A stretch of 57,016 nt of DNA. It comes from a virus. Its lineage: Duplodnaviria > Caudoviricetes. The stretch spans positions 1-57,016 of IMG/VR virus record IMGVR_UViG_3300033076_000232; one strand, written 5' to 3'. This document shows, piece by piece, positions 1 to 57,016 of the stretch. The position numbers and the translations under genes are program-made. Numbering within the stretch: the first letter of the stretch is position 1; every line of letters begins with the position of its first letter. Below the pieces are notes generated by a model. It did not search any database, was not told the DNA's origin, and was given only the letters and a program-made list of their open reading frames with translations.

Positions 1-958
1 CCTGAAGCCGCCATTAGAAGGTTCCTCCGAAGATGCCAGTAGTGGCAGTCACAGTCGTAAATTTACCAGTTGATGCTGTTGTAGCGCCAATTGATGTTCC
101 GTCAATTGTCCCGCCCGTAATAGCTACAGCACTAGCATTTTGTGTTGAGATTGTTCCCAAACCAGTGATCGCTGTGTTTGGAATTGTTGTGGAAGCAGTA
201 ACAGCGCTTGTGCCGTTGCCAAACAAGTAACCAGACAAAGATGTAGCACCTGTACCGCCATTAGCAACTGGAAGAGCCGTGCCAGAATATGTGACAGCCA
301 ACGTACCGCTAGTTGTGATGGGGTTGCCAGAAACTGACAGGAACGATGGAACGCTCATGTCCACGCTTGTCACAGTACCGCCAGCAGAAGGAGTAGCGGA
401 GATTGTGATGCCACCAGCCGTGTTAGAGATGCTGACGTTCGTTCCTGCGGTCAGGTTAGCCAAGGTATAGCCAGAGCCGTTACCAATAGCCAACTGGCCG
501 TTGCTTGGCGTAGCTGTTAATCCTGTTCCACCATAACCGATGCCAATTGTTGAGCCATTCCATGTACCAGCGGTCAGCGTACCGACACCAGTAATGCCAG
601 TGTAAGAACCGCTTAAACGACCTGTAGGAAGCGTTCCTGAGCTGATGTTGGATGCATTGGTAGTGTCAGTCGTTGCAGAAGCCGCCAAGCCCGATACAGC
701 GCCAGCAGAGATGGCAATCGAGGTATTGGTGACTGAAGTCAACTGACCCTGAGCATTCACCGCAAGAACTGGAACCTGTGAGGCAGAGCCATAGGTTGCC
801 GCAGTCACGCCAGTGTTTGCGATGTTAAATGTATAGGATGGCGACTCATTCAGACCTGTGCCAGCGGTATAGGTCAGAGGCGCGCCAAACTGCACCCAAA
901 CAATAGCTGTGGTGCCAACAGTAATTGGCAATGCTGTCTGCTGAACCCAAGAAGTATT
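1..958. repeat. Terminal direct repeat, copy 1 (diverged copy of 56059-57016)
   Basis: Starts cctgaagccgccattagaagg and ends gaacccaagaagtatt like 56059-57016; the first ~76 and last ~77 bp are identical and the middle has many substitutions. Confidence 0.95.
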
Positions 959-2431
959 GGCATAAGCAGTGCCTGCCAAGATTAAAACAAAGTCGCCTTG
1001 ATCAATTTCGTTGGTTCCAGTACCGCTTGTGTCGTAGTCAGTCGCACGGGTTAGGATAAATGGTGTGCCAGCAGAGCCTGTAGCTGTAACAACATAAATA
1101 CCGTTTTGTGAACCACTGGCTTGATTTTTGACCAAGATGCGATCATTAGTTGCTACTGCAACGCCATCGACAGACAAAGCTCCATTTGCTGTAGCAGTCA
1201 GCGTAGCGCCTACACCTGAAGTGCCATTGTTGTAGGTGCAAGATGGCAAAGCCGTGGCTGTTGCCAAATTACAAGCGGCATGAAAGTTAATGCCTGAAGC
1301 AATCGAGTCAGCGTATTCTTTGTTGACAATGTCTGTGTTGGCAGAAGGCGCTGTGGTGATCGTGCCTGTAGTCATCGCCACACTGGTAAACGTACCAGCC
1401 GCGGCAGTACCTGAGCCAATTGTGGTGCTGTTGATGGTGCTACCAGTGATCGTCGCACTGGCAATAGTTCCACCAGTGATCGCAACTGCACTGGCATTTT
1501 GCGTGGACATTGTGCCCAAGCCAGTAATGTCAGTGTTAGGAATTGTCGTGCTGGCAGTCATGGCAGATGTGCCAGAACCCTTGACATAACCAGTCAATGT
1601 AATAGCGCCTGTGCCGCCATTTGCAACATTCAGTGTGCCACCCAAAGTAACAACACCAGCGGTAGGAGATGCAGGCGTCAATCCTGTAGATCCACCACTG
1701 AATGTGGACACGCCACCAGCAGTTGAGAATGTGCTCCACCCGCTTCCAACGTAACCTTCAAAAACTTGAGTGTCTTCGTTGTAGCGGATCTGACCTTCAG
1801 TACCTACAGGCTGTTGTGCGGTTGTACCTTTTGGCAAAGTAACCGCCCCTGTGCCGGGCAACACTGGGTCGCTTTCAATTGAAATGGTTGGATTACCAGA
1901 GCCATTTCCATTGGCCACAGCAATTTGGTTTGTTGTGCCAACAATCTGGCGGCCAGCAACAGTTGCACCACCAACAACCGCCATCATTCCAGTGCCACTC
2001 AAATTGGCAACAGCCGCGGCAATATCAGTCAACTGAAGCGTTGGGTTGCCACCAGTACCATCGCCATTGGAAACGCTCAAACCAGCGCCTGAAGTGGCAA
2101 TAGAACGATTAATCAACGTGCTACTGCTGTCCTTGACAACAATACCGCCGCCCAAGGGATTCAGGTCAGCAACAGCGCCGGTTAGATTGATGCGATAGAA
2201 AGATGTAGCACCGCCATCGGTTAAATTCAAACCAGTGTTTGTAGATAAGTAGCGACTGTTTGGAAGTGTTAGTTCTTGGTTCTTTGTCAGGAACGTTTGC
2301 GTCTGACTTGGCGATGCTGCAATAGCGCCCGTTGTTGTCTGAACCGTGACGCCATTTTGAACAATAGGCACCAACTCGGTGCCTGTAATGCTACCTGCTG
2401 CTGGCAGTTGCGTGATCTGTATATTGGCCAT
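14..2431 (-). CDS. Tail fibre / virion fibre protein (805 aa, G/T/S/A-rich)
   Basis: N-terminal MANIQITQLP anchor, GQIRYN..FEGY module, LVKNQ...QNGIYVV module, repeated VANGGTG / GLGTMSTQNA modules, C-terminal GGTF. Confidence 0.8.
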   Translation of the reverse strand: MANIQITQLPAAGSITGTELVPIVQNGVTVQTTTGAIAASPSQTQTFLTKNQELTLPNSRYLSTNTGLNLTDGGATSFYRINLTGAVADLNPLGGGIVVKDSSSTLINRSIATSGAGLSVSNGDGTGGNPTLQLTDIAAAVANLSGTGMMAVVGGATVAGRQIVGTTNQIAVANGNGSGNPTISIESDPVLPGTGAVTLPKGTTAQQPVGTEGQIRYNEDTQVFEGYVGSGWSTFSTAGGVSTFSGGSTGLTPASPTAGVVTLGGTLNVANGGTGAITLTGYVKGSGTSAMTASTTIPNTDITGLGTMSTQNASAVAITGGTIASATITGSTINSTTIGSGTAAAGTFTSVAMTTGTITTAPSANTDIVNKEYADSIASGINFHAACNLATATALPSCTYNNGTSGVGATLTATANGALSVDGVAVATNDRILVKNQASGSQNGIYVVTATGSAGTPFILTRATDYDTSGTGTNEIDQGDFVLILAGTAYANTSWVQQTALPITVGTTAIVWVQFGAPLTYTAGTGLNESPSYTFNIANTGVTAATYGSASQVPVLAVNAQGQLTSVTNTSIAISAGAVSGLAASATTDTTNASNISSGTLPTGRLSGSYTGITGVGTLTAGTWNGSTIGIGYGGTGLTATPSNGQLAIGNGSGYTLANLTAGTNVSISNTAGGITISATPSAGGTVTSVDMSVPSFLSVSGNPITTSGTLAVTYSGTALPVANGGTGATSLSGYLFGNGTSAVTASTTIPNTAITGLGTISTQNASAVAITGGTIDGTSIGATTASTGKFTTVTATTGIFGGTF

Positions 2432-2432
2432 A

Positions 2433-2768
2433 TTACGGACTCAGGTTATCGAGGTTGCCATTATTCTCTGGATCATCAACATTTTGCTCCGGAGAGATAT
2501 TGTACGTATTATAAGGTCCGGTGATCAACGAATCCTGCGTTGCAGCCACACTGACATCGGGCCTAGGGAATCTAAGCGCAATCTTTTCAGGTTGCCGTGC
2601 TGGTAAACGGTATGGGTCAAACTGGTCTCTACACCCATGATCACAGACTTTTAAGCCCGGGAAGTTAGGGTCAGGTCCCAATTCGACGTACGCTCTCTTC
2701 ATGTGACAACGGTCACAAATTGCAATGCTTAGAACAGCGTTGCCAAGAGTGTCAAGCGTACGTGGCAT
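2433..2768 (-). CDS. Conserved phage protein with putative Zn-binding CxxC motifs
   Basis: ICDRC...VCDHGC.DQFDP; tightly packed in the structural operon. Confidence 0.7.
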   Translation of the reverse strand: MPRTLDTLGNAVLSIAICDRCHMKRAYVELGPDPNFPGLKVCDHGCRDQFDPYRLPARQPEKIALRFPRPDVSVAATQDSLITGPYNTYNISPEQNVDDPENNGNLDNLSP

Positions 2769-2770
2769 AC

Positions 2771-3829
2771 TTACCTTGTATAGTAACTAATATTCGGGGC
2801 CCAGTAAATAGGAGACTTGTCTCTTTCTTCCTGCTCCGCAATATTCCAATACTTTTCAGCTTGTTGTTCAAGATACTGAATACGCTCGCCCGGTACCGTA
2901 GGCAGTTCCATAGCCATCTGGTGCGCAAGCATGTTCTGAACAGCAAGATACCATCGCTGAGGGATTTCGATCTCACCTGATAAGTCACCTACATCCTCGA
3001 TCTGGCGATGTCTCCAGACCACGAGTTGTGGCGCGAATGATGAAGGCGCAGGCCACAAGTACATTGCAGGCTGGGGAATGTTACGGTCAAACCAAAATTG
3101 CAGCGGGTAAAGGCTTGTGAAGTTCTTATTGGGCAAGTTTGTGTAGTCATCACGATTCAAACGAGCCAAAGGAATTTCATTAGCATTTGAGCCAAAAACT
3201 ACTTGGTAGACACCCATATTGGCGCCTGCTGTCTGCAAGATTCTCCAATACGGCGTGCTTGCAGAAGGCTCCAAGTCATAGTAAAGCCACGTATTTGCAG
3301 TCCAAGTGACTGCTCCTGGGCTATAAACCGTTGTCCAGTTGGTATTATCAGTAGAAGACTGAATTGAGATGGTCACTGAGCCGGATATAGCAGGTAGGAT
3401 ACCCACGGTGCCCATGTAGATGTCATTTCCAGTCCCATTATTGATGCCAATGTAACCAGAATTGTTGGTTAATTGACAAATATTGGTATATTGACCATCA
3501 AAAGCATTGGCTGCATTGCCAGAAGAGCTATACGCGCCAGTATTGTTAGCCGTAACTGTTCTGTAGTTGGAGTTTAGCACGTCTACTGTGCCAACTGGCA
3601 AGTAGTACACGTACTTATCTGGGTTAAGACCAATCACAGTCTTATCGATGCACCAATATTGAATGCCGCGATTGGCAAGATTAGACAGAACGTAATATAG
3701 GCTATCCTTAGCTGAGGATACTTGTTCTACCGTTAACTCTTCAGCCAGCTTTCCGGCGCGACGAGCACCGTGGTCAATCAGATTTTGAACCGTGATTACC
3801 GTTTGGCCAACTGTTCCACTAGTGCTCAT
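2771..3829 (-). CDS. Head-tail connector/adaptor-type virion protein with an inserted discoidin-like domain
   Basis: LSNLANRGIQYW and YLWPAP adaptor-like motifs; NAFDG...PYWRI insert; position downstream of capsid genes. Confidence 0.6.
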   Translation of the reverse strand: MSTSGTVGQTVITVQNLIDHGARRAGKLAEELTVEQVSSAKDSLYYVLSNLANRGIQYWCIDKTVIGLNPDKYVYYLPVGTVDVLNSNYRTVTANNTGAYSSSGNAANAFDGQYTNICQLTNNSGYIGINNGTGNDIYMGTVGILPAISGSVTISIQSSTDNTNWTTVYSPGAVTWTANTWLYYDLEPSASTPYWRILQTAGANMGVYQVVFGSNANEIPLARLNRDDYTNLPNKNFTSLYPLQFWFDRNIPQPAMYLWPAPSSFAPQLVVWRHRQIEDVGDLSGEIEIPQRWYLAVQNMLAHQMAMELPTVPGERIQYLEQQAEKYWNIAEQEERDKSPIYWAPNISYYTR

Positions 3830-3832
3830 ACA

Positions 3833-4240
3833 TTACCACCCAGGACAATTCCAACGTTTAAGACTAGCGGCTTTACGAGTAAGCTCGCCTTTTTCATCGC
3901 GCTTAGGCCCGGGCATTCCAGACATTCTAGCGCAAAACGACGCTTTTCTTCCAGCATCAGCTTTTGTTTTTGGGTGCGGCGCAGGTGCTTTAAGATTCGA
4001 ACCGGTTGCGCGGTTGATCTTATCACGGCCTTTTTGAGTTAGTCCAGCCCCACGACTTGTAGGTAGTTTCTCACCACGAGAAACAGACAGTCTAGGCTCG
4101 CCGCCATCTTTCATCTTTTGCGCGCCCCGTTTTACCGAGTATGCAATGGCAACAGCCTGTTTAACAGGCTTGCCAGCTTTCACCTCAGTTGAGATGTTTT
4201 TCTTAAAAGCCTTGTCTGATTTGCTTTTAATTAAAGGCAT
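3833..4240 (-). CDS. Basic hypothetical phage protein (RKASFCARM...RWNC type)
   Basis: KQAVAIAYS and SFCARM motifs, typical of small basic head-region proteins. Confidence 0.75.
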
Positions 4241-4242
4241 GA

Positions 4243-4524
4243 TTAGCCGCAGAAAATTGAAACAGCCGCACCAGTGGGCAATGTTACGTGAATGTCTGTA
4301 TCGAATCGAATACCATTGCCGGGCAACAGCGTCGCAATAACAGCAGTATTAGTTGTGATGTTTACGCGCAAACGCACAGTTCCTGAAGCGCCACCGTCAC
4401 GAAAAACAATCTCACCCGCAGTACCGCCTGAAGCCAACTGATAGCCACCAATGTTTGTTGCGCCAGCGTAAATTGTGCCTGTTGCATCAGCATGCGCGTT
4501 AAATACATTCGTTAAAGTGCTCAT
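4243..4524 (-). CDS. Small putative virion protein
   Basis: 93-aa beta-rich ORF with an AAGGA RBS in the structural operon. Confidence 0.7.
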
Positions 4525-4535
4525 ATAAAATCCTT

Positions 4536-4557
4536 AAAAGGAAGGGGCCGAAGCCCC
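4536..4557 (-). terminator. Rho-independent terminator
   Basis: Minus strand GGGGC-TTCG-GCCCC followed by TTCCTTTT. Confidence 0.75.
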
Positions 4558-4565
4558 GACCTTGA

Positions 4566-5018
4566 TTAGTAGCAAGAGCCGCCTGAAGCTTTTCCACCAC
4601 GCTTGTACTTCTGAATTACACCGCCGGTAGCGTATTTTTCAATAACACCGCCAGTTTTCAGACCTTTATGCGCTTTGGAAGCAGGCTTATCAGCATGAGC
4701 TGAAATATCCTTTTTGATGCCCTTGATAGCTGACATCTCAGCTTTGTGCATCTTAGGAGACTCAACTTCACCGCCCTTTTTACGCGCCATAGGCATTGGG
4801 CCGGTTTCCATACGAGTGGGGATGCCACCCATACCGATACCGCGCTTAGGCATGGCAGGAGCCATACCGCGACGAGCTGCCATAGGAACACCACGTGCAG
4901 ATGCGCTTTCAGGGATAATACCCCCTTTAGCTTTCTTCACTGTGCCGCCCTTTTTAAGCTTCAGTTCAACTGAAGGCTCAGTGGTTTGCATCTTAGGCAT
5001 AGGTTTGAACTGTCCCAT
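4566..5018 (-). CDS. Basic protein with six xxxGG repeats
   Basis: ATG at 5018 after an AAGGAG RBS; LKKGG, KAKGG, RKKGG, LKTGG, YATGG, YKRGG. Confidence 0.75.
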   Translation of the reverse strand: MGQFKPMPKMQTTEPSVELKLKKGGTVKKAKGGIIPESASARGVPMAARRGMAPAMPKRGIGMGGIPTRMETGPMPMARKKGGEVESPKMHKAEMSAIKGIKKDISAHADKPASKAHKGLKTGGVIEKYATGGVIQKYKRGGKASGGSCY

Positions 5019-5028
5019 GATGCTCTCC

Positions 5029-5418
5029 TTAAGCAAAAGCTTTGTAAACGATTGTCACACGGCCAGCGCCAGCTGTTGGTGCAGTGCTTGTGTATGCATA
5101 GGTCAATGTGGCGTAATTTACGTCAGTGTTGCCTACGTCAGCCCAAGCGCTGTACACACCAGTTGTAGCAACTGAAGCACGACCAGCAGTCGCTACGCTT
5201 GTCGATGTGACATACGCGGCGGCAGAACCAGTTTTGCCAACAGTCACCAAGTCAGTACCACCTGCGTCAAACGCTGTTGTCACATCAATGTTGATGTCAA
5301 CGATTTGTGCGTTAGCAGGAATAGTACCAATAGTCACAGTGGTGCTTGTGTAATCAAACGCAACGGTAATTGCGGACAGTTGACCTGCCGAATTAGTTAC
5401 TGCATTGTTGTATGCCAT
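5029..5418 (-). CDS. Putative capsid decoration / minor capsid protein
   Basis: IPANAQI..I..DVTTAF motif; immediately follows the major capsid gene; AAGGAG RBS. Confidence 0.6.
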   Translation of the reverse strand: MAYNNAVTNSAGQLSAITVAFDYTSTTVTIGTIPANAQIVDINIDVTTAFDAGGTDLVTVGKTGSAAAYVTSTSVATAGRASVATTGVYSAWADVGNTDVNYATLTYAYTSTAPTAGAGRVTIVYKAFA

Positions 5419-5432
5419 TGTCTTTTCTCCTT

Positions 5433-5457
5433 AAAACGTAGGGGCCGTAGCCCCCAC
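5433..5457 (-). terminator. Rho-independent terminator after the major capsid gene
   Basis: Minus strand GTGGGGGC-TACG-GCCCCTAC-GTTTT (UNCG tetraloop). Confidence 0.7.
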
Positions 5458-5463
5458 TTGGGT

Positions 5464-6378
5464 TTAGACGCCGGGTGTACCGAACATTGCGCGCCAGTCA
5501 GTCCAACCAATGTCATAACGCTCAGTGGCCTTATAACGCATTGAGTCGGTCTCAAAGTCGCCTTCCATGGTCTTTTCCAAGCCACGGCGCATCATCAACT
5601 TCATGCCTTCGGGGGCATCAGTCTGAACCCACCATGCTGTGGCGGAAGTCAAACGAGAGATGACAGAAGCACCTTCGGGCATCAAACCAATAGATTTAAT
5701 TGGGTTGATGTCGTTGTTGGCTGTACCAGCACGAAGAACGCTCTTCAACAGCACTTCAGCTTGGAACACGTTGCCAGGAGCAACAACCAACTTCAGAGGT
5801 TGCAAGCGAATTTTCTTGCCGTTGTTGTCAACTGCTTGACGAACTTGGATCAACATTTGTTCCAAGGAAGTCTGGCTCAAGTTAGCAGCAGTGTTCAGCA
5901 AGTTGCTTGCTGTACCGCTAACCAAGGGGTGAGCAGAAGAGTTCAACTGAACGCCATCGCCGCCAGCATATGCTGAGTTGAACGCTTGGTTTAACACATT
6001 GGCTGCCAATGTCTCTTTGGTTTCCACCAAAGATTGGGCCAAATGCTTAGCGTAAACTTGACCGATACGGATGTGGTCGCCGTCTTCAACCAAAACCTTG
6101 GTCAATGCGAAGGCCAAGCCATACACATTGTACAGGTAACGCTTGAGGAACAGCACGCCACCTTGTTGGTAAGCAACAGGGCTGCCGTCAGGCAACTGAG
6201 GTGCTGCACCAAAGCCGTACAAGACAGGCTCTTCGTGGTAGTTACGTGGAATACCTTGTTGTTCACGGAAGACCGTGGACCATTCGTCCGAACGTTGATC
6301 GTAGACACCGTCGAAGCATTCATTCAGAATGGGTTCGACAATGCTACGAAAGTCGGTACTGCGCATTGGAGCTGCCAT
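5464..6378 (-). CDS. Major capsid protein (Mu gpT-like HK97 fold)
   Basis: 304 aa; GGDGVQL.SSAHP, P.KLVV.P, EGDFETDSMRYKATERY motifs; strong GGAGGGAG RBS; followed by a terminator. Confidence 0.88.
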   Translation of the reverse strand: MAAPMRSTDFRSIVEPILNECFDGVYDQRSDEWSTVFREQQGIPRNYHEEPVLYGFGAAPQLPDGSPVAYQQGGVLFLKRYLYNVYGLAFALTKVLVEDGDHIRIGQVYAKHLAQSLVETKETLAANVLNQAFNSAYAGGDGVQLNSSAHPLVSGTASNLLNTAANLSQTSLEQMLIQVRQAVDNNGKKIRLQPLKLVVAPGNVFQAEVLLKSVLRAGTANNDINPIKSIGLMPEGASVISRLTSATAWWVQTDAPEGMKLMMRRGLEKTMEGDFETDSMRYKATERYDIGWTDWRAMFGTPGV

Positions 6379-6392
6379 GGTTCACTCCCTCC

Positions 6393-6965
6393 TTAAACGG
6401 CGTTAACGGACGCATTGAACTGCGACTCGTTGATGGTTACGCGAACAATTGTGTACGCATCGCCCCAAGCATTGTCGGGGTACGGAGCCAAGTCACGGAT
6501 CAACATCTGGGCGCTGTTGCCGGCGCCAACCAATGTGGTTGACAATGTGCAAGCAGACAAACCAGTTGTGGCGGAACCAGCAGTGGTGTTGCTCAGATCA
6601 GCCATGTCGCCCACGGCAGCTTGAGTCAATGAACCATCAGCTTGGATCTCATACACAATGTTGGGATCGTTGTAGTAGTAAGCAACGCATGTGCCAGCTT
6701 GGTATGCTGTGTTAGCAGGCCAGTAGTTGGACACACGAGCACGACCAGTAGTGTCAGTCCACTGAACGCCGTCAAAGGCGCCTTGGAATGCATCACCGGC
6801 AGCAGCGACTACGATTGTACCTGCGGTAGCCAACTTTACGGGTTGACCTTTCAGGATGTTGCTGGCATAGCCAGAAGCGATACCGCCAGCCAATGTCACA
6901 GCACGATCAAGCCCGGAGGGGTGATATGCAGGACGAAGACCGAACGGCGCAGAAGTTGAGCTCAT
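6393..6965 (-). CDS. Capsid cement/decoration-type protein
   Basis: APFGLRP...DPNIVYEIQAD motifs; directly upstream of the major capsid gene. Confidence 0.65.
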   Translation of the reverse strand: MSSTSAPFGLRPAYHPSGLDRAVTLAGGIASGYASNILKGQPVKLATAGTIVVAAAGDAFQGAFDGVQWTDTTGRARVSNYWPANTAYQAGTCVAYYYNDPNIVYEIQADGSLTQAAVGDMADLSNTTAGSATTGLSACTLSTTLVGAGNSAQMLIRDLAPYPDNAWGDAYTIVRVTINESQFNASVNAV

Positions 6966-7006
6966 AATTGAGTCCTTTCAAAATTGAAATGTGACGCCAT
7001 CATGCT

Positions 7007-7543
7007 TTATTCAAAAACAGGACGACGTGCGACTTTTGCATCGAAATCCAAGCCGCCACCTTCAATTGAAACCAATGTTCGACCATTGCTATCACGCTCA
7101 CCCAGCAATTGTTCTTGCTGAACCTTAATCTTTTCCTGCTCCTCCATGGGAGCGCGGTGATGCAGTTCATACATGAGTTCTTGATAAATGTCCATAGGCA
7201 ATTTATACAAGAGCATCTCGTTGCAAGCAACAAAACCTGTGTGTTCGCCAGCCTTCACTTTTAAATGCTCAAAGCCGGGTAATTCCTCGGCTTTCACTGG
7301 TTCGTAGCCCAGTCGCATACGCTTGTGAATTGGATCATATTGGTTAGTAGAAGATAACCAGCACAGATGGAATCCCGGAATTTCGGGAGGGGTCGGAAGC
7401 GCCTCTTGCAGCCACTCCGAGCGGAACATCCTACGACGCTCCTCGGAAGAAACAAAGTTTTCTTCAGGTGCAGTACGTGATGCATCTTGCAATGCACGAC
7501 TCTCACGGCCTGCTGTGGTATTCTTTTTAATACGATCGTCCAT
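7007..7543 (-). CDS. Conserved hypothetical head-region protein
   Basis: LPTPP.IPGFHLCW...RLGYEPV motif; lies between scaffold and capsid genes. Confidence 0.7.
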   Translation of the reverse strand: MDDRIKKNTTAGRESRALQDASRTAPEENFVSSEERRRMFRSEWLQEALPTPPEIPGFHLCWLSSTNQYDPIHKRMRLGYEPVKAEELPGFEHLKVKAGEHTGFVACNEMLLYKLPMDIYQELMYELHHRAPMEEQEKIKVQQEQLLGERDSNGRTLVSIEGGGLDFDAKVARRPVFE

Positions 7544-7545
7544 GA

Positions 7546-8538
7546 TTATTTCCGTTTCTGTTGTTTGTCATACTCTGCGAACTTGCGAATCATTTTGTTT
7601 CGCTGTTCAATGTTGTCCCACATGCCGGCCTCTTTAATGGCGGCAACGCGCTTAGGATCAACGATGTATTCGTTGGCCCTTGTCGTCGCAGTGGTATCAC
7701 GTCCTGAACTTGTCACAACAGATCTCGGTCTCTGGTTTCTCGTACCATTACTATACCCCGAATTATATCGGTGTGGTAAATATTTTTGCAATCTGTCGTC
7801 GAGCTCTTCCCAATAGTCGGGAAGTGCTGGGTCGTAGCCTTCTTCGGTCAACGCCACGTCAATGGTCTGGGCAATCTTAGAATCTGCATCCTTCAATTGC
7901 GGGTCATACCATTTATTCTTATCGATCCACTCCGCGGCCATGCGCTGGACCATCGGATCTGGAGCTTTAATGTTCTGCGATGTTTGCGTGAGTTGCTTGT
8001 TAGCATTTTCACGTAAAGCCTGCAATGACTCCAACTGGCGCTGGCTTTCATACCAAAGTTGCTGTGCTTTGGTAACTTCCTCACCATTTCGAGCATTGAC
8101 AGCCTCTTGCAACTTCATCTTAGCGTACTCAAGCCTTGTGCCCGCGTCGTCAATGGCCTTATCAACCCTTGCCAACTCGGCACCGGAGGTACGTTTCTCC
8201 AAAAGTGCAACGCGCTCCGCCATTTGTGAGTTTTGCTTACGCAAAGCTGTGATCAAATGGTTAGATTCACGTGCTTTTTCACGATGAAGTTGCTTTTTGA
8301 GCTTGCGCTCCTCGCGTCGAGCGGCCCTAATGGCCTCTCTATCCGGATCGTCTGTGGTAGAACCTTCACCATTGTCGTCTCCGGGTCCCTCAGCATCATC
8401 TAGTGCACCAGATGCGCCATCTTCGTCATCATCTTGGTCATCAGACTGGGGATTTTCCATGCCAGAAGGCAGTTTTACAATCGCGGAGCCATCTTGTGAC
8501 TCTTCGATCTGCATTTCCAACTTTTCAGTTGCATTCAT
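7546..8538 (-). CDS. Putative capsid scaffolding protein
   Basis: Acidic N-terminus, long coiled coil, W..KNKWY motif; ATG at 8538 after TTGAAAGG. Confidence 0.65.
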   Translation of the reverse strand: MNATEKLEMQIEESQDGSAIVKLPSGMENPQSDDQDDDEDGASGALDDAEGPGDDNGEGSTTDDPDREAIRAARREERKLKKQLHREKARESNHLITALRKQNSQMAERVALLEKRTSGAELARVDKAIDDAGTRLEYAKMKLQEAVNARNGEEVTKAQQLWYESQRQLESLQALRENANKQLTQTSQNIKAPDPMVQRMAAEWIDKNKWYDPQLKDADSKIAQTIDVALTEEGYDPALPDYWEELDDRLQKYLPHRYNSGYSNGTRNQRPRSVVTSSGRDTTATTRANEYIVDPKRVAAIKEAGMWDNIEQRNKMIRKFAEYDKQQKRK

Positions 8539-8556
8539 TTCACGTCCTTTCAAAGC

Positions 8557-8979
8557 TTAAATGAAAGCTTTAATCTTAAGTGGGTCACCAGTTACACGAC
8601 CAATGAGCTCATGGTCATTGAAGAAGGTAAATAGAGCTTTTCCGGTGCTACCGTTCTGCTCGTAGTCAACTTCCCAGCGATCACCGCCCCATTTTGGTAC
8701 GCGAACAAAGTCCCCGACCTTTGCCCAAGCGCCTTCAGGCCAAGATTCCATAGAATCTCGTTTCTTAAACGCCAATGGGCCAATTGCAATGACCTTACCG
8801 ATCATTGTGTTCCACTTCTCGGTTTCTTTGGTCTCTTCGACCAACACAATACCGGATGCTGTGGCTTTTTCTTTAACGGCGCGGAGCTGAATGAGCACTC
8901 GTGCCCCTACAGGTTCCATCAACGCGTCAACGATAGGAAACGCTTCTTCAAGCGTCTGTTCTACAATGTCATTCGACAT
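8557..8979 (-). CDS. groES: GroES-like co-chaperonin
   Basis: PVGARVLI, TASGIVL, GKVIAIGP and KVGDFV motifs of Cpn10. Confidence 0.85.
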   Translation of the reverse strand: MSNDIVEQTLEEAFPIVDALMEPVGARVLIQLRAVKEKATASGIVLVEETKETEKWNTMIGKVIAIGPLAFKKRDSMESWPEGAWAKVGDFVRVPKWGGDRWEVDYEQNGSTGKALFTFFNDHELIGRVTGDPLKIKAFI

Positions 8980-9154
8980 TCTTTTCCTCTTCTAAAAGTT
9001 GGTTAATGATAAGCAAGGCTTCCTCCAAGCCTTGGTGCTGGCCGACTAAGCGCTGGTAGGCTTCGAATGTGACTGCGTTTCCTTCAACTAAAGATTCAGC
9101 AATTCGCTCTTGCCTTTGCTTAACTCGACCAATGAAATCTGCAAGTAGTGCCAT
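8969..9154 (-). CDS. Hypothetical protein (61 aa)
   Basis: YQRLVG..QGL motif; overlaps the groES start. Confidence 0.7.
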   Translation of the reverse strand: MALLADFIGRVKQRQERIAESLVEGNAVTFEAYQRLVGQHQGLEEALLIINQLLEEEKNVE

Positions 9155-9159
9155 TAGGA

Positions 9160-9414
9160 TTAACGGCCGCGACCTGCAGATTTCTTCACGGGTTTAGCAG
9201 AACCGCCACGTTTCATGGTTGCGATTTTGCCAGTAGGCTTAGGCAAGGGTGGGGGCGCAGAGCCGCGTGCAGGCAAATTAGCTACACGAGACTCAGGCAT
9301 CACACTGCCGCCTGATTTGTATTTTTGAATAACACTCTTGCCCTTGGCTGTGGCTGCGGATTCACCTGCCCCCATTGCCAAGCGTTTATGCAAGTTAATT
9401 CCTTCATCAGCCAT
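9160..9414 (-). CDS. Basic hypothetical protein with xxxGG motifs
   Basis: YKSGG and MKRGG; GGAG RBS; start overlaps the portal stop. Confidence 0.7.
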   Translation of the reverse strand: MADEGINLHKRLAMGAGESAATAKGKSVIQKYKSGGSVMPESRVANLPARGSAPPPLPKPTGKIATMKRGGSAKPVKKSAGRGR

Positions 9415-11947
9415 TTTGAGCTCCTAAGGTTTGTTGAATTAAAGTCTGCGCTTCCAGAGCAGTTTTGACTTGCTCGTGCTGCAAGTTAGCGGCGTCGCGC
9501 GTAAGCACCGCTGACTCGATTCTCTCTTTTGTGAGATTGTTCTCAGTATTCTTGGCCATGTCGGCTTGGAGTTTCTGAGTTGAGATTTGCGCTGTTTGCT
9601 GAAGCTTTGCAGCTTCCAGTTGCAATTCTGCTTGGTCCTTGGTAGCACGGCGCTGCGTCTCTGCCATGCTAGTCTGAACAAATGCTTGTGTTGCAGGATC
9701 CATAGGCGGTTGGCCTGACAATTGCTTAATGGCAGCAATGGCGTTCTGGATGATGGGTGGCAAGGCCTTGAAGGTCTCACCAGTATCTTGGTGAACATGC
9801 TGAGCAACGGCGGCCAACAACTGATCCGCGCCTTGCGGCAGTGTTTGCTCTTTCAAAACATTGAATGGTCTATTCAACGCTGCGGAGCTATATGAATCCA
9901 CTTGGTTAAGGTACCACAGGGTCAAGTGCTGCTTCAAATGCTCTAAGCACAATGGAATGAAAGCCGGAGCCATGATGGGATTTGCACCGTACATCGGATC
10001 CTGCAAATAATCCAGGTGAACCTGAATGTGGGCCAAGTGATCTTGCCTTGGGAAGGCACCGGCATGACGGCCAAATGTCATGGCCACATTTTCCAGTGCG
10101 GGGTTCATTTCCTTCACCTCATTGGGGTCAGGCAGAACCTCGTTGATGTCAGGCAGCTTGATCTGCTTAAGGATTCGTTTCTCAACAGCAATCCGGTTAT
10201 ACAAATCAGGGTTTGCCTGAGCTCGTGCAGCCAAGGTCTGGATCTGCGCGTAACGCTGCGTTTCAGCAAAGATATGAGGGTCAGACACGGGAACAATGTC
10301 TGAGTTCTTAGCAAAGTCTTCCTTGGTAACTTCCAAGTCCTCGACCATGTCACCCTTGACCTGCTCATCCAAGTACCAGTTGTTCAGGCGGGCAATGACC
10401 TTCAACACACGGCGTTGTGAGTCGTGGAGTCGAGCATGCACAGCGCTAAACACCGCGGCGCCCTGCTCAATCAAAGCTTGTGTAGTGCCAACCGGCGCAT
10501 TGCTTGTAATGTCGGCAATCTTCTCTTCACTGGTGGTGACCACGCCCTTGGCGGCGTTGGATAACCAACCAAGGAGCTCCAACAGCACAGGAGAGGGTTG
10601 GTTAAATGGCAATGGCATGGCAATCTTACGAATGTCATCCACACCCGGTGCGCCCTCAATCTCACTGACCTGCGTAGGCTCAATGGTCAGCGACTGGCCC
10701 GATATCTTAGCTCCTTTGAGCTTAAGCATCGTGGGAGCCGTAGTAATGTGTGCAGAATCCAGTAAAGCGCGTAAAGCGCCGGTAAGAGCAGCAGATAGGC
10801 CACCAATAAGATGCGGTAAGCCAATTGCATAAGCACCTCGCCATGGAATGAACTTGAACTCGATCAACCAGTCCAACTTGGCCATGGTGTCATCACCATC
10901 TTGCCAGTTGCGGTACAAGCCAACAACCTCGGTTGTCAGATCATCAATCATTAAGATGTAAGGCGCACGCTTGCCATCGGAGTAATTGTCATCATCCAAC
11001 GAAAGCCAAGTGTAGATGTGGTACACACGGCGTACGCCGTCCACGTTATCTGCTTGGCTCTTACGACCCTCGATCTTATTGTTTGCTTTTTCTGCCTTGG
11101 ACTCTTCAGGTTCCATGGATGCGCGAACAATGTCAATGTCAATGTACAAACCACTATCAACACGCTCTTCAAAAGTCTCTTGCGTAATGTCTTGGACTTC
11201 TGTTACGCGGCCTGCAGTGTAGAAGTTAACCGCTGCAAAGGGCAAATACACATTGTCAATCGGCACAAACTCAGCGCAAGGCCTGCGCTTTTGCTCGTCG
11301 TACCAGATCTTCATGTATTGGCTACCACCAAGCGGCAACTGAGTCAACAGCTGCTCTTCCTCGTCGCGGTATTCTTCGATCTGCTCAGTCAGTTGCCAGT
11401 TCATGTAGTCGCGTTTACGCTCGGCGCGATCTACTTTCTCATCCGTAGTCTCACCAATGATCTTGGTTTTGACTGGCCCGTCTGGTGGGAATAGCTCTTT
11501 AATGGCACGGGCTGAGAAGTCAACGCAAGCCTCGGCCATCACAGGGTGGACAACCTTAGAGGCGCCGGTGAACTGCGCTCCGCCCGGTGCATCATGGCCT
11601 AAGCCCGTACGACGCAGGCCTTCTTCATATTGCTTATCACGCTCTTCGCGTGCTTCCTTGTCTTTTTCAATCAGCTCAACGTACTTGTGAGCTAATTTGC
11701 TAAGATCATAGCTTGAAAGTACGTTGGCTAAGTTCTCATAGAAGTCAGGCTCGCCATCTGGGCCTTTGGATCCATCATCCATCCGCACAATGGCCGAGCC
11801 GTCGGGCAATTCTTCTACTTCCGGAGTCTCATCTTCCATCTCATCGAACATTGTGAGAGCGGAAGGCCCAGCGGCTTCGACTTCTTCGTCTGTCATGGGC
11901 TCGATAAAACGATCGAAGTCCGGTGGGATTGGCATCTGTGTGGCCAT
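9407..11947 (-). CDS. Portal protein (P22-like, with long C-terminal helical extension)
   Basis: 846 aa; GASKVVHP, ELFPPDGPVKT, APVGTT.ALIEQG, IVPVSDP motifs; position between terminase and head genes. Confidence 0.85.
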   Translation of the reverse strand: MATQMPIPPDFDRFIEPMTDEEVEAAGPSALTMFDEMEDETPEVEELPDGSAIVRMDDGSKGPDGEPDFYENLANVLSSYDLSKLAHKYVELIEKDKEAREERDKQYEEGLRRTGLGHDAPGGAQFTGASKVVHPVMAEACVDFSARAIKELFPPDGPVKTKIIGETTDEKVDRAERKRDYMNWQLTEQIEEYRDEEEQLLTQLPLGGSQYMKIWYDEQKRRPCAEFVPIDNVYLPFAAVNFYTAGRVTEVQDITQETFEERVDSGLYIDIDIVRASMEPEESKAEKANNKIEGRKSQADNVDGVRRVYHIYTWLSLDDDNYSDGKRAPYILMIDDLTTEVVGLYRNWQDGDDTMAKLDWLIEFKFIPWRGAYAIGLPHLIGGLSAALTGALRALLDSAHITTAPTMLKLKGAKISGQSLTIEPTQVSEIEGAPGVDDIRKIAMPLPFNQPSPVLLELLGWLSNAAKGVVTTSEEKIADITSNAPVGTTQALIEQGAAVFSAVHARLHDSQRRVLKVIARLNNWYLDEQVKGDMVEDLEVTKEDFAKNSDIVPVSDPHIFAETQRYAQIQTLAARAQANPDLYNRIAVEKRILKQIKLPDINEVLPDPNEVKEMNPALENVAMTFGRHAGAFPRQDHLAHIQVHLDYLQDPMYGANPIMAPAFIPLCLEHLKQHLTLWYLNQVDSYSSAALNRPFNVLKEQTLPQGADQLLAAVAQHVHQDTGETFKALPPIIQNAIAAIKQLSGQPPMDPATQAFVQTSMAETQRRATKDQAELQLEAAKLQQTAQISTQKLQADMAKNTENNLTKERIESAVLTRDAANLQHEQVKTALEAQTLIQQTLGAQNG

Positions 11948-11950
11948 AAA

Positions 11951-14900
11951 TTATTTTCTCCGCATCATAAGTGCATACCGCATTTGGTCTGTAGTCGGAT
12001 TTTGTTGGACTATACCACCGTTTGCCTTCTTGATGAAGGCTTTATCAGAAGTTTGAGTACGCGATGCACGCTCTGCAGCTTCTTGTACAAGATCTTCCAG
12101 CTCAGCCTGTGACTTGGCTCTCTGCCCCAGTTGTGCCCCAATCGTGTTGTTGTGGGTATCCATGCCATAGTCGGCAGGCATTTTCCCGCCAAACACGGAT
12201 TTGACGGCTTGAAGCGGAGAAGTCGTGAACTCATGAGCTTTGCCTAAGAACTCAGCAACTCCTGGGCCATACTTTCGTGAAAGAGTGCCAGCAGCCAGCA
12301 TATGACGGGCCGCGTCACGCTGATCATCCTGCCCTTTTTGGCCGGGGTACATTTCATAGGCCACAGTCTCCGAGTAAGTCGGGACACTGAACAGCCAAGG
12401 AGTCGGGACATCAGCTTTTACTGACCCACCTTTTTGGTAGCCGCGAACTGGGCCACCGTTGGCAAAGCCACCTTCAGCGCGGTACCTGTCAATAAGGTTA
12501 TTCAACTCTATCTCTAACGCAGCTAACAGCGAATTTGACCATTCATACCCTGCTGAAGCCATACCCATAATGTTTTCAAACGCTTCTTCACCAGTACGAT
12601 TCAGTGCTCTTAAATGCTGTCTGATCAGTCGCACAGCTTCGCGTGGGCTATCCAATTCACTATAGTACATTTCTTCTAAGTCATTTACGACAGACTCAGC
12701 GGCAGCGCGGTACTCAAGCGCTTGCTCAAATTGGTCTTGCATTCCCAGCTCTTCAGCACGACGCTCAAGCTCATCAGCAACTAAGCTAAGAGTACTTCGC
12801 TGTAAGTCAGTTGTTCTAAGCGTGAAGTCGCCAAGAGAATCACCTACACCCATAACGTTCTCAAGAAACTCCCTTGCATTGCGAGGGTCACGCAATATGT
12901 TAGCAACTCGACGGTAATCAGCAGTAATCCTAATAGGGTCATCATCACTAAACTCAATCAGCATATCAGTGATCTGCGGCACACGAGCTGCAATTGCTTG
13001 TTGACGAGGCGTCATGGCAGGCTCGGGAGGTACGCCATTCGGGTTAAGTCGTCTATACGCTTCATTAAGTGACAAACGACTCATTTCAAGCGCAGTGGCT
13101 TGCGCTGCACGTGGGCGCTCTGTTGGAGGCAACCCACGTAGTATCTCATGATCATACTGGTTATTCTCCAACAATGTGATAGCATCATCATAATGCTCTG
13201 GCCCTTCCTCATCCATAAGACGCTGCGCAAAATCACGAGGGTTGAACTCAATGTAATTAGCACGCTGGCGAAGTGCTTGCGCATAATCACGACGCTCGTT
13301 TTCAGCTAAAGGCGCCCAATGCATATTACCCATACCAGACATTGCAAACGCCATTGCACGCAAGTCATTAGGGTCTGATTCAGGATTATTTAATATATCT
13401 TCAACTTGAATTATGCGATCATTGCGCTGATTATCAAGATCCGCAGCGCGTAAAGCTGTAGGCGGCGCAATTAAATCAGCAAGCTCATTTAAACCACTTA
13501 CCACAGCAACATGCTCAAGTGCAGGGTTTACGCGACGCAATGCCTCAGCGTAGCCTGTAGGATTCAATCGTGGGTTAATTTGCTCGGCAATGCGATGCGC
13601 GACAGTGTCAAACCTTTCGCTAATAACACCGCCCAAGTTTGCTGCAATACCATCAGTAATGCGATCCACAGCACCAGTAAAATCAAATGGTTGTGCTGCT
13701 TGCTGTACAGGGGCAACTTCAGGCTCCCAATCACGCATGAACTCGCTTTCCATCATGTCTGCCAACTCATTTAGCGCAATCTCAACAGTGCCGCGGTCTG
13801 CGTATTCTGCTCTTTCACGTAGAGCCGCAATGAATTGCTCTGTATTTTGCGTAGGGTCAATGAGTTGCCGCTCTGTAATACGACGAATAATGCTACTCAT
13901 CTCATTGCCGGCTTCTTCGCCCATTTCACGGCTAAGTTGCATTGTTGCGTCATGCGTCATGCGCAAATAATCAGGTCTACCTTCAGGCGCTAAGCGATTA
14001 TTTTGCAGCCAATTATTAAACTCAGTCTCTAATGCCCGTACGTCATTTGGGTGTACTGTGTTACTCCAGCGATTTGCAAAATCTTGCAAGTATTGCTGCT
14101 GCTCAGGTGTTAAGCGATCGCGGTAGCGACCAAGAATATCTTCAGCATCCAAATTATCAGGTATAGGGTCGCCACGTTGCGCAACTGCACGAGGTCGTTG
14201 ATTTGCTTCAGCAGCTTGGCGCGCAATTGCGTAGTCAATGTGTCCTTGCAAGTCGTCAATCAAATCTTGAATGCCTTCAGCAATAATATTAGCCGCGACC
14301 CTGTTACTATTGGCATACTCAGATTCTAGGTCATACAAGCGCTGCTTTGTAAGTACCAAGGCTTGAACAGGGCCTTGCGCATTAAGGTACGCATTAAAGT
14401 AATCACGAATGTCTGCAAAGAAAGTTTCTGCTAATGTGGTGCGGCTTTCTTCGCCTGCTTCAACAAACGCGCGACGCTGTGAGTCCAATACATTATCAAT
14501 TGCTGATGACATAGCGCCTGTTGCGTATGCCTCTAAGCTTTCACTTGGTCGTTGCGACATAACTGCAGGCGTTTGCACTGCAGGCTCATTAGCTTTTAGA
14601 TTCTCAATGTAATTGCGCAACTCCGGGGTTGTAATAAACCTTGGCAAATTTGAAAGATCATACTTTGCAAACTCAGATATAGGCATATTGATCATGCCTG
14701 CCAACTTGGTACTTGTTGAACGCTCACTGTCGCTAATGCCTGTGGTGTTATACAGGTTGTCGCCTACATCATGAATCGAATCTGCGCGGCTGTTAAGATA
14801 AGACTTAATGCCTTCAACGTACTCAGGCTTGATTTTGCCGTTTCTGCGACCTGAAGCAAAATTGATGTTGTATCTACCAGTTCTTGATGAAGGGTTAAAG

Positions 14901-17245
14901 TCAAAAATGGCAACAGGCTCACCAGTAACAGTATCCCTAAAGCTTACCATTTGCGAGCCGTCTCTAACAGCGTTAATGTACGTTGTTCTAGGGCTCGTTG
15001 CATTAGGGTTTTTCTCGCCCGTAGCCACGTTGTAAATAGGCTCATACTGGCGATTGCCAGTGCCGGGGTGCCAAAGGTTAGGCCGTCCAGATGTAGTACC
15101 ACCTTCGCCAATACAGACATCCAACGCCGTAGTGTCCTCACTAACTAACTTGGCAACCTCATCAGGGGTAAACCGATCAGTAATTTCCAAAGCGCCAACA
15201 TTACCAAAGACTTTGTCATTAGGAATATGCGCATCAGCAGAACGTTTAAACTGCGTATCAACTGCATTCTTATACGCAGCTACTGCGGCTTGCTCTTTTC
15301 TCTCTTTGTCAATACGCTCTTCAGCTGTTTGGCGTATGTACTTTTCAACAGTCATCTTTGGCACTTTGTCCAAATGTATTTTGCGCGACATGACATCGTC
15401 ATAGAATTTGCGCGCAAGATCTTCAAAGCCAAGATTACGTAATTGTCTGACACTTGCAGTGTATGCACGCTCGTTGTCAGGTGTTCGCATTAACGATGGG
15501 TAGAACTGCTGCTCAGCATACTCCAATTCGTTTCGTAACTCTTGTGCGGTAGGCGCACTGATTGCTTGATCAACTGCATTCTCATACGCAGCGCCAAGTC
15601 GTAGATTGTCAACTAACTTTTGCTGCTTTTTATACGCCTCAGTTGCCTTAGCGGCTTCGCGTGATGCTTGTGCAAAAGGCTCGTATCTGCCAATGTTCAT
15701 GCCTTCGACTGGGCGGCCTGTATTAGGGTCAATTGCGCCATAACCTTGCGCAAGCCCTGCCGCCTGCTGTTCACGTGCATAAGCCGTAGCTTCAGTTGCT
15801 TGTTGGCGTAAGTCTTCTAATTGCTGATTCGCTGCGATAAGCGCTTCGTCAGTTGCTGTTTTAGCGGGCATACCAGCGTATGTACGCTTATTGCCTATAG
15901 CTCTACCTGACATGTCAGCCACGTTAAACACGTCCTCAGGCGGATTAAACGTCAAACCTTGCCCCGCCAACTTAGCAGCAGGCTCATTAGGGGTGCCAAC
16001 TTTTTCAAGGATGTAATTCGTAAATTGCGAGTTAAGCCAATTAGCAGCAGCTTCATGCATGGCAGGCAGTTCATCCGCTGACGGTAAGTCAAGTGCAGCT
16101 CTGAATTGTATGCCTTCCGGTGTTTGCAAGAACTCGTCATACATGCCTAATGTATGCGCAGCCGACGCTTCCCTGTCACTGAATCTAGCCTTGTATGCTT
16201 GCACCGCTTCAGCCGGCGTAGGTGCGTCTGGGTACATTTCAGCGGCTTTTTGCTTAATGAACTTCTCAAACGCCTTGCGTGCAGGGATGGCTTCAGGCAC
16301 AGCCAGGATTTTATTTTGTATTTCATCTAACGCCTGTAAGGGCGTCATAGTTGTGCTATCAATAACACTGCTGACAATGTCATACGCAGGTGAGTGTGTT
16401 GCAGAAGCTTGCTTCGCAGTTGCAGGCATCACAGCTGTTTGAAGCCTTGAGCCTTCAGGTCGCATAGCATACATTGGCTGCCCTGCCATTGCAGAAAGTA
16501 TTTCAGCTGATGTACCACCTTTAGCCAATATGTCTTGCACAATGGGGTCAAGCGCCTTTTCAACTCGCATGCCTGCCTGCGTAACTCCGCGTTCAGCTTG
16601 TCCAAGCCTAGAGCCCATTGTTGGCTGACCTGTGATTGGGTCTAACTTCTGCAGACCTGATTGTGCATTGGCAAAGTCTGTGGGGATATCGCGTACTTGG
16701 CGTCCAACCCTTGTGGCCTCAGCGCCCATAACCCGCAGATCATTAGGGGTAAATGCTGGGCGGCCGGTTTGCAGATGCCCAAGGTACGCGGGCAAGTCTG
16801 CCATGACAGGCGCGATCGCAGATGCGAATTCCTGTGTCAGCGGCGTTTGCGGGGCGTTGGCCTCCATGAACTGCTTGGCAACTTGCTCGGCGTATGCCGG
16901 TGCTTTGCCTGAAGTGTATGTGCCGCTTGGTGATGTGAGGATACTTTCACCAACGCCTTTGACCGCAGCAACTGCAGGCACGGTGACAATACCTGCTGCT
17001 TCACGCATGGACTTTGCCATCATCAGCGGATTGAACTTCGTTGCCAGCTGCGTGAAGTTGCCTGCTGCGGCTTCTAGTGGGTTGGCACTAGGCGGTGTTT
17101 GCGCTGGGGGAACAGGCCGGTCGTACCCGGGGATTTGAGAAGACAATGGCTGGTTCTTTTTGACCAGCTCCAGTTTCATTTGATCTAGACTAGGTGCGCC
17201 ATCATCGCCCACGTAGTTGCCTTGCTCGTCGTAGATTGCTGCCAT
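11951..17245 (-). CDS. Giant multidomain protein (1764 aa) with a PcfJ-like segment and a C-terminal DUF6973-like RH/HE/DxHNN domain
   Basis: Long uninterrupted ORF; LDVCIG...SFRD..GEP segment; DAARHMLAA...AHE...MDTHNNTIG. Confidence 0.75.
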   Translation of the reverse strand: MAAIYDEQGNYVGDDGAPSLDQMKLELVKKNQPLSSQIPGYDRPVPPAQTPPSANPLEAAAGNFTQLATKFNPLMMAKSMREAAGIVTVPAVAAVKGVGESILTSPSGTYTSGKAPAYAEQVAKQFMEANAPQTPLTQEFASAIAPVMADLPAYLGHLQTGRPAFTPNDLRVMGAEATRVGRQVRDIPTDFANAQSGLQKLDPITGQPTMGSRLGQAERGVTQAGMRVEKALDPIVQDILAKGGTSAEILSAMAGQPMYAMRPEGSRLQTAVMPATAKQASATHSPAYDIVSSVIDSTTMTPLQALDEIQNKILAVPEAIPARKAFEKFIKQKAAEMYPDAPTPAEAVQAYKARFSDREASAAHTLGMYDEFLQTPEGIQFRAALDLPSADELPAMHEAAANWLNSQFTNYILEKVGTPNEPAAKLAGQGLTFNPPEDVFNVADMSGRAIGNKRTYAGMPAKTATDEALIAANQQLEDLRQQATEATAYAREQQAAGLAQGYGAIDPNTGRPVEGMNIGRYEPFAQASREAAKATEAYKKQQKLVDNLRLGAAYENAVDQAISAPTAQELRNELEYAEQQFYPSLMRTPDNERAYTASVRQLRNLGFEDLARKFYDDVMSRKIHLDKVPKMTVEKYIRQTAEERIDKERKEQAAVAAYKNAVDTQFKRSADAHIPNDKVFGNVGALEITDRFTPDEVAKLVSEDTTALDVCIGEGGTTSGRPNLWHPGTGNRQYEPIYNVATGEKNPNATSPRTTYINAVRDGSQMVSFRDTVTGEPVAIFDFNPSSRTGRYNINFASGRRNGKIKPEYVEGIKSYLNSRADSIHDVGDNLYNTTGISDSERSTSTKLAGMINMPISEFAKYDLSNLPRFITTPELRNYIENLKANEPAVQTPAVMSQRPSESLEAYATGAMSSAIDNVLDSQRRAFVEAGEESRTTLAETFFADIRDYFNAYLNAQGPVQALVLTKQRLYDLESEYANSNRVAANIIAEGIQDLIDDLQGHIDYAIARQAAEANQRPRAVAQRGDPIPDNLDAEDILGRYRDRLTPEQQQYLQDFANRWSNTVHPNDVRALETEFNNWLQNNRLAPEGRPDYLRMTHDATMQLSREMGEEAGNEMSSIIRRITERQLIDPTQNTEQFIAALRERAEYADRGTVEIALNELADMMESEFMRDWEPEVAPVQQAAQPFDFTGAVDRITDGIAANLGGVISERFDTVAHRIAEQINPRLNPTGYAEALRRVNPALEHVAVVSGLNELADLIAPPTALRAADLDNQRNDRIIQVEDILNNPESDPNDLRAMAFAMSGMGNMHWAPLAENERRDYAQALRQRANYIEFNPRDFAQRLMDEEGPEHYDDAITLLENNQYDHEILRGLPPTERPRAAQATALEMSRLSLNEAYRRLNPNGVPPEPAMTPRQQAIAARVPQITDMLIEFSDDDPIRITADYRRVANILRDPRNAREFLENVMGVGDSLGDFTLRTTDLQRSTLSLVADELERRAEELGMQDQFEQALEYRAAAESVVNDLEEMYYSELDSPREAVRLIRQHLRALNRTGEEAFENIMGMASAGYEWSNSLLAALEIELNNLIDRYRAEGGFANGGPVRGYQKGGSVKADVPTPWLFSVPTYSETVAYEMYPGQKGQDDQRDAARHMLAAGTLSRKYGPGVAEFLGKAHEFTTSPLQAVKSVFGGKMPADYGMDTHNNTIGAQLGQRAKSQAELEDLVQEAAERASRTQTSDKAFIKKANGGIVQQNPTTDQMRYALMMRRK

Positions 17246-17259
17246 GTGCGCACCTTAAG

Positions 17260-18687
17260 TTAGACTGCGTAAGGGTTTACCCTTCTCGGACGATCTTCGT
17301 CGTAGTCGTCTTCCGGATTGTATACCGGGTCGATGGAAATTAACCCTAAGTCTCGCAAAACTCTTAATGCCTGTGATGTGGAGTCCACCAAGTCATCGTG
17401 CCGGACTTCTGGAAAGGCACACAACTGGCTAACCAAGGGCTCGGCCCAATCACGAGCCATTCCCGGGTTGACTGTGGACTCGGGAATATAGACTCGGCCC
17501 TTGGCAATGATGGGCGATATGATGTTGAGGCGCATCATCTTGTCCGCATTCCCGGGATTGTAGCTTCTGACTGGCAGGCCGGCACGTTGCAAGTCTTGCA
17601 GGAGTGAGATACCCGCGCTCTTGTCTTCAATCAAGATCAGGTCTACCTTTTTCCCGTGACCGAACTCATTCTCGTCGCCGTAAATGGCGGTGGACTCCTC
17701 GATCACTTTGGGTCTGAGGTCGGGGTACTGCATGTACTCCTCCCAGCAATCGATGAGCATCACGCTCATAGGCTTATCGGGACTTGGCCTAAAGATGCCC
17801 CACACTGTGCAAGCCGTGGGATCGTTCTTGGTCTTGTCGCTGGTTGCGCAGTCATAAGACTGGACCACGTACTCAAATCGGGGCAGGGGCTTCTCGGCTT
17901 CCCAAAGCTTAAACCAGTTACGTTTGATGACACCGGCTTCCTCGGGATCCAAGATCTCGGCGTGAATCTCTTGTCTGCCAAGCTTCGTGCCTTCGTATTG
18001 CAAGATCTGCGCTTGGAATGATGGGGCGAGGTTGTGGATGTTATCGTACGTGCTGGCCTTGGTACATATCACATCATCGCCATCTCTGTTCACCAGATCC
18101 ACGATCAAGGGCTTGGGCTTAGGCGTTGTGGTGCATAGCATCAGGGGCTTTTGCCCAAGTCGCATGCCGAACTGAATCATGTCCCAGGATTCGTCAAGGT
18201 AGTCCCATGCAGCAAGCTCATCAAACCAGCCACCATGAAACTGAGGTCCGCGGAAACGGGATGGCTCGGACGCGGGGATCCCTTTGATCAACGAGCCGTT
18301 GATGAGGTAGATCTCATGAAGTGATCGAGTATAGTGATCAATGAGCTGCTCTGGGATCACGGTGATGAGACCTGAGTCTCCCTCAAAGCAAACGTCGCGG
18401 ACATCGGATGATGTGGGAGCGGAGACAAGCCACCGAGTCTTTGGCTTTGTCCAAGCTTCGTACCACAGCCATTCGGCAGCTGCACGAGTCTTACCTGCGC
18501 CTCGACCCGCCAACAAAAGCCAAATGTTCCACCAATCACCGGGAGGCGGAACCTGATGGTCATTGGCTATTGTCAGCCAGCTTTGTCGAGCCTTGTGCGC
18601 AGCTTTGCGCTCTTCCGACATGAGGTTAAGATTCGGACCCTTACGAATCCGATCTGCGAACTCATTTGCCTTTGCTTGACTTAGCAT
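17260..18687 (-). CDS. terL: Terminase large subunit
   Basis: Walker A AGRGAGKT, Walker B WFDE, TTTPKP coupling motif, RNase H-like SYDCAT and HDDLVD. Confidence 0.93.
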   Translation of the reverse strand: MLSQAKANEFADRIRKGPNLNLMSEERKAAHKARQSWLTIANDHQVPPPGDWWNIWLLLAGRGAGKTRAAAEWLWYEAWTKPKTRWLVSAPTSSDVRDVCFEGDSGLITVIPEQLIDHYTRSLHEIYLINGSLIKGIPASEPSRFRGPQFHGGWFDELAAWDYLDESWDMIQFGMRLGQKPLMLCTTTPKPKPLIVDLVNRDGDDVICTKASTYDNIHNLAPSFQAQILQYEGTKLGRQEIHAEILDPEEAGVIKRNWFKLWEAEKPLPRFEYVVQSYDCATSDKTKNDPTACTVWGIFRPSPDKPMSVMLIDCWEEYMQYPDLRPKVIEESTAIYGDENEFGHGKKVDLILIEDKSAGISLLQDLQRAGLPVRSYNPGNADKMMRLNIISPIIAKGRVYIPESTVNPGMARDWAEPLVSQLCAFPEVRHDDLVDSTSQALRVLRDLGLISIDPVYNPEDDYDEDRPRRVNPYAV

Positions 18688-19132
18688 CTGCTTGGCGCGT
18701 GGCTAGAAGATCATCCAACAGGTTTTGTGAGAAGTCATGGATCATGTCGACCTCGATCGGCCCGTCATTCTTGCCTGTGACCTCAACCTTGGAGTTCTCA
18801 CGGTATTGCTCGGGGAACCGTGCTGCCATGCTTCGGCTCCAAAGCCCCGTGTTCAGCTTGATCCCGCCAGGAGCTTCGCGTATGTGATCATGCGCCAAGT
18901 CTTCCCAGTAAGCAAGTGCATGAAGTCGTGCTTCTTCTAAGGAAGCTCGAAAATCTTCGTGTGCGCCTTCCCAAGCCTTCATATTGTTGATGCCAATGTC
19001 TAGGCGCGAGCAGATTTGCCAACGCGATAAGCCCTCTTTGCCAAGGGCCACGACTTGGTCGCAGTATGCTGGGTCGTACTTTGACGGACGGCCCAAGAAC
19101 TTTCCGTTCTTAGATGGTGTCTTTGTAGTCAT
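18662..19132 (-). CDS. terS: Terminase small subunit
   Basis: GRPSKY..YC N-terminal HTH, EVTGKNDGPI tail; overlaps the terL start. Confidence 0.85.
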   Translation of the reverse strand: MTTKTPSKNGKFLGRPSKYDPAYCDQVVALGKEGLSRWQICSRLDIGINNMKAWEGAHEDFRASLEEARLHALAYWEDLAHDHIREAPGGIKLNTGLWSRSMAARFPEQYRENSKVEVTGKNDGPIEVDMIHDFSQNLLDDLLATRQADAKSSKGK

Positions 19133-19174
19133 GTGCGGATTTTAACCATAAAGTTGGAAGTGTGTACATTTAAT

Positions 19175-19350
19175 TGGACGGGTTACAGGTTACAGGTTAC
19201 AGACCGTCCAGAAAACTATATATACATGCAATACTTATATATCTAATATCTTTTATAAAAATATAGTAACCTACTGTAACCTTGTAACTATTCAATCTGG
19301 ATAAGGCCCCGCGAGGTAACAGTTCAGGTAACACTTTTCTGAAGTTACAG
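19175..19350. repeat. Candidate replication origin: GGTTACA x3, AT-rich core, inverted GTAACC repeats
   Basis: GGTTACA tandem at 19181-19201, AT-rich 19212-19265, (T)GTAAC copies at 19266, 19275, 19283, 19316, 19328; adjacent to the primase-helicase 3' end. Confidence 0.65.
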
Positions 19351-19360
19351 TGCCAAGTCA

Positions 19361-21448
19361 TCAAAAGCTCCCATTCTGTTCTAATTCACGTTGAATTGCG
19401 TCCTCAGTTCTCGTGACAACCTGTGACCAAGTCGGCTCATACAGAGGTGACTGTGTAACCTTTGGCGTCATAAAAGTCGTGTATCGTCCAGCTTTTCCAT
19501 GCACTTTGATGGCCTTGCTAGCATCTATTGTCCCTTGAGGCTGCAGCGCTTTGCGGATATATTGGGCCTTAGCTCTGCTGTCGTGGCCCCAACGCTCACA
19601 CAAAATTTGCAGCTGCGACGCCGTGAAAGCAGCCACACCTTCAAGGTGGTCATCCACCCAGTCTTTGAGCTCAAGGGCAAAAGCTTCAAGGGGGGTCTTG
19701 GACAGTTGGATCGCTGTCTCACGGTACTGAGTCTTTGGCGCAGCTTGCTTGGGGTCAAAGCCTGATATATCACGATTCATGTACCAGTTTAGCATGATGC
19801 CAAAGCCTTGCTGCTGCTTGGCCCACTTCATAAGAGCCACGACCTTGGGATGAGTCTCTTTGTTGGATAGACTGGCTGGGCTGTAGATAGCTTCACGCCT
19901 TGCGGTATCACCCATGTGTGTGACGTAGCTCTTATTAGTCGTGAATACGAAGTTAATGTAGTTAGTGATGGCGTACTGTGCGCCATACTTATTGTTGATG
20001 GTTAGCTCATTAGATGTGATGTAGTTCTTAAGCTTCGCCGAGTGGTCATCACGATCTGACGAGGGCTCATTCACGACTATGAAGATCTTACCCTTTAACA
20101 TACCGTTGAAGTTGCCGAATAGCTCATCAGGCCCGATGATAGCAGCAGGCCCGCCATCCCCAATGCCTAGCATCTCGGCTATGAACTCGGCGATAGCCGA
20201 TTTGCCGATGCCCTCGATGGAAGAAGCAAACTGCGGTGTGGTGTAGTTCCTTCTCCATGGGAATTGAACCACATTGGCCACCCAGTTATGCCAGTACTCA
20301 GCAAAAGCTGGCTCATCTCTGAAGAAGTATTCACAAAACTCAAGGTAAGGCTTAGGATCTCCCGGGACTGGCTCATTAGACCAATCCTTGAACAGGTTGT
20401 AGTGCCGTGTTGGGGTGATTGTAAGCCCTTGGTACTCGGGATACATGCCTACGCCATCTAGATCACACCTTCTGGCCCAGTCCTTATAGGCATCCAAGAT
20501 GTAGATGGTCTTGCTGCTGGTGCCACCGTTCGGTCTTTGCGTGACTTGGACAAAATAATCCTGTGCCGCGTCAATACGTGCCTTGTTCCAACTCAAAATC
20601 AAGCCATCTCGGAGCCGAATCACGTCGCCGTTAATGAGAGCGTACTGCGTTTTGAACTCATACAGCTTGGTCTCCAAGGTATCTATGCCATTCATCACCG
20701 TGCTGGTGCTTGTGAGCACCTGCGCCAAGTTGCCACCGGCTTGTAAATGATCATCAATGGCGTACTTATGGCCTTTTCCCGATCCAAAGCGTCCTACGCG
20801 GCAAAGGTGGACCTCAGCGCCAAGCCCTCGAAGCGTGACAGCAAGCTTTGTTTCGGCCATGCCGACCTGTTCATTGGGCTCACCATCTTCCCCAGCGCCG
20901 TCATAGTCAAAGACAATGTAGACTTTGCGGTGCTTCTCGGCAAAGCTGGTTTTGCGTTGCCAAATGATCTTCATCAGGTCTTTATGTAGGTGCAAGCCAG
21001 ACTTGTCTGACCAACTTGTGACTCCGGCCAAACCTAGGGCAGCGTAGTTAGTCTGATCAGCTTGGATCTGCTTGGTGATGGCCCAGGTTTTGAATTCCCC
21101 TTCGGTGATGATGATGGGGATATCTACATCCTGTGCAACTTGCTTCCATCCCACCGTTGGCGGGAAGTAGATGTGGCTTCCACTGGCTCGGGCCTGAGAA
21201 TACTTCATCTTGCCCTTCGGAGTCAGAATCCTGACCCGATTAAAGCCGGTTTCTTGGCCCTGCATATCAAAATACGGGATTCTGATACTCCACTCACGAG
21301 TGTGGCCTAGTAGTTGGTAACTTTCCTCTGGGTCAAGGAGCTGGAGGCCTAGGGCCTGTATGTCCGAGTCGGCAAATGCCCTTGCAGATAGGAAGTTAGT
21401 GTATAATTCGCTTGGCTGTGTTGTTAGTGCTTGGAAACCTGATGACAT
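19361..21448 (-). CDS. Primase-helicase (TOPRIM DUF3854-like + SF3/DUF5906-like helicase)
   Basis: IIITEGEFK, YIVFDYD and IDD TOPRIM motifs; Walker A EGIGKS; FVFTTN motif C. Confidence 0.85.
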   Translation of the reverse strand: MSSGFQALTTQPSELYTNFLSARAFADSDIQALGLQLLDPEESYQLLGHTREWSIRIPYFDMQGQETGFNRVRILTPKGKMKYSQARASGSHIYFPPTVGWKQVAQDVDIPIIITEGEFKTWAITKQIQADQTNYAALGLAGVTSWSDKSGLHLHKDLMKIIWQRKTSFAEKHRKVYIVFDYDGAGEDGEPNEQVGMAETKLAVTLRGLGAEVHLCRVGRFGSGKGHKYAIDDHLQAGGNLAQVLTSTSTVMNGIDTLETKLYEFKTQYALINGDVIRLRDGLILSWNKARIDAAQDYFVQVTQRPNGGTSSKTIYILDAYKDWARRCDLDGVGMYPEYQGLTITPTRHYNLFKDWSNEPVPGDPKPYLEFCEYFFRDEPAFAEYWHNWVANVVQFPWRRNYTTPQFASSIEGIGKSAIAEFIAEMLGIGDGGPAAIIGPDELFGNFNGMLKGKIFIVVNEPSSDRDDHSAKLKNYITSNELTINNKYGAQYAITNYINFVFTTNKSYVTHMGDTARREAIYSPASLSNKETHPKVVALMKWAKQQQGFGIMLNWYMNRDISGFDPKQAAPKTQYRETAIQLSKTPLEAFALELKDWVDDHLEGVAAFTASQLQILCERWGHDSRAKAQYIRKALQPQGTIDASKAIKVHGKAGRYTTFMTPKVTQSPLYEPTWSQVVTRTEDAIQRELEQNGSF

Positions 21449-21585
21449 GGTGCTTTTCTTTGCAGGAATGCTACTTTATAAGGATCTAGACTTACCTCTA
21501 GGTCCTTTTTCTTTGCCTTGATGAAGGCTATATTAGGCTGTGGGGTGCTCGGCCAATGGTGGCCATGTGTATTGTCAATAGTCAT
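21424..21585 (-). CDS. Possible 53-aa ORF upstream of the primase (below the ORF-track cutoff)
   Basis: MTIDNTHGHHWPSTPQPNIAF...SKH; GGATG upstream; overlaps the primase start. Confidence 0.3.
   Translation of the reverse strand: MTIDNTHGHHWPSTPQPNIAFIKAKKKDLEVSLDPYKVAFLQRKAPCHQVSKH
21481..21514 (+). terminator. Terminator-like hairpin on the + strand
   Basis: AGGATCTAGA-cttacc-TCTAGGTCCT followed by TTTTCTTT; contains a G-U pair only in the + orientation. Confidence 0.6.
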
Positions 21586-21828
21586 AATCATCCAATTTGT
21601 CAATGAAAATCTGCCCTTACGGCAGACGGTGGGGATAGGTACTATACATCAGCTGCGGGGCGGTAAAAAAGTATTTCTTTTCGGTCTTTTGAGTAACTGT
21701 TACCTCGAGAAACAAAAGTATACAGAAGCACTAACCGCTGCAGTTTTTGAATACTCAGGTTTTCAAAAATAAATGCAAAAAAGTTGAAAATATTTGCAAA
21801 AACCTGTGTTCAATCACGAGAATGGCTA

Positions 21829-21867
21829 TATAATTCACTTACAGCAACACACTTCAGATTGCTGTAA
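21829..21867 (+). promoter_or_regulatory. Early promoter -10 box plus 5' hairpin
   Basis: TATAATTCAC at 21829 after an A/T-rich upstream tract; TTACAGCAA/TTGCTGTAA inverted repeat at 21839-21867. Confidence 0.6.
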
Positions 21868-21897
21868 AACTTAACTGACTTTTGAAAGGTATTTATC

Positions 21898-22857
21898 ATG
21901 GCACACTTAATCGCAAACACAATCTCCGGCAAAGCAGCAATGGCCTACGTTGGTGAGACCCCATGGCATGGTCTTGGCCAGCAGTTGACCAAGGACTCCA
22001 CCATTGAAACCTGGGCCGAGGAATCTGGCCTTGACTTCCAATTGGCTACAGCCGATGTGCAGTTCACTCCTCCAGCCAGCGTGTGGAACGGCTTCAAGGC
22101 TCAGGCCCTACCTTATGACGGCAAGAAAGTTATGTACCGCACCGACAGCAACATGCCTTTAGGCTTGGTGTCTAGTCAGTACAAGATTGTGCAGCCCATC
22201 GAGGTGTTGGAATTCTTCCGCGACATGGTCGGCAGTATTGCCCACCTCGAAACAGCCGGCGTCCTGCGTAATGGCGCGCATTACTGGGCCCTCGCCAAGA
22301 TGGATGGCGAGTTCAACATTGCAGGCGACAAGGTTAATCAATATCTCTTATTGGCCAGCTCCGCTGATGGCTCTCTGGCCACTCAGGCCCGCCTGACCAG
22401 CGTCCGCGTTGTATGCAATAACACTTTGCAGCTTGCACAGCGCGGCAAGGCCAACGTAAGTGTTCGTCATAACTCTATCTTCAAGCCCGAAGCCATCAAG
22501 GCTGAGTTGGCCAACAGCAACGAGGCCTTCAAAACCTTCGAGCAAACTGCCAAGGCTTTGGCATCTATCAAACTCGGTTCCGCCAAGGCTCAGAGCATCT
22601 TCACATCTATCCTCGGCGGTGATGAAAAGAACCCCTCACGTGCTGCAGCACGAGCCTTGGCTCTTTTTGAAGGTGCAGGCATCGGCGCTGAGTTGGAATC
22701 TGCCAAAGGTACAGCATGGGGCGCTTTGAATGCCGTGACTCAGCTGATGGATTGGGAAACAGCCCGCACCGGCGATGCTCGCTTGGCCAATGCTTGGTTC
22801 GGCGGCGGTGTTAATGTCAAGCAGCAAGCCGTTGAGGCCTTGTTGGCCTTGGCGTAA
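21898..22857 (+). CDS. DUF932 / phage-plasmid-like protein (TIGR03299 type)
   Basis: MAYVGETPWHGLG, ETAG.L..G, VRVVCNNTL, GTAWGALNAVT motifs. Confidence 0.88.
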   Translation: MAHLIANTISGKAAMAYVGETPWHGLGQQLTKDSTIETWAEESGLDFQLATADVQFTPPASVWNGFKAQALPYDGKKVMYRTDSNMPLGLVSSQYKIVQPIEVLEFFRDMVGSIAHLETAGVLRNGAHYWALAKMDGEFNIAGDKVNQYLLLASSADGSLATQARLTSVRVVCNNTLQLAQRGKANVSVRHNSIFKPEAIKAELANSNEAFKTFEQTAKALASIKLGSAKAQSIFTSILGGDEKNPSRAAARALALFEGAGIGAELESAKGTAWGALNAVTQLMDWETARTGDARLANAWFGGGVNVKQQAVEALLALA

Positions 22858-22858
22858 T

Positions 22859-22895
22859 AAATTTGTGGGGGTACCTAGTACGGCCCCCAAAATTT
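22859..22895. promoter_or_regulatory. Intergenic inverted repeat (terminator, processing site or operator)
   Basis: AAATTTGTGGGGG...CCCCCAAAATTT with inner GTAC-cta-GTAC; TACAAT follows. Confidence 0.45.
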
Positions 22896-22959
22896 GTTGT
22901 ACAATTTAATCTCACGTTACTAGTCCACTTGTGTTTTTGATTTTTGAAAGGTATTGCAT

Positions 22960-23472
22960 ATGAACATCTTCTATCTTCACCACCTGCCTTCTATCGCAGC
23001 TGTTATGCACTGCGACAAGCATGTCGGCAAAATGCTTATCGAATCCTGCCAGCTGCTTGCAACTGCGCATCACCACTACGGCAATGGCGACAAAGTATCC
23101 TACCGCGCCACCCATGCCAATCATCCTTCCGCCGTCTGGGTTCGTCAGTCACGGTTGCATTACAACTGGGTCAGCGACCTTGCACGTTTCCTCGGCCGCG
23201 AATTTAAGTACCGCTATGGCCATGGCCACAAAAGCAATGATGTACTACATGCCGAGTTGTTAGTGTGCCCTCCTGCCATGTTGGCCTTGCCTACAAAGTT
23301 TGTTCCACCTACCTTGGCAATGCCTGACGAATACAAAAGCGACGACCACGTCGAGTCCTACCGTCGTTATTATGCAAGCAAAGCAGCTACCATGCCGCTT
23401 GTGTACAACAAAGGCAAAGACCCGCAGCCCCTCTGGCTCCGCGACTTGCTCGCCGAAGTGGAGGCCGTATGA
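22960..23472 (+). CDS. Pyrimidine-dimer DNA glycosylase-like protein (endonuclease V / Pyr_excise family)
   Basis: MNIFYL...HCDKHV.KM..E..QLL, H.NHP..VW.R, AMPDEYK...SYR.YY motifs. Confidence 0.75.
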   Translation: MNIFYLHHLPSIAAVMHCDKHVGKMLIESCQLLATAHHHYGNGDKVSYRATHANHPSAVWVRQSRLHYNWVSDLARFLGREFKYRYGHGHKSNDVLHAELLVCPPAMLALPTKFVPPTLAMPDEYKSDDHVESYRRYYASKAATMPLVYNKGKDPQPLWLRDLLAEVEAV

Positions 23473-23687
23473 CACAGTACATCAAAATCCCAGTGACTGA
23501 GTTTGCTGAGGCCTTACATAGTATTGAAGATTTGCTGTTTAATACAGCACCTACTGACAAGGCTGGCTTTCAGGCTTGGAAAGAACAAGTTGAAATGCGT
23601 TGCAACGCAGCTCGAGCAATTGGCGTATTGCAAGCCTACTGCTATTCACATTCATCGTACAAGGCAGGTAAACAAAATGCAAACTGA
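23469..23687 (+). CDS. Hypothetical protein
   Basis: GGAGG RBS; ATGA overlap with the upstream gene. Confidence 0.65.
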   Translation: MTQYIKIPVTEFAEALHSIEDLLFNTAPTDKAGFQAWKEQVEMRCNAARAIGVLQAYCYSHSSYKAGKQNAN

Positions 23688-23931
23688 ACATGACTACATC
23701 TTGGATCACATGGGCCTTGACAATTGGCAAGAAGAATGGGGCGATGGCGATATACTTCGCAACATTGTTGTTGAGTATACTGTCGCTCGCGATGCTACTC
23801 ACAATGAGCCGGCCGAATTTGATTTTTGCGTTACCTTGGATGGCGTAGACGTTACCGATACGCTCAATGGCGCAAACAGAGAAGCATTTGAATCACTGAT
23901 GCGCAAAGAATACTATGACCGCAAATACTAA
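23677..23931 (+). CDS. Acidic hypothetical protein
   Basis: ATG at 23677 after AGGT; fills the operon gap. Confidence 0.6.
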   Translation: MQTEHDYILDHMGLDNWQEEWGDGDILRNIVVEYTVARDATHNEPAEFDFCVTLDGVDVTDTLNGANREAFESLMRKEYYDRKY

Positions 23932-24352
23932 TCACACCATGCAAATGACCAACTCAGAAAAAGTATTGGCATTCCGTCGCAAGATGGGCCTGCCCTTATC
24001 AAACACACCAACCTTGCTCACACCCGAGCAATCCAGTTACTTTGCTCGCTTCATCATGGAAGAGCTTAGTGAGTACCTTCGTGCTTGTGAGGAGAATAGC
24101 CTTGTTGACGCTGCCGATGCTTTGGTTGATCTTTGCTACGTCACAATGGGCTGTGCACATGCTATGGGCTTACCTTTTGATCAGCTTTTTAATGTGGTGC
24201 ATGAGGCCAACATGAACAAAGAGCCCGCCAATGACTACATCAGGTCGGTGCGCGGCTCTCAGTACGACGTTGTCAAGCCTATTGGTTGGCAAGCCCCCGA
24301 GGCCATGATGTTGGCCATCATTCAAACCGAGCAACAGAAAGCAAAGCCATGA
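23915..24352 (+). CDS. MazG-like / PRA-PH-like nucleotide pyrophosphohydrolase
   Basis: EELSE...DALVDLCYV...VHEANMNK...VKP.GW.AP motif set. Confidence 0.82.
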   Translation: MTANTNHTMQMTNSEKVLAFRRKMGLPLSNTPTLLTPEQSSYFARFIMEELSEYLRACEENSLVDAADALVDLCYVTMGCAHAMGLPFDQLFNVVHEANMNKEPANDYIRSVRGSQYDVVKPIGWQAPEAMMLAIIQTEQQKAKP

Positions 24353-24714
24353 ACATCAAAGAATTGATTGATGCGTATGTCGCAACCAAGAACGAGCGTG
24401 AGGAACTATCCGCTCAGGTCAAAGAAAAAACAGAAAAGCTGGGTCGCTTAGAAAGTGACATCATGGCCCTTATGTCGGATGCAGGCATTAGCCAAGCGGC
24501 CTCTGATAAAGCATCATGCACTATGCGCATGAGCAAGCACCCTGCTATTAATGATTGGAATCAGTTTTACGGCTACGTTGCCGAGACTGGTCAATTTGAA
24601 TTGCTGCATAAGCGGCTTTCCTCAACAGCCTTCCGTGAGCGGTGGGAAGCTGGTGAGGTCATCCCCGGAACCTCAGCCTCTGAGGTCTGGGAACTTACCG
24701 TTCGTCGTAAATAA
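24349..24714 (+). CDS. Conserved phage replication-module protein
   Basis: Coiled coil followed by DW.QFY.YV...FELL.KRLS....ERW..G..IPG. Confidence 0.7.
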   Translation: MNIKELIDAYVATKNEREELSAQVKEKTEKLGRLESDIMALMSDAGISQAASDKASCTMRMSKHPAINDWNQFYGYVAETGQFELLHKRLSSTAFRERWEAGEVIPGTSASEVWELTVRRK

Positions 24715-24738
24715 CCATCTTGTTAACTAAGGATCCTT

Positions 24739-25482
24739 ATGTCTAAAAATCAAATTGCATTGTTCGAAGATCAACTGGCCGCAATGGCCATTGAGTCAGT
24801 CAAGGCCGAGCAGAGTAGCCTCGCCACAGCATTTCTTTCCACCAAGGGGGGTAACCTCACATACCGTGGTGATGTGATCACTGGCAACAAGCTCCCCTGC
24901 GTCGTGTTGGCAGCTCCCATTGAGCGTCTGTACTACAGCAGCCGTTATGATCCCACCAAGGTAACCGGCCCTGATTGCTTTGCAATTAGCGCCACCGCTA
25001 CCGGCATGGCACCTTCGGCTGCGTCGCCTCAGGCTCAGCACTCAACCTGCGAAGGCTGTCCTAAGAATGAGTGGGGCTCTGCGCCAAATGGTGGCAAGGG
25101 CAAAGCTTGCCGTGAGACACGCCGCTTGTTGCTGATCCCAGCAGATAGCATTGGCACTGCCGACGCTGTCAAGACGGCTGAGGTTGCTGCACTGCGCCCT
25201 CCCGTTACCAGCCTTAAGAACTACGCAACCTATGCACAAACACTGGCCGCAACACTGAAGCGTCCTCCCCTTGGCGTAATCAGTGAAGTTGCCGTGGTGC
25301 CCGATGCCAAGACTCAGTTCAAGGTTGTGTTCAACATGGTCAAGGCCATTGAAGATACAGCGGTGATTGGCGCTTTGATCGAACGTGCTAAGACTGAAAC
25401 CCAAAAGGCTATTGAGTCTGCTGGCGCAATCAACGAAGAAGCTGAAGCAGCACCTGCTGTGGATGGCAATCCAAAATACTAA
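24739..25482 (+). CDS. Putative ssDNA-binding/annealing protein with Cys motifs
   Basis: YY...YDP...PDCF...C..CP.NEWGS...GKAC...RRL; acidic C-terminal tail; directly upstream of the polymerase. Confidence 0.55.
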   Translation: MSKNQIALFEDQLAAMAIESVKAEQSSLATAFLSTKGGNLTYRGDVITGNKLPCVVLAAPIERLYYSSRYDPTKVTGPDCFAISATATGMAPSAASPQAQHSTCEGCPKNEWGSAPNGGKGKACRETRRLLLIPADSIGTADAVKTAEVAALRPPVTSLKNYATYAQTLAATLKRPPLGVISEVAVVPDAKTQFKVVFNMVKAIEDTAVIGALIERAKTETQKAIESAGAINEEAEAAPAVDGNPKY

Positions 25483-25571
25483 GGAATACGGGGGCGGGTA
25501 ACCCGGCAACCAAGGTGGTCATGGAACTGAATCTGTAAGCCAGCATCCCATGCCCCGTCCCCACCTACATT

Positions 25572-27392
25572 ATGAAACCTGTTTTTCTTGATTTTGAAAC
25601 CATGGCTATTGGCCCAAGGCCGGATTATCCTCCGGTTCCAGTTGGCTTGGCCGTCTACGACCCTGAAGGTGAATACCCTGATGGCTACCACGCCTTTGGC
25701 CACGCCTTAGGCAACAACACCACACGCGAAGCCGTCAAGGCCATGATGGAGTTAATCTATGATAGCGGACGCGATATCTGCTTTCACAACGCTATGTTTG
25801 ACCTTGATGTTGCTGAGACTCATTTGGATGTACCCATCCCTCAGGACACTACGCGTGTGCATGATACTCTTATACTTGCTTTTCTCCATGATCCTCATGT
25901 GCAATCTTTGTCTTTGAAAGACTTGGTTGTTACGTGGAGCTTGGACACCCCTAGTGAAAGGGATGAGCTGAAGGAGTGGATCATTGCCAATGTTGAGGAG
26001 GCAAGGCGCAAAAAATCTACATGGGGTGCTTACATCTCCCGCGGCCCCGTGGAATTGGTAGGCAAGTACGCCGCAGCTGACGTGCGGCTTACCAGCAAGC
26101 TTTATGAATATCTCATCGAGCAGGTTTTACCCGCGCAGCAAGAGGCTTACCACCGTGAGGTGGCTTTGATTCCAATGTTGCTTGAAAACTCGCGGTTAGG
26201 CGTAAGGGTTGATCGTGTTGGTTTGCAAAAAGCAAAAGAGCAAGCAATAGTAGATATTGAAAAGTGTAATGTTTGGGTTCGTTCATTGTTAGGTTCTCCT
26301 GAATTGAATCTTGACAGCGACAGAGAGCTGGTCAATAGTATTTATCCCACGGAATACTGGTTGAAAGATAATGGGTGGCCTACCACGGATAAGGGGCAGC
26401 CTAAGGCCGACAAAGAAACGTTTGAAGAACTAATCACACACGCGGAGTTAAAAGATGTCCTCAGATATAGAGCCAACCTATCAACATGTTTGTCAACTTT
26501 CATTGAGCCCTGGTTACAAGCTTCTGCATCTACAGGTCGAATCTACACAAACTGGAACAGTGTACGAGGTGAACGTGGGGGTACACGAACCGGCCGACTC
26601 TCCTCAACACCCAACTTTCAAAATGCGCCTATCCGTTATCCGAAAGTTACCCTCCCCGCTACTTTGGAAGTTGCACCCCTCCCGCTCATCCGAAGCTTCA
26701 TCCTAGCTGATGAAGGCCACAAGTTGGTGGCATGTGACTTTAACGCTCAAGAGCTGCGAATCTTTGCTCACTTTGAAGGCGGCGGTTTGATGCGGCAATA
26801 CCAAGCCGATGCTCGTGCCGATCTGCATACCTACGCTGCCAAGATGATGACTGAGGCCAGTGGCCGTGAAGTGTCAAGGACTTACTCCAAAGGCGTATCA
26901 TTTGCTATTCTCTATGGCGCTGGCCCTAAGAAAATCAGTGAAATGCTTGAGGTGGATTATGAAATGGCAAAGACATTGATGGATGCATATACCACAGCGG
27001 TGGCTCCGGGCCTCAAGACGATGCAGACCACCATGCGGACAAGGTATAAATTAGGCCAACCGCTTAAAACCATTGGCGGGCGTCTAATCAAAATGGAACC
27101 GCCTAAGATCATCAATGGCCGGCTGCGTGAATTCGATTACAAAGGGGTTAACCTTTTGATTCAAGGCTCCGCGGCTGATCAGGCCAAGGCCGCCATGCTG
27201 TTGTACCAAAGCAAACGTCAAGGCAGTAGGCTTTTGCTTAGTGTTCATGATGAGTTGGTTATCTCAGCTCCTGAAGAGCATGTTGAACGTGAGGCTGAAT
27301 GCCTTACATGGTCTATGTGCAACGCACTGCAAATGGATGTGCCCATGGTCAGTGACTACAAAATTGGCAATACGTATCAGGAGGTCAAATGA
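25572..27392 (+). CDS. DNA polymerase family A with 3'-5' exonuclease
   Basis: Exo I DFET, Exo II HNAMFD, Exo III YAAAD; TGRLSS..PNFQN; motif A DFNAQELR, motif B RTYSKGVSFAILYG, motif C VHDE. Confidence 0.95.
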   Translation: MKPVFLDFETMAIGPRPDYPPVPVGLAVYDPEGEYPDGYHAFGHALGNNTTREAVKAMMELIYDSGRDICFHNAMFDLDVAETHLDVPIPQDTTRVHDTLILAFLHDPHVQSLSLKDLVVTWSLDTPSERDELKEWIIANVEEARRKKSTWGAYISRGPVELVGKYAAADVRLTSKLYEYLIEQVLPAQQEAYHREVALIPMLLENSRLGVRVDRVGLQKAKEQAIVDIEKCNVWVRSLLGSPELNLDSDRELVNSIYPTEYWLKDNGWPTTDKGQPKADKETFEELITHAELKDVLRYRANLSTCLSTFIEPWLQASASTGRIYTNWNSVRGERGGTRTGRLSSTPNFQNAPIRYPKVTLPATLEVAPLPLIRSFILADEGHKLVACDFNAQELRIFAHFEGGGLMRQYQADARADLHTYAAKMMTEASGREVSRTYSKGVSFAILYGAGPKKISEMLEVDYEMAKTLMDAYTTAVAPGLKTMQTTMRTRYKLGQPLKTIGGRLIKMEPPKIINGRLREFDYKGVNLLIQGSAADQAKAAMLLYQSKRQGSRLLLSVHDELVISAPEEHVEREAECLTWSMCNALQMDVPMVSDYKIGNTYQEVK

Positions 27393-27481
27393 TGACACGC
27401 TGGGAAAAGCTTGAAAGAGTTGTGTTCTTATTAGGGCTCATTGTTGTGCTGATGGATCTTTACGTATGGAGGCCGCTATGA
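27389..27481 (+). CDS. 30-aa single-TM membrane protein (not in the ORF track)
   Basis: MMTRWEKLERVVFLLGLIVVLMDLYVWRPL; GGAGG RBS; ATGA overlaps at both ends. Confidence 0.6.
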   Translation: MMTRWEKLERVVFLLGLIVVLMDLYVWRPL

Positions 27482-27891
27482 ACAGAGAAGACATTATTCG
27501 CATGGCACGAGAGGCGGGATTGGTTCTCTGGGAGGCTACGGCATACGCAAATGAACTTAAACGCTTTGCCGCCCTTGTCGCTTCTGCCGAGCGTGAGCGA
27601 TTAACTGATGCGGCAATGAAAGCCGCTGAAAAGGCGGTCGATGTGGCTATTGCGCTAGAGCGTGAGGCGTGTGCAAAGGTGTGTGAAGACCTAGTCCCAA
27701 CATACCTTAAAGACGGTGAGCGTTGGTTGAAGGGTAGAAACGGAAAGCCAGACAGCCGATTAAAAGACCTTGCTCCAAATTTGGAAGCGGCATGGGAAGC
27801 CGAGCAATTACTCAAGCATGGGAGTGTTGTTCAGAAAATAACGGATGCGCACATATGTGCCAATGCCATCCGAGCAAGGGGACAAGCATGA
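27478..27891 (+). CDS. Hypothetical accessory protein (EREACAK family)
   Basis: MNREDIIRMAREAG...EREACAKVC...CANAIRARG mosaic motifs. Confidence 0.7.
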   Translation: MNREDIIRMAREAGLVLWEATAYANELKRFAALVASAERERLTDAAMKAAEKAVDVAIALEREACAKVCEDLVPTYLKDGERWLKGRNGKPDSRLKDLAPNLEAAWEAEQLLKHGSVVQKITDAHICANAIRARGQA

Positions 27892-28526
27892 CTAAAGACG
27901 AAGCATTGAAGAAGGCATTTAAACAAGCATTTCAACTTGGTCAAGACTATTGGTATCAAGCAGACCACGAGTTTGAAAGTCAGAATAAAAAATCTGATGT
28001 GACTAGAGCAAAGTTTGAGCAACTAATGGAAGATGCAGTCAAAGAAGCCTTGGCACAGCCAAAGCAGGAGCCTGTAACATTGTCAGAAGGTAAAAAGTTA
28101 ATTTTGGTTGATAGTTCTTTTGATGATTTGATGTATTGGCTAGAGCGTTGCGAAAGTAAAGGACATCTAGAAAATTGCTCTGACTTGATTGAGCCTTGGG
28201 AAAAGTTCTGTGATTCATATTGTGTTTGGACTGACCATCATCCTGATTGCAAGTTGGCAGAGCAGGAGCCTGTGGCGACTGATTGGGAACGTATTGCCCG
28301 TGTTCAGGACGCAAAACTCAGAGCCATGTGCAATGAAGCAGGGGGTTTTGAAAAGTTGTGCGAGGTTATGGATAAGTATGAGCGCACCACCCCACCACAG
28401 CGCAAGCCGCTGACGGATGATGAGATTATTTTGATTGTGGCTGACTGTGCGTCTTCTCATCAGCACACGGACATTCACTTTGCCAGAGCCATTGAACGCG
28501 CACACGGCATTAAGGAGTTGGTATGA
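27888..28526 (+). CDS. Mosaic accessory protein (ALAQPEQEPVA family)
   Basis: ATG at 27888; MTKDEAL, QEPV, PPQRKPLTDDEI and FARAIE modules. Confidence 0.7.
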   Translation: MTKDEALKKAFKQAFQLGQDYWYQADHEFESQNKKSDVTRAKFEQLMEDAVKEALAQPKQEPVTLSEGKKLILVDSSFDDLMYWLERCESKGHLENCSDLIEPWEKFCDSYCVWTDHHPDCKLAEQEPVATDWERIARVQDAKLRAMCNEAGGFEKLCEVMDKYERTTPPQRKPLTDDEIILIVADCASSHQHTDIHFARAIERAHGIKELV

Positions 28527-28744
28527 AATTGGAGACACAACACTCAAGCGCTATCAACAAGACAATCAGGCCAAAGGGTATGGACATAACCAAGATTCCA
28601 GCCGACACCAGAAAGTTTGTCGAGGCCGAGGCGCTTTCAATTTTTACAACCATGACTAACGCTGGCGCGTCATTGCAACAAACACTGTTGGCAGTTTACT
28701 TGTCTGGCATGAGCGCCGCACACGGCATTAAGGGGGAAGCATGA
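28523..28744 (+). CDS. Hypothetical protein
   Basis: AAGGAG RBS; ATGA overlaps. Confidence 0.65.
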   Translation: MKLETQHSSAINKTIRPKGMDITKIPADTRKFVEAEALSIFTTMTNAGASLQQTLLAVYLSGMSAAHGIKGEA

Positions 28745-29157
28745 CTAAAGACGAAGCATTGAAGCTGGCGCTGGAGGCTTTGGAAGATTTGGGAATGAAG
28801 CATTTTGAGAGCACTGGTGAAGTGCTTCACAAAGAGACATTCACCGCCATCAAAGAAGCCTTGGCACAGCCAGAGCAGGAGCCTGTGGCGTGGGTAAGTT
28901 CGGAAGAGTTGCTGGTGATGCGTGGCAATGCACTTGGCGGCGCAAAAGATTGGCGCATAAATGTCGGGCTTGTAAAACAAGATGGCGATGTCGGTCTGTA
29001 CACAATCCCACCACAGCGCACATGGGTTGGGCTGACGGATGAGGAGATTTGGGGGACCATTAGTCGCGTTGGAACATCAAGCTCGGATGTAAACCCTTAC
29101 GCAAAACTCGCAGATGCCAGAGCCATTGAAGCCAAACTTAAGGAGAAGAACACATGA
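28741..29157 (+). CDS. Mosaic accessory protein, paralogue of 27888-28526
   Basis: Same MTKDEAL / ALAQPEQEPVA / PPQR..GLTDEEI / ARAIE modules. Confidence 0.7.
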   Translation: MTKDEALKLALEALEDLGMKHFESTGEVLHKETFTAIKEALAQPEQEPVAWVSSEELLVMRGNALGGAKDWRINVGLVKQDGDVGLYTIPPQRTWVGLTDEEIWGTISRVGTSSSDVNPYAKLADARAIEAKLKEKNT

Positions 29158-29348
29158 CAAAAATCAAAGTTGTTTTTGCCCCCGGCAGTCTTGATACGTT
29201 CGAAGGCACGCAGGAAGAGTTGGATGAACTGGTTGCGCAGATCAAAAACATGTTGGCTGACGGCATTCCGGCTGACGCAATCCCTGTGACGCTCGAGGAA
29301 GAAGAAGAGATGCAGCGACTATTTGATAAGCAGGAGAAGCTTCAGTGA
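29154..29348 (+). CDS. Acidic hypothetical protein
   Basis: FAPG..D.FEGTQEELDELV motif; AAGGAG RBS. Confidence 0.7.
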   Translation: MTKIKVVFAPGSLDTFEGTQEELDELVAQIKNMLADGIPADAIPVTLEEEEEMQRLFDKQEKLQ

Positions 29349-29845
29349 GAAAACGTAGCAAGTACAAGCCTAAAGGCGTAAGGCCTGATGCTGTGAACTG
29401 GGTTTTGTCTGGCTTAAAGCCATTCAAGGCCTCGCCGCATGAGCTGAACTTGCGCATTAAAAACCATGATGCCCTCAACACTGTCAGGCTTGGCACTGCA
29501 ACCCGCACTGATCTCGATGCCCTCATCGCAGCTATGAACATGGCCGAGGCGCTTATCCGAATAGGTGTAGGCACTGACTGGTCTGTTGAGATTCGCGCTG
29601 CGCAAGACGCGCTGTATCACCTTGCAAAACGCGGCGTAGCAAACAGTGAAAGGTTTATCATTACCGGCCCCGAGCTCAAAGCACTTAACCTTGGAATGGA
29701 AATCCATGACGCGCAGTTGGATGCCTGCACAATCCAAATGCTAGAACAAGCTATTGACATTGTCACGGCTGATATTAAAAACAGAAAAGCACGACCAATT
29801 ACGGAGTTACAACATGGAAATAATAGACATCCACAAACTGCTTAG
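29345..29845 (+). CDS. Hypothetical protein (MRKRSKYKPK family)
   Basis: GTG start after AGGAG; 166 aa. Confidence 0.7.
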   Translation: MRKRSKYKPKGVRPDAVNWVLSGLKPFKASPHELNLRIKNHDALNTVRLGTATRTDLDALIAAMNMAEALIRIGVGTDWSVEIRAAQDALYHLAKRGVANSERFIITGPELKALNLGMEIHDAQLDACTIQMLEQAIDIVTADIKNRKARPITELQHGNNRHPQTA

Positions 29846-30056
29846 ATATGACATTGAAAGAAACTGCTTCGTTATGAGAGAACTGACACCTACAAAAGCG
29901 CTTAACCCTTGGGAAGAATTGGCGCAGGTAAAACGCCCAAGCATCTTTTTGAAAGACCCCAAGTTTAGAGCTACAAAGACTGGCCCGCAACTTATTACAA
30001 CCATTGCAAACCCGAAGCCCTTCTTCCCCTATAACGAAACCCTGAAAGATAAATGA
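29814..30056 (+). CDS. Hypothetical protein
   Basis: ATG at 29814 after GGAG. Confidence 0.55.
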   Translation: MEIIDIHKLLRYDIERNCFVMRELTPTKALNPWEELAQVKRPSIFLKDPKFRATKTGPQLITTIANPKPFFPYNETLKDK

Positions 30057-30691
30057 TGGCGTACTCAAATTCCTCGATCAAAACTTATGAGCAATGCCCA
30101 TACAAATACAAACTGACTCGCATTGAGCATCGGCATGAGCCTGCAGGTGACGCCGCAGAACGTGGCAAGATGATCCACGCCGAGTTTGAAAATGCTTTGA
30201 TCAGCATGAACCTGATTCCTGATGAGCGTAAATTCTGGTTTCCTTACATTGAAAAGCTGATTGCCTTGAAAACCAAAAGCGAGGTCGAGTTTGCCATCAC
30301 CAAGGATTGGCAGCCGTGTGACTTCAAGGCCCCCGAGGCTTGGGTAAGGGGTATCTATGACGCTGTGTATTTCGATGGCGCTCGGGCCCATGTCCTTGAT
30401 TGGAAGACAGGCAAAGAGCGTGACTACGGTGACCAGTTAAAGTTGTATGCAACCATCATCTTGGCCAGCCACCCTGAGGTGGAAACCGTAACCACCGAGA
30501 TTTGCTACATTGACTTAGACAAGCAAACGCCTTACCCGGAGTTTACAAAGGCTGACTTTCCAGCTTTGCAAGAATGGCTATCAGATCGTGTTGGCAAGCT
30601 TGAAAAGGATGACATCTTTGCGCCTAAGCCATCCTACGGCTGCCGTTGGTGCCACTTCCGCAAAGCCAATGGGGGTCCCTGCCAATGGTAA
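30053..30691 (+). CDS. Cas4-like PD-(D/E)XK exonuclease with Fe-S cysteines
   Basis: CPYKY, G..IH, D..., DWKTGK, QL..Y, CRWC.F...C. Confidence 0.85.
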   Translation: MMAYSNSSIKTYEQCPYKYKLTRIEHRHEPAGDAAERGKMIHAEFENALISMNLIPDERKFWFPYIEKLIALKTKSEVEFAITKDWQPCDFKAPEAWVRGIYDAVYFDGARAHVLDWKTGKERDYGDQLKLYATIILASHPEVETVTTEICYIDLDKQTPYPEFTKADFPALQEWLSDRVGKLEKDDIFAPKPSYGCRWCHFRKANGGPCQW

Positions 30692-30972
30692 CCAAGGTGC
30701 TGCTTGAAAAGCATTTGGAGACGTACTTCTCCGCCGCATGCAAAAAGCGTGGCCTGCTTACGTTAAAGCTGAATGTGCGCTATGCCCGTGGCTGGCCCGA
30801 TCGTATTGTGCCATTGAAAGGCGGCGGCGTGTTGTGGGTAGAACTAAAGCGGCCGGGAGGTAAAACCTCACCGCTGCAGGACAAAGTGCATAGGGATCTG
30901 GAAAAGATCGGGCACCACGTCCACATTATTGACTCTAAGGAAGGTATTGACAATGTTTTGGGAACCGCATGA
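30685..30972 (+). CDS. VRR-NUC domain nuclease
   Basis: EK.LE, GWPDR, WVELKRPGG, LQ...H motifs. Confidence 0.85.
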   Translation: MVTKVLLEKHLETYFSAACKKRGLLTLKLNVRYARGWPDRIVPLKGGGVLWVELKRPGGKTSPLQDKVHRDLEKIGHHVHIIDSKEGIDNVLGTA

Positions 30973-32350
30973 ATACCAAAAAGAAGCTGTAAAGTTTCTG
31001 GTTGAAAAAGGCTCAGCTGCGTTGTGGTTGGACCCTGGGCTTGGCAAGACGGCTATTGTTTTGTCGGCCTACCGGACTTTACGGCTCAAAGGCTTGGCCA
31101 AGAAAATGTTGGTCATTGCACCGCTCCGGCCTGTGCATGGCGTTTGGCCACCCGAGGCCAAGAAGTGGGAACAGTTTGCCGATTACTCGGTCGGCGTTTT
31201 GCATGGCGGCAACAAAGGCAAAGTGCTAAAGCAAAACCACGACATTTATGTCATTAACTTTGAAGGCCTTGGCTGGCTGTCTTCGCAACTCAATGGCAAA
31301 GATTGGCCCTTCCAGATCCTGACGGTGGATGAGATATCTTATATGAAAAACACGCAAACCCAGCGGTTTAAGACAATAAAACCTTTGCTTGATAAGTTTG
31401 ACCGCCGCTGGGGCTTAACCGGCTCTCCAGCCCCTAACAGTTTGCTTGACATTTTTGGGCCTCAGCTGATTCTGGACCAAGGTGCTACCTTTGGACCTTA
31501 CATCTCACGATTCAGAACTGAGTACTTCTACCCTTCCGGCTACGGCGGGTATGAGTGGAAGCTGCAATCCGATGGGGAGGCTAGGATCCACGCTGCCTTG
31601 GATGGAAAAGTACTTCGTATGGCAGCGCTAGACCATCTAGATTTGCCCGAGTTAACTTATAACGACATTATGGTAGATCTACCACCTAATGCCAGAAAAT
31701 TGTACGACGCCTTTGAAAACGACCTGACCGTGGAATTGAACAGTGGCAATGTAACAGCTGTCAACGCCGCCGTGGCCGTGATGAAAGGCCAACAAATTGC
31801 CAATGGTGGCTCATACTTGGATGATGACGGGAGTGGTAATGCTAGAATCACAACGCACCTTCATGATGCGAAGACTGAAGCGGTTCTTGATCTGGTCGAG
31901 GAGCTATCGGGCCAACCTTGCATCATTGGCTATCATTTCGCGCATGACCTCGAGAGGCTTAAAGCCGCCTTTCCTAATGCGCCTATCATTGGCAGTGGCG
32001 TTATTGGTCATAAACTCGATTCTATTATTGATGATTGGAACGCCGGTAAGACACCAATTCTTTTGGCTCACCCAATGTCGGCGGGTCACGGCCTTAACTT
32101 ACAAGGTACTGGTCATGCTGTCATCTGGTACTCGCTGACTTGGAGCCTTGAGGTCTATGAGCAGTTTATTCGCAGACTCTGGAGACAGGGTCAAAAGAAT
32201 CATATCGTAGTCCACCACATTATGGCCAAGGACACTGTGGATGAAGCCATTATGATGGCCATCCGCCGGAAAGATAAAACGCAGCAAACTTTATTGAATG
32301 CTGTGCGTGATTACATTAAACGTGATACAATCGAGACTGTTGATTATTGA
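30953..32350 (+). CDS. SNF2-family helicase
   Basis: DPGLGKT, VDE, GLTGSP, AGHGLNLQ, Q...RL.RQGQ. Confidence 0.9.
   Translation: MFWEPHEYQKEAVKFLVEKGSAALWLDPGLGKTAIVLSAYRTLRLKGLAKKMLVIAPLRPVHGVWPPEAKKWEQFADYSVGVLHGGNKGKVLKQNHDIYVINFEGLGWLSSQLNGKDWPFQILTVDEISYMKNTQTQRFKTIKPLLDKFDRRWGLTGSPAPNSLLDIFGPQLILDQGATFGPYISRFRTEYFYPSGYGGYEWKLQSDGEARIHAALDGKVLRMAALDHLDLPELTYNDIMVDLPPNARKLYDAFENDLTVELNSGNVTAVNAAVAVMKGQQIANGGSYLDDDGSGNARITTHLHDAKTEAVLDLVEELSGQPCIIGYHFAHDLERLKAAFPNAPIIGSGVIGHKLDSIIDDWNAGKTPILLAHPMSAGHGLNLQGTGHAVIWYSLTWSLEVYEQFIRRLWRQGQKNHIVVHHIMAKDTVDEAIMMAIRRKDKTQQTLLNAVRDYIKRDTIETVDY
32320..32331 (+). promoter_or_regulatory. Extended -10 promoter candidate ahead of the modification cluster
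   Basis: ACGTGATACAAT (TGn-TACAAT), matching ACGTGATATAAT at 35374; TTGAAAGG RBS downstream. Confidence 0.45.
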
Positions 32351-32363
32351 AAGGAATACACGA

Positions 32364-32636
32364 ATGCAACATACCCCTATTGTCGAAAGACCTAACCCTA
32401 TCCAACAGGAAGATACTGACATGTCAGAAGCTAAAACACGTGCTCGCGCAAACAAAAAAGCCATCATTACTCTTGTGACCGCCCCTAACCCAAAGCGTAA
32501 CGGCACTTTGGCACGTGAGCGTTATGAGTTGTACCGTGTTGGCATGACCGTTGCTGAGTACATTGCAGCTGGTGGCCGTTCAGGTGACGTGAACCATGAC
32601 ATTGCCGAGGGCTACATTGCCGTAGCATTGCCATGA
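32364..32636 (+). CDS. Small conserved phage protein (NPKR...GMTV.EY motif), possibly DNA-binding
   Basis: NPKRNGTLARERYELYRVGMTVAEY...D..EGYI; alternative start at 32421. Confidence 0.65.
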   Translation: MQHTPIVERPNPIQQEDTDMSEAKTRARANKKAIITLVTAPNPKRNGTLARERYELYRVGMTVAEYIAAGGRSGDVNHDIAEGYIAVALP

Positions 32637-33544
32637 ATATCTTAATTTCCGGCGTCACGGAGACGCATACCAACCATCCACAACGTGCCAGCTCTACCAA
32701 GTTTGTCTCAATCCCAGAGTTGATGGCAAATGCTTTTGGCAGGCTTGGCCACCATGTTGATCATCGTGCTGTCACGCCCGGTGAGGACCTCTCCCGATAC
32801 GATAAAGTCTTTGTGTACCTATACCCCTTGGACCACAATGCTTTAGATCCCGAAGGCGCTCTATGGGCTTTGGAAAGCCGCTTTGATGCATACATTTGCC
32901 TTGATGACTGGGCCTTCCAAAAGATCCTACCATCGTGGGAAAACAAGATTGCGCCTGAATCACTGTGTGAGCATACATGGATTGCTCCATTATTTCCATG
33001 GGGTGATACCAAGGCTATGGGCCTGCCCGTAGAAAATATCATTGCATGGGATCCAAGCCCGCTGTATGAGATGCCTGCCGTGCATCAAATGTCGTGGGAT
33101 CGCCGCAAAACAGAATGGTACAACGCCTCACTTTCAAAGGATGCACATGACTGGGCTACAGCTCAAAACCTCACATGGCCAATTCACAGCGTCGGTGGTA
33201 AGTCGCTCGGCCAGCCTAGAATCTTGGAGTCCGACGTCGTCTGGCAATATGGTTCGTATAAGGGTGTCCTTTGTCCTACGTATCGACACGCAGGCTCTGG
33301 TTGGTGGCGTGTCCGATACTTGCACGCTGCTCATGCAGGATGCGTTCTTGGTGGAGACCCCAAAGAGCTCGGAGTCATTGACCCATCATACGCTTACACA
33401 CTCCGTGAATTAGAAAACATGGATGATGAACAGCTGCAGCTAACGGCGGCGCAGCAAGCAACTTACTTGCGTGTTGCAACGCTTGAAGACACACTATCAA
33501 AACTTGAGGGTATCTTAAATGATCGTAATTCTAGAAGGGGCTGA
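32633..33544 (+). CDS. Putative GT-B fold glycosyltransferase (DNA/nucleotide modifying)
   Basis: N-terminal MNILISG...L...GHHV Rossmann start, DDW motif, C-terminal GVLCP.Y..GSGWWR.RY..A..AG donor-binding-like segment; context with kinase and TS homologue. Confidence 0.6.
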   Translation: MNILISGVTETHTNHPQRASSTKFVSIPELMANAFGRLGHHVDHRAVTPGEDLSRYDKVFVYLYPLDHNALDPEGALWALESRFDAYICLDDWAFQKILPSWENKIAPESLCEHTWIAPLFPWGDTKAMGLPVENIIAWDPSPLYEMPAVHQMSWDRRKTEWYNASLSKDAHDWATAQNLTWPIHSVGGKSLGQPRILESDVVWQYGSYKGVLCPTYRHAGSGWWRVRYLHAAHAGCVLGGDPKELGVIDPSYAYTLRELENMDDEQLQLTAAQQATYLRVATLEDTLSKLEGILNDRNSRRG

Positions 33545-34466
33545 TGGCGGGGGTAAGACTACCCTTGCTGAGACCTTGCGACAACGATTGCAAAAAGAAA
33601 AGATGACCCACGTGGTAAAGCACGGTCCTTACAAAGGTATGAATACCGAGGACCTTTGCCGTACCTATTTTCGTGGTATTACGCAGGCCTTGACCTATGA
33701 TGATCATGTCATTATGGATAGGTCATGGCTGTCCGAGCCAATCTATGGCAACGTCTATCGTAATGGTGAAAACCGAATCGATATGCCGCGCCGTAGAATG
33801 TTGGAACGTGCAGCTTTGGCTCGTGGCGTTGTGGTCATTCATTGCCAACCGGACTTTGAGGTTTGCATGCAGACATTCAAAAGCCGTATTGCCGATGAGT
33901 ACTTGGACAATATCAAGCAGTTGGAGCAAGTGTATGAAGGCTACTCAACATTGCCAATGGATACCTCTCTGCCGGTCATCACCTATGACTACACCAAAGA
34001 TGATATTGAAGAGCTATTCATCAAACTTGCAACCAAGTCAATTACAAACAAATCATCCGGTGGCGGTGCCTTTGCCGAAGGCAATACACTGATGCTTTGC
34101 GACAAGGGCCCTCGTACAAATGTCAGGTCAACCGCAGCCGTGGTGCCTTTCATTAACTTCTTGGACAATGATGGCCCTAGCCGTATGTTGGCTGAAACCT
34201 TGGAACGTGAGAATGTGCCTGAAACCAGCCTGTACTGGGTCAACACACAAACTTACCAAGGCACACCAATGGACGCCGGTTTTATCAAGCAATTAAAGCC
34301 TTCACGCATCTACGCACTTGGCAACAACGCGTATGCTTGGGCCTTGAACAACGCCGTGCCTGTGATTAAACTGCCCCCGCCTTTGTATCACATGCAGCAT
34401 TACCCCGATCAACCTTACCTTATTACGGAGTTAGACCATGGAAATTACGATTCGCAACGAGCCTGA
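33519..34466 (+). CDS. dNMP (thymidylate-type) kinase fused to a C-terminal UDG-fold-like domain
   Basis: ILEGADGGGKTT P-loop and MDRSWLSE..YG; C-terminal YWVN...KPSRIYALGNNA...LPPP pattern. Confidence 0.75.
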   Translation: MIVILEGADGGGKTTLAETLRQRLQKEKMTHVVKHGPYKGMNTEDLCRTYFRGITQALTYDDHVIMDRSWLSEPIYGNVYRNGENRIDMPRRRMLERAALARGVVVIHCQPDFEVCMQTFKSRIADEYLDNIKQLEQVYEGYSTLPMDTSLPVITYDYTKDDIEELFIKLATKSITNKSSGGGAFAEGNTLMLCDKGPRTNVRSTAAVVPFINFLDNDGPSRMLAETLERENVPETSLYWVNTQTYQGTPMDAGFIKQLKPSRIYALGNNAYAWALNNAVPVIKLPPPLYHMQHYPDQPYLITELDHGNYDSQRA

Positions 34467-35220
34467 GCTAATCAGCCTCTATAAAGTATTACACCAAATG
34501 GGCAGGTGGACAAGCCCACGCGGTGAAAAGTGCCTTGAGATTGAAAACTTTACTTACACTGTCAATCCGTTTGTAAGGTTCAACTCTTTCAAAGGCCGCA
34601 ACTTCAATGTGAAGTACCTTAAGCGCGAAATGGCTTGGTACATCAAAGCTGATCCACGTGATCTTAGCATTGCCGAGCACGCAGCTCAGTGGGGCAAGAT
34701 CGTTGCCAATGGCAAGTTAAATAGCAACTACGGCAGCTACTGGTTTGGCCCACATGGCGCCCTGCATATTGCAAAGCTGCTAACGCAGGATCCAATGTCC
34801 CGCCGAGCTGTGATTCCTATGTACGGCACTGACACTGACCATATGGATATTGAGGCAAAAGATGTTCCATGCACTCTGGCCATGGAATTCCGTATCCGCG
34901 ATGGTCGATTAAGTGTACGTGCTATCATGCGCAGCCAAGATATTCTTTGGGGCATGGCAAATGACTTGCCAACTTTCAGCTTCCTGCAGGAAATCGTGGC
35001 CAACTTGGTCGGCGCTGAGATGGGAACCTTAACAGTGTCGGTTGGATCTTTCCACGTGTATGAGTCACGCCTTCACATGTTCAACGAGATCATCAACACC
35101 AACTTGCATATTCCAGTGGAAGACGCACCGCCCCGCATTAACCGCTATGAAGCCCACATTTTGGCAGGCAAATCCATCAATCCTACTTTCGAGTTTGCAA
35201 AATGGCTATTGAACGTGTAA
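34438..35220 (+). CDS. Thymidylate-synthase-family enzyme, dCMP hydroxymethylase-like
   Basis: REMAWY, NSNYG, SRRAVI, DVPCT (catalytic Cys), MRSQDILWGMAND (Asp at the base-specificity position, as in T4 gp42), GSFHVY. Confidence 0.85.
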   Translation: MEITIRNEPELISLYKVLHQMGRWTSPRGEKCLEIENFTYTVNPFVRFNSFKGRNFNVKYLKREMAWYIKADPRDLSIAEHAAQWGKIVANGKLNSNYGSYWFGPHGALHIAKLLTQDPMSRRAVIPMYGTDTDHMDIEAKDVPCTLAMEFRIRDGRLSVRAIMRSQDILWGMANDLPTFSFLQEIVANLVGAEMGTLTVSVGSFHVYESRLHMFNEIINTNLHIPVEDAPPRINRYEAHILAGKSINPTFEFAKWLLNV

Positions 35221-35384
35221 ACTTATCATTCGCAGTTCAAAAAGAACTTAGAACTTTTGTATTCGAACTCATTCGAGATGGCTATCATATGGAGGATATA
35301 CTGACAGCATTGGCTGCTCTAAAAGTGGAAATGGCTTCGGCCATGGTTTGGCAAGATGTAATAAACCCAAAAGACGTGATATAA
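35202..35384 (+). CDS. Hypothetical protein (60 aa)
   Basis: Overlaps the end of the TS-like gene and fills the gap. Confidence 0.55.
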   Translation: MAIERVNLSFAVQKELRTFVFELIRDGYHMEDILTALAALKVEMASAMVWQDVINPKDVI

Positions 35385-35407
35385 TTCACGTTATGGGTTA
35401 TCCCATA
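35374..35407 (+). promoter_or_regulatory. Extended -10 promoter plus hairpin
   Basis: TGA-TATAAT-TCAC at 35377-35389, then a TATGGG/CCCATA hairpin. Confidence 0.55.
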
Positions 35408-35438
35408 CTTTGTAAATTGACTATTGAAAGGAATTGAA

Positions 35439-36146
35439 ATGAAAGCAAAAATACGCTGGACTGAACGCGAACGCGACTTGGTTATTATGACAGCCGTGGA
35501 GTATTACAACTCAGGCACTTACACGCCAATTGCAGCTTTGCGGCAAGCACAAATTGTGTTGTCGCCTGAACGCCGTCGTAGTATGCAAAGCCACTCTGCA
35601 GTGCCTGACTTGCTTAAAGAGCTTAAGGTACGCGCCATGCAGGATGTGCCAAGACGCAAGGATGTAGAAACTACCAAACCTGTGGAAATAATGCCTCCAG
35701 TGCCACAAGAAGTGGTAAAAACCGATGCACCAGTTGATCTCGTTGATCAGTTGGTGAATAGTATTACACAACGATTCATTTTGGGGCTTCGTGAAAGCCT
35801 GCAATCTGCTGTTAGAGAGCTTGAGCATGAGTTCAAAGTGGAAAAGCATAACCCAACCTATGCAGCCGCAGGCACCAAGTTGCCAAAGGTTATCATCATC
35901 GGTTTGCTAGGTGATCAGGTCCATGCTATCACCCGCGAGTTCTCTGACCGCTACGACGTAAAATGCATTGACACAGATCGTGCCATGGGTATGAACCCAC
36001 CAGATGCTGATGCCTATCTTCTTATGAAGAACTTCATCAACCATCCGCTGTACCATAAGTACCAAGCCTTCCCCAATCACGTTTTGATTGATGGTGGCAT
36101 GTCAACACTTCGCATGTGGCTTAACACTAAAGGAAAAGACCTATGA
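35439..36146 (+). CDS. Hypothetical protein (N-terminal WT..E helix motif, C-terminal DUF2325-like alpha/beta domain)
   Basis: ATG after TTGAAAGG; RWTERE; KVIIIGL...KNFINH...GGMSTL. Confidence 0.65.
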   Translation: MKAKIRWTERERDLVIMTAVEYYNSGTYTPIAALRQAQIVLSPERRRSMQSHSAVPDLLKELKVRAMQDVPRRKDVETTKPVEIMPPVPQEVVKTDAPVDLVDQLVNSITQRFILGLRESLQSAVRELEHEFKVEKHNPTYAAAGTKLPKVIIIGLLGDQVHAITREFSDRYDVKCIDTDRAMGMNPPDADAYLLMKNFINHPLYHKYQAFPNHVLIDGGMSTLRMWLNTKGKDL

Positions 36147-36349
36147 CCGACTTTGTTTATACCCCAGCATCTACGTCAGTTACCGAAAGATGGCGTCGCG
36201 TTTACAATTGGGTTCCACCATCCGAGGATCCTGCCTACATCAAGAAGTGGGCAGACTTTAGGGCCATGTCGGCTCGTGGTGTGGAGTCATTGGACCAGCC
36301 GGTCGAGGTGCCCCAGTTTATCTCAATGAAGAAGTGGAAACAGCAATGA
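36143..36349 (+). CDS. Hypothetical protein
   Basis: W...WVPPSE motif; AAGGA RBS; ATGA overlap. Confidence 0.65.
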   Translation: MTDFVYTPASTSVTERWRRVYNWVPPSEDPAYIKKWADFRAMSARGVESLDQPVEVPQFISMKKWKQQ

Positions 36350-36672
36350 AGCAACCCATAGACATGGTCGAACTATCCTACAAAGATTGGGTCGATCTGC
36401 TTACCAGAACTAACCACTTGGAGTTGCTAAGCAATCCATATGATGTGTGGATTGAGGCTTTCCATGTGGGTAGTACTTTGGAGCGTAGAAACTGTGCGCA
36501 TCAAATACGCACTAGTCTCAAGCTGGTAACCCCCGAGGATTTTGATGATGACACCACCATGTCAGTCACCGACATTAAGCAAATGCAAATTGGTTTGCTT
36601 AAGAAAGTCTTGGAGATCCTAGAGCCTACCGCGCAGACCCAGGAGTCACCGATGGTGGGGGCAAAGCCATAG
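36346..36672 (+). CDS. Hypothetical protein, last gene of the + strand arm
   Basis: ATGA overlap; its 3' end overlaps the convergent gene. Confidence 0.6.
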   Translation: MKQPIDMVELSYKDWVDLLTRTNHLELLSNPYDVWIEAFHVGSTLERRNCAHQIRTSLKLVTPEDFDDDTTMSVTDIKQMQIGLLKKVLEILEPTAQTQESPMVGAKP

Positions 36673-37645
36673 GATTAGCCGTAGGCGCCACAGGCTCGTT
36701 GTACTTATCCAAACCGTACTGCGCAGCTGTGGCGCCTAAGCCTAAGGCAAGCCCAGGGATTTGCAATCCTGGAACCATGGACATCAAACCGCCTGCACCG
36801 GCCAATGCTGATAGCACCATACCCGATCGGTCGCCATTCATGTAACGTTGGTAAGCTTCATAAAAGCTAAGACCAGCTCCGGCGCCGCCTAAGGCACCAC
36901 CAACAATAGGAGACTTGGCAACACTTGCCACTTTAGCCATAGGACCTGGAGTTGCATCGGCTAAGCGCTTAGCGGCAGCAGCCTCAGCAGCTGGCATTGC
37001 TGCGTTTCTTGCAGCATTTGCATCTTCAGCTTCTCTGCCCTGTCTAATCAGTCTATCCACCAAAGACTCTTTGATTTGCCCGGGCTCGCCTGCGCTGTAG
37101 ATGTCAGGCCCAAACTTCTTGGTTAGCTTTTTGGTGACTTCGCCTTGGCCTTTACTGCGCTGATAAGCTGCAGCAGCCTCTGGTACGCCGCCTGCAATCT
37201 CTTTGTTACCGCCTGCCCAGTTTTGGTACCACTTGGTTCCTGAGGTTTGTGCCTTAGGCTGAGCCAATTGCTCTGGTGGGATACCTGCTTTAAGAAGTTC
37301 TTCATCACGTAGCTTTTGCAGCATATCTTTAATACGCTGCTCCTCCTGTAGTTTCTTAACGCCTTCAGCAGTTCGCATTTCCTGCGTTGGGAATAGCTTT
37401 GCCATGCCCTTTTGAACGAGCGGGCCGGATGCGGCACCTACGCCAGTGGCAACGGCTTTTTCTTCGCCTTGCGTCATTCCAATTTCAGGAAATAACGTGT
37501 TGGCGCGTTTGCCTGTAGCCTTCGCAGTCTTTGCAGGGCCAATTGGCGCATCAAAGAGGGGGTCGAGATGCCCTAAACCCTCACCTTGTGATGTATCCTG
37601 TTGGTCACCAAAAATAAGTGCATCCAGCTTATCATCTTTTGCCAT
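36626..37645 (-). CDS. Putative internal virion/ejection protein with a hydrophobic Gly-rich C-terminus
   Basis: GGALGGAGAG and ALAGAGG..LALGLGA segments; last gene of the structural arm. Confidence 0.55.
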   Translation of the reverse strand: MAKDDKLDALIFGDQQDTSQGEGLGHLDPLFDAPIGPAKTAKATGKRANTLFPEIGMTQGEEKAVATGVGAASGPLVQKGMAKLFPTQEMRTAEGVKKLQEEQRIKDMLQKLRDEELLKAGIPPEQLAQPKAQTSGTKWYQNWAGGNKEIAGGVPEAAAAYQRSKGQGEVTKKLTKKFGPDIYSAGEPGQIKESLVDRLIRQGREAEDANAARNAAMPAAEAAAAKRLADATPGPMAKVASVAKSPIVGGALGGAGAGLSFYEAYQRYMNGDRSGMVLSALAGAGGLMSMVPGLQIPGLALGLGATAAQYGLDKYNEPVAPTANPMALPPPSVTPGSAR

Positions 37646-37656
37646 ACATCAGCTCT

Positions 37657-39219
37657 TTAAGGGTTAAATTGGCGGAACAACTGCATCCGATAATCGGCGT
37701 AGTCCTTGTTGATCTTCTCATACACGCTGCCGGGGCTGAAGAATTGGCGTGGCGATGCTGACGGGCCAGCCTTGCTGGAGTACTGGTCATACGCGCCGTA
37801 CAAAGCTTCACGTTGCTTATTCAATAACAATTGCTGGCGTGCCCACAACTGAACTGCCCTTGATGAGTCATCAATGCTTGCCATTGGGGCTTGTAAGAGT
37901 CTTGCGTCGTTGTCGGTGGGGTTAACACCTAGCAGGCCCTTGTTGGCTTTTACGTTAGACAAGAATTCAGTCCCCAAGATGCGGCTAACATCTCGTACGG
38001 CTTGCTGATCTTCAGGCGACAGCTTAACGCGTTGCAAGAATTCTTTAACCGGCAAACCAATCCGTACGTTGTATTGACCGGCTTGAGCTTGGATGCCTTC
38101 TTGCGCTGCAGTCATCAAGCCGGAAAGCAAACCCTCATTTTGCATCATCGCAAAGATTTGTGGCTTCTTGGCAGCAATCTCATGCAATTGCTTCAAGTTA
38201 GTATTGGATGACTCCAACAGCTGTGGGGTGTAATTGACAATCTCATCGCGCTTGGCGTTGAAAACCTTGTCAGTATCTTGTACACGTTGCTTTTGAATCT
38301 CGGCTTGTGCCGCCAAAGGCACACCAGCCAGATCAGCAGGCTTACCAGCCGAAACCGGAGCTTGACCGGGTGTAGGCATTGCAGGCTGCGCTGTAACAGC
38401 TGGAGCTGCAGGCAATTGACCTGCTTGTTGCTGTGCAACTAATGGCATAACCACCGGCGCTGCTGGAGGAACACCAGGGACAGCACCGGGCATTGCTGCT
38501 GGAGCTCCGGGCAACGCACCAGTTGGTGCTGCAGGTGCTGCTGGCTTAGGCACATCAGCAAGACGTGCACCACTAGGCATCAACGCAACAACATCTGGAC
38601 CGTACTTGGCAATAAGCTCAGCCTCACCCATACCCATCTTACGATCTTCAAGGGCGTTGGTAATCTTACGCTGACCTTGCTCGGCATCAAACTTTTGTCT
38701 ATCAAGGTTAAGTTTGTCCAAGTCACTTTGCATAGTGAATGTGCCTTTGACAATCTCACCAACCTTTGGCGATAGCTGCGCAACAATAGGGTAAATCTTT
38801 GCAAGCTTGGCTGCAACATCCGGCGTTACATTGCCACTTGACAATACGCCTTCAACTTGAGCAGGCGCAACGCCTAACGTTGCTGAAAGCAATTGCAAAG
38901 CTTTGCCTTGGTTCTCTACTTCATACTTTTGGCCCGCCAACTGCGCACGCATTTGCGCAATAGGCAGCTCAGCTTCACGCTGTTTTTCTTGCTGCGCGCC
39001 AATTACACCCGCCGCTCTGCCTAAGGCTTCACCAAAATTGCCTGTGCGGCCGGGGTCTAACAGCGCAGCGCCAACTTGAAATAAGTTAGGGCCTTGTTGT
39101 GTTCTTGCTTCCAAAGCTGCAAGGGTCTTTTGAATAGCATCAAAATACTCATTCTTAGCTTGGTCATCCCCACCAATCATGAATGGGGTTGATGAAGGCA
39201 GAGCGCCTGTTGTTGCCAT
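37657..39219 (-). CDS. Putative internal virion/ejection protein
   Basis: 520 aa, helical, Q/A-rich with a Pro-Ala linker; GNFGEALG motif. Confidence 0.55.
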   Translation of the reverse strand: MATTGALPSSTPFMIGGDDQAKNEYFDAIQKTLAALEARTQQGPNLFQVGAALLDPGRTGNFGEALGRAAGVIGAQQEKQREAELPIAQMRAQLAGQKYEVENQGKALQLLSATLGVAPAQVEGVLSSGNVTPDVAAKLAKIYPIVAQLSPKVGEIVKGTFTMQSDLDKLNLDRQKFDAEQGQRKITNALEDRKMGMGEAELIAKYGPDVVALMPSGARLADVPKPAAPAAPTGALPGAPAAMPGAVPGVPPAAPVVMPLVAQQQAGQLPAAPAVTAQPAMPTPGQAPVSAGKPADLAGVPLAAQAEIQKQRVQDTDKVFNAKRDEIVNYTPQLLESSNTNLKQLHEIAAKKPQIFAMMQNEGLLSGLMTAAQEGIQAQAGQYNVRIGLPVKEFLQRVKLSPEDQQAVRDVSRILGTEFLSNVKANKGLLGVNPTDNDARLLQAPMASIDDSSRAVQLWARQQLLLNKQREALYGAYDQYSSKAGPSASPRQFFSPGSVYEKINKDYADYRMQLFRQFNP

Positions 39220-39220
39220 T

Positions 39221-40198
39221 TTAAGACTCCCACTCTAGTTGAGTAATGTCACTAGGCATGCCAACTTTGCTATCAAGCTGAAAGTTGTTCCACAGATTGG
39301 TAACCCCTGTGCCAATGGCTTTTCCAAATGGCGTATTGCTTACACCACCAATGATGGAGCCTAAGCCTGCAATCTGCTGTAATGGCGAGGCAGCGTAAGC
39401 ACCAGGAATTGGGCCTGTGTAAGTATTATCTACTGTGGTTGGCACGTTGTAGCCACGCAGTGCTTGTGCGCCCAGATTTAATGCCGTCAATGGGAACAGC
39501 TCAGCGTTCTGATTGATAGTCTGCTGCTGGCCGCCTAGTGTAGCCAATGCGTTAATGTCCGCCAAATTAGCCGCTTGGCCTGCTGTGGCAAGACTGCCAT
39601 ATTGCTGAGCTGCGTTTAGCTTTTGCGTTTGGTCAGCCTGCGCCGCGCGCAATGCTTCAGTATAACCTTGCTGCAATGCCTGTGACTGCGCAGCTTGCGT
39701 ATTTGCTAAGCCTGTGTTAATGGCTTGGCCCAGTACCTCGGCGCCACGCTTAGATCCAAATTGGCCAGTGCCAACTGCAGACGCAGTAGCCTGTGGTGCT
39801 AAGAATTGCTGAATATTCCGTTGCCCCAACGCGCCAAGTGCATCCACAACCTGCGTTGTGTAGGGGTTCATAAACTGCTCAACGCGACTTTGGCCATTAG
39901 CAATTGGCAAGCCTGTCTTTGGGTCTACAGGCTTTGCGGTAATATCGGCTTGTCCAATATTACTTGTTGCCTGCAGTGCGCGGTCAAAGTACCCGGGGTA
40001 CGTATTAGTCGTTGTTGCAGCTTTTTCAAAAGCCGCAGTTTGCAACGGCTGCGCATTTGCGTAACTTGCACCAGAGATGCCTGTCGTAACGCCTTTGGCT
40101 AAGTTGCTTAGATAATCAGTGTACCAAGACGGCGCAGAAGTTACTTGACTCTGCGTCGTGGTGATATTCGGTAGGGGATCACCTTGCATTAAACTCAT
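39221..40198 (-). CDS. Putative DNA-pilot/ejection protein
   Basis: FMNPY..QV, GQFGSKR, SPLQQIAGLG motifs; Q/A-rich. Confidence 0.6.
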   Translation of the reverse strand: MSLMQGDPLPNITTTQSQVTSAPSWYTDYLSNLAKGVTTGISGASYANAQPLQTAAFEKAATTTNTYPGYFDRALQATSNIGQADITAKPVDPKTGLPIANGQSRVEQFMNPYTTQVVDALGALGQRNIQQFLAPQATASAVGTGQFGSKRGAEVLGQAINTGLANTQAAQSQALQQGYTEALRAAQADQTQKLNAAQQYGSLATAGQAANLADINALATLGGQQQTINQNAELFPLTALNLGAQALRGYNVPTTVDNTYTGPIPGAYAASPLQQIAGLGSIIGGVSNTPFGKAIGTGVTNLWNNFQLDSKVGMPSDITQLEWES

Positions 40199-43100
40199 TT
40201 TATGCCTTTCAAATACGACAGGGGTGACTTAGCCTTTGGAGGTATTTTACCTACTGGGGCTGATCGCTTATGTTTTCTTATGCTTTCACGCATTTTATCC
40301 AAAACTAGGGCTCCAGCCTTATTTGAGCCGTTGCCCAATGCTGCAACAGTGTCAGCATCAAACACGTATTCGCCATCCGCCAACATGGCCGGAATGCTGT
40401 CCGATTGACCATCACCTGCGCCTTGCACGTAATTGCCGGTCTTTCCGGTGATAAACTCGGGAATATGTTCAACCTGACCGCCTCTAGCATACCCTGTCAG
40501 AGGACTGCCGCCTAAGTACTTTAGGCCCGACGCCGTTAAGCTGCCAGTGTCATAGCCCGGGATGACAGTGCTATTGTCATTGCCTTTTACGGGATTCCCG
40601 GGCGATGGGGTACCAGCAAGTCGTGAGCCTACAAAGTCTGTGCCCTCATCTGTAGGCGTGAATTGTGATGTTGCAGGTTGAATTCTGCCTGTCAAAACTT
40701 GCAGTAGCTTGGGGTCTACATTGGCCAGCTGTGGATAAAGTTGCGTGAGTTGTGTCATTCCAGATACGTCCTTGACTGGCGCGCCAGCCAGCATTGTAGG
40801 CGTCAAAGTTCCGGGCAACGCGCCCGTGCTTGTTGGCGTCGTGATTGCGCCTAACGCCCCAGACTGCTGTTGCGGTGTTGGCGTTGGTGTTGGCGTTGTT
40901 GGCGTTGGTGTTGGCGTTGTTGGCGTTGTTGGCGTTGTTGGCGGCGTAGTCGTAATTGTAGGCGGCACTTCAGGCGGCACAATCGTATCAGTTGTGGTAG
41001 TAACTAGAGGCGGCGTAGGCGTTGTCCCTATGGGCGTTGTAGGCAACGCGCCTGTAGGTATTGTCAGCGTTGGAAGATCAGCGTTAGTTGTTGGCGTGCT
41101 TACAACGGTTGGGTTGCTTGTAACAGTTGGTGTTGTAGTAACTGTTGGCGTTGCAGTAACTGTTGCTAACGGGTTAGTTAAGACAGTTGGGTTGCTTGTA
41201 ACCGTTGAAACCGAAGTAACATTGGCATTGGCGGCAGCAGCAGCGTCGGCAGCGGCTTTAGCATCAGCAACAGCCTTGGCATCTGCAGCGGCTTTTGCGT
41301 CGGCAGCAGCCTTGGCATCAGCGGCAGCCTTAGCTGCGGCCATTGCGGCTAAAGTACTATTTGTTGTAGACGTAGTTGTAGTTGTTACGTTGGCTGCGGT
41401 AGCCGCGTCAGCGGCAGCCTTAGCATCTGCGGCAGCCTTAGCATCTGCGGCAGCCTTAGCATCTGCAGCAGCTTTTGCGTCAGCTGCGGCCTTAGCATCT
41501 GCGGCAGCTTTTGCGTCAGCTGCGGCCTTAGCATCAGCAGCAATTTGCGCAGCAGTAGCAGCATCAGCGGCAGCTTTTGCGTCAGCAGCAGCCTTAGCAT
41601 CTGCGGCAGCCTTGGCATCAGCAGCAACTTGTGCGTCCGCGGCAGCCTTAGCAGCAGCATCTGCGGCAGCCTTAGCAGCGGCATCAGCTGAGGCTTTAGT
41701 AGCAGCATCCGCGGCAGCAGCAGCGTCGGCAGCAGCTTTAGCGTCGGCAGCGGCCTTAGCAGCAGCAGCGTCAGCTGCAATCTTGGCGTCTGCTAAAACC
41801 TTAGCGTCAGCAGCAGCTTTGGCTGCGGCGGCATCAGCAGCAACTTGAGCTGCAATGGCAGCGTCAGACGCAGCCTTGGCATCAGCGGCAGCTTTGGCAA
41901 CGGCAGCAGCTGTAGTGGCAGCTTGGGCATCAGCGGCAGCTTGCAAGGCAACATCAACTGCGGATTGGCCACTTGTAGTGGCTGCTACCGTAGCGCCTGT
42001 CCCAACTGTTGATAGCGCCCCAGTGCCGGTTGTTGCTGCAGCGCCTGTATCTGCTGCTGTTGCGCCAGCTGTTGTAGTTAATGCCCCAGTGCCGGTTGTC
42101 GCTGCAGTGCCTCCACCAACGGTTGATAGAGCGCCTGTATTGGCAGTGGCAGCAGCTGTGTTCTTTGATGCAACCGCCGCACTGACATCGGCTAGACTCA
42201 AACCAGCTTCTGCCATTGCAGCGCCAACTTCAGCCTGCGATGCGCCTGGGTGATCAGCTAACCAAGAGTTGATGCTTTCATAAACTTGATCTTGTGAGAT
42301 GTTGTTCTCTTGCGCCCATTTCATACCTGCGCTTGAAAGATCCAAGTTTGAATTGGCGTTGCCAATATTGGCCAAAGTTTGCGCGCCGGTATCGCTAACT
42401 ACAGACTGCCCTGTTGCTGCGTCAACTAATGAGGTAACATTGCCTGAGCCATCAGTGGATGCAATCCCAGACTTGCTAAGCTCTTCATTAAGTGTGGCGT
42501 TTGCCTCAGCAACAATGTTTTGAATGTTTGAAACTTCAATAGAGGATGAGGTTTTACCTGCAACAAGGCCTTCAACCACGCCTTGTGTAAGTGACTTGTT
42601 GATATTTACTGGTCGGCCTAGAGCAACATCTGTCAATACGTCGGTTGTAAACGCCTCAATAAGATCGGATGTACCTTCTTTTGTAAAGCTAGAGCCCGCC
42701 TTGGTTGTTGCCTTGCTAAGTGCATTGCTAACCTTATTGATCAGCGCCGTATCTGTAACACCGCCTGTAGCCACAGTAACCGCGGCTGCAATTTCAAATG
42801 CGGTTGTTGCCTCGGCTTCAGCTTGTGCAAGTGTTTTATTTGCCGCCAAAGCCTCACGCAGTTTATCATTATATGCAGCACCGCCGGACTCCATGGCATT
42901 CAATGCAACATCGGTGCCTACAGCAGCAAACTTGCCTGCGTACTTAAGCACTTTTATGCCTAAGCCAATTGGCAAACCTTCCTGAAGAACTTCAATTGCA
43001 GCCATATTAAGAGACTGCGGATTGTTATACACTGCTTTTACGCCTGCAACAATTTTATTGCCTAGCCCTTGCGCGTCATTGACAGCTTGAATAACATTTT

Positions 43101-44949
43101 GATTGGCTTGGTTAACAGACTCAAGCTGTAAAGCCTCACCTGCGCGTGTAATACTTTGACCCGCATTGGTCAATGCATTAACTGGGCCCGTAAGACCAAT
43201 GGCAGACGCTGTGCCGCCAAGGAACTCGTTGATCTGCCCAGTGGCTTGTGCAATGTTTGATAAGCCTTGCTGCGCAATTGCGGCAGCTGTGGTGCCTTCC
43301 CCAAAGAGGGAGTTGATGGCGTCTTTAGCTGCGTTTGCTGTTTGCGTAGCTTTGGCTAAACCTAAAGCGTTATTTTGCTCAAATAATCTTTTAGACTCAG
43401 CACTAGACTCAGTGGTGTTAGCATTAGCCAGCGCGGCGTTTTGGTTAGCCAACCGCTGTGTTTCGGCGTTGGATTGCTGTACTGTAAGATTAGGCGTTTG
43501 CAAAGCGCCAATGGTATTGCCTAAGGCGTCTGTTGTTGCAGAGCCCGACCAATAGTCATTGGCTGAGGCGTTCAATACGTTATTGGCGCTTGTCAATGCT
43601 GCAGTATTTTTAGCTGCCAACGCACGTGCTGTGGCGTCATTTTGCGCAGCAACTGTTTGCGACGCGTCTGTTACTGTAGATAAGTTAGCTGCATTTAGCG
43701 CGTTAATCTTGGCGTTTGCTGCAGCTTGTGCTTCTTCGGCCGTGCCTGTTGTATACGTGCCTGTTACGCCTGTTGCGGGGTTTGTCCACTCAAAAGTTCT
43801 ATTAGGGCCAAACGCTAAACGGTTAGCTGCAAACGCGTCATTAAATGAGGTGGCCTTATTACCAGCAGCTGCGTTAGCGGCAACGGCTGCGTCGTAGTTA
43901 CCAAACTCATCAGTGTAGTTGCCTGCGTCAACCAAAATGTTAGGCATACCAGTGATGGTGCTTAAGGCGCCGCCACCGTCGGTAATTGAAGATGTAATGT
44001 CTTTAGTTGCAAGGTTAGATACTGCGGTAGAACCACTAGTTACGGCTGCGTTATTTTGCAACTGATTGACAACATTGGTTGCGGTAGCTTGGTTAGAGCC
44101 GGTGGCATTAGCAAAAGTCTTAGCCGCAGCATCTAAATTGCCGGTAGTGGTTAGCGTAGCAGCAGCAGCGCCTAATGCCTTATTGCCTGTCTCTTCTGTA
44201 ACGGTTGTGCCTACAACAGATCCAATAATAGAAGCGCCTACATTATCTAAGTTGCCTGTTACTGCGGCGTTAGATACCGTTGTTGCGGCGTTATTGATAA
44301 CCTTCTGCATGAAAGGGTCATCTACAACGCCTGACAACGCGTCCACCACTGTGTCATTCACCACTGACCCCAGAGCGCCTGTTACTTGCGACTTAATTGT
44401 GTTTTCCACAATCTTATCTAATGGCGTGCCCTGTGCTACTTGCAATGCTGCATTGGCAATAGCAGTGCCGGTTGCAGTAGATACACCGAGTGTTGCAGCA
44501 ATTTCAGCGCCTACGACAGGCAAAAAGTATGCTGATGCTAGAGCAACAATATCTTTTAAGCCGCTATCAACTTTTTGAGTAACACCAGTTCGCTCATACG
44601 TGCCATCAGCGCCTAATTGTGTATACGTCGAGCCAACAGGCGCTTTGTAGTTTACGTCGCCCGTAGTTTTGTCTACAAAAATATTTTGCAACGCGCCAAT
44701 TTGCTGATCTTCGCCAGAGCCAATAACTTGGTAGCTAGGCACAATACGGGTATCGCCTAGCGTGATGGAAGAGCCTTGCGGGACTGTAGCCGCAGCACGC
44801 GCAATAATCTCATTAACAGATGTTCCGGTAGCCGCAGCCATTTGCGCAGGTGAAACACCGTACGTGGCCATGTTAGACGCAATCTCTGCGTCACTCATGC
44901 CGGGATTAGCGGTTAAAAAATCAAGAATCTGTTGATTGGTAACTGCCAT
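40195..44949 (-). CDS. Large low-complexity virion protein (1584 aa) with AKAAAD repeats and C-terminal GDGQSDSIPAMLADGEYV domain
   Basis: Uninterrupted ORF; Ala/Thr-rich; conserved C-terminal domain. Confidence 0.75.
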   Translation of the reverse strand: MAVTNQQILDFLTANPGMSDAEIASNMATYGVSPAQMAAATGTSVNEIIARAAATVPQGSSITLGDTRIVPSYQVIGSGEDQQIGALQNIFVDKTTGDVNYKAPVGSTYTQLGADGTYERTGVTQKVDSGLKDIVALASAYFLPVVGAEIAATLGVSTATGTAIANAALQVAQGTPLDKIVENTIKSQVTGALGSVVNDTVVDALSGVVDDPFMQKVINNAATTVSNAAVTGNLDNVGASIIGSVVGTTVTEETGNKALGAAAATLTTTGNLDAAAKTFANATGSNQATATNVVNQLQNNAAVTSGSTAVSNLATKDITSSITDGGGALSTITGMPNILVDAGNYTDEFGNYDAAVAANAAAGNKATSFNDAFAANRLAFGPNRTFEWTNPATGVTGTYTTGTAEEAQAAANAKINALNAANLSTVTDASQTVAAQNDATARALAAKNTAALTSANNVLNASANDYWSGSATTDALGNTIGALQTPNLTVQQSNAETQRLANQNAALANANTTESSAESKRLFEQNNALGLAKATQTANAAKDAINSLFGEGTTAAAIAQQGLSNIAQATGQINEFLGGTASAIGLTGPVNALTNAGQSITRAGEALQLESVNQANQNVIQAVNDAQGLGNKIVAGVKAVYNNPQSLNMAAIEVLQEGLPIGLGIKVLKYAGKFAAVGTDVALNAMESGGAAYNDKLREALAANKTLAQAEAEATTAFEIAAAVTVATGGVTDTALINKVSNALSKATTKAGSSFTKEGTSDLIEAFTTDVLTDVALGRPVNINKSLTQGVVEGLVAGKTSSSIEVSNIQNIVAEANATLNEELSKSGIASTDGSGNVTSLVDAATGQSVVSDTGAQTLANIGNANSNLDLSSAGMKWAQENNISQDQVYESINSWLADHPGASQAEVGAAMAEAGLSLADVSAAVASKNTAAATANTGALSTVGGGTAATTGTGALTTTAGATAADTGAAATTGTGALSTVGTGATVAATTSGQSAVDVALQAAADAQAATTAAAVAKAAADAKAASDAAIAAQVAADAAAAKAAADAKVLADAKIAADAAAAKAAADAKAAADAAAAADAATKASADAAAKAAADAAAKAAADAQVAADAKAAADAKAAADAKAAADAATAAQIAADAKAAADAKAAADAKAAADAKAAADAKAAADAKAAADAKAAADAATAANVTTTTTSTTNSTLAAMAAAKAAADAKAAADAKAAADAKAVADAKAAADAAAAANANVTSVSTVTSNPTVLTNPLATVTATPTVTTTPTVTSNPTVVSTPTTNADLPTLTIPTGALPTTPIGTTPTPPLVTTTTDTIVPPEVPPTITTTPPTTPTTPTTPTPTPTTPTPTPTPQQQSGALGAITTPTSTGALPGTLTPTMLAGAPVKDVSGMTQLTQLYPQLANVDPKLLQVLTGRIQPATSQFTPTDEGTDFVGSRLAGTPSPGNPVKGNDNSTVIPGYDTGSLTASGLKYLGGSPLTGYARGGQVEHIPEFITGKTGNYVQGAGDGQSDSIPAMLADGEYVFDADTVAALGNGSNKAGALVLDKMRESIRKHKRSAPVGKIPPKAKSPLSYLKGIK
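40865..40945. repeat. GTTGGC/GTTGGT tandem repeat encoding a Pro-Thr linker
   Basis: ggcgttggtgttggcgttgtt repeated. Confidence 0.85.
41230..41945. repeat. Degenerate 18-bp tandem repeat encoding (AKAAAD)n
   Basis: gcagccttagcatctgcg-type units. Confidence 0.85.
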
Positions 44950-44951
44950 AA

Positions 44952-45212
44952 TCAGCTCGTAGAAGGGTTAACTGCGTTGACAAGCTGCTCAGCCCATTCT
45001 TGCCAATCATCAAATTGATACGGTCCGGGGATACCCTCATTGGTAAACACGTCAATGGCTTTCAAACCTGCGCCCCATTCTTTCCAGTCTGTATTGGCAT
45101 CGGGAATTGAAAGCTGTTGTGCTGCATACAACTCAACCATTAAACAGCCCCACGACTCAAAGGTATGATACCTAGGGTCATAGACCAGTGCAACGTTAAG
45201 TGGATTTGCCAT
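44952..45212 (-). CDS. Conserved Trp-rich small virion protein
   Basis: DPR...W...WKEWG...PYQFDDWQEWA. Confidence 0.7.
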   Translation of the reverse strand: MANPLNVALVYDPRYHTFESWGCLMVELYAAQQLSIPDANTDWKEWGAGLKAIDVFTNEGIPGPYQFDDWQEWAEQLVNAVNPSTS

Positions 45213-47194
45213 TACGGTCTCACATCACCAATATCAGCGTCCAAGATCACTTTACCTAACTGGTAATCACCACCAGCTACGTTGGATACAAATTTTAACC
45301 TTAATTCACGACGCTGTTCACGCATATCGATTTTAAGAGTATCTGGGTCAAACGTGTAAGGGCCGGTTGTTTCATCTGTTGAGGTTGCAAATGAGTTGCC
45401 GGTAACATACAACTCCATCTCCCCTTCTTGGATAAAGTCAGGCTCAACCCTTTCTAACCGCAACCAGCGGTTTTCACCAACTGGACTAGGCTGCGAAGGG
45501 CCACCGGATACCCAACCAAGGTCATTTGTTTCAAAATACGACTCAATTGCAACGGCTGTGGCGCCACTTACCTTGTCAGTTCCAATCTCATTCTGATACA
45601 AAGGCACAAAACTCATCAACGACGTGACCGTAATGGCAAAGCTGGAGCCTCCACCAAACGTGGCTGATAAGACATCAGCTGCGGTGTAGTTCACACCGTG
45701 GCCATTGATCACGACAGTTGTAACTACGCCGCCTGCAACCGTAATATTTGCAGTAGCTCCAGTGCCAGTACCGCCTGTAAGTGGCGTGTTATTGTACGTA
45801 GCGTCTGTATAACCCGATCCAGCATTGGTCAAAGTGAATGCCAATACGCCACCAGTGGCGGTAGTATTCCAATCTGCTGAGATTGGGTAGTGGAATACTT
45901 GAGAAAAGTAGCCTGCAGACCGCTGCGCGCCTAACGCAAACCCCGCGTCGTACCAGACATTCTCACGCACGTTGTAAATAACAGCATTATTGCACTCTGT
46001 GGCATTGCCTGATGGGTAAAACCACCAGATTTCACCAAAACGAGGCACTTTGGTAACCCAAACTTTCTCACGAGCAGCGTAGTTTAAGTTGTCAAAGAAG
46101 TAGTTTTGGTTAAAAGTATTAGGAATCTCCTTTACAACGCCATTGTAAAGCAAGAATCTGTCAACACCGCACCAGTAATACACGCCGTCGTACTCAATAA
46201 CAGACTGGCTTGAGAGGATGGATGATTGGCTGGTAATAAGGTCATACCGCCAATATTGTGGAGGCGAGCCTGTGCCACCAATGAAAGATACACGAATTAA
46301 AGAATCCAAACTCCAAAAGAGGCCCGATGGTGCATTTGAGCCACCACGTACAGGTAATCCTTGGACAATCTTACCGGTGGCCACTGAGACCTCGTTGGCA
46401 TCAGCAGATACCCAATCCTGTACATTTCCTGCCGAGCAATTCTTAATTAGGCCATCATTGCCGTAAACAAACACATAAGGGTGCAAAGTAACCACACCAC
46501 CAGACACTGCAACGTTATTGTCAAAAGTCAAAGTGATTGACGAACCTGTTGCTGTGGCAGGCGCTGAGATGGTCAATGTCGTAGATGAAATGGATACCAC
46601 AGTGGCACCAGATGGGATGCCTGTACCAGTTACCGATTGACCCGCACCAATTTGCGTGTCAGTGGTAGCCATGGTAATGGTAGTCAAACCACTGGTAATG
46701 GTTGCAGCCACAGAGGTAAATACCCCAATAGGGCTCAAACTTGTGCCTGTAATTAAACCACCAAGTACTCTAGTATTGACGTTGTTGTCAATTAGTGTGA
46801 GGTTCTGGCCTGGGTGAGCCAGCAAAAGGTTATTACCTGATCCAGTGCCATCAAAAAACGTATCAAACTGCCAAAGATTGTCAGCATTAGCAGTAAAGCC
46901 GGTCAGCGTCATGTCGGTAATGCCTGAGCCCGTGCCATTGTTGTCAATTGGCAAAAGCTGCAAACCACCCGAATACCCGCTAAACACGTTGTTAAAACTT
47001 TGCTGCGGGTTCAAATAGATACCGCGGCTTGGACCTGCCAAGTCATTCACAATCTCTCTATAGCCACCAATTTTACGAGGCCGACCGCGTTGAAAACGTA
47101 CCCAACGTCCATCGTTATAGTAGTCTTTATCAAAGACAGTGCCGTCTCGCTGAATCCCAGGTTTTGTATCCAGCGCAAATACTTTTTTGGTCAT
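45212..47194 (-). CDS. Tail nozzle / DNA-stabilisation (P22 gp10-like beta-propeller) protein
   Basis: WVRFQRGRPRKIGG, FGEIWWFYP, RVEPDF motifs; 660 aa. Confidence 0.7.
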   Translation of the reverse strand: MTKKVFALDTKPGIQRDGTVFDKDYYNDGRWVRFQRGRPRKIGGYREIVNDLAGPSRGIYLNPQQSFNNVFSGYSGGLQLLPIDNNGTGSGITDMTLTGFTANADNLWQFDTFFDGTGSGNNLLLAHPGQNLTLIDNNVNTRVLGGLITGTSLSPIGVFTSVAATITSGLTTITMATTDTQIGAGQSVTGTGIPSGATVVSISSTTLTISAPATATGSSITLTFDNNVAVSGGVVTLHPYVFVYGNDGLIKNCSAGNVQDWVSADANEVSVATGKIVQGLPVRGGSNAPSGLFWSLDSLIRVSFIGGTGSPPQYWRYDLITSQSSILSSQSVIEYDGVYYWCGVDRFLLYNGVVKEIPNTFNQNYFFDNLNYAAREKVWVTKVPRFGEIWWFYPSGNATECNNAVIYNVRENVWYDAGFALGAQRSAGYFSQVFHYPISADWNTTATGGVLAFTLTNAGSGYTDATYNNTPLTGGTGTGATANITVAGGVVTTVVINGHGVNYTAADVLSATFGGGSSFAITVTSLMSFVPLYQNEIGTDKVSGATAVAIESYFETNDLGWVSGGPSQPSPVGENRWLRLERVEPDFIQEGEMELYVTGNSFATSTDETTGPYTFDPDTLKIDMREQRRELRLKFVSNVAGGDYQLGKVILDADIGDVRP

Positions 47195-48408
47195 GTGAAG
47201 GTACCTCCAGCAATGCCAACTGGGATTTTCATGCCTGTGCTGGTTAAGTCAACTGCCATGGCGCCACCGACAGCAATGTTAAAGTGGCCTGCTGCTGAAC
47301 GATAGACGCCTGTACTAGTCTCAGCAGCAAAATTAAGTGATGGCGTACCAACTGTGCCATCAACCAAACTAACCGTTGTGGCTCCAGCCTGTGTGGTGTT
47401 GGCATTTAAGAAGTTGGTGCCGTCGCAAATTAGCGTGGCCTGCTGCCCCGGTGGAATTGTTGCAGTGTAGCCTAACCCTGTCGTGACGGTTAAGCTATAG
47501 CCATTATCAACAGTTTGATTTGAAATAACGTACAAGTTAACAACAGGCGGAAACGTCACGGTCACATTGCTTACCAGTGTGCCCGTGTACGTTTGAATGT
47601 TGTTTGCAGCTTCGTTGTTAGTAAGTAAGTACGAACCGCCTGTTACAGCTTTTACCAACGCGGTAAAAACGAATGACGAGCTTACGCCGTAGCCAACGGT
47701 AACATACGCCGTGCCGGTACAAACAATGAATGCTGACTCGGTAGGGTTGAATGTCTTTGAGCTGTTGCCGTCAATCAACTCACCGCCTGAGCAGGAGATG
47801 GTGAATGAGCCTGTGCCGTTATTTTTAAATAGCGTAAACCAGTTATTGCCAAGTGTTGCTGCAGCTGGCAGTGTTGCAGTGCCTGTGCCGCTGCCCCACA
47901 CTTTAGCCTGCGCCCTATCTGCTGCTGCAAACGTAGAGCCTGAAGTAATCGCGGCCGATGGGTGGCTTTGGTTTAGTGTTGCCCCGCTTGCAACTAGTCC
48001 GTAGCCTGCAAGTGTTGCGGCATCAGCTGATGAAGTGCCAGTTCCAAATGCAATTACGCCCCAAGTGCCTTGCGCCGTTGCATTAGTTGTAATGTAGATA
48101 TACTTGGACTCACCTGCAGCCACTGAGACGATGGTATTCGTACCGGCGTAGTCTTTAACAGTGAATGTATTAGAGCCAATATTGCGAATTAACGCGTCAT
48201 TGCCAACCGAGGCCTGATTGGCTGGAGGCATATACAGGCTAAGGCTTCCAGAGGAAGCTGTCACCTGCATGATACGCGCTGCGTAATCAGTGTTGGTGGT
48301 GCTGTTGCTTGGCCAGTTTAACTGCTTGTTAGCCGAAAGCGTAATGGCTTGGTAGCTAACGTCGGTTGGCTGGATGACGTCGCCGGTGAATGGACTTACA
48401 TAGCTCAT
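47191..48408 (-). CDS. Tail/baseplate-associated structural protein
   Basis: T/S/G-rich beta protein; GT...PSL.F..ET.TGVY module; C-terminal GIAGGTF. Confidence 0.65.
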   Translation of the reverse strand: MSYVSPFTGDVIQPTDVSYQAITLSANKQLNWPSNSTTNTDYAARIMQVTASSGSLSLYMPPANQASVGNDALIRNIGSNTFTVKDYAGTNTIVSVAAGESKYIYITTNATAQGTWGVIAFGTGTSSADAATLAGYGLVASGATLNQSHPSAAITSGSTFAAADRAQAKVWGSGTGTATLPAAATLGNNWFTLFKNNGTGSFTISCSGGELIDGNSSKTFNPTESAFIVCTGTAYVTVGYGVSSSFVFTALVKAVTGGSYLLTNNEAANNIQTYTGTLVSNVTVTFPPVVNLYVISNQTVDNGYSLTVTTGLGYTATIPPGQQATLICDGTNFLNANTTQAGATTVSLVDGTVGTPSLNFAAETSTGVYRSAAGHFNIAVGGAMAVDLTSTGMKIPVGIAGGTFT

Positions 48409-49040
48409 GAATCCACCGCCACGGCTTGACGATCAGCAATGCGAAGCTTATCTTCAGCCATCAGCGTCTGCATGATCAACTCATAATTTTGTTGCCACAT
48501 TGGAATACGCTCATCATTCTTAAGGAATGGCATAGCCTGCAGGAGAGACCCGTAGAGCAAAGCTTGTGGCGCGTAAATAGTAAACCAATTGGTTTGATTT
48601 GATGAATCCAGAGGTTGAACTCGTTCATAGTAGAGGACCTCAAATGCGTAGGCGCTATCTGGTGTCGGTGCTACCAACCAATTGGAGTAATCGTAGTCGC
48701 AGTAATACAACGGCGTGCTTGTGTCCGCAGAGTCTGGCCAGTAATTGCGAAGGTACTCATACTTACGAAGCAGTACGGGCTGACGCTGGCCATCCACAGT
48801 AATGTTCATTGACACTGTCTTATGCCACCTCGCGGGCTTGGCAATAATGCCATTGCCAGATACCATAGTGCTTGTGTTGACCGTCAAGTTGCCTAAGAAC
48901 TTAATCTGGCTAGCAATGACTTGCTCGGCCAACATAATAAAGAGTGGGATCTTTGCCAAAGTGGAGGCGTCATTCCTCTCCAGATAGGACTGGATATTCT
49001 CCACCAAGGTGTCGTAGGTCATTACTGCGGCAGCTGTCAT
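48405..49040 (-). CDS. Head-tail adaptor (tail tubular A-like)
   Basis: MTY..L...IQSYLER, APTPD, TNW....P.ALLYGSL..A..FLK motifs. Confidence 0.7.
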   Translation of the reverse strand: MTAAAVMTYDTLVENIQSYLERNDASTLAKIPLFIMLAEQVIASQIKFLGNLTVNTSTMVSGNGIIAKPARWHKTVSMNITVDGQRQPVLLRKYEYLRNYWPDSADTSTPLYYCDYDYSNWLVAPTPDSAYAFEVLYYERVQPLDSSNQTNWFTIYAPQALLYGSLLQAMPFLKNDERIPMWQQNYELIMQTLMAEDKLRIADRQAVAVDS

Positions 49041-49042
49041 GC

Positions 49043-49213
49043 TTACTTACTCCGCTTCCTAGCCATTGCCATATTGTCAACCAAATTAGGATAAGGTCTA
49101 CCTGCTGCTTTAGCTCTTGCTTTTGCTGCCGACTTTTTCTGCGGCGAAAGAGGCTTAGGCTTGCCTAATGATTTTGGCCGTTGTTTTTCCCAAACAGGCT
49201 TACTTGTTGCCAT
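49043..49213 (-). CDS. 56-aa basic protein (not in the ORF track)
   Basis: MATSKPVWEKQRPK...AKARAKAAGRPYPNLVDNM; GAGGTG RBS. Confidence 0.7.
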   Translation of the reverse strand: MATSKPVWEKQRPKSLGKPKPLSPQKKSAAKARAKAAGRPYPNLVDNMAMARKRSK

Positions 49214-49242
49214 TTTAATCACCTCTCAAAAATAAAGACATA

Positions 49243-49686
49243 CTAATTTAGTAAAGCACTTTCTGCAATCCTGCGCTTAACCAACCCCGGCAAAACCTTG
49301 CCACCACCTTTGGTCCAAAGCATCAATTGCTCTTTGGCACCTTCCCAGTCCTGCGCGTTAATCTTACGTCTTAACGTGCTAGTCTGCAGTCTGCCAACAC
49401 CTAAATTGTAGCAAAAATCCACAATTGCATTTAGCTTATTCACGTCAGTTGCAAGAATCGGGCACTGCCGTAAAACCCCTACTAAATACGTATGCCGCAA
49501 TTCTGCCATTAACAATGCTCGAGCAGTAGGCTCATCCATTGGCTGATCTTGCAAAGTCACCTTGCGGCCATCAGCGTAATAAGTAGAACCATAACCAATT
49601 GTCGGGATTCCTGCAGGACAAAGATATGGCTTAGAACTAAAGCCTTCAAACCGGCGGCACAGTTCTGCGGCTAGTTCTAGGTTCAT
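49243..49686 (-). CDS. Endolysin, phage lysozyme (GH24)
   Basis: FEG....Y.CPAG..TIGYG, YNLG, LPGLVKRR..E; Cys occupies the usual Asp position. Confidence 0.9.
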   Translation of the reverse strand: MNLELAAELCRRFEGFSSKPYLCPAGIPTIGYGSTYYADGRKVTLQDQPMDEPTARALLMAELRHTYLVGVLRQCPILATDVNKLNAIVDFCYNLGVGRLQTSTLRRKINAQDWEGAKEQLMLWTKGGGKVLPGLVKRRIAESALLN

Positions 49687-50177
49687 AGGCCACGCTGCTT
49701 GAGGGTACGGTCGAGGAACCAGTAATTTATGGTGCCAGACACCAAAGCACAGAAGTCCACAGTCATCATGGTCTTGAACACAACTTCAGGTGAAGCGCCT
49801 GCACGGTGGGCCTGCCAAGCAAACCAGATGTGAATAAATGACCACAGCGCCATGATCCAGTAAGTTACAACAGGACGCACGGATGCAGACAGACTAGCCG
49901 CCCAACCACCCGCAGCTTTGACCATTTCAGCCTGCTGATTGATTGCGGCACTGAAGGCATCCATGACACCAACGTCAATAGCAGCATCCCGCTGAGCACC
50001 AATTTCAGCTAACTTCTGTTGTCCGCGAAGCGTCTCAAGCTCACATTGACGGCTGAACATTGCCATCTCATGCTCGCGCTCGTTCTTCTTGTCAAAGTAT
50101 TTCAGGACTTCAGGAGCAAGGCGGAACAGACCGCCAATCAAGCCACCGAATACGCCACCGCCAATTAGTTCAAACAT
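49683..50177 (-). CDS. Holin-like membrane protein
   Basis: SVRPVVTYW plus TM segments, WFLDR C-terminus; adjacent to the lysozyme. Confidence 0.6.
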   Translation of the reverse strand: MFELIGGGVFGGLIGGLFRLAPEVLKYFDKKNEREHEMAMFSRQCELETLRGQQKLAEIGAQRDAAIDVGVMDAFSAAINQQAEMVKAAGGWAASLSASVRPVVTYWIMALWSFIHIWFAWQAHRAGASPEVVFKTMMTVDFCALVSGTINYWFLDRTLKQRGL

Positions 50178-50643
50178 TGGATTCCTTAATCGTAAACATT
50201 AGGTTCTTGTGCGCTGGGTAGTTCACCAACACTTCACCCTCTGGGCACTTGTACTTGATATGTGCCAGCAACGTAGCAACACCGGGTGTCACTTGTGAAG
50301 TGGTGTCTAGTTTAAACTTGTACCCAAACTTATCCACTGTGTCGCTGGCTGGGCCTGAAAACGTGGCAATACTTGGCTTGGCTGGATGTACCACCAACTC
50401 AGAATCCCGTACTTCTAGTTTAAACGATGTGACTTCACAGTCATCCCGAATCTTCTGCCTAGCCACCACAGCCTTAAACTCACCGTTTGCGGGTGCGTCA
50501 GATATTTGGAAGTGTTCTGGTGCCCACTTGAGGATGTCTTTATGAAACACACCAAACTTATCGGCAAGTGTATAGCCACCACCAACCATCGCGGTTGAGG
50601 CAGTTATTGCGCCGATAATCTTGGTGTAATACTCAAGCTCCAT
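50170..50643 (-). CDS. Membrane-anchored protein in the lysis cassette
   Basis: ATG at 50643; N-terminal hydrophobic segment and two Cys in the soluble domain. Confidence 0.55.
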   Translation of the reverse strand: MELEYYTKIIGAITASTAMVGGGYTLADKFGVFHKDILKWAPEHFQISDAPANGEFKAVVARQKIRDDCEVTSFKLEVRDSELVVHPAKPSIATFSGPASDTVDKFGYKFKLDTTSQVTPGVATLLAHIKYKCPEGEVLVNYPAHKNLMFTIKESNV

Positions 50644-50644
50644 C

Positions 50645-50737
50645 TCATCCCCACACCCAAATAATTGTATATGTGCCCCACACAACAAAGGCGACGATAA
50701 GGGCTGCTGCAATAAGTGCTTCAGCCCAGTCTCGCAT
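50645..50737 (-). CDS. 30-aa TM peptide (not in the ORF track)
   Basis: MRDWAEALIAAALIVAFVVWGTYTIIWVWG exactly fills the gap. Confidence 0.5.
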   Translation of the reverse strand: MRDWAEALIAAALIVAFVVWGTYTIIWVWG

Positions 50738-50738
50738 G

Positions 50739-50933
50739 CTAGATACCTAAAACCTTTTTAACAAACTCGGCGGCCACGCCGGGTCCAAGCAATACAGTGG
50801 CAATAGTGATATATAGCAAGATCTCGATTTTTGCCATACGCTTTTTGCCACTATCTAATGACTCGTTAATGCGCTCGTATCGCTGAGCGCATACCGCTTC
50901 ATGCACTGACAATTTAGTCTCCACTGTTTCCAT
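50739..50933 (-). CDS. Small coiled-coil + TM protein
   Basis: HEAVCAQRY motif followed by a TM helix. Confidence 0.65.
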   Translation of the reverse strand: METVETKLSVHEAVCAQRYERINESLDSGKKRMAKIEILLYITIATVLLGPGVAAEFVKKVLGI

Positions 50934-51069
50934 CTTCAACCTTTGGTGCTTCAGGTGGTTTTGCGGCTTCTTGAATAGCTTGAATTAAACTGTACACCTC
51001 TTGGTAGGGGCGTGTGCCAAGGTAACCAAGAACTTGATTGACAGTTTCAATAGGTAGTTGTAGTTTCAT
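50914..51069 (-). CDS. 51-aa hypothetical protein (not in the ORF track)
   Basis: MKLQLPIETVNQVLGYLGTRPYQEV..LI; GAGGA RBS. Confidence 0.65.
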   Translation of the reverse strand: MKLQLPIETVNQVLGYLGTRPYQEVYSLIQAIQEAAKPPEAPKVEDGNSGD

Positions 51070-51081
51070 GCTAGTCCTCAA

Positions 51082-53169
51082 TTACGCAACGGCCAAGAAA
51101 ATATACTCTCCGCCATTTGCGTTTAATGCAATTGGTGCGGCGGCTGTGACTTTAAAACCAGTTGCGTCGGTGTCAACGTAGTTTGTCCCAGTAACCTCAG
51201 CATCTGTAAGATTTACTGCCAAGTATGGGTCATTGCCTGAGCTGATACCACGAGCAGAATCCCAGTAGTACCAATCGCCAACACTATCAAGTCGCTTAAT
51301 CATTACAAATCGAGCACCTGTTGTAAAGCCACAGTCAATAGTTTGTAGGGCGCCTGTGCCAACATAGTAGCCTACCTTAGAGACACCGGGTGCCGTCGCA
51401 AATAAAACTGCAATATAGGTTGATCCACTTGCGTTTACAGTATTCTGTGTTCCAACAGTAAATACTGATGAAGTTGGCGCAGTATTATTCCACCGTGTGC
51501 TACTAGTTGTGTAAGGGCTTGAGGTGTTAATGTCTAAATATCTAGTTGGGCCTGCTGACTCAGAATATACATTGTAGGTAGTTGATGTTGTAGTCCTTGG
51601 TGACACGATCATTAGTTGTGGGGCTACCGTCAGGTTGTGCGAGATAGCTTGGTTGCTTCCCGTACCTGTGTAGCAGACAACATCCATAAATGAAGCCGCT
51701 CTTCTAAATGCTTCCACAACATACGTTGTGCCAGAACCATTCCAAGCACTTCCAGATTCTGGTGTGTAGTAATAGTTCTGCAAAGGCCCAGTGAAACCGT
51801 AGTCTCCTGTTGGGTTTTGCGTTCCACCACTTGTCATGTTTAGGAAGTTGGTGTTACCCATTAGACGAGCACGTCCGGGGGAATACACCACAGAAGACCT
51901 GCTCTTTGTAAGCGCCCAATCCACAGGGAAACCTGCATTAAGCGCTGGCGTACCTGTTGTTGCCGCAGTGCCTGTGTATGTAATAGGCGCATATACGGTT
52001 GTACCTACAGTTGGAACCTGCATCGGGCCTCTACGAATGGCTATGTAGATGTAGGTGTTACCAGAGGCGTTGAAGTTTGCGGCAGATGTGTTTATTGAAA
52101 ACCCGGTTGACGTTGGGTATAAACCTGATGTGCTTGCATATGTTGATTCTTGATCAGTAGTATTTGGAATTAATGGATATCTTGTTTCCGATCCTGTTGC
52201 AGTTGGGAATCCACGCATAGTGTCGTACAGGAACCAGTTTGCAGTTCCACCACTTGCACGCTTAACCAAAACCCATTGAGGCTCATACCCTAGTGTGACT
52301 ACAGGGCCAGTAGCAGAACCATTACCCGTATACGACCCACAAGATACTATATTTTCAGTGCCAGTTGCGCCAAAGCCTCCTGCGTCATGGGCAAATAGAT
52401 ATGCGACATACGTCCCACCAGATTCGTTTACGGCTGTAGATGCGCTAACTTGAAATTCAGTTGAACTTACGGCAGGGAAATACGCATTTCCTGCTTCTGC
52501 TGCAGTTGTATTTAAAACTAAATTTCCTGCTGTACCGCCGCCACTTAAACTTCTGTGAAATACAGCCCAAGCACGAGTGGTATTTGTTTGCTTGACAAGA
52601 ATACAACCCGGAGATGACCCTAGATTATGAGGAATTACCTTATTTGCAAGCCCGTCTCCAGACCAAGTTACGATGTCAAAAAACTTTGGCTGTTCTCTGA
52701 ATGTCCAAGCAACGTAACGCTGACCGTTATTATTAACAGATATAGATGCTGTTGTTCCTAGCGTAAAACCATCAGTATTGAAGGACGTCAAACTTTGTGA
52801 TTGCGTTTGACTAGGGTCTGTAGTATTTGAAGCAAGGTACTGCAATGCACCTCGAGTTGTGTCAAATAAACAGTGTGCATTAGCGGCGCTACGAGATTTA
52901 ATCCAAACCAGACCACCTTTGCCAGACAAGTTAACACCATTTGTAATGGTCTGTGACGCGCCTGTACCACTGTACATATATGAACTAAACATGTACTCAA
53001 CATAAGCATTGGCTGGAATAGGGATTCCGAAGGTGGGCCACAGATTTTGTTTTCTCCAATAAGCTTGTTGCTCCAGCGTCCAGATGCCGGGGGCCGTTGA
53101 CTCCTCCGTATTGCCAGATGGCGTTACTGGTGTTTGCGAAATAATCCCGCCAGAGTATCTATCAGACAT
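51082..53169 (-). CDS. Tail-fibre/receptor-binding protein with repeated YTG.G modules
   Basis: Multiple YTGNG / GF.P..V.IK / YVAY.FA repeats. Confidence 0.7.
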   Translation of the reverse strand: MSDRYSGGIISQTPVTPSGNTEESTAPGIWTLEQQAYWRKQNLWPTFGIPIPANAYVEYMFSSYMYSGTGASQTITNGVNLSGKGGLVWIKSRSAANAHCLFDTTRGALQYLASNTTDPSQTQSQSLTSFNTDGFTLGTTASISVNNNGQRYVAWTFREQPKFFDIVTWSGDGLANKVIPHNLGSSPGCILVKQTNTTRAWAVFHRSLSGGGTAGNLVLNTTAAEAGNAYFPAVSSTEFQVSASTAVNESGGTYVAYLFAHDAGGFGATGTENIVSCGSYTGNGSATGPVVTLGYEPQWVLVKRASGGTANWFLYDTMRGFPTATGSETRYPLIPNTTDQESTYASTSGLYPTSTGFSINTSAANFNASGNTYIYIAIRRGPMQVPTVGTTVYAPITYTGTAATTGTPALNAGFPVDWALTKSRSSVVYSPGRARLMGNTNFLNMTSGGTQNPTGDYGFTGPLQNYYYTPESGSAWNGSGTTYVVEAFRRAASFMDVVCYTGTGSNQAISHNLTVAPQLMIVSPRTTTSTTYNVYSESAGPTRYLDINTSSPYTTSSTRWNNTAPTSSVFTVGTQNTVNASGSTYIAVLFATAPGVSKVGYYVGTGALQTIDCGFTTGARFVMIKRLDSVGDWYYWDSARGISSGNDPYLAVNLTDAEVTGTNYVDTDATGFKVTAAAPIALNANGGEYIFLAVA

Positions 53170-53467
53170 TTGTCACCTCATAGTCATTGCTAACACCACC
53201 AAACTTTTTGATGATGTTGAAGATTCTCGTATTGTCTTCTAAAGCCATTATTTCATGTGGCTCATTGGGTCTGAAATCAATGATCTGCCCAGCCAAGACT
53301 TCTTTCTCCCAATCATGCGAGTACGCCTTGACTTTACCCCTTGCCACTATGGTGATGTGTACGTCATTTTCTGTGTGGTTGTGTTTTGGCAGGACATCGC
53401 CTGCAAACTCAAAGTCATACATCGTTCCACGAAGATCACCAGTTTCGATGGGATTAGCCAATAACAT
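53162..53467 (-). CDS. Cupin-fold protein
   Basis: PKHNH..DVH...G and PNEPHEI.ALED cupin motifs. Confidence 0.75.
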   Translation of the reverse strand: MLLANPIETGDLRGTMYDFEFAGDVLPKHNHTENDVHITIVARGKVKAYSHDWEKEVLAGQIIDFRPNEPHEIMALEDNTRIFNIIKKFGGVSNDYEVTNV

Positions 53468-53948
53468 TAGGCGCACTCCCTGAAGCCGTGACATCCATTA
53501 AAGAGCCACTTCTACTAATTCTTGGTGGAACAGGCATTGGCAAGTTGATGGGGTCATTTGCAAGCCAAGCATCTAATCCACTTAAAAATTCGTTTACAGC
53601 TTGCGTTGCAGTTGCATCAGCGACTTTTAAGATTTCCTGCGCTTGCGTTTTGTACATTTCAACAGTGGAACGGGCGTTTTTCATTAGAAAAGCCGTTTGC
53701 TCCATCCGCTCTTCTTCGTTCATTTCGCGAAGAGTCCAAACGTCTTTAACAACGTCACCAACCCAAGCGTAAGAAACTTCATAAACCTGATAAATACCAG
53801 CATCTTCAGGATGTGGAACTCTAACGAATCGAGCAAATTCAGGAGGCAGATTGTTTGTGTCTACATCAGGGAATGCTTCACGAAAGTTGTCAGCAAAAAT
53901 AGGATGTTCAAATGGTTGACCATCTACAATACGTATATAGAGTTCCAT
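53454..53948 (-). CDS. Tail-fibre-associated / assembly protein
   Basis: LYI.I.DGQP.EHPI..DNF..AFP motif between fibre genes. Confidence 0.55.
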   Translation of the reverse strand: MELYIRIVDGQPFEHPIFADNFREAFPDVDTNNLPPEFARFVRVPHPEDAGIYQVYEVSYAWVGDVVKDVWTLREMNEEERMEQTAFLMKNARSTVEMYKTQAQEILKVADATATQAVNEFLSGLDAWLANDPINLPMPVPPRISRSGSLMDVTASGSAPNVIG

Positions 53949-55180
53949 TACAAGTTACCTGTGTTTGTTGATGGGAAGGCTCTAGTTATTCCTGTACCGC
54001 CAGCCCAAATGATGCGCACAGCGCCTGCTGAACCACCACCGTTTTTACCTTTGTTGAAGTCTGGTGTGTTACCACCGCCACCGCCACCGCCTGCACCGCC
54101 ACCAGCGCCTCCATTGGCAGGAGAATTATCTACAGCGCTACCGCCACCGCCACCATAGTCACCACTAGAGCCGGGGCCACCACCCCCACCCTGTGAAGCA
54201 CCAGCCGCGCCGTTAGAGCCTTGTCCCAACATTCCTACGCCACCGCCGCCACCAGCGGCTCCCCAAATAAAGCTACAGCAACCCAAGTAAATTCCGTAAT
54301 TTGAACCACCACCACCACCACCACCACCAGCGCCAGCAGTTGGGGTACTACCGCCATTTCCACCATTACCCGCGTAACCGCCTGCGCCGCCACCAGCGCC
54401 ACCGTTAGAAGAGGCACCGCCGTTACCACCACCAATGTTTCCGCCTATAGCGATACCTGTTCCGCCAGTAGCATCTTGACCGCCTTGCGCCCAAACAACA
54501 CTAGTACTGTCAAACAGCGAATTTCCTCCAGTATTACCCGAGGATGGACGGTTACCGACCGTAACGGTGTAAGAGGTGCCGGGCGTCACGGTGATGTTGT
54601 TTCTGTAGCGCAGACCACCACCCGCACCACCCGTAGTATTTGGATTTGTAATTGGATTACCCGCCCCTGCGCCAACGCACACAACAGAAACAGAAGTAAC
54701 TCCAGTAGGGGCAACCCACGAGAATGTACCTGCGGTTGTGTAATACGCTTGTCCTGCTGGCGTTACAGCAGTAACACTGTTACTTGCAGAGCTTGGCGAG
54801 CTAGTACCAACGGAATTGGTTGCTGTTACAGTAAATGTGTAAGACGTTCCAGCCGTTAAGCCAGATACTGTGACTGGGGATGAAGATGCTGTGCCCGTAA
54901 TGCCCCCGGGGCTCGACGTCGCCGTATACGTAATTGCCCCACCACCGCCCAAACTAGATGAAGGTGTGAAAGCCACACTTGCAGTCGTTCCGTTGATTGT
55001 GGCAGTGCCAATGGTCGGGACTCCGGGGATCGTCGCCTGCGCAGGCCACGCACTAGCGGCTATCGCCTGAAGCGCTTGCGTGGTCGTCCAAATACCGGGA
55101 GCCGAACCTTGGTTAACGGTATTGGCAACTGTTGTTGGTGCGGTAGCGGAAATTACACCGCCTTTGTAGCGATTGGACAT
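53948..55180 (-). CDS. Fibronectin type III + glycine-rich tail protein
   Basis: FN3 (VSGLTAGTSYTFTVTATNSVG) followed by a Gly-rich domain ending GAVRIIW. Confidence 0.8.
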   Translation of the reverse strand: MSNRYKGGVISATAPTTVANTVNQGSAPGIWTTTQALQAIAASAWPAQATIPGVPTIGTATINGTTASVAFTPSSSLGGGGAITYTATSSPGGITGTASSSPVTVSGLTAGTSYTFTVTATNSVGTSSPSSASNSVTAVTPAGQAYYTTAGTFSWVAPTGVTSVSVVCVGAGAGNPITNPNTTGGAGGGLRYRNNITVTPGTSYTVTVGNRPSSGNTGGNSLFDSTSVVWAQGGQDATGGTGIAIGGNIGGGNGGASSNGGAGGGAGGYAGNGGNGGSTPTAGAGGGGGGGGSNYGIYLGCCSFIWGAAGGGGGVGMLGQGSNGAAGASQGGGGGPGSSGDYGGGGGSAVDNSPANGGAGGGAGGGGGGGNTPDFNKGKNGGGSAGAVRIIWAGGTGITRAFPSTNTGNL

Positions 55181-55192
55181 CTTCGCCCCTTA

Positions 55193-55588
55193 TCAAGAAG
55201 AGATGTCTTCGTAGCTGATACTAAAGGTGAGTGAGCTTCCTGTGCCAGACGTGATTGCAATTGACGTGCCTTCTTGCAAGTAGATCGCAGTTGTCTTGTC
55301 TACGGCAATCAGCGAGGCGTTGCCCGGCACCGAGACAGCCGAAACAATTGGGTATGCAGTGCCGCCAGCAGGCGCAGAACCTTGCGCCACAGCGCCATTA
55401 GTGTAAATTGACACCGTAGCATTTGCCGCTGTAGCCGTCACATTAGCCACAACAATTTGATTGATCTTGTAGACCTTGCTAGATGATGCGGCGTTAGGCA
55501 ACAAAACTACAGAAGATGTGCCAGTTGGGGTGTAATAAGTCGTCGTGCCGTAAATGGTCGTTACGTTGACGATATTTGGATTTGCCAT
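55193..55588 (-). CDS. Small tail-fibre adaptor-type structural protein
   Basis: MANPNIVNVTTIYG...ISYEDIS; GAG RBS. Confidence 0.7.
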   Translation of the reverse strand: MANPNIVNVTTIYGTTTYYTPTGTSSVVLLPNAASSSKVYKINQIVVANVTATAANATVSIYTNGAVAQGSAPAGGTAYPIVSAVSVPGNASLIAVDKTTAIYLQEGTSIAITSGTGSSLTFSISYEDISS

Positions 55589-55598
55589 TTATAGCTCC

Positions 55599-56072
55599 TT
55601 AGAAACCGAAGATCATCGCCATTGCGATGGATTTGCCTGTTGTAATGCCAGATGACGTACTAGCAATCGTAATTGAGCCAGCACTGTTTGTGATGCTGAT
55701 ATTTGATCCTGCTGTTAGCGTTGCTTTTGTTAATGTGTTGCCAGTAGAGTTACCAATCAACAACTGTCCGTCGGTATAGGAGGTTTGACCTGTACCACCA
55801 TTTGCCACACTCAACGTGCCTGCAACAGTAACAGCACCAGATGTTGCAGTGCTTGGCGTTAAACCTGTAGAGCCAAATGAAACAGAGCTTACGCCACCTG
55901 TTGATGCATTAGAAGCAAGCAAAGTTACTACGCCTGAGCTGTTCTTTGCATACAACTTCATGTCAGCAATATTGAGAGCAAGCTCGCCATCAGCAAGGTT
56001 GCCAGCAGTCGGAACAGCAGAAGCTGTGTTGCTGTAGTACAGCGAAATTGGGGTGTAGCCTGAAGCCGCCAT
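55599..56072 (-). CDS. Tail-fibre module protein (GELALN..D.KLY motif)
   Basis: L..GELALNIAD.KLY; VANGGTG; C-terminal GKSIAMAMIFG. Confidence 0.7.
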   Translation of the reverse strand: MAASGYTPISLYYSNTASAVPTAGNLADGELALNIADMKLYAKNSSGVVTLLASNASTGGVSSVSFGSTGLTPSTATSGAVTVAGTLSVANGGTGQTSYTDGQLLIGNSTGNTLTKATLTAGSNISITNSAGSITIASTSSGITTGKSIAMAMIFGF

Positions 56073-57016
56073 TAGAAGGTTCCTCCGAAGATGCCAGTAG
56101 TGGCAGTCACAGTCGTAAATTTACCAGTTGATGCAGTCGTTGCGCCAATCGACGCTCCATCAATTGTCCCACCAGTGATGGCCACAGCACCAGCGTTTTG
56201 TGTTGACATTGTCCCCAATCCAGTGATAGCTGTGTTGGGGATCGTGGTCGATGCTGATACAGCGCTTGTGCCGTTGCCAAACAGATAACCTGACAATGTC
56301 GTAGCGCCTGTACCACCGTTGGCTACTGGAAGAGCTGTGCCTGAGTACGTAACAGCCAATGTGCCACTGGTTGTGATTGGGTTACCACTTACGGACAAGA
56401 ACGATGGAACAGTCATGTCCACGCTTGTCACAGTACCGCCAGCGGAAGGCGTAGCTGAGATCGTGATGCCGCCAGCCGTATTGGCGATGCTGACGTTCGT
56501 TCCTGCGGTCAAGTTAGCCAAGGTATAGCCAGAGCCGTTACCGATAGCCAACTGGCCATTGCTTGGCGTAGCTGTCAGACCTGTACCGCCATAACCGATA
56601 CCAATTGTTGAGCCATTCCATGTACCAGCGGTCAGCGTACCAACACCAGTAATGCCAGTATAAGAACCGCTTAAACGACCTGTAGGAAGTGTTCCAGATG
56701 TAATGTTGGATGCGTCAGTAGTATCGGTTGTTGCAGAAGCCGCCAATCCAGATACGGCGCCAGCAGAGATGGCAATCAATGTGTTGGTGACCGATGTCAA
56801 CTGACCCTGAGCATTTACAGCCAAAACTGGAACCTGTGAGGCAGAGCCATAGGTTGCCGCAGTCACGCCAGTGTTGGCGATGTTGAATGTATAGGATGGC
56901 GACTCATTCAGACCAGTGCCAGCGGTATAGGTCAAAGGTGCGCCAAACTGCACCCAAACAATAGCTGTGGTGCCAACAGTAATTGGCAATGCTGTCTGCT
57001 GAACCCAAGAAGTATT
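56059..57016. repeat. Terminal direct repeat, copy 2
   Basis: Diverged copy of 1-958. Confidence 0.95.
56072..57016 (-). CDS. 3' part of the tail-fibre gene (variant allele of 14-2431, truncated by the window edge)
   Basis: Same protein as the C-terminal ~305 aa of 14..2431 with 10 amino-acid differences. Confidence 0.85.
   Translation of the reverse strand, partial: NTSWVQQTALPITVGTTAIVWVQFGAPLTYTAGTGLNESPSYTFNIANTGVTAATYGSASQVPVLAVNAQGQLTSVTNTLIAISAGAVSGLAASATTDTTDASNITSGTLPTGRLSGSYTGITGVGTLTAGTWNGSTIGIGYGGTGLTATPSNGQLAIGNGSGYTLANLTAGTNVSIANTAGGITISATPSAGGTVTSVDMTVPSFLSVSGNPITTSGTLAVTYSGTALPVANGGTGATTLSGYLFGNGTSAVSASTTIPNTAITGLGTMSTQNAGAVAITGGTIDGASIGATTASTGKFTTVTATTGIFGGTF

Follow-up and report, generated by a model that had tools for sequence, protein, structure and literature searches.

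The window analysed here is a 57,016-base IMG/VR metagenomic contig in its entirety; the record is estimated to be 85% complete, so the contig may lack some 15% of the genome. The original prediction placed three overlapping genes here, which the ORF list confirms, all on the + strand, and called the phage podovirus-like, a description that we do not retain, as a search for a tail-type marker found none. The genes encode a glycosyltransferase (GT), a fusion of a nucleotide kinase to a domain resembling a small uracil-DNA glycosylase (UDG), and a thymidylate synthase (TS) homologue. The GT and fusion genes overlap by 26 nt, and the fusion and TS genes by 29 nt. The features of the locus are as follows:

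23915–24352, + strand: MazG-like all-alpha NTP pyrophosphohydrolase, 145 aa
32298–32636, + strand: small conserved ORF upstream of the GT gene, 112 aa as listed
32633–33544, + strand: GT gene, 303 aa
33519–34466, + strand: kinase–UDG fusion gene, 315 aa
33519–34061, + strand: kinase domain of the fusion (residues 1 to ~181), a YorR/Tmk-like P-loop nucleotide kinase
34065–34466, + strand: mini-UDG-superfamily domain, the C-terminal part of the fusion (residues ~183–315, ~130 aa)
34438–35220, + strand: TS homologue gene, 260 aa
35202–35384, + strand: small downstream ORF, 60 aa, sharing 19 nt with the 3' end of the TS gene

The databases contain more than 100 relatives of each core gene, 120 for the GT and 113 for the fusion. 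Their order (GT first, then the kinase fusion, then TS) is conserved across the 80 closest IMG/VR loci, with the GT present in 80, the fusion in 79 and the TS homologue in 75; all missing genes belong to loci that end before the gene in question. The operon is syntenic wherever a related IMG/VR contig extends far enough. Given the number of relatives and the order kept across 80 loci, the three ORFs are real genes rather than chance reading frames, and judging from their overlaps they appear to be co-transcribed.

Two small ORFs flank this core. The stop codon of the upstream ORF shares an ATGA with the start of the GT gene, and a homologue with 40–88% identity lies directly 5' of the GT in 80/80 related loci. 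Its real start is probably the ATG at 32364, giving about 90 aa; in the Atlas, its sequence is present from residue 23 on, and the nearest clusters are unnamed viral proteins. It matched nothing in Pfam, PHROG or NCBIfam. The downstream 60-aa ORF gave no family match in Pfam or PHROG, and has homologues 3' of the TS gene in some related loci (31–100% identity).

The glycosyltransferase and its family

The GT matched no Pfam or NCBIfam family, and its PHROG match is phrog_14998, annotated as of unknown function (E 1.3e-22). An AlphaFold2 model (mean pLDDT 93.7, pTM 0.90) was compared with the PDB using Foldseek. The best match was T4 BGT (1j39, E 5.7e-7); numerous GT-B enzymes, among them the GT of phage HY126 (9ir0), ranked below it. 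The closest BFVD entries are uncharacterised viral proteins (TMq 0.81–0.85). On the evidence of the model, the GT-B fold anticipated for this protein is assigned with confidence. The GT had been described as unmatched to T4 AGT or BGT; it shares no sequence family with either, yet in structure it comes closest to T4 BGT. The family, which is unnamed, unstudied and almost purely viral (PHROG 14998), has invariant residues that include D91, D92, E199, G221-x-G-W-W-R-x-R228 and Q275.

A second, distant clade of the family, ~28% identical to the window GT, was examined in 80 loci. A TS homologue lies 1–2.3 kb away in 64 of them, and 62 of these 64 carry the exact active-site signature of T4 gp42; six loci have no TS gene despite at least 3 kb of upstream sequence. 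UDP-galactopyranose mutase is encoded directly downstream in 61/80 loci and an NAD-dependent epimerase in 23/80. The family also occurs in hmC-type T4-like Aeromonas phages, where it adjoins a mutase, and distant members adjoin arabinose-5-phosphate isomerase in T4-like phages of Morganella and Providencia. In a few proteins, a C5-cytosine methylase and a UDG domain are fused to the GT, which argues that the family acts on DNA cytosine. As far as gene neighbourhoods can indicate, genomic context strongly ties the GT family to dCMP hydroxymethylases in two distant clades. We predict that the window GT is a DNA 5-hydroxymethylcytosine (5hmC) glycosyltransferase.

The kinase–UDG fusion

Pfam, Foldseek and hhalign support the original prediction that this protein joins a nucleotide kinase to another domain. 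The kinase domain matches PF02223 (33.8 bits, cut-off 27) and phrog_761, 'thymidylate kinase' (E 1.1e-25). A PDB profile search retrieved YorR (2axp/3kb2, E 1.1e-13), and Foldseek placed 3kb2 first, followed by Tmk and dNK structures. The invariant residues are G7, D9, G12, K13, D67, R68, E73, Y76 and R97. Its score against the NCBIfam dTMP-kinase equivalog (39.1) falls below the cut-off of 83.25, so the domain is not a Tmk equivalog. It aligns by hhalign with the Tmk-like kinase beside gp48 in RB69 (95.9% over 85 columns). In Xp15, Effie and Forza, the gene immediately 5' of the TS gene encodes a stand-alone kinase, and kinases without the UDG domain also occur in three loci of the second GT clade.

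As for the C-terminal domain, PF03167 (UDG) is matched by 7 of 41 members of the fusion family (best E 2e-8), the window fusion protein itself giving no PF03167 match. A profile search returned a weak match to the type-4 UDG 8iie (E 0.073), while hhalign against stand-alone mini-UDG proteins of 120–140 aa gave 95.2% (E 2.5e-8, 114 columns); these proteins match PF03167 in 11/11 cases at E ≤ 0.1 (best 5.5e-6). The nearest Atlas clusters are viral proteins of 122–137 aa, partly assigned to PF03167 (score 0.93). In the window clade, the histidine of motif B (PHP) is replaced by proline (PPP). Other phages encode the mini-UDG-like domain as a gene of its own next to that of the GT, and a few proteins carry it fused directly to the GT. 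The domain is therefore a true fourth member of cassettes of this type. Our leading guess is that it has a DNA- or pyrimidine-binding accessory role or a repair function here, rather than that of a classical uracil glycosylase.

We predict that the kinase domain acts on 5-hydroxymethyl-dCMP (5-hm-dCMP), although it could have another substrate. RB69 and DLP3 carry, in addition to their Tmk-like kinase, a gp1-type dNMP kinase shown to be active on modified dCMP (PMC13326640), and a Tmk-like kinase therefore need not be the dNMP kinase. This retention of a second enzyme would fit a scheme in which the window fusion works on DNA, its UDG-like domain flipping out 5hmC and its kinase phosphorylating the hydroxymethyl group; the final base would then differ, or a phospho-intermediate would be processed by the GT-fold enzyme. 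A base-flipping fold on a nucleotide kinase is indeed hard to explain for a free-nucleotide enzyme, and some P-loop kinases are known to phosphorylate 5hmdU within DNA (excerpts of PMC8989533). The window kinase also weakly matches phrog_800, 'terminase small subunit' (E 0.0047), the label that RefSeq gives to one such validated 5-hmdU DNA kinase, PaMx11 gp49. We nevertheless consider action on DNA unlikely. PaMx11 gp49 aligns with the window kinase at the P-loop only (34 columns, 76.5%), whereas the Tmk/YorR match spans the whole domain, including the invariant D67-R68. The kinase stands without a UDG domain in the phages and loci named above, the window shows no other candidate for phosphorylating 5-hm-dCMP, and the amino-acid:DNA transferase partner (aGPT-Pplase) is absent from all Pfam scans of the window ORFs.

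The thymidylate synthase homologue

The TS homologue matches PF00303 (E 1.1e-18, 67.7 bits, cut-off 24.3), and its top PDB sequences include the CMP hydroxymethylase MilA (1.1e-20) and T4 dCMP hydroxymethylase (1b49, 9.8e-13). Its scores against the NCBIfam ThyA equivalogs are all far below the cut-offs. The five motifs previously noted are present, at TS residues 63 (REMAWY), 95 (NSNYG), 142 (DVPCT), 164 (MRSQDILWGMAND) and 203 (GSFHVY). At signature positions 80/143/146/147/166/167/168/169/173/177/209 (ThyA numbering), the window enzyme reads WDCTRSQDGDY, T4 gp42 WDCTRSNDGDY, RB69 gp48 AECTRSQNVDF and ThyA WLCHRSCDGNY. The catalytic Cys146, R166, S167, Y94 and the folate-side W80 are retained. 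The aspartate after RSxDxxxGxxx aligns with N177 of E. coli ThyA and the corresponding aspartate of T4 gp42, and D177 is common to every cytosine-specific member aligned. D143 is found as in T4 gp42 and the SPO1 hydroxymethylase, and position 169 is aspartate as in T4, versus asparagine in RB69 gp48.

Published residue rules relate N177D to the substrate and L143D and D169 to the product, the product rules deriving from a limited set of tested enzymes (PMC13326640 sections 24 and 28). The Pfam and PDB sequence matches and the alignment of D177 bear out the proposal that the enzyme is of the dCMP type. Of the three products initially offered, hydroxymethyl is favoured, since L143D is present and D169 is kept; these positions speak against methyl and hydroxy. 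In the tree, the window TS forms a clade with homologues from Xp15, Effie and RsoM2USA (97/97), distinct from the T4 gp42 clade, with ThyA, T4-like td and RB69 td grouped apart in a clade of their own (100/100). Taken together, the protein is best read, from its sequence, as a predicted dCMP hydroxymethylase (5-hm-dCMP synthase).

We also weighed whether it might instead be a flavin-dependent 5-hydroxy-dCMP synthase like RB69 gp48 and DLP3 gp80, with the sugar placed directly on 5-hydroxycytosine (5hoC). The same triad of genes produces glycosyl-5hoC in RB69, DLP3 and RL38J1 (PMC13326640), the RB69-type enzymes share N177D and an acidic residue at 143 with the window TS, and the arabinose-5-phosphate isomerase beside distant GT relatives would suit such a product. 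The diagnostic substitution is D169N, however: asparagine occupies position 169 in every 5hoC-producing enzyme tested (PMC13326640 section 28), and since the window enzyme keeps Asp169 it is not of the 5hoC type. It also keeps W80, G173 and Y209, where RB69 gp48 has A, V and F, and in the tree gp48, whose branch is long, is distant from the window clade. We regard a 5hoC product as quite improbable. Phage GT-B enzymes often modify surface polysaccharides, and relatives of the other two proteins are annotated at source as 'thymidylate synthase' and 'thymidylate kinase', but a TS that makes 5-methyl-dCMP (XP12-like) or, together with Tmk, dTMP, beside a GT acting on the host envelope or a virion protein, is very improbable in view of N177D (against dUMP; PMC13326640 section 24), L143D (against methyl, as aligned with ThyA, T4 gp42, RB69 gp48 and the SPO1 hydroxymethylase; same section), the low ThyA and Tmk equivalog scores, the separate ThyA/td clade, and the links of the GT family to TS homologues in two clades and to C5-cytosine methylase and UDG in fusions.

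Proposed pathway and comparison with known systems

The MazG-like protein, encoded 8.3 kb upstream of the operon, is a candidate dCTPase/dUTPase; in this role it would drain the dCTP pool and provide dCMP. It matches Pfam PF01503 PRA-PH (E 4.2e-17, 62.8 bits, cut-off 21.3) and phrog_671, 'nucleotide pyrophosphohydrolase' (E 1.7e-23); among PDB sequences it is closest to 3nl9, a putative NTP pyrophosphohydrolase, and to the MazG-like DR2231. Homologues occur in 14/80 related loci, namely those whose 6-kb flank reaches far enough. Among the ORFs scanned (small ORFs in part) of this 85% complete contig, there is no dCMP deaminase, ThyX or dUTPase. Nor did the scanned ORFs of the incomplete contig include a sugar-nucleotide gene, in agreement with the original prediction, which makes a host donor plausible.

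In our judgement, the three genes and the upstream MazG-like enzyme probably, if by no means certainly, form a T4-style pathway for DNA containing sugar-modified 5hmC. The MazG-like enzyme would convert dCTP to dCMP. Judging by its active-site residues, the TS homologue would then place the methylene of CH2-THF on C5 of dCMP, with attack by water yielding 5-hm-dCMP. The YorR/Tmk-like kinase would produce 5-hm-dCDP and a host NDP kinase the triphosphate, which the phage family-A DNA polymerase (25572–27392) would insert instead of C. Finally, as the fold and the gene neighbourhood in two distant clades suggest, the GT-B enzyme would flip out 5hmC and transfer the sugar of a host NDP-sugar to the hydroxymethyl oxygen. 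The biological role of such a pathway would be to shield the DNA of the phage against nucleases, restriction enzymes among them.

In both logic and chemistry, the pathway as predicted is that of T4, which uses gp56 dCTPase, gp42 dCMP hydroxymethylase, gp1 dNMP kinase and alpha- and beta-glucosyltransferases. The window TS equals gp42 at 10 of 11 active-site positions (Q rather than N at 168), the GT resembles BGT in fold, and an NTP pyrophosphohydrolase candidate is present. In contrast to T4, the TS belongs to another clade, the kinase is Tmk/YorR-like rather than gp1-like, the GT falls outside the sequence families of AGT and BGT, the candidate dCTPase is of the MazG/PRA-PH type, a UDG-like domain absent from T4 is present, and the core is one compact overlapping three-gene operon in a 57-kb genome.

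RB69, DLP3 and RL38J1 likewise have a Tmk-like 'nucleotide kinase', a first glycosyltransferase and a TS homologue as neighbours (PMC13326640 Table 1), and the RB69 kinase is homologous to that of the window. Their TS carries D169N and makes 5hoC with flavin, whereas the window keeps D169; they encode their own NDP-sugar pathway, none of which was found in the window; and no UDG-like domain is described for them, as the main text of PMC13326640 contains neither 'UDG' nor 'uracil-DNA glycosylase'. The first arabinosyltransferase of RB69 is not detectably related to the window GT, as GT profiles gave no match to it.

Xp15 and Effie provide the closest cultured TS relatives (34–38% identity, sister clades in the tree), with their Tmk-like kinase directly 5' of the TS gene. 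PRA-PH (PF01503) and TS homologues are found together on modified contigs (excerpts of PMC8670742). Unlike the window, Xp15 and Effie are without a UDG-like domain and decorate the base by a carbamoyltransferase (PF16861 and PF02543) encoded 1–1.5 kb from the TS homologue, an enzyme of a kind shown to require 5hmC, giving 5-carbamoyloxymethylcytosine (excerpts of PMC8670742). This neighbourhood in the nearest cultured relatives also favours a hydroxymethyl product for the window TS.

The metavirome C5-MT/5mYOX (TET)/GT clusters contain GT-B DNA glycosyltransferases for which T4 BGT is the top PDB structure (E 1e-5 to 1e-7), and a TS homologue is present on ~28% of the GT-B contigs (bioRxiv 10.1101/2023.12.21.572611). 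The window GT family is also found fused to C5-methylase domains; GT53, GT66 and GT94 of that study were compared with the window GT by their published description. The terms 'UDG', 'glycosylase' and 'kinase' are absent from the main text of that study. The 5-hmdU DNA kinases M6 gp54 and PaMx11 gp49 are P-loop kinases in pyrimidine hypermodification clusters, but their partner is an HhH-fold amino-acid:DNA transferase (excerpts of PMC8989533) in place of the GT and UDG-like domain.

Judged by DNA polymerase, Stenotrophomonas phage AXL3 ranks with the nearest cultured relatives (36%). In its gp27–gp31 region, a kinase–UDG fusion overlaps a D177/D143/D169 TS homologue, and an NTP pyrophosphohydrolase is encoded beside them. 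It differs in having a dCMP deaminase and ThyX and in its TS homologue, which falls in another clade, on a long branch with the SPO1 enzyme. The GT profile found no such GT in the 13-kb locus, and the 39 phage records that the window GT matched do not include AXL3. AXL3 is the only cultured phage found that combines a kinase–UDG fusion adjoining a TS homologue with restriction data: of 37 restriction enzymes, 35 failed to cut its DNA, and the two that did have A/T-only sites. Systems of the general kind proposed here have been published (T4; PMC13326640; bioRxiv 10.1101/2023.12.21.572611); the window departs from T4 in its unstudied sugar-transferase family and in the odd attachment of a small DNA-glycosylase-like domain to its kinase.

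Operon architecture and proposed pathway

The three overlapping genes lie on the + strand where the original prediction had placed them, in an IMG/VR record that is classed as linear and comprises 57,016 bases, with a completeness estimate of 85%. They encode a putative glycosyltransferase (GT), a kinase fusion and a thymidylate synthase homologue (TS), with overlaps of 26 nt between the first two genes and 29 nt between the last two. The 260-aa protein contains all five motifs quoted for the TS, at residues 63, 95, 142, 164, and 203. The operon is located on the + strand within a replication module.

Features of the operon and the replication module
21898-22857, +, DUF932 protein (PF06067, E 3.4e-52), first gene of the replication module
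23915-24352, MazG-like pyrophosphohydrolase (PF01503, E 4.2e-17; PDB matches 3nl9 and DR2231; phrog_671)
25572-27392, family-A DNA polymerase
30929-32350, SNF2 helicase
32298-32636, +, small conserved ORF, its stop joined to the GT start by an ATGA overlap
32633-33544, +, GT, 303 aa
33519-34466, +, kinase fusion, 315 aa
34438-35220, +, TS, 260 aa
After the TS gene, +, 60-aa ORF with a 19-nt overlap with the TS end
Also in the replication module: DNA-binding protein
Also in the replication module: Cas4-like exonuclease
Also in the replication module: VRR-NUC nuclease

The MazG-like pyrophosphohydrolase, which the original prediction had not noticed, is a candidate dCTPase. Homologues of an epimerase, a mutase, a C5-methylase, or a further GT were not found in the window, nor were a nucleotidyltransferase, deaminase, ThyX, or dUTPase among the ORFs scanned, a set that includes part of the small ORFs of a record about 85% complete. 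Megablast of the region gave no match among 50,697 phage records. When DNA polymerases are compared, Stenotrophomonas phage AXL3 and Pseudoxanthomonas phage PW916 come closest among cultured phages, sharing about 36% identity with the window enzyme. The description of the phage as podovirus-like has no tail-type marker behind it, as tape-measure, sheath, and tube families were not found in the window.

Several further ORFs were recorded around the operon. A 240-aa ORF downstream of it (35424-36146, +) is kept in many related loci at 38-87% identity and has no match in Pfam, PHROG, or NCBIfam. Directly downstream of the operon on the opposite strand lie two adjacent Ala/Gly/Pro/Gln-rich ORFs of 339 and 520 aa (36626-39219, -), likewise without a PHROG match. 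The structural region contains two giant ORFs of 1764 aa (11951-17245, -) and 1584 aa (40195-44949, -), with no PHROG match at E<=0.001.

Based on residues, folds, and gene neighbourhoods, we consider it probable that these genes form a pathway leading to glycosylated 5hmC in DNA. The MazG-like enzyme would convert dCTP to dCMP, the TS homologue would convert dCMP to 5-hm-dCMP, and the kinase domain would phosphorylate the latter to 5-hm-dCDP. A host NDP kinase would then supply the triphosphate for incorporation by the phage polymerase, and GT would transfer a sugar from a host NDP-sugar onto 5hmC in DNA. The cytosine-hypermodification interpretation originally put forward is thus supported and sharpened.

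The nucleotide kinase domain and the thymidylate synthase homologue

The 315-aa protein had been described as a kinase fusion, and it does combine a nucleotide kinase (PF02223, YorR) with a second domain. In its AlphaFold2 model (pLDDT 91.4), a P-loop nucleotide kinase spans residues 1 to ~181. This domain matches PF02223 at 33.8 bits against a threshold of 27, phrog_761, and, by profile, the SPbeta protein YorR (E 1.1e-13). The top Foldseek match is 3kb2 (TMt 0.76), followed by thymidylate and deoxynucleoside kinases, and G12, K13, D67, R68, and R97 are invariant in the family. The domain has the P-loop, DR motif, and fold of Tmk/YorR-like kinases. It is not a dTMP kinase equivalog, as TIGR00041 scores 39.1 against the 83.25 required, with the match confined to residues 1-37. 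The kinase adjacent to the TS homologue gp48 in RB69 is homologous to the window kinase (E 1.8e-8; hhalign 95.9% over 85 columns), and PMC13326640 (Lee et al. 2026) refers to it as the "nucleotide kinase" of a kinase/GT/TS triad in DLP3, RB69, and RL38J1. In Xp15, Effie, and Forza, the gene immediately upstream of TS encodes a stand-alone kinase of this type.

An alternative is that the fusion acts on DNA itself, as a DNA 5hmC kinase. The prediction of 5-HMUDK (5-hmdU DNA kinase) and aGPT-Pplase reportedly comes from Iyer et al. 2013. With PaMx11 gp49, the one validated 5-HMUDK compared, the domain aligns no further than the P-loop (hhalign, 34 columns, 76.5%), and membership in that family was rejected. 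We regard a DNA 5hmC kinase as improbable, and favor phosphorylation of 5-hm-dCMP as the role of this domain.

The 260-aa protein belongs to the thymidylate synthase superfamily (PF00303, 67.7 bits against a cut-off of 24.3) and keeps the catalytic Cys146 and the phosphate-binding Arg166/Ser167. Its best matches among PDB sequences are the CMP hydroxymethylase MilA (1.1e-20) and T4 dCMP hydroxymethylase (9.8e-13), with true thymidylate synthases ranking behind both. We aligned it with E. coli ThyA, T4 gp42 (the T4 dCMP hydroxymethylase), RB69 gp48 and td, the SPO1 enzyme, two Aes012 homologues, and the AXL3, Xp15, and Effie proteins, and compared eleven signature positions.

Signature residues at ThyA positions 80, 143, 146, 147, 166, 167, 168, 169, 173, 177, and 209
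Window TS: W D C T R S Q D G D Y
T4 gp42: W D C T R S N D G D Y
RB69 gp48 (5-hydroxy-dCMP synthase): A E C T R S Q N V D F
E. coli ThyA: W L C H R S C D G N Y

The dCMP-type assignment of the original prediction depended on an Asp at ThyA position N177, which the alignment confirms. Asp occupies this position in the window, T4 gp42, RB69 gp48, Xp15, Effie, and AXL3, and Asn in ThyA, the td enzymes, and the SPO1 enzyme. Position 143, where water access is governed, is also acidic in the window TS (Asp). According to PMC13326640, N177D confers dCMP preference, an acidic residue at 143 leads to a hydroxymethyl rather than a methyl product, and all tested enzymes that make 5-hydroxycytosine carry D169N. 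Because its D177, D143, and D169 match these rules, the window TS reads as a predicted dCMP hydroxymethylase.

A 5-hydroxycytosine product would fit the Asp177 and the acidic residue 143 shared with RB69 gp48, and the kinase/GT/TS triad. The diagnostic D169N is absent, however, with Asp at position 169 in the window and Asn in RB69 gp48; assignment as a 5-hydroxy-dCMP synthase of the gp48 type was therefore rejected, and we consider this product very unlikely. Least credible of all is an ordinary thymidylate or 5mC pathway with an unrelated GT: the best NCBIfam score for a ThyA equivalog is 58.7 against the 174.55 needed, and the protein has D177, D143, and T147 instead of N177, L143, and H147.

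The predicted dCMP hydroxymethylase was further placed in a maximum-likelihood tree of 37 rows. The window clade comprises nine rows (100/99) and joins the Xp15, Effie, and RsoM2USA homologues (97/97). ThyA/td (100/100) and gp42-type enzymes (98/95) form separate groups, and the long branches include RB69 gp48, SPO1, AXL3, and Forza. Membership of the window TS in the gp42 clade was thus rejected. Since D177 and D143 are present but the tree grouping differs, the enzyme may work like gp42 while belonging to another clade. In Xp15 and Effie, a carbamoyltransferase (PF16861 and PF02543) is encoded 1-1.5 kb from the TS gene, and PMC8670742 describes a metagenomic carbamoyltransferase of this kind that acts on 5hmC and not on 5mC or 5hmU. 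Because these neighbors are of the 5hmC-using kind, they lend indirect support to 5hmC as the product of the Xp15/Effie/window clade.

The glycosyltransferase family and its gene neighborhoods

GT has no Pfam match at E<=1 and no NCBIfam match, and its sole PHROG match is phrog_14998, annotated "unknown function". The AlphaFold2 model, built from an alignment of 43 relatives, reached a pLDDT of 93.7 and a pTM of 0.90. In a Foldseek search of the PDB, the top match was the T4 beta-glucosyltransferase BGT (1j39, E 5.7e-7), followed by other GT-B enzymes, among them VinC, SenB, PimA, BshA, and a glycosyltransferase of phage HY126, with identities of 8-15% and TM 0.4-0.6. There were 143 PDB matches at E<=0.001; among the matches listed, all are GT-B except one, the response-regulator/GGDEF protein 3luf. 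With two Rossmann-like domains and a match to solved GT-B structures, the 303-aa protein models as GT-B, in agreement with the initial glycosyltransferase call, for which a Foldseek check had been proposed. The accompanying statement that GT could not be matched to T4 AGT/BGT holds at the sequence level and fails for the fold, which is that of BGT. Membership in the BGT sequence family was rejected, given the lack of any Pfam match at E<=1 and a structural alignment of 11-12% identity at TM ~0.5. Close matches in BFVD are uncharacterised viral proteins (TMq 0.81-0.85), and GT profiles gave no significant match to the arabinosyltransferase in the RB69 gp45-48 region.

Among 1.84 billion cluster representatives, profile searching retrieved 867 relatives at E<=1e-3, 509 of them at E<=1e-30. 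As only two loci were found in 185,579 species genomes, the family is essentially viral; both loci are MAG contigs and therefore allow no host inference.

GT relatives are encoded in 305 IMG/VR stretches. In the best 80 of these (60-99% identity), the genes run SNF2, small ORF, GT, kinase fusion, TS. All 80 contain GT, 79 the kinase fusion, and 75 TS; in each case of a missing gene (one kinase fusion, five TS), the locus ends before it. A second clade, about 28% identical to the window GT, occurs in 243 stretches, of which we examined the best 80 (L097-L176). A TS homologue lies 1-2.3 kb from GT in 64 of these 80 loci, and 62 of the 64 carry the exact T4 gp42 signature. Of the 16 loci without TS, 10 have less than 700 nt of upstream sequence and 6 have at least 3 kb. 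UDP-galactopyranose mutase is encoded directly downstream of GT in 61/80 loci and a UDG-like protein of 120-140 aa directly upstream in 24/80; an NAD-dependent epimerase (23), a C5-cytosine-methylase-like gene (24), and a stand-alone kinase beside TS (3) were also found among the 80. The resulting cassette order is gp42-type TS, optional epimerase, optional mini-UDG, GT, mutase, and optional C5-methylase-like gene, as in loci L103 (5708-10042) and L164 (5131-11294).

The family extends to T4-like Aeromonas phages. In Aeromonas phage Aes012, GT and UDP-galactopyranose mutase adjoin (genes 229 and 230) and the genome has a gp42-type TS; a GT-family gene also adjoins a mutase in Erwinia phage FBB1, and an arabinose-5-phosphate isomerase in Morganella and Providencia T4-likes. 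Because the mutase pairs with GT, we predict galactofuranosyl-5hmC DNA in the second clade and in the Aeromonas T4-likes. Gordonia Forza-like phages carry the family as well: in Forza (L179), a Tmk-like kinase is directly upstream of the TS homologue (genes 180 and 179), with the GT gene 130 about 20 kb away. This co-occurrence of Tmk-like kinase, TS, and GT-family member suggests an hmC-type modification in this actinophage genus.

Among 141 newly listed GT representatives, 22 have at least 450 aa. Ten of the 22 were scanned with Pfam; eight contain an N-terminal C5-cytosine DNA methylase domain, and two of these eight a canonical UDG domain between methylase and GT (68 and 84 bits against a cut-off of 24.3). 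A jackhmmer search added a third methylase-UDG-GT protein (P0237, P0255, and P0257 in all; 753-1409 aa). In P0257 and P0266, an intein with a LAGLIDADG endonuclease lies inside the methylase domain, and P0234 is a tandem GT-GT protein. In three proteins of 479-485 aa (P0096, P0097, and P0118), GT profiles match the C-terminal 330 residues only, and the N-terminal extensions resemble neither UDG nor kinase nor TS.

The TS, mutase, and epimerase neighbors and the methylase/UDG fusions together appear to place the family on DNA cytosine derivatives, presumably fed by NDP-sugars. GT itself is a predicted DNA 5hmC glycosyltransferase from genomic association (TS in 75/80 and 64/80, mutase in 61/80, and the methylase-UDG-GT fusions).

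The mini-UDG-like domain and comparison with known systems

The second domain of the kinase fusion spans residues ~183-315. PF03167 (UDG) is matched by 7 of 41 family members (best E 2e-8), although the window fusion itself has no match at E<=1. In the second clade, the UDG-like proteins of 120-140 aa that stand alone contain the motifs GxNPS and HPSP[LR]NR and match PF03167 at E<=0.1 in all 11 cases, mostly under the cut-off. By hhalign, they align with the whole C-terminal domain (95.2%, E 2.5e-8, 114 columns), and in a protein-language-model atlas this domain lies nearest to viral clusters of 122-137 aa that are partly annotated as UDG (0.93). A mini-UDG HMM missed both the window domain and the canonical UDG domains of the long fusions; the link came through profile-profile comparison and Pfam. 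Starting from the UDG domain of the fusions, the jackhmmer search reached convergence with 3 of the 22 long forms and did not extend to mini-UDGs or kinase fusions, and the mini-UDG profile gave one weak match among PDB sequences, the uncharacterised 3ikb (E 0.018).

The acidic residue of motif A is kept in the window clade as D, and is E in others. The motif B His (HPS), needed for catalysis, is absent in the window clade (PPP); distant members have PHP and mini-UDGs HPSP. Because Pro replaces this His, classical glycosylase chemistry is doubtful in the window clade.

In the window the module is fused to the kinase; other phages encode it separately, next to GT, and it also occurs inside the C5-methylase-UDG-GT proteins. 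It is conceivable, if rather unlikely, that it is an obligatory third partner of the GT family, with a new DNA-level step and an unprecedented sugar on phage DNA. It might then, for example, flip out or mark 5hmC for the transferase, or excise unmodified or deaminated bases so that modified DNA alone is packaged, and the sugar from this compact clade without a donor pathway would be new to phage DNA. Complex prediction for GT with residues 183-315 scored 0.00 against a mark of 0.32, which speaks neither for nor against binding.

Our literature search, which covered main texts, did not find the GT family as such, the GT-mutase pairing, the mini-UDG-like partner, or the kinase-UDG fusion in print. 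The term "UDG" is absent from the main texts of PMC13326640 and 10.1101/2023.12.21.572611. The former is the only paper found near the dCMP hydroxymethylase/GT/UDG/thymidylate kinase theme, its main text lacking "uracil-DNA glycosylase", and no literature combining 5mYOX, UDG, and glycosyltransferase was found.

Base hypermodification decides phage survival against restriction enzymes and CRISPR nucleases, and bears on the sequencing, cloning, and engineering of phage DNA. The phage group carrying this operon is large and uncultured, with 305 IMG/VR loci containing GT relatives. The main interest lies in an uncharacterised GT family, which could serve as a 5hmC-labelling enzyme, and in a UDG-like module that recurs with GT and its partner genes.

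Systems of the kind proposed here are already known, most classically from T4. PMC13326640 describes the Tmk-like kinase/GT/TS triad. In 10.1101/2023.12.21.572611, DNA glycosyltransferases of the GT-B fold are reported whose best structural match is T4 BGT, and about 28% of the GT-B contigs carry a thymidylate-synthase homologue. The operon, which has three overlapping genes and lacks its own sugar-donor pathway, may rank among the most compact forms of the T4 strategy, and the GT family, with its 867 cluster representatives, probably represents a second DNA hmC glycosyltransferase lineage. Stenotrophomonas phage AXL3 (L003, gp27-gp31) resembles the window in having a kinase-UDG fusion that overlaps a D143/D169/D177 TS homologue, together with an NTP pyrophosphohydrolase. 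Its TS differs in having Ile at position 80, where the window has W80; the AXL3 locus also holds a methyltransferase and a dCMP deaminase, and no GT of the window family was found in the 13-kb locus examined. According to PMC7504290, AXL3 DNA resists 35 of 37 restriction enzymes, the two that cut both having A/T-only sites. AXL3 thus lends biological plausibility to the pathway proposed for the window.

Follow-up and report, generated by a model that had tools for sequence, protein, structure and literature searches.

A phage thymidylate kinase-like protein carries a degenerate uracil-DNA glycosylase-like domain next to a predicted dCMP hydroxymethylase

The C-terminal tail of a predicted dNMP kinase encoded by a virus of the Caudoviricetes (Duplodnaviria; IMG/VR record IMGVR_UViG_3300033076_000232) is homologous to family-4 uracil-DNA glycosylases (UDGs), although the motifs that mark these enzymes as glycosylases are degenerate. 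The stretch of DNA analyzed here, referred to as the window, comprises positions 1 to 57,016 of that record. On balance, we favor the view that the protein is a 5-hydroxymethyl-dCMP (5hm-dCMP) kinase with a retained, noncatalytic UDG-fold module that acts in a cytosine-replacement pathway, and we consider this view fairly probable. The neighboring thymidylate synthase (TS) homologue would make 5hm-dCMP, and the fusion kinase would phosphorylate it, as T4 gp1 does. The tail is a stripped-down, family-4-derived UDG domain with the Fe-S cysteines gone and the loops shortened. It would no longer be an efficient DNA glycosylase and might instead serve the kinase by binding bases or nucleotides or in a structural capacity. 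We read the tail as a retained noncatalytic module because the motif-B His, the motif-A Gly, and the WKRF segment have been lost, yet the domain is under kinase-like constraint and packs rigidly. The ORF and its two domains are as follows.

33519..34466, + strand: kinase and UDG-like fusion ORF (315 aa; AF2 full-length model)
33519..34028, + strand: P-loop dNMP kinase domain of the YorR/thymidylate kinase type (residues 1 to 170)
34044..34433, + strand: minimal UDG-superfamily domain (residues 176 to 305, ~125 residues; profile homology and predicted fold)

The N-terminal domain is best read, from its sequence, as an active YorR/thymidylate kinase-like dNMP kinase. It matched Pfam PF02223 (E=3.4e-8; 33.8 bits, cutoff 27) and, over residues 1 to 168, phrog_761 (E=1.1e-25). 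The kinase motifs are intact, namely, the P-loop GADGGGKT (GGGKT), DRSW..E..YG, and the lid arginines Arg93 and Arg97. The family profile matched YorR 2axp (E=1.2e-12), and a Foldseek search with the domain returned YorR 3kb2 (E=1.5e-7; TMt 0.77), with thymidylate kinases next. The full-length AF2 model had a mean pLDDT of 94.0 and a pTM of 0.92, and the kinase and tail model as one rigid unit.

A UDG-like domain had been proposed for 34060-34466 (residues ~181 to 315) in a sequence-only reading of the window, and all of the strings quoted there are present in the 315-aa ORF: LMLCDKGP, PF, SRMLAETL (residues 221 to 228), LYWVN, KPSRIYALGNNA (residues 260 to 271), and VIKLPPPLY (residues 282 to 290). 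The motif resemblance alone is not significant. Searched at E<=10, the 140-aa tail matched no Pfam family, and its matches among PDB sequences included no UDG (best non-UDG match, E=1.1). Likewise, a profile of the window clade only retrieved no UDG from the PDB, just HypA (E=0.16), and no match to PF03167 was found anywhere in the record at E<=1. A megablast search with the region gave no match, nor did tblastn find the tail in any of 50,697 phage records at E<=1e-3.

The relatives of the tail lead further. Among 1.84 billion proteins, the window-clade profile (A1) matched 313 family representatives (clustered at 50% identity) at E<=1e-3 and 69 at E<=1e-10. It aligned end to end, over 125 columns, with 26 canonical sequences (hhalign probability 99.9%, E=7.7e-35). 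The Pfam UDG family PF03167 was matched by 34 of the 64 family members scanned (E<=1; best, 7.1e-9), and 27 of the 29 PDB matches of the domain-only family profile at E<=1 were family-4 UDGs or UdgX, with 1l9g, 1vk2, and 1ui0 at E=1.5e-3 to 2.4e-3 and the motifs in register. The AF2 model of the tail domain, for which the input alignment included canonical relatives, has a beta-alpha-beta-alpha-beta-alpha-beta-alpha arrangement (pLDDT 82.9, pTM 0.78); residues 311 to 315 had a pLDDT of <50. In a Foldseek search of the PDB with this model, the first 34 matches listed were all family-4 UDGs or UdgX (best E=1.2e-4); seven matches had an E value of <=1e-3, and the structural similarity was moderate (TMq 0.49 to 0.56; rmsd ~5 A). 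Two family members headed the BFVD matches (TMq 0.70 to 0.71), followed by phage UDGs. As the profiles of the relatives and the predicted fold both reach UDGs, the resemblance is real homology that becomes significant through relatives and fold. A chance pattern match on an unrelated fold would agree with the empty direct searches of the tail and of the clade-only profile, but it is contradicted by the transitive profile homology and the predicted fold and is almost certainly wrong. The UDG-superfamily fold first suggested by the motifs was thus borne out by structure prediction and Foldseek, which returned a family-4 UDG-like fold rather than an unrelated one.

The conserved elements of the superfamily occupy the following positions in the tail.

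34089..34112, + strand: degenerate motif A, LMLCDKGP (residues 191 to 198; family consensus LLVG[DE]xPN)
34146..34151, + strand: Pro210-Phe211, the Phe aligning with the Phe that stacks on uracil in family-4 UDGs
34230..34244, + strand: LYWVN (residues 238 to 242), Asn242 aligning with the uracil-reading Asn
34314..34331, + strand: ALGNNA (residues 266 to 271), aligning with ALG..A, the turn between strand and helix in UDGs
34371..34385, + strand: degenerate motif B, LPPPL (residues 285 to 289; family consensus VPHPQ, then YWKRF)

Both motifs have changed in the manner originally described, from G-E/D to C-D and from H-P to P-P. In place of the canonical motif A (G-[EQN/D]-x-P-G), the tail has L-C-D-K-G-P, in which Cys194 takes the position of the Gly, the acidic Asp195 is retained, and three residues are inserted in the hhalign alignment. 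Where the canonical motif B has H-P-S, including the catalytic His, the tail reads L-P-P-P-L, with Pro287 at the position of the His and YHMQH instead of the basic WKRF tail. Cys194 is the single cysteine of the 140-residue tail, which rules out a 4Fe-4S site with its four cysteines. The family-4 structure 4ZBY contains an Fe-S cluster according to a figure legend in PMC11078745.

The base pocket is preserved despite these changes. Phe211 and Asn242 align with the corresponding Phe and Asn of 1ui0 and 1l9g; the counterpart of Phe211 in 1ui0 is F54, by manual count along the alignment. In the UDG of S. tokodaii, the equivalent residues are F55, which stacks on uracil, and N82, which reads the Watson-Crick face of uracil, as described in PMC11078745. 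The PF pair is kept in 92 to 93% of 117 family representatives, and an Asn occupies the Asn242 position in 99% of them. Asp195, Phe211, and Asn242 are invariant within the window clade, which also has invariant pocket-side residues of its own, and its clade-specific residues (LCDKGPRTN and KLPPPL.H.Q) are strongly conserved. With Asp195, Phe211, and Asn242 kept, the pocket may still work. MUG/TDG-type UDGs function without the motif-B His. The conservation of clade-specific residues suits a specific, newly acquired role more than simple scaffolding.

In the wider family, the consensus is N.GPG.G.F.PG..LLVG[DE]xPN..PF..GCSxWL..E..LYWINA..L.P..IIALG..A..WC..VPHPQYWKRF. The survey of homologues for intact HP motifs that had been recommended at the outset found H-P in 108 of 117 aligned representatives, 99 of which combine it with G-[DE], compared with C-D plus P-P in the window. 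The domain is almost always joined to a kinase and adjoins a cytosine-modifying TS homologue. In 27 relatives with a dead P-loop, Arg93 is kept in 25 and Arg97 in all 27. Standalone canonical relatives adjoin gp32 and RecA/UvsX genes in two of the four standalone loci examined. The pocket appears intact in the majority of relatives, and uracil-type DNA bases are the probable targets of the canonical domain.

The window clade and a sister clade with LCSKW/QP motifs were recovered in a quick IQ-TREE analysis with SH-aLRT values of 97 and 99, respectively, and 91 for their grouping. As the two degenerate clades are sisters nested among canonical fusions, the tree is best read as a single, early loss of the motif-B His in their common ancestor. 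The sister-clade sequences P0082, P0089, and P0081 had no relatives among viral contigs, and P0082 had none among metagenome contigs.

Among 12 clade sequences, amino acid identity was 74.9% in the UDG-like domain and 69.8% in the kinase. The corresponding dN/dS ratios of means were 0.086 and 0.111, which are rough values, as dS is saturated (~1.9) and 14 to 23 of the 66 pairs were usable. These comparisons indicate that the tail is under strong purifying selection and evolves as slowly as the kinase. The domain pI is 5.2 to 7.15 in the window clade versus a canonical median of 8.4 (n=108; interquartile range, 6.3 to 9.1), a modest difference. The initial description of the fold as "inactive or repurposed" is plausible on these sequence data, given that selection stayed strong despite the loss of the His and of the basic WKRF tail.

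The same observations bear on whether the tail could still be an active, His-less, MUG-like glycosylase that acts on U, on hmU from deaminated hmC, or on mismatched T and thereby repairs or polices modified phage DNA. The invariance of Asp195, Phe211, and Asn242, the clade's own invariant pocket-side residues, and the strong purifying selection would all suit such an enzyme, and the location of standalone relatives beside gp32 and RecA/UvsX fits a DNA-directed ancestral role. However, a Pro replaces the His that 108 of 117 representatives have, WKRF has become YHMQH, the motif-A Gly is replaced with three residues inserted, and the tail is acidic to neutral while canonical domains are mostly basic. 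We regard continued glycosylase activity as unlikely and infer that it was lost.

The genes around the fusion ORF suggest the pathway in which a 5hm-dCMP kinase with a noncatalytic tail would operate.

34438..35220, + strand: TS homologue, 260 aa (PF00303, E=1.1e-18; dCMP hydroxymethylase signature)
32633..33544, + strand: upstream 303-aa ORF (phrog_14998)
23915..24352, + strand: MazG/PRA-PH-type nucleotide pyrophosphohydrolase, 145 aa (PF01503, E=4.2e-17; phrog_671, E=1.7e-23)

At its start, the fusion ORF shares 26 nt with the 3' end of the 303-aa ORF, and at its end it shares 29 nt with the beginning of the TS homologue. The TS homologue has Asp at ThyA positions 143, 169, and 177, the signature of dCMP hydroxymethylases by the diagnostic residues given in PMC13326640. 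Its best PDB matches were the CMP hydroxymethylase MilA (E=1.1e-20) and the T4 dCMP hydroxymethylase gp42 (E=9.8e-13). A 5-hydroxy-dCMP synthase was rejected, as position 169 is Asp instead of the diagnostic Asn, and a dUMP-specific enzyme was rejected on the basis of the Asp at position 177. Given the overlapping dCMP hydroxymethylase-type gene, 5hm-dCMP is the most likely substrate of the kinase. A prediction of a complex between the fusion protein and a pair of TS homologue chains, run without controls, gave a score of 0.00 and a mark of 0.32, values that speak neither for binding nor against it.

The MazG-type ORF lies in the same-strand replication module, 9 kb upstream of the fusion ORF, and is likely a dCTPase counterpart. 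The 303-aa ORF accompanies only the degenerate-motif clade among the loci examined. It had no Pfam match, no NCBIfam match, and no PDB relative, and 5 of 30 ESM Atlas matches led to clusters with Glyco_trans_1_2 in 12% of members, a weak hint that it might encode a glycosyltransferase. No dCMP deaminase was found in the window or in five clade records, of which two are >=99% complete; one is located within 5 kb in 19 of 21 canonical fused loci, several of which are near duplicates. The association between His loss and the missing dCMP deaminase traces to one evolutionary event.

Other explanations have the tail engage modified DNA. The fusion protein could, by analogy, be a DNA base kinase like 5-HMUDK, with the dead UDG fold flipping a 5-hydroxymethylated pyrimidine to the kinase and thus priming hypermodification. 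PMC5889632 describes 5-HMUDK P-loop kinases that phosphorylate 5-hmdU in DNA, with glycosylase-fold partners, and PMC13326640 places a YorR/TMK-like kinase in the cytosine hypermodification clusters of RB69, DLP3, and RL38J1 besides a gp1-like dNMP kinase shown to make 5hodCDP, which leaves room for another role of the extra kinase. The rigid two-domain model and the persistence of Arg93 and Arg97 in relatives with a dead P-loop would agree with this role. However, the kinase has the nucleotide-binding DR..E..YG motif of thymidylate kinases and mononucleotide kinases as its closest structures, the tail is not basic, and Asn242 recognizes the face of a uracil-type base, not that of a cytosine-type one, going by PMC11078745. 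Furthermore, a second dNMP kinase for 5hm-dCDP supply was not noticed in the window, which was inspected without a dedicated search. A DNA base kinase is thus very unlikely. An anti-defense decoy or shield, in which the dead UDG fold occupies modified bases or binds host Brig1- or Ung-type glycosylases, is highly improbable. Host UDG-superfamily enzymes such as Brig1 do attack glucosyl-hmC DNA according to PMC11078745, and in the window clade a possible glycosyltransferase accompanies the degenerate domain, but a stoichiometric DNA shield would need neither fusion to a metabolic kinase nor rigid packing on it, and the tail is not basic.

A further possibility, which we consider unlikely, is that the tail is a dead pyrimidine "reader" on the kinase. 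It would hold the 5-substituted nucleotide coming from the hydroxymethylase, for channeling or specificity, or flip a hydroxymethylated DNA base for phosphorylation. If so, a DNA repair fold would have been recruited as a nonhydrolytic base-binding module of a DNA modification pathway, and the family would be a patchwork with one or the other domain inactivated in some members: a working kinase joined to a canonical UDG, a dead kinase joined to a canonical UDG, a standalone UDG, and a working kinase joined to a degenerate UDG. Reading of hmC or glycosyl-hmC, as initially envisaged for the tail, is disfavored, as Asn242 is a uracil-type Asn whereas the hmC-excising Brig1 uses a Glu according to PMC11078745.

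Enzymes with a UDG fold are classic DNA repair proteins, and Brig1 has shown that they also serve as antiphage weapons; the family described here adds a large phage-borne branch. In the window version the hallmarks of a glycosylase are gone and selection is not, which makes it a natural test case for a role other than base cutting. That role affects the annotation of phage cytosine-replacement pathways, where such genes are now labeled only "thymidylate kinase," and bears on how these phages exclude or tolerate uracil-type bases in modified DNA. A literature search for kinase/UDG-like fusions returned no paper describing one, although supplementary files might list such domains. The terms "UDG," "fused," and "fusion" do not occur in the text of Lee 2026, and the Brig1 paper does not describe a fusion.

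Among known proteins, the best profile and fold matches of the tail are family-4 UDGs and UdgX (1ui0/1ui1 of T. thermophilus, TM0511 [1l9g/1vk2] of T. maritima, 4zby of S. tokodaii, and 6ail of M. smegmatis). They share with it, in order, an N-terminal N..G.G hairpin, motif A, PF, Y..N, ALG..A, and motif B. The tail differs in its length (~125 versus 190 to 210 residues, with shorter loops following the Asn strand and preceding motif B), in its motif A (C-D-K-G-P versus G-E-x-P-G) and motif B (P-P-P versus H-P-S), and in being fused to a kinase.

The same two domains make up gp29 of Stenotrophomonas phage AXL3, annotated "thymidylate kinase," with ~30% identity over 99% of the length. Like the window fusion, gp29 lies directly upstream of an Asp177-type TS homologue. 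It keeps VGE..PF..WVNA..VPHPQYWKRF, whereas the motifs of the window clade are degenerate. The AXL3 cassette consists of MazG, kinase/UDG, TS, and dCMP deaminase genes; the window clade lacks the deaminase and has different flanks (112-aa, 303-aa, and 240-aa ORFs). AXL3 DNA resisted every one of 35 enzymes tested that have G/C in the recognition site, as reported in PMC7504290.

For the kinase domain, YorR of B. subtilis SPbeta (2axp/3kb2) is the best structural and profile match. The YorR/TMK-like kinases of cytosine hypermodification clusters (RB69p045, DLP3 gp78, and RL38J1 gp214) are encoded near a dCMP-specific TS homologue and glycosyltransferases, according to PMC13326640. RB69p045 (182 aa) is a kinase only, without the UDG-like tail, and its identity to the window protein is just 22% across 93 aa (E=0.001). 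The hmC precursor pathway of T4 (gp56 dCTPase, gp42, and gp1) appears to follow the same logic of a pyrophosphohydrolase, a dCMP hydroxymethylase-type enzyme, and a dNMP kinase, but the window kinase belongs to the TMK/YorR family instead of the gp1 family and has the UDG-like domain attached. To our knowledge, T4 has no such domain on its kinase. Brig1, compared here through its published description, is likewise a UDG fold in a modified-cytosine setting. PMC11078745 describes it as a UDG-superfamily host antiphage glycosylase that excises alpha-glucosyl-hmC, has a family-4 UDG as its closest structure, and reads the base with Glu147, where the window tail keeps an Asn.

The kinase/UDG gene is part of a same-strand replication and nucleotide module in an IMG/VR virus record of 57,016 bases (estimated completeness, 85%) that makes up the entire window. 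The module also encodes a family-A DNA polymerase, an exonuclease and a helicase, followed by a 112-aa ORF and a 303-aa ORF of no known family, the kinase/UDG ORF, and a thymidylate synthase (TS) homologue. The kinase/UDG ORF encodes 315 residues, contains at their given positions all strings quoted in the sequence-only reading, and shares 26 nt with the preceding 303-aa ORF and 29 nt with the TS homologue.

23915-24352, same-strand module, MazG/PRA-PH pyrophosphohydrolase
32298-32636, + strand, 112-aa ORF, no family match
32633-33544, + strand, 303-aa ORF, phrog_14998, without Pfam, NCBIfam or PDB relative
33519-34466, + strand, kinase/UDG ORF
34438-35220, + strand, TS homologue
35424-36146, + strand, 240-aa ORF, no family match

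The first gene of the same-strand early module encodes a DUF932 protein (21898-22857, +; PF06067, E=3.4e-52), and the minus strand carries two very long ORFs, at 11951-17245 (1764 aa) and 40195-44949 (1584 aa).

A thymidylate kinase match spans residues 1-168 (PF02223, E=3.4e-8, exceeding the cut-off; phrog_761, E=1.1e-25). YorR of the SPbeta prophage (2axp/3kb2) was the best solved relative of the family profile (E=1.2e-12) and the best Foldseek match of the full-length model (E=1.5e-7, TMt 0.77), with thymidylate and deoxynucleoside kinases next in rank. The protein retains its P-loop and DR motif as well as Glu73, Arg93 and Arg97.

On their own, residues 176-315 matched nothing in Pfam at E<=10, no UDG in a PDB sequence search, and nothing by tblastn across 50,697 phage records. 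Likewise, a profile of 11 tails from the window clade (A1; close relatives sharing the degenerate motifs) found no UDG in the PDB, and the motif resemblance by itself therefore lacks statistical support. Among 1.84 billion cluster representatives, A1 matched 313 (E<=1e-3), of which 69 reached E<=1e-10 and 2 reached E<=1e-30; nearly all of these proteins are 240-327 aa long, with the match at the C terminus. The window sequence was aligned with 116 of 149 proteins taken from the best 150 of the 313, each with at least 100 profile positions matched. The family consensus is N.GPG.G.F.PG..LLVG[DE]xPN..PF..GCSxWL..E..LYWINA..L.P..IIALG..A..WC..VPHPQYWKRF..PYPL, and among the matches listed G-[DE] plus H-P (the canonical combination) occurs in 99 of 117 aligned rows and H-P in 108. 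Alignment of A1 to 26 canonical sequences with hhalign gave a probability of 99.9% (E=7.7e-35, 125 columns). Scanned singly at E<=1, 34 of 64 members matched the Pfam UDG family PF03167 (best, 7.1e-9). A domain-only profile of the wider family (A3; 32 sequences) returned 29 PDB hits at E<=1, of which 27 were family-4 UDGs or UdgX (best E=1.5e-3), with the VGE.PG, PF, Y..N, ALG..A and HP motifs in register. The ESM Atlas pointed the same way, with 23 of 30 hits in viral clusters that have PF03167 in 18-36% of members.

A template-free AlphaFold2 model of the tail, built from the A3 alignment with the window domain as query, has alternating strands and helices (beta-alpha-beta-alpha-beta-alpha-beta-alpha; mean pLDDT 82.9, pTM 0.78). 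Among the PDB matches listed by Foldseek, the first 34 were family-4 UDGs and UdgX, with SMUG1 and poxvirus D4 next; seven had E<=1e-3 (best, 1ui1, E=1.2e-4; TMq 0.49-0.56, rmsd ~5 A). The TM-scores are moderate because the domain has ~125 residues versus ~200, and PDB profile alignments show the loop following the Asn strand and the one preceding motif B to be shortened. Among viral predicted structures, the top two matches were family members (TMq 0.70-0.71), followed by phage UDGs, Bacillus phage G gp315 and UDG-like domains of phage polymerases. The UDG-type fold proposed from sequence thus agrees with the prediction, with no unrelated fold emerging. As the tail contains a single Cys, a family-4 Fe-S site is impossible. 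The full-length model (mean pLDDT 94.0, pTM 0.92) suggests one rigid two-domain body.

The hallmark positions are altered in the window clade, as the sequence-only reading held. In motif A, Gly is replaced by Cys194 with a three-residue insertion (LCD-KGP-RTN); in motif B, His is replaced by Pro287 (KLPPPL), with YHMQH in place of the basic YWKRF after it. Asp195, the acidic residue, is kept, as are Phe211 and Asn242, which align with the stacking Phe of family-4 UDGs and the Asn that reads the Watson-Crick face of uracil (roles according to the available part of PMC11078745). The main rival to loss of glycosylase function, an altered yet active glycosylase, would work with these three residues in place and both hallmarks replaced. 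A quick IQ-TREE tree built from 141 domains, in which many forks are unresolved, pairs the window clade (SH-aLRT 97) with a second His-less clade, LCSKW...QP (99), as its sister (91). As the pair nests among canonical fusions, a single old loss is the simplest reading.

Among 12 sequences of the clade, the domain is 74.9% identical at the amino-acid level and the kinase 69.8%, and dN/dS (ratio of means) is 0.086 versus 0.111, with dS saturated and only 14 and 23 of 66 pairs usable. At the sequence level the domain is not decaying, its constraint being on par with that of the kinase. The pI of window-clade domains (5.2-7.15) is lower than that of 108 canonical domains (median 8.4; 62% above 7), a modest sign that DNA binding may be weaker.

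The TS homologue is closest among solved structures to MilA CMP hydroxymethylase (E=1.1e-20) and T4 dCMP hydroxymethylase (E=9.8e-13). Diagnostic positions, in the numbering of E. coli ThyA, are N177D for dCMP as substrate, L143D/E for a hydroxymethyl product and D169N for 5-hydroxy-dCMP synthases (Lee et al. 2026, PMC13326640, available part). The window enzyme has Asp at 143, 169 and 177 (KDVPC, RSQD, MAND), which reads as a 5hm-dCMP signature, and the kinase most likely forms 5hm-dCDP from the hydroxymethylase product. Asp177 occurs in all 29 TS neighbours listed and Asn169 in two, L065:3103-3870 and L085:6451-7161, which adjoin canonical fusions. As Asn169 is the published 5-hydroxy-dCMP synthase signature, the fusion occurs alongside that chemistry as well.

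The 21 canonical fused loci include some near-duplicates; a TS homologue is adjacent in 20, and within 5 kb a dCMP deaminase occurs in 19 and MazG in 14. In contrast to these, window-clade loci carry the 112-aa and 303-aa ORFs upstream and the 240-aa ORF downstream. The 112-aa and 240-aa ORFs accompany the degenerate-clade cassette in related loci, and the 303-aa ORF was found solely beside the degenerate-motif fusion among the loci examined. For the latter, 5 of 30 ESM Atlas hits fell in clusters with PF13524 in 12% of members, a weak glycosyltransferase lead; such an enzyme could decorate hmC. Searches for a dCMP deaminase found none in the window (85% complete) and none in five records of the clade, two of which are 99-100% complete. 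Gene neighbourhoods of the sister His-less clade were sought and none was recovered; the correlation between His loss and deaminase absence rests on one evolutionary event.

The canonical domain appears to have a complete uracil-type pocket and probably removes uracil-type bases from DNA where the phage's own deaminase raises the dUMP pool. As the window clade has lost the hallmarks and its records show no deaminase while its domain is as constrained as the kinase, a retained non-glycosylase role is favoured over an altered glycosylase: the domain would bind bases or nucleotides, or form an integral structural part of the kinase.

The two halves also vary independently. Among the matches listed, a stretch of 140 or more residues precedes the domain in 104 sequences (the window and 103 representatives). 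The P-loop is intact in 77, with D67, R68, E73, R93 and R97 near-invariant; it is gone in 27, which have mostly lost the DR motif and keep R93 (25/27), R97 (27/27) and, in nearly all, canonical UDG motifs. One family protein, P0081, is missing both the P-loop and the motif-B His. The canonical domain is a standalone ORF in 26 viral loci, some on 345-390 kb contigs, where TS, MazG and deaminase genes are all absent within 5 kb; in two of four such loci annotated, gp32 and a RecA/UvsX gene come directly after it. Each domain can therefore stand, or be silenced, without the other. Standalone canonical mini-UDG ORFs at L060:4971-5444 and L062:4914-5384, on T4-like and jumbo phage contigs, have gp32 and RecA/UvsX immediately downstream; at locus L055 an Acb1 anti-CBASS homologue (3791-4366) lies two ORFs upstream of the standalone form.

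No description of the fusion was found in the literature, and the available part of Lee 2026 (PMC13326640) mentions neither UDG nor the fusion. By tblastn (E<=1e-5), the only phage isolates with the family are AXL3, PW916 and, in standalone form, the jumbo Ralstonia phage RsoM2USA, their copies labelled 'thymidylate kinase' or 'hypothetical'. AXL3, PW916 and MW202621 share the canonical gene order in their annotation, and AXL3 DNA resisted 35 of 35 tested enzymes with G/C in their site (PMC7504290, available part). Brig1, a UDG-fold enzyme that excises glucosyl-hmC, has Glu at the Asn position (PMC11078745, available part), whereas the window tail keeps Asn; reading of hmC itself, one role suggested from sequence, is therefore unlikely. 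RB69p045, the kinase of the RB69 cluster, is 182 aa long, without the tail, and only distantly resembles the window protein (22% identity across 93 aa).
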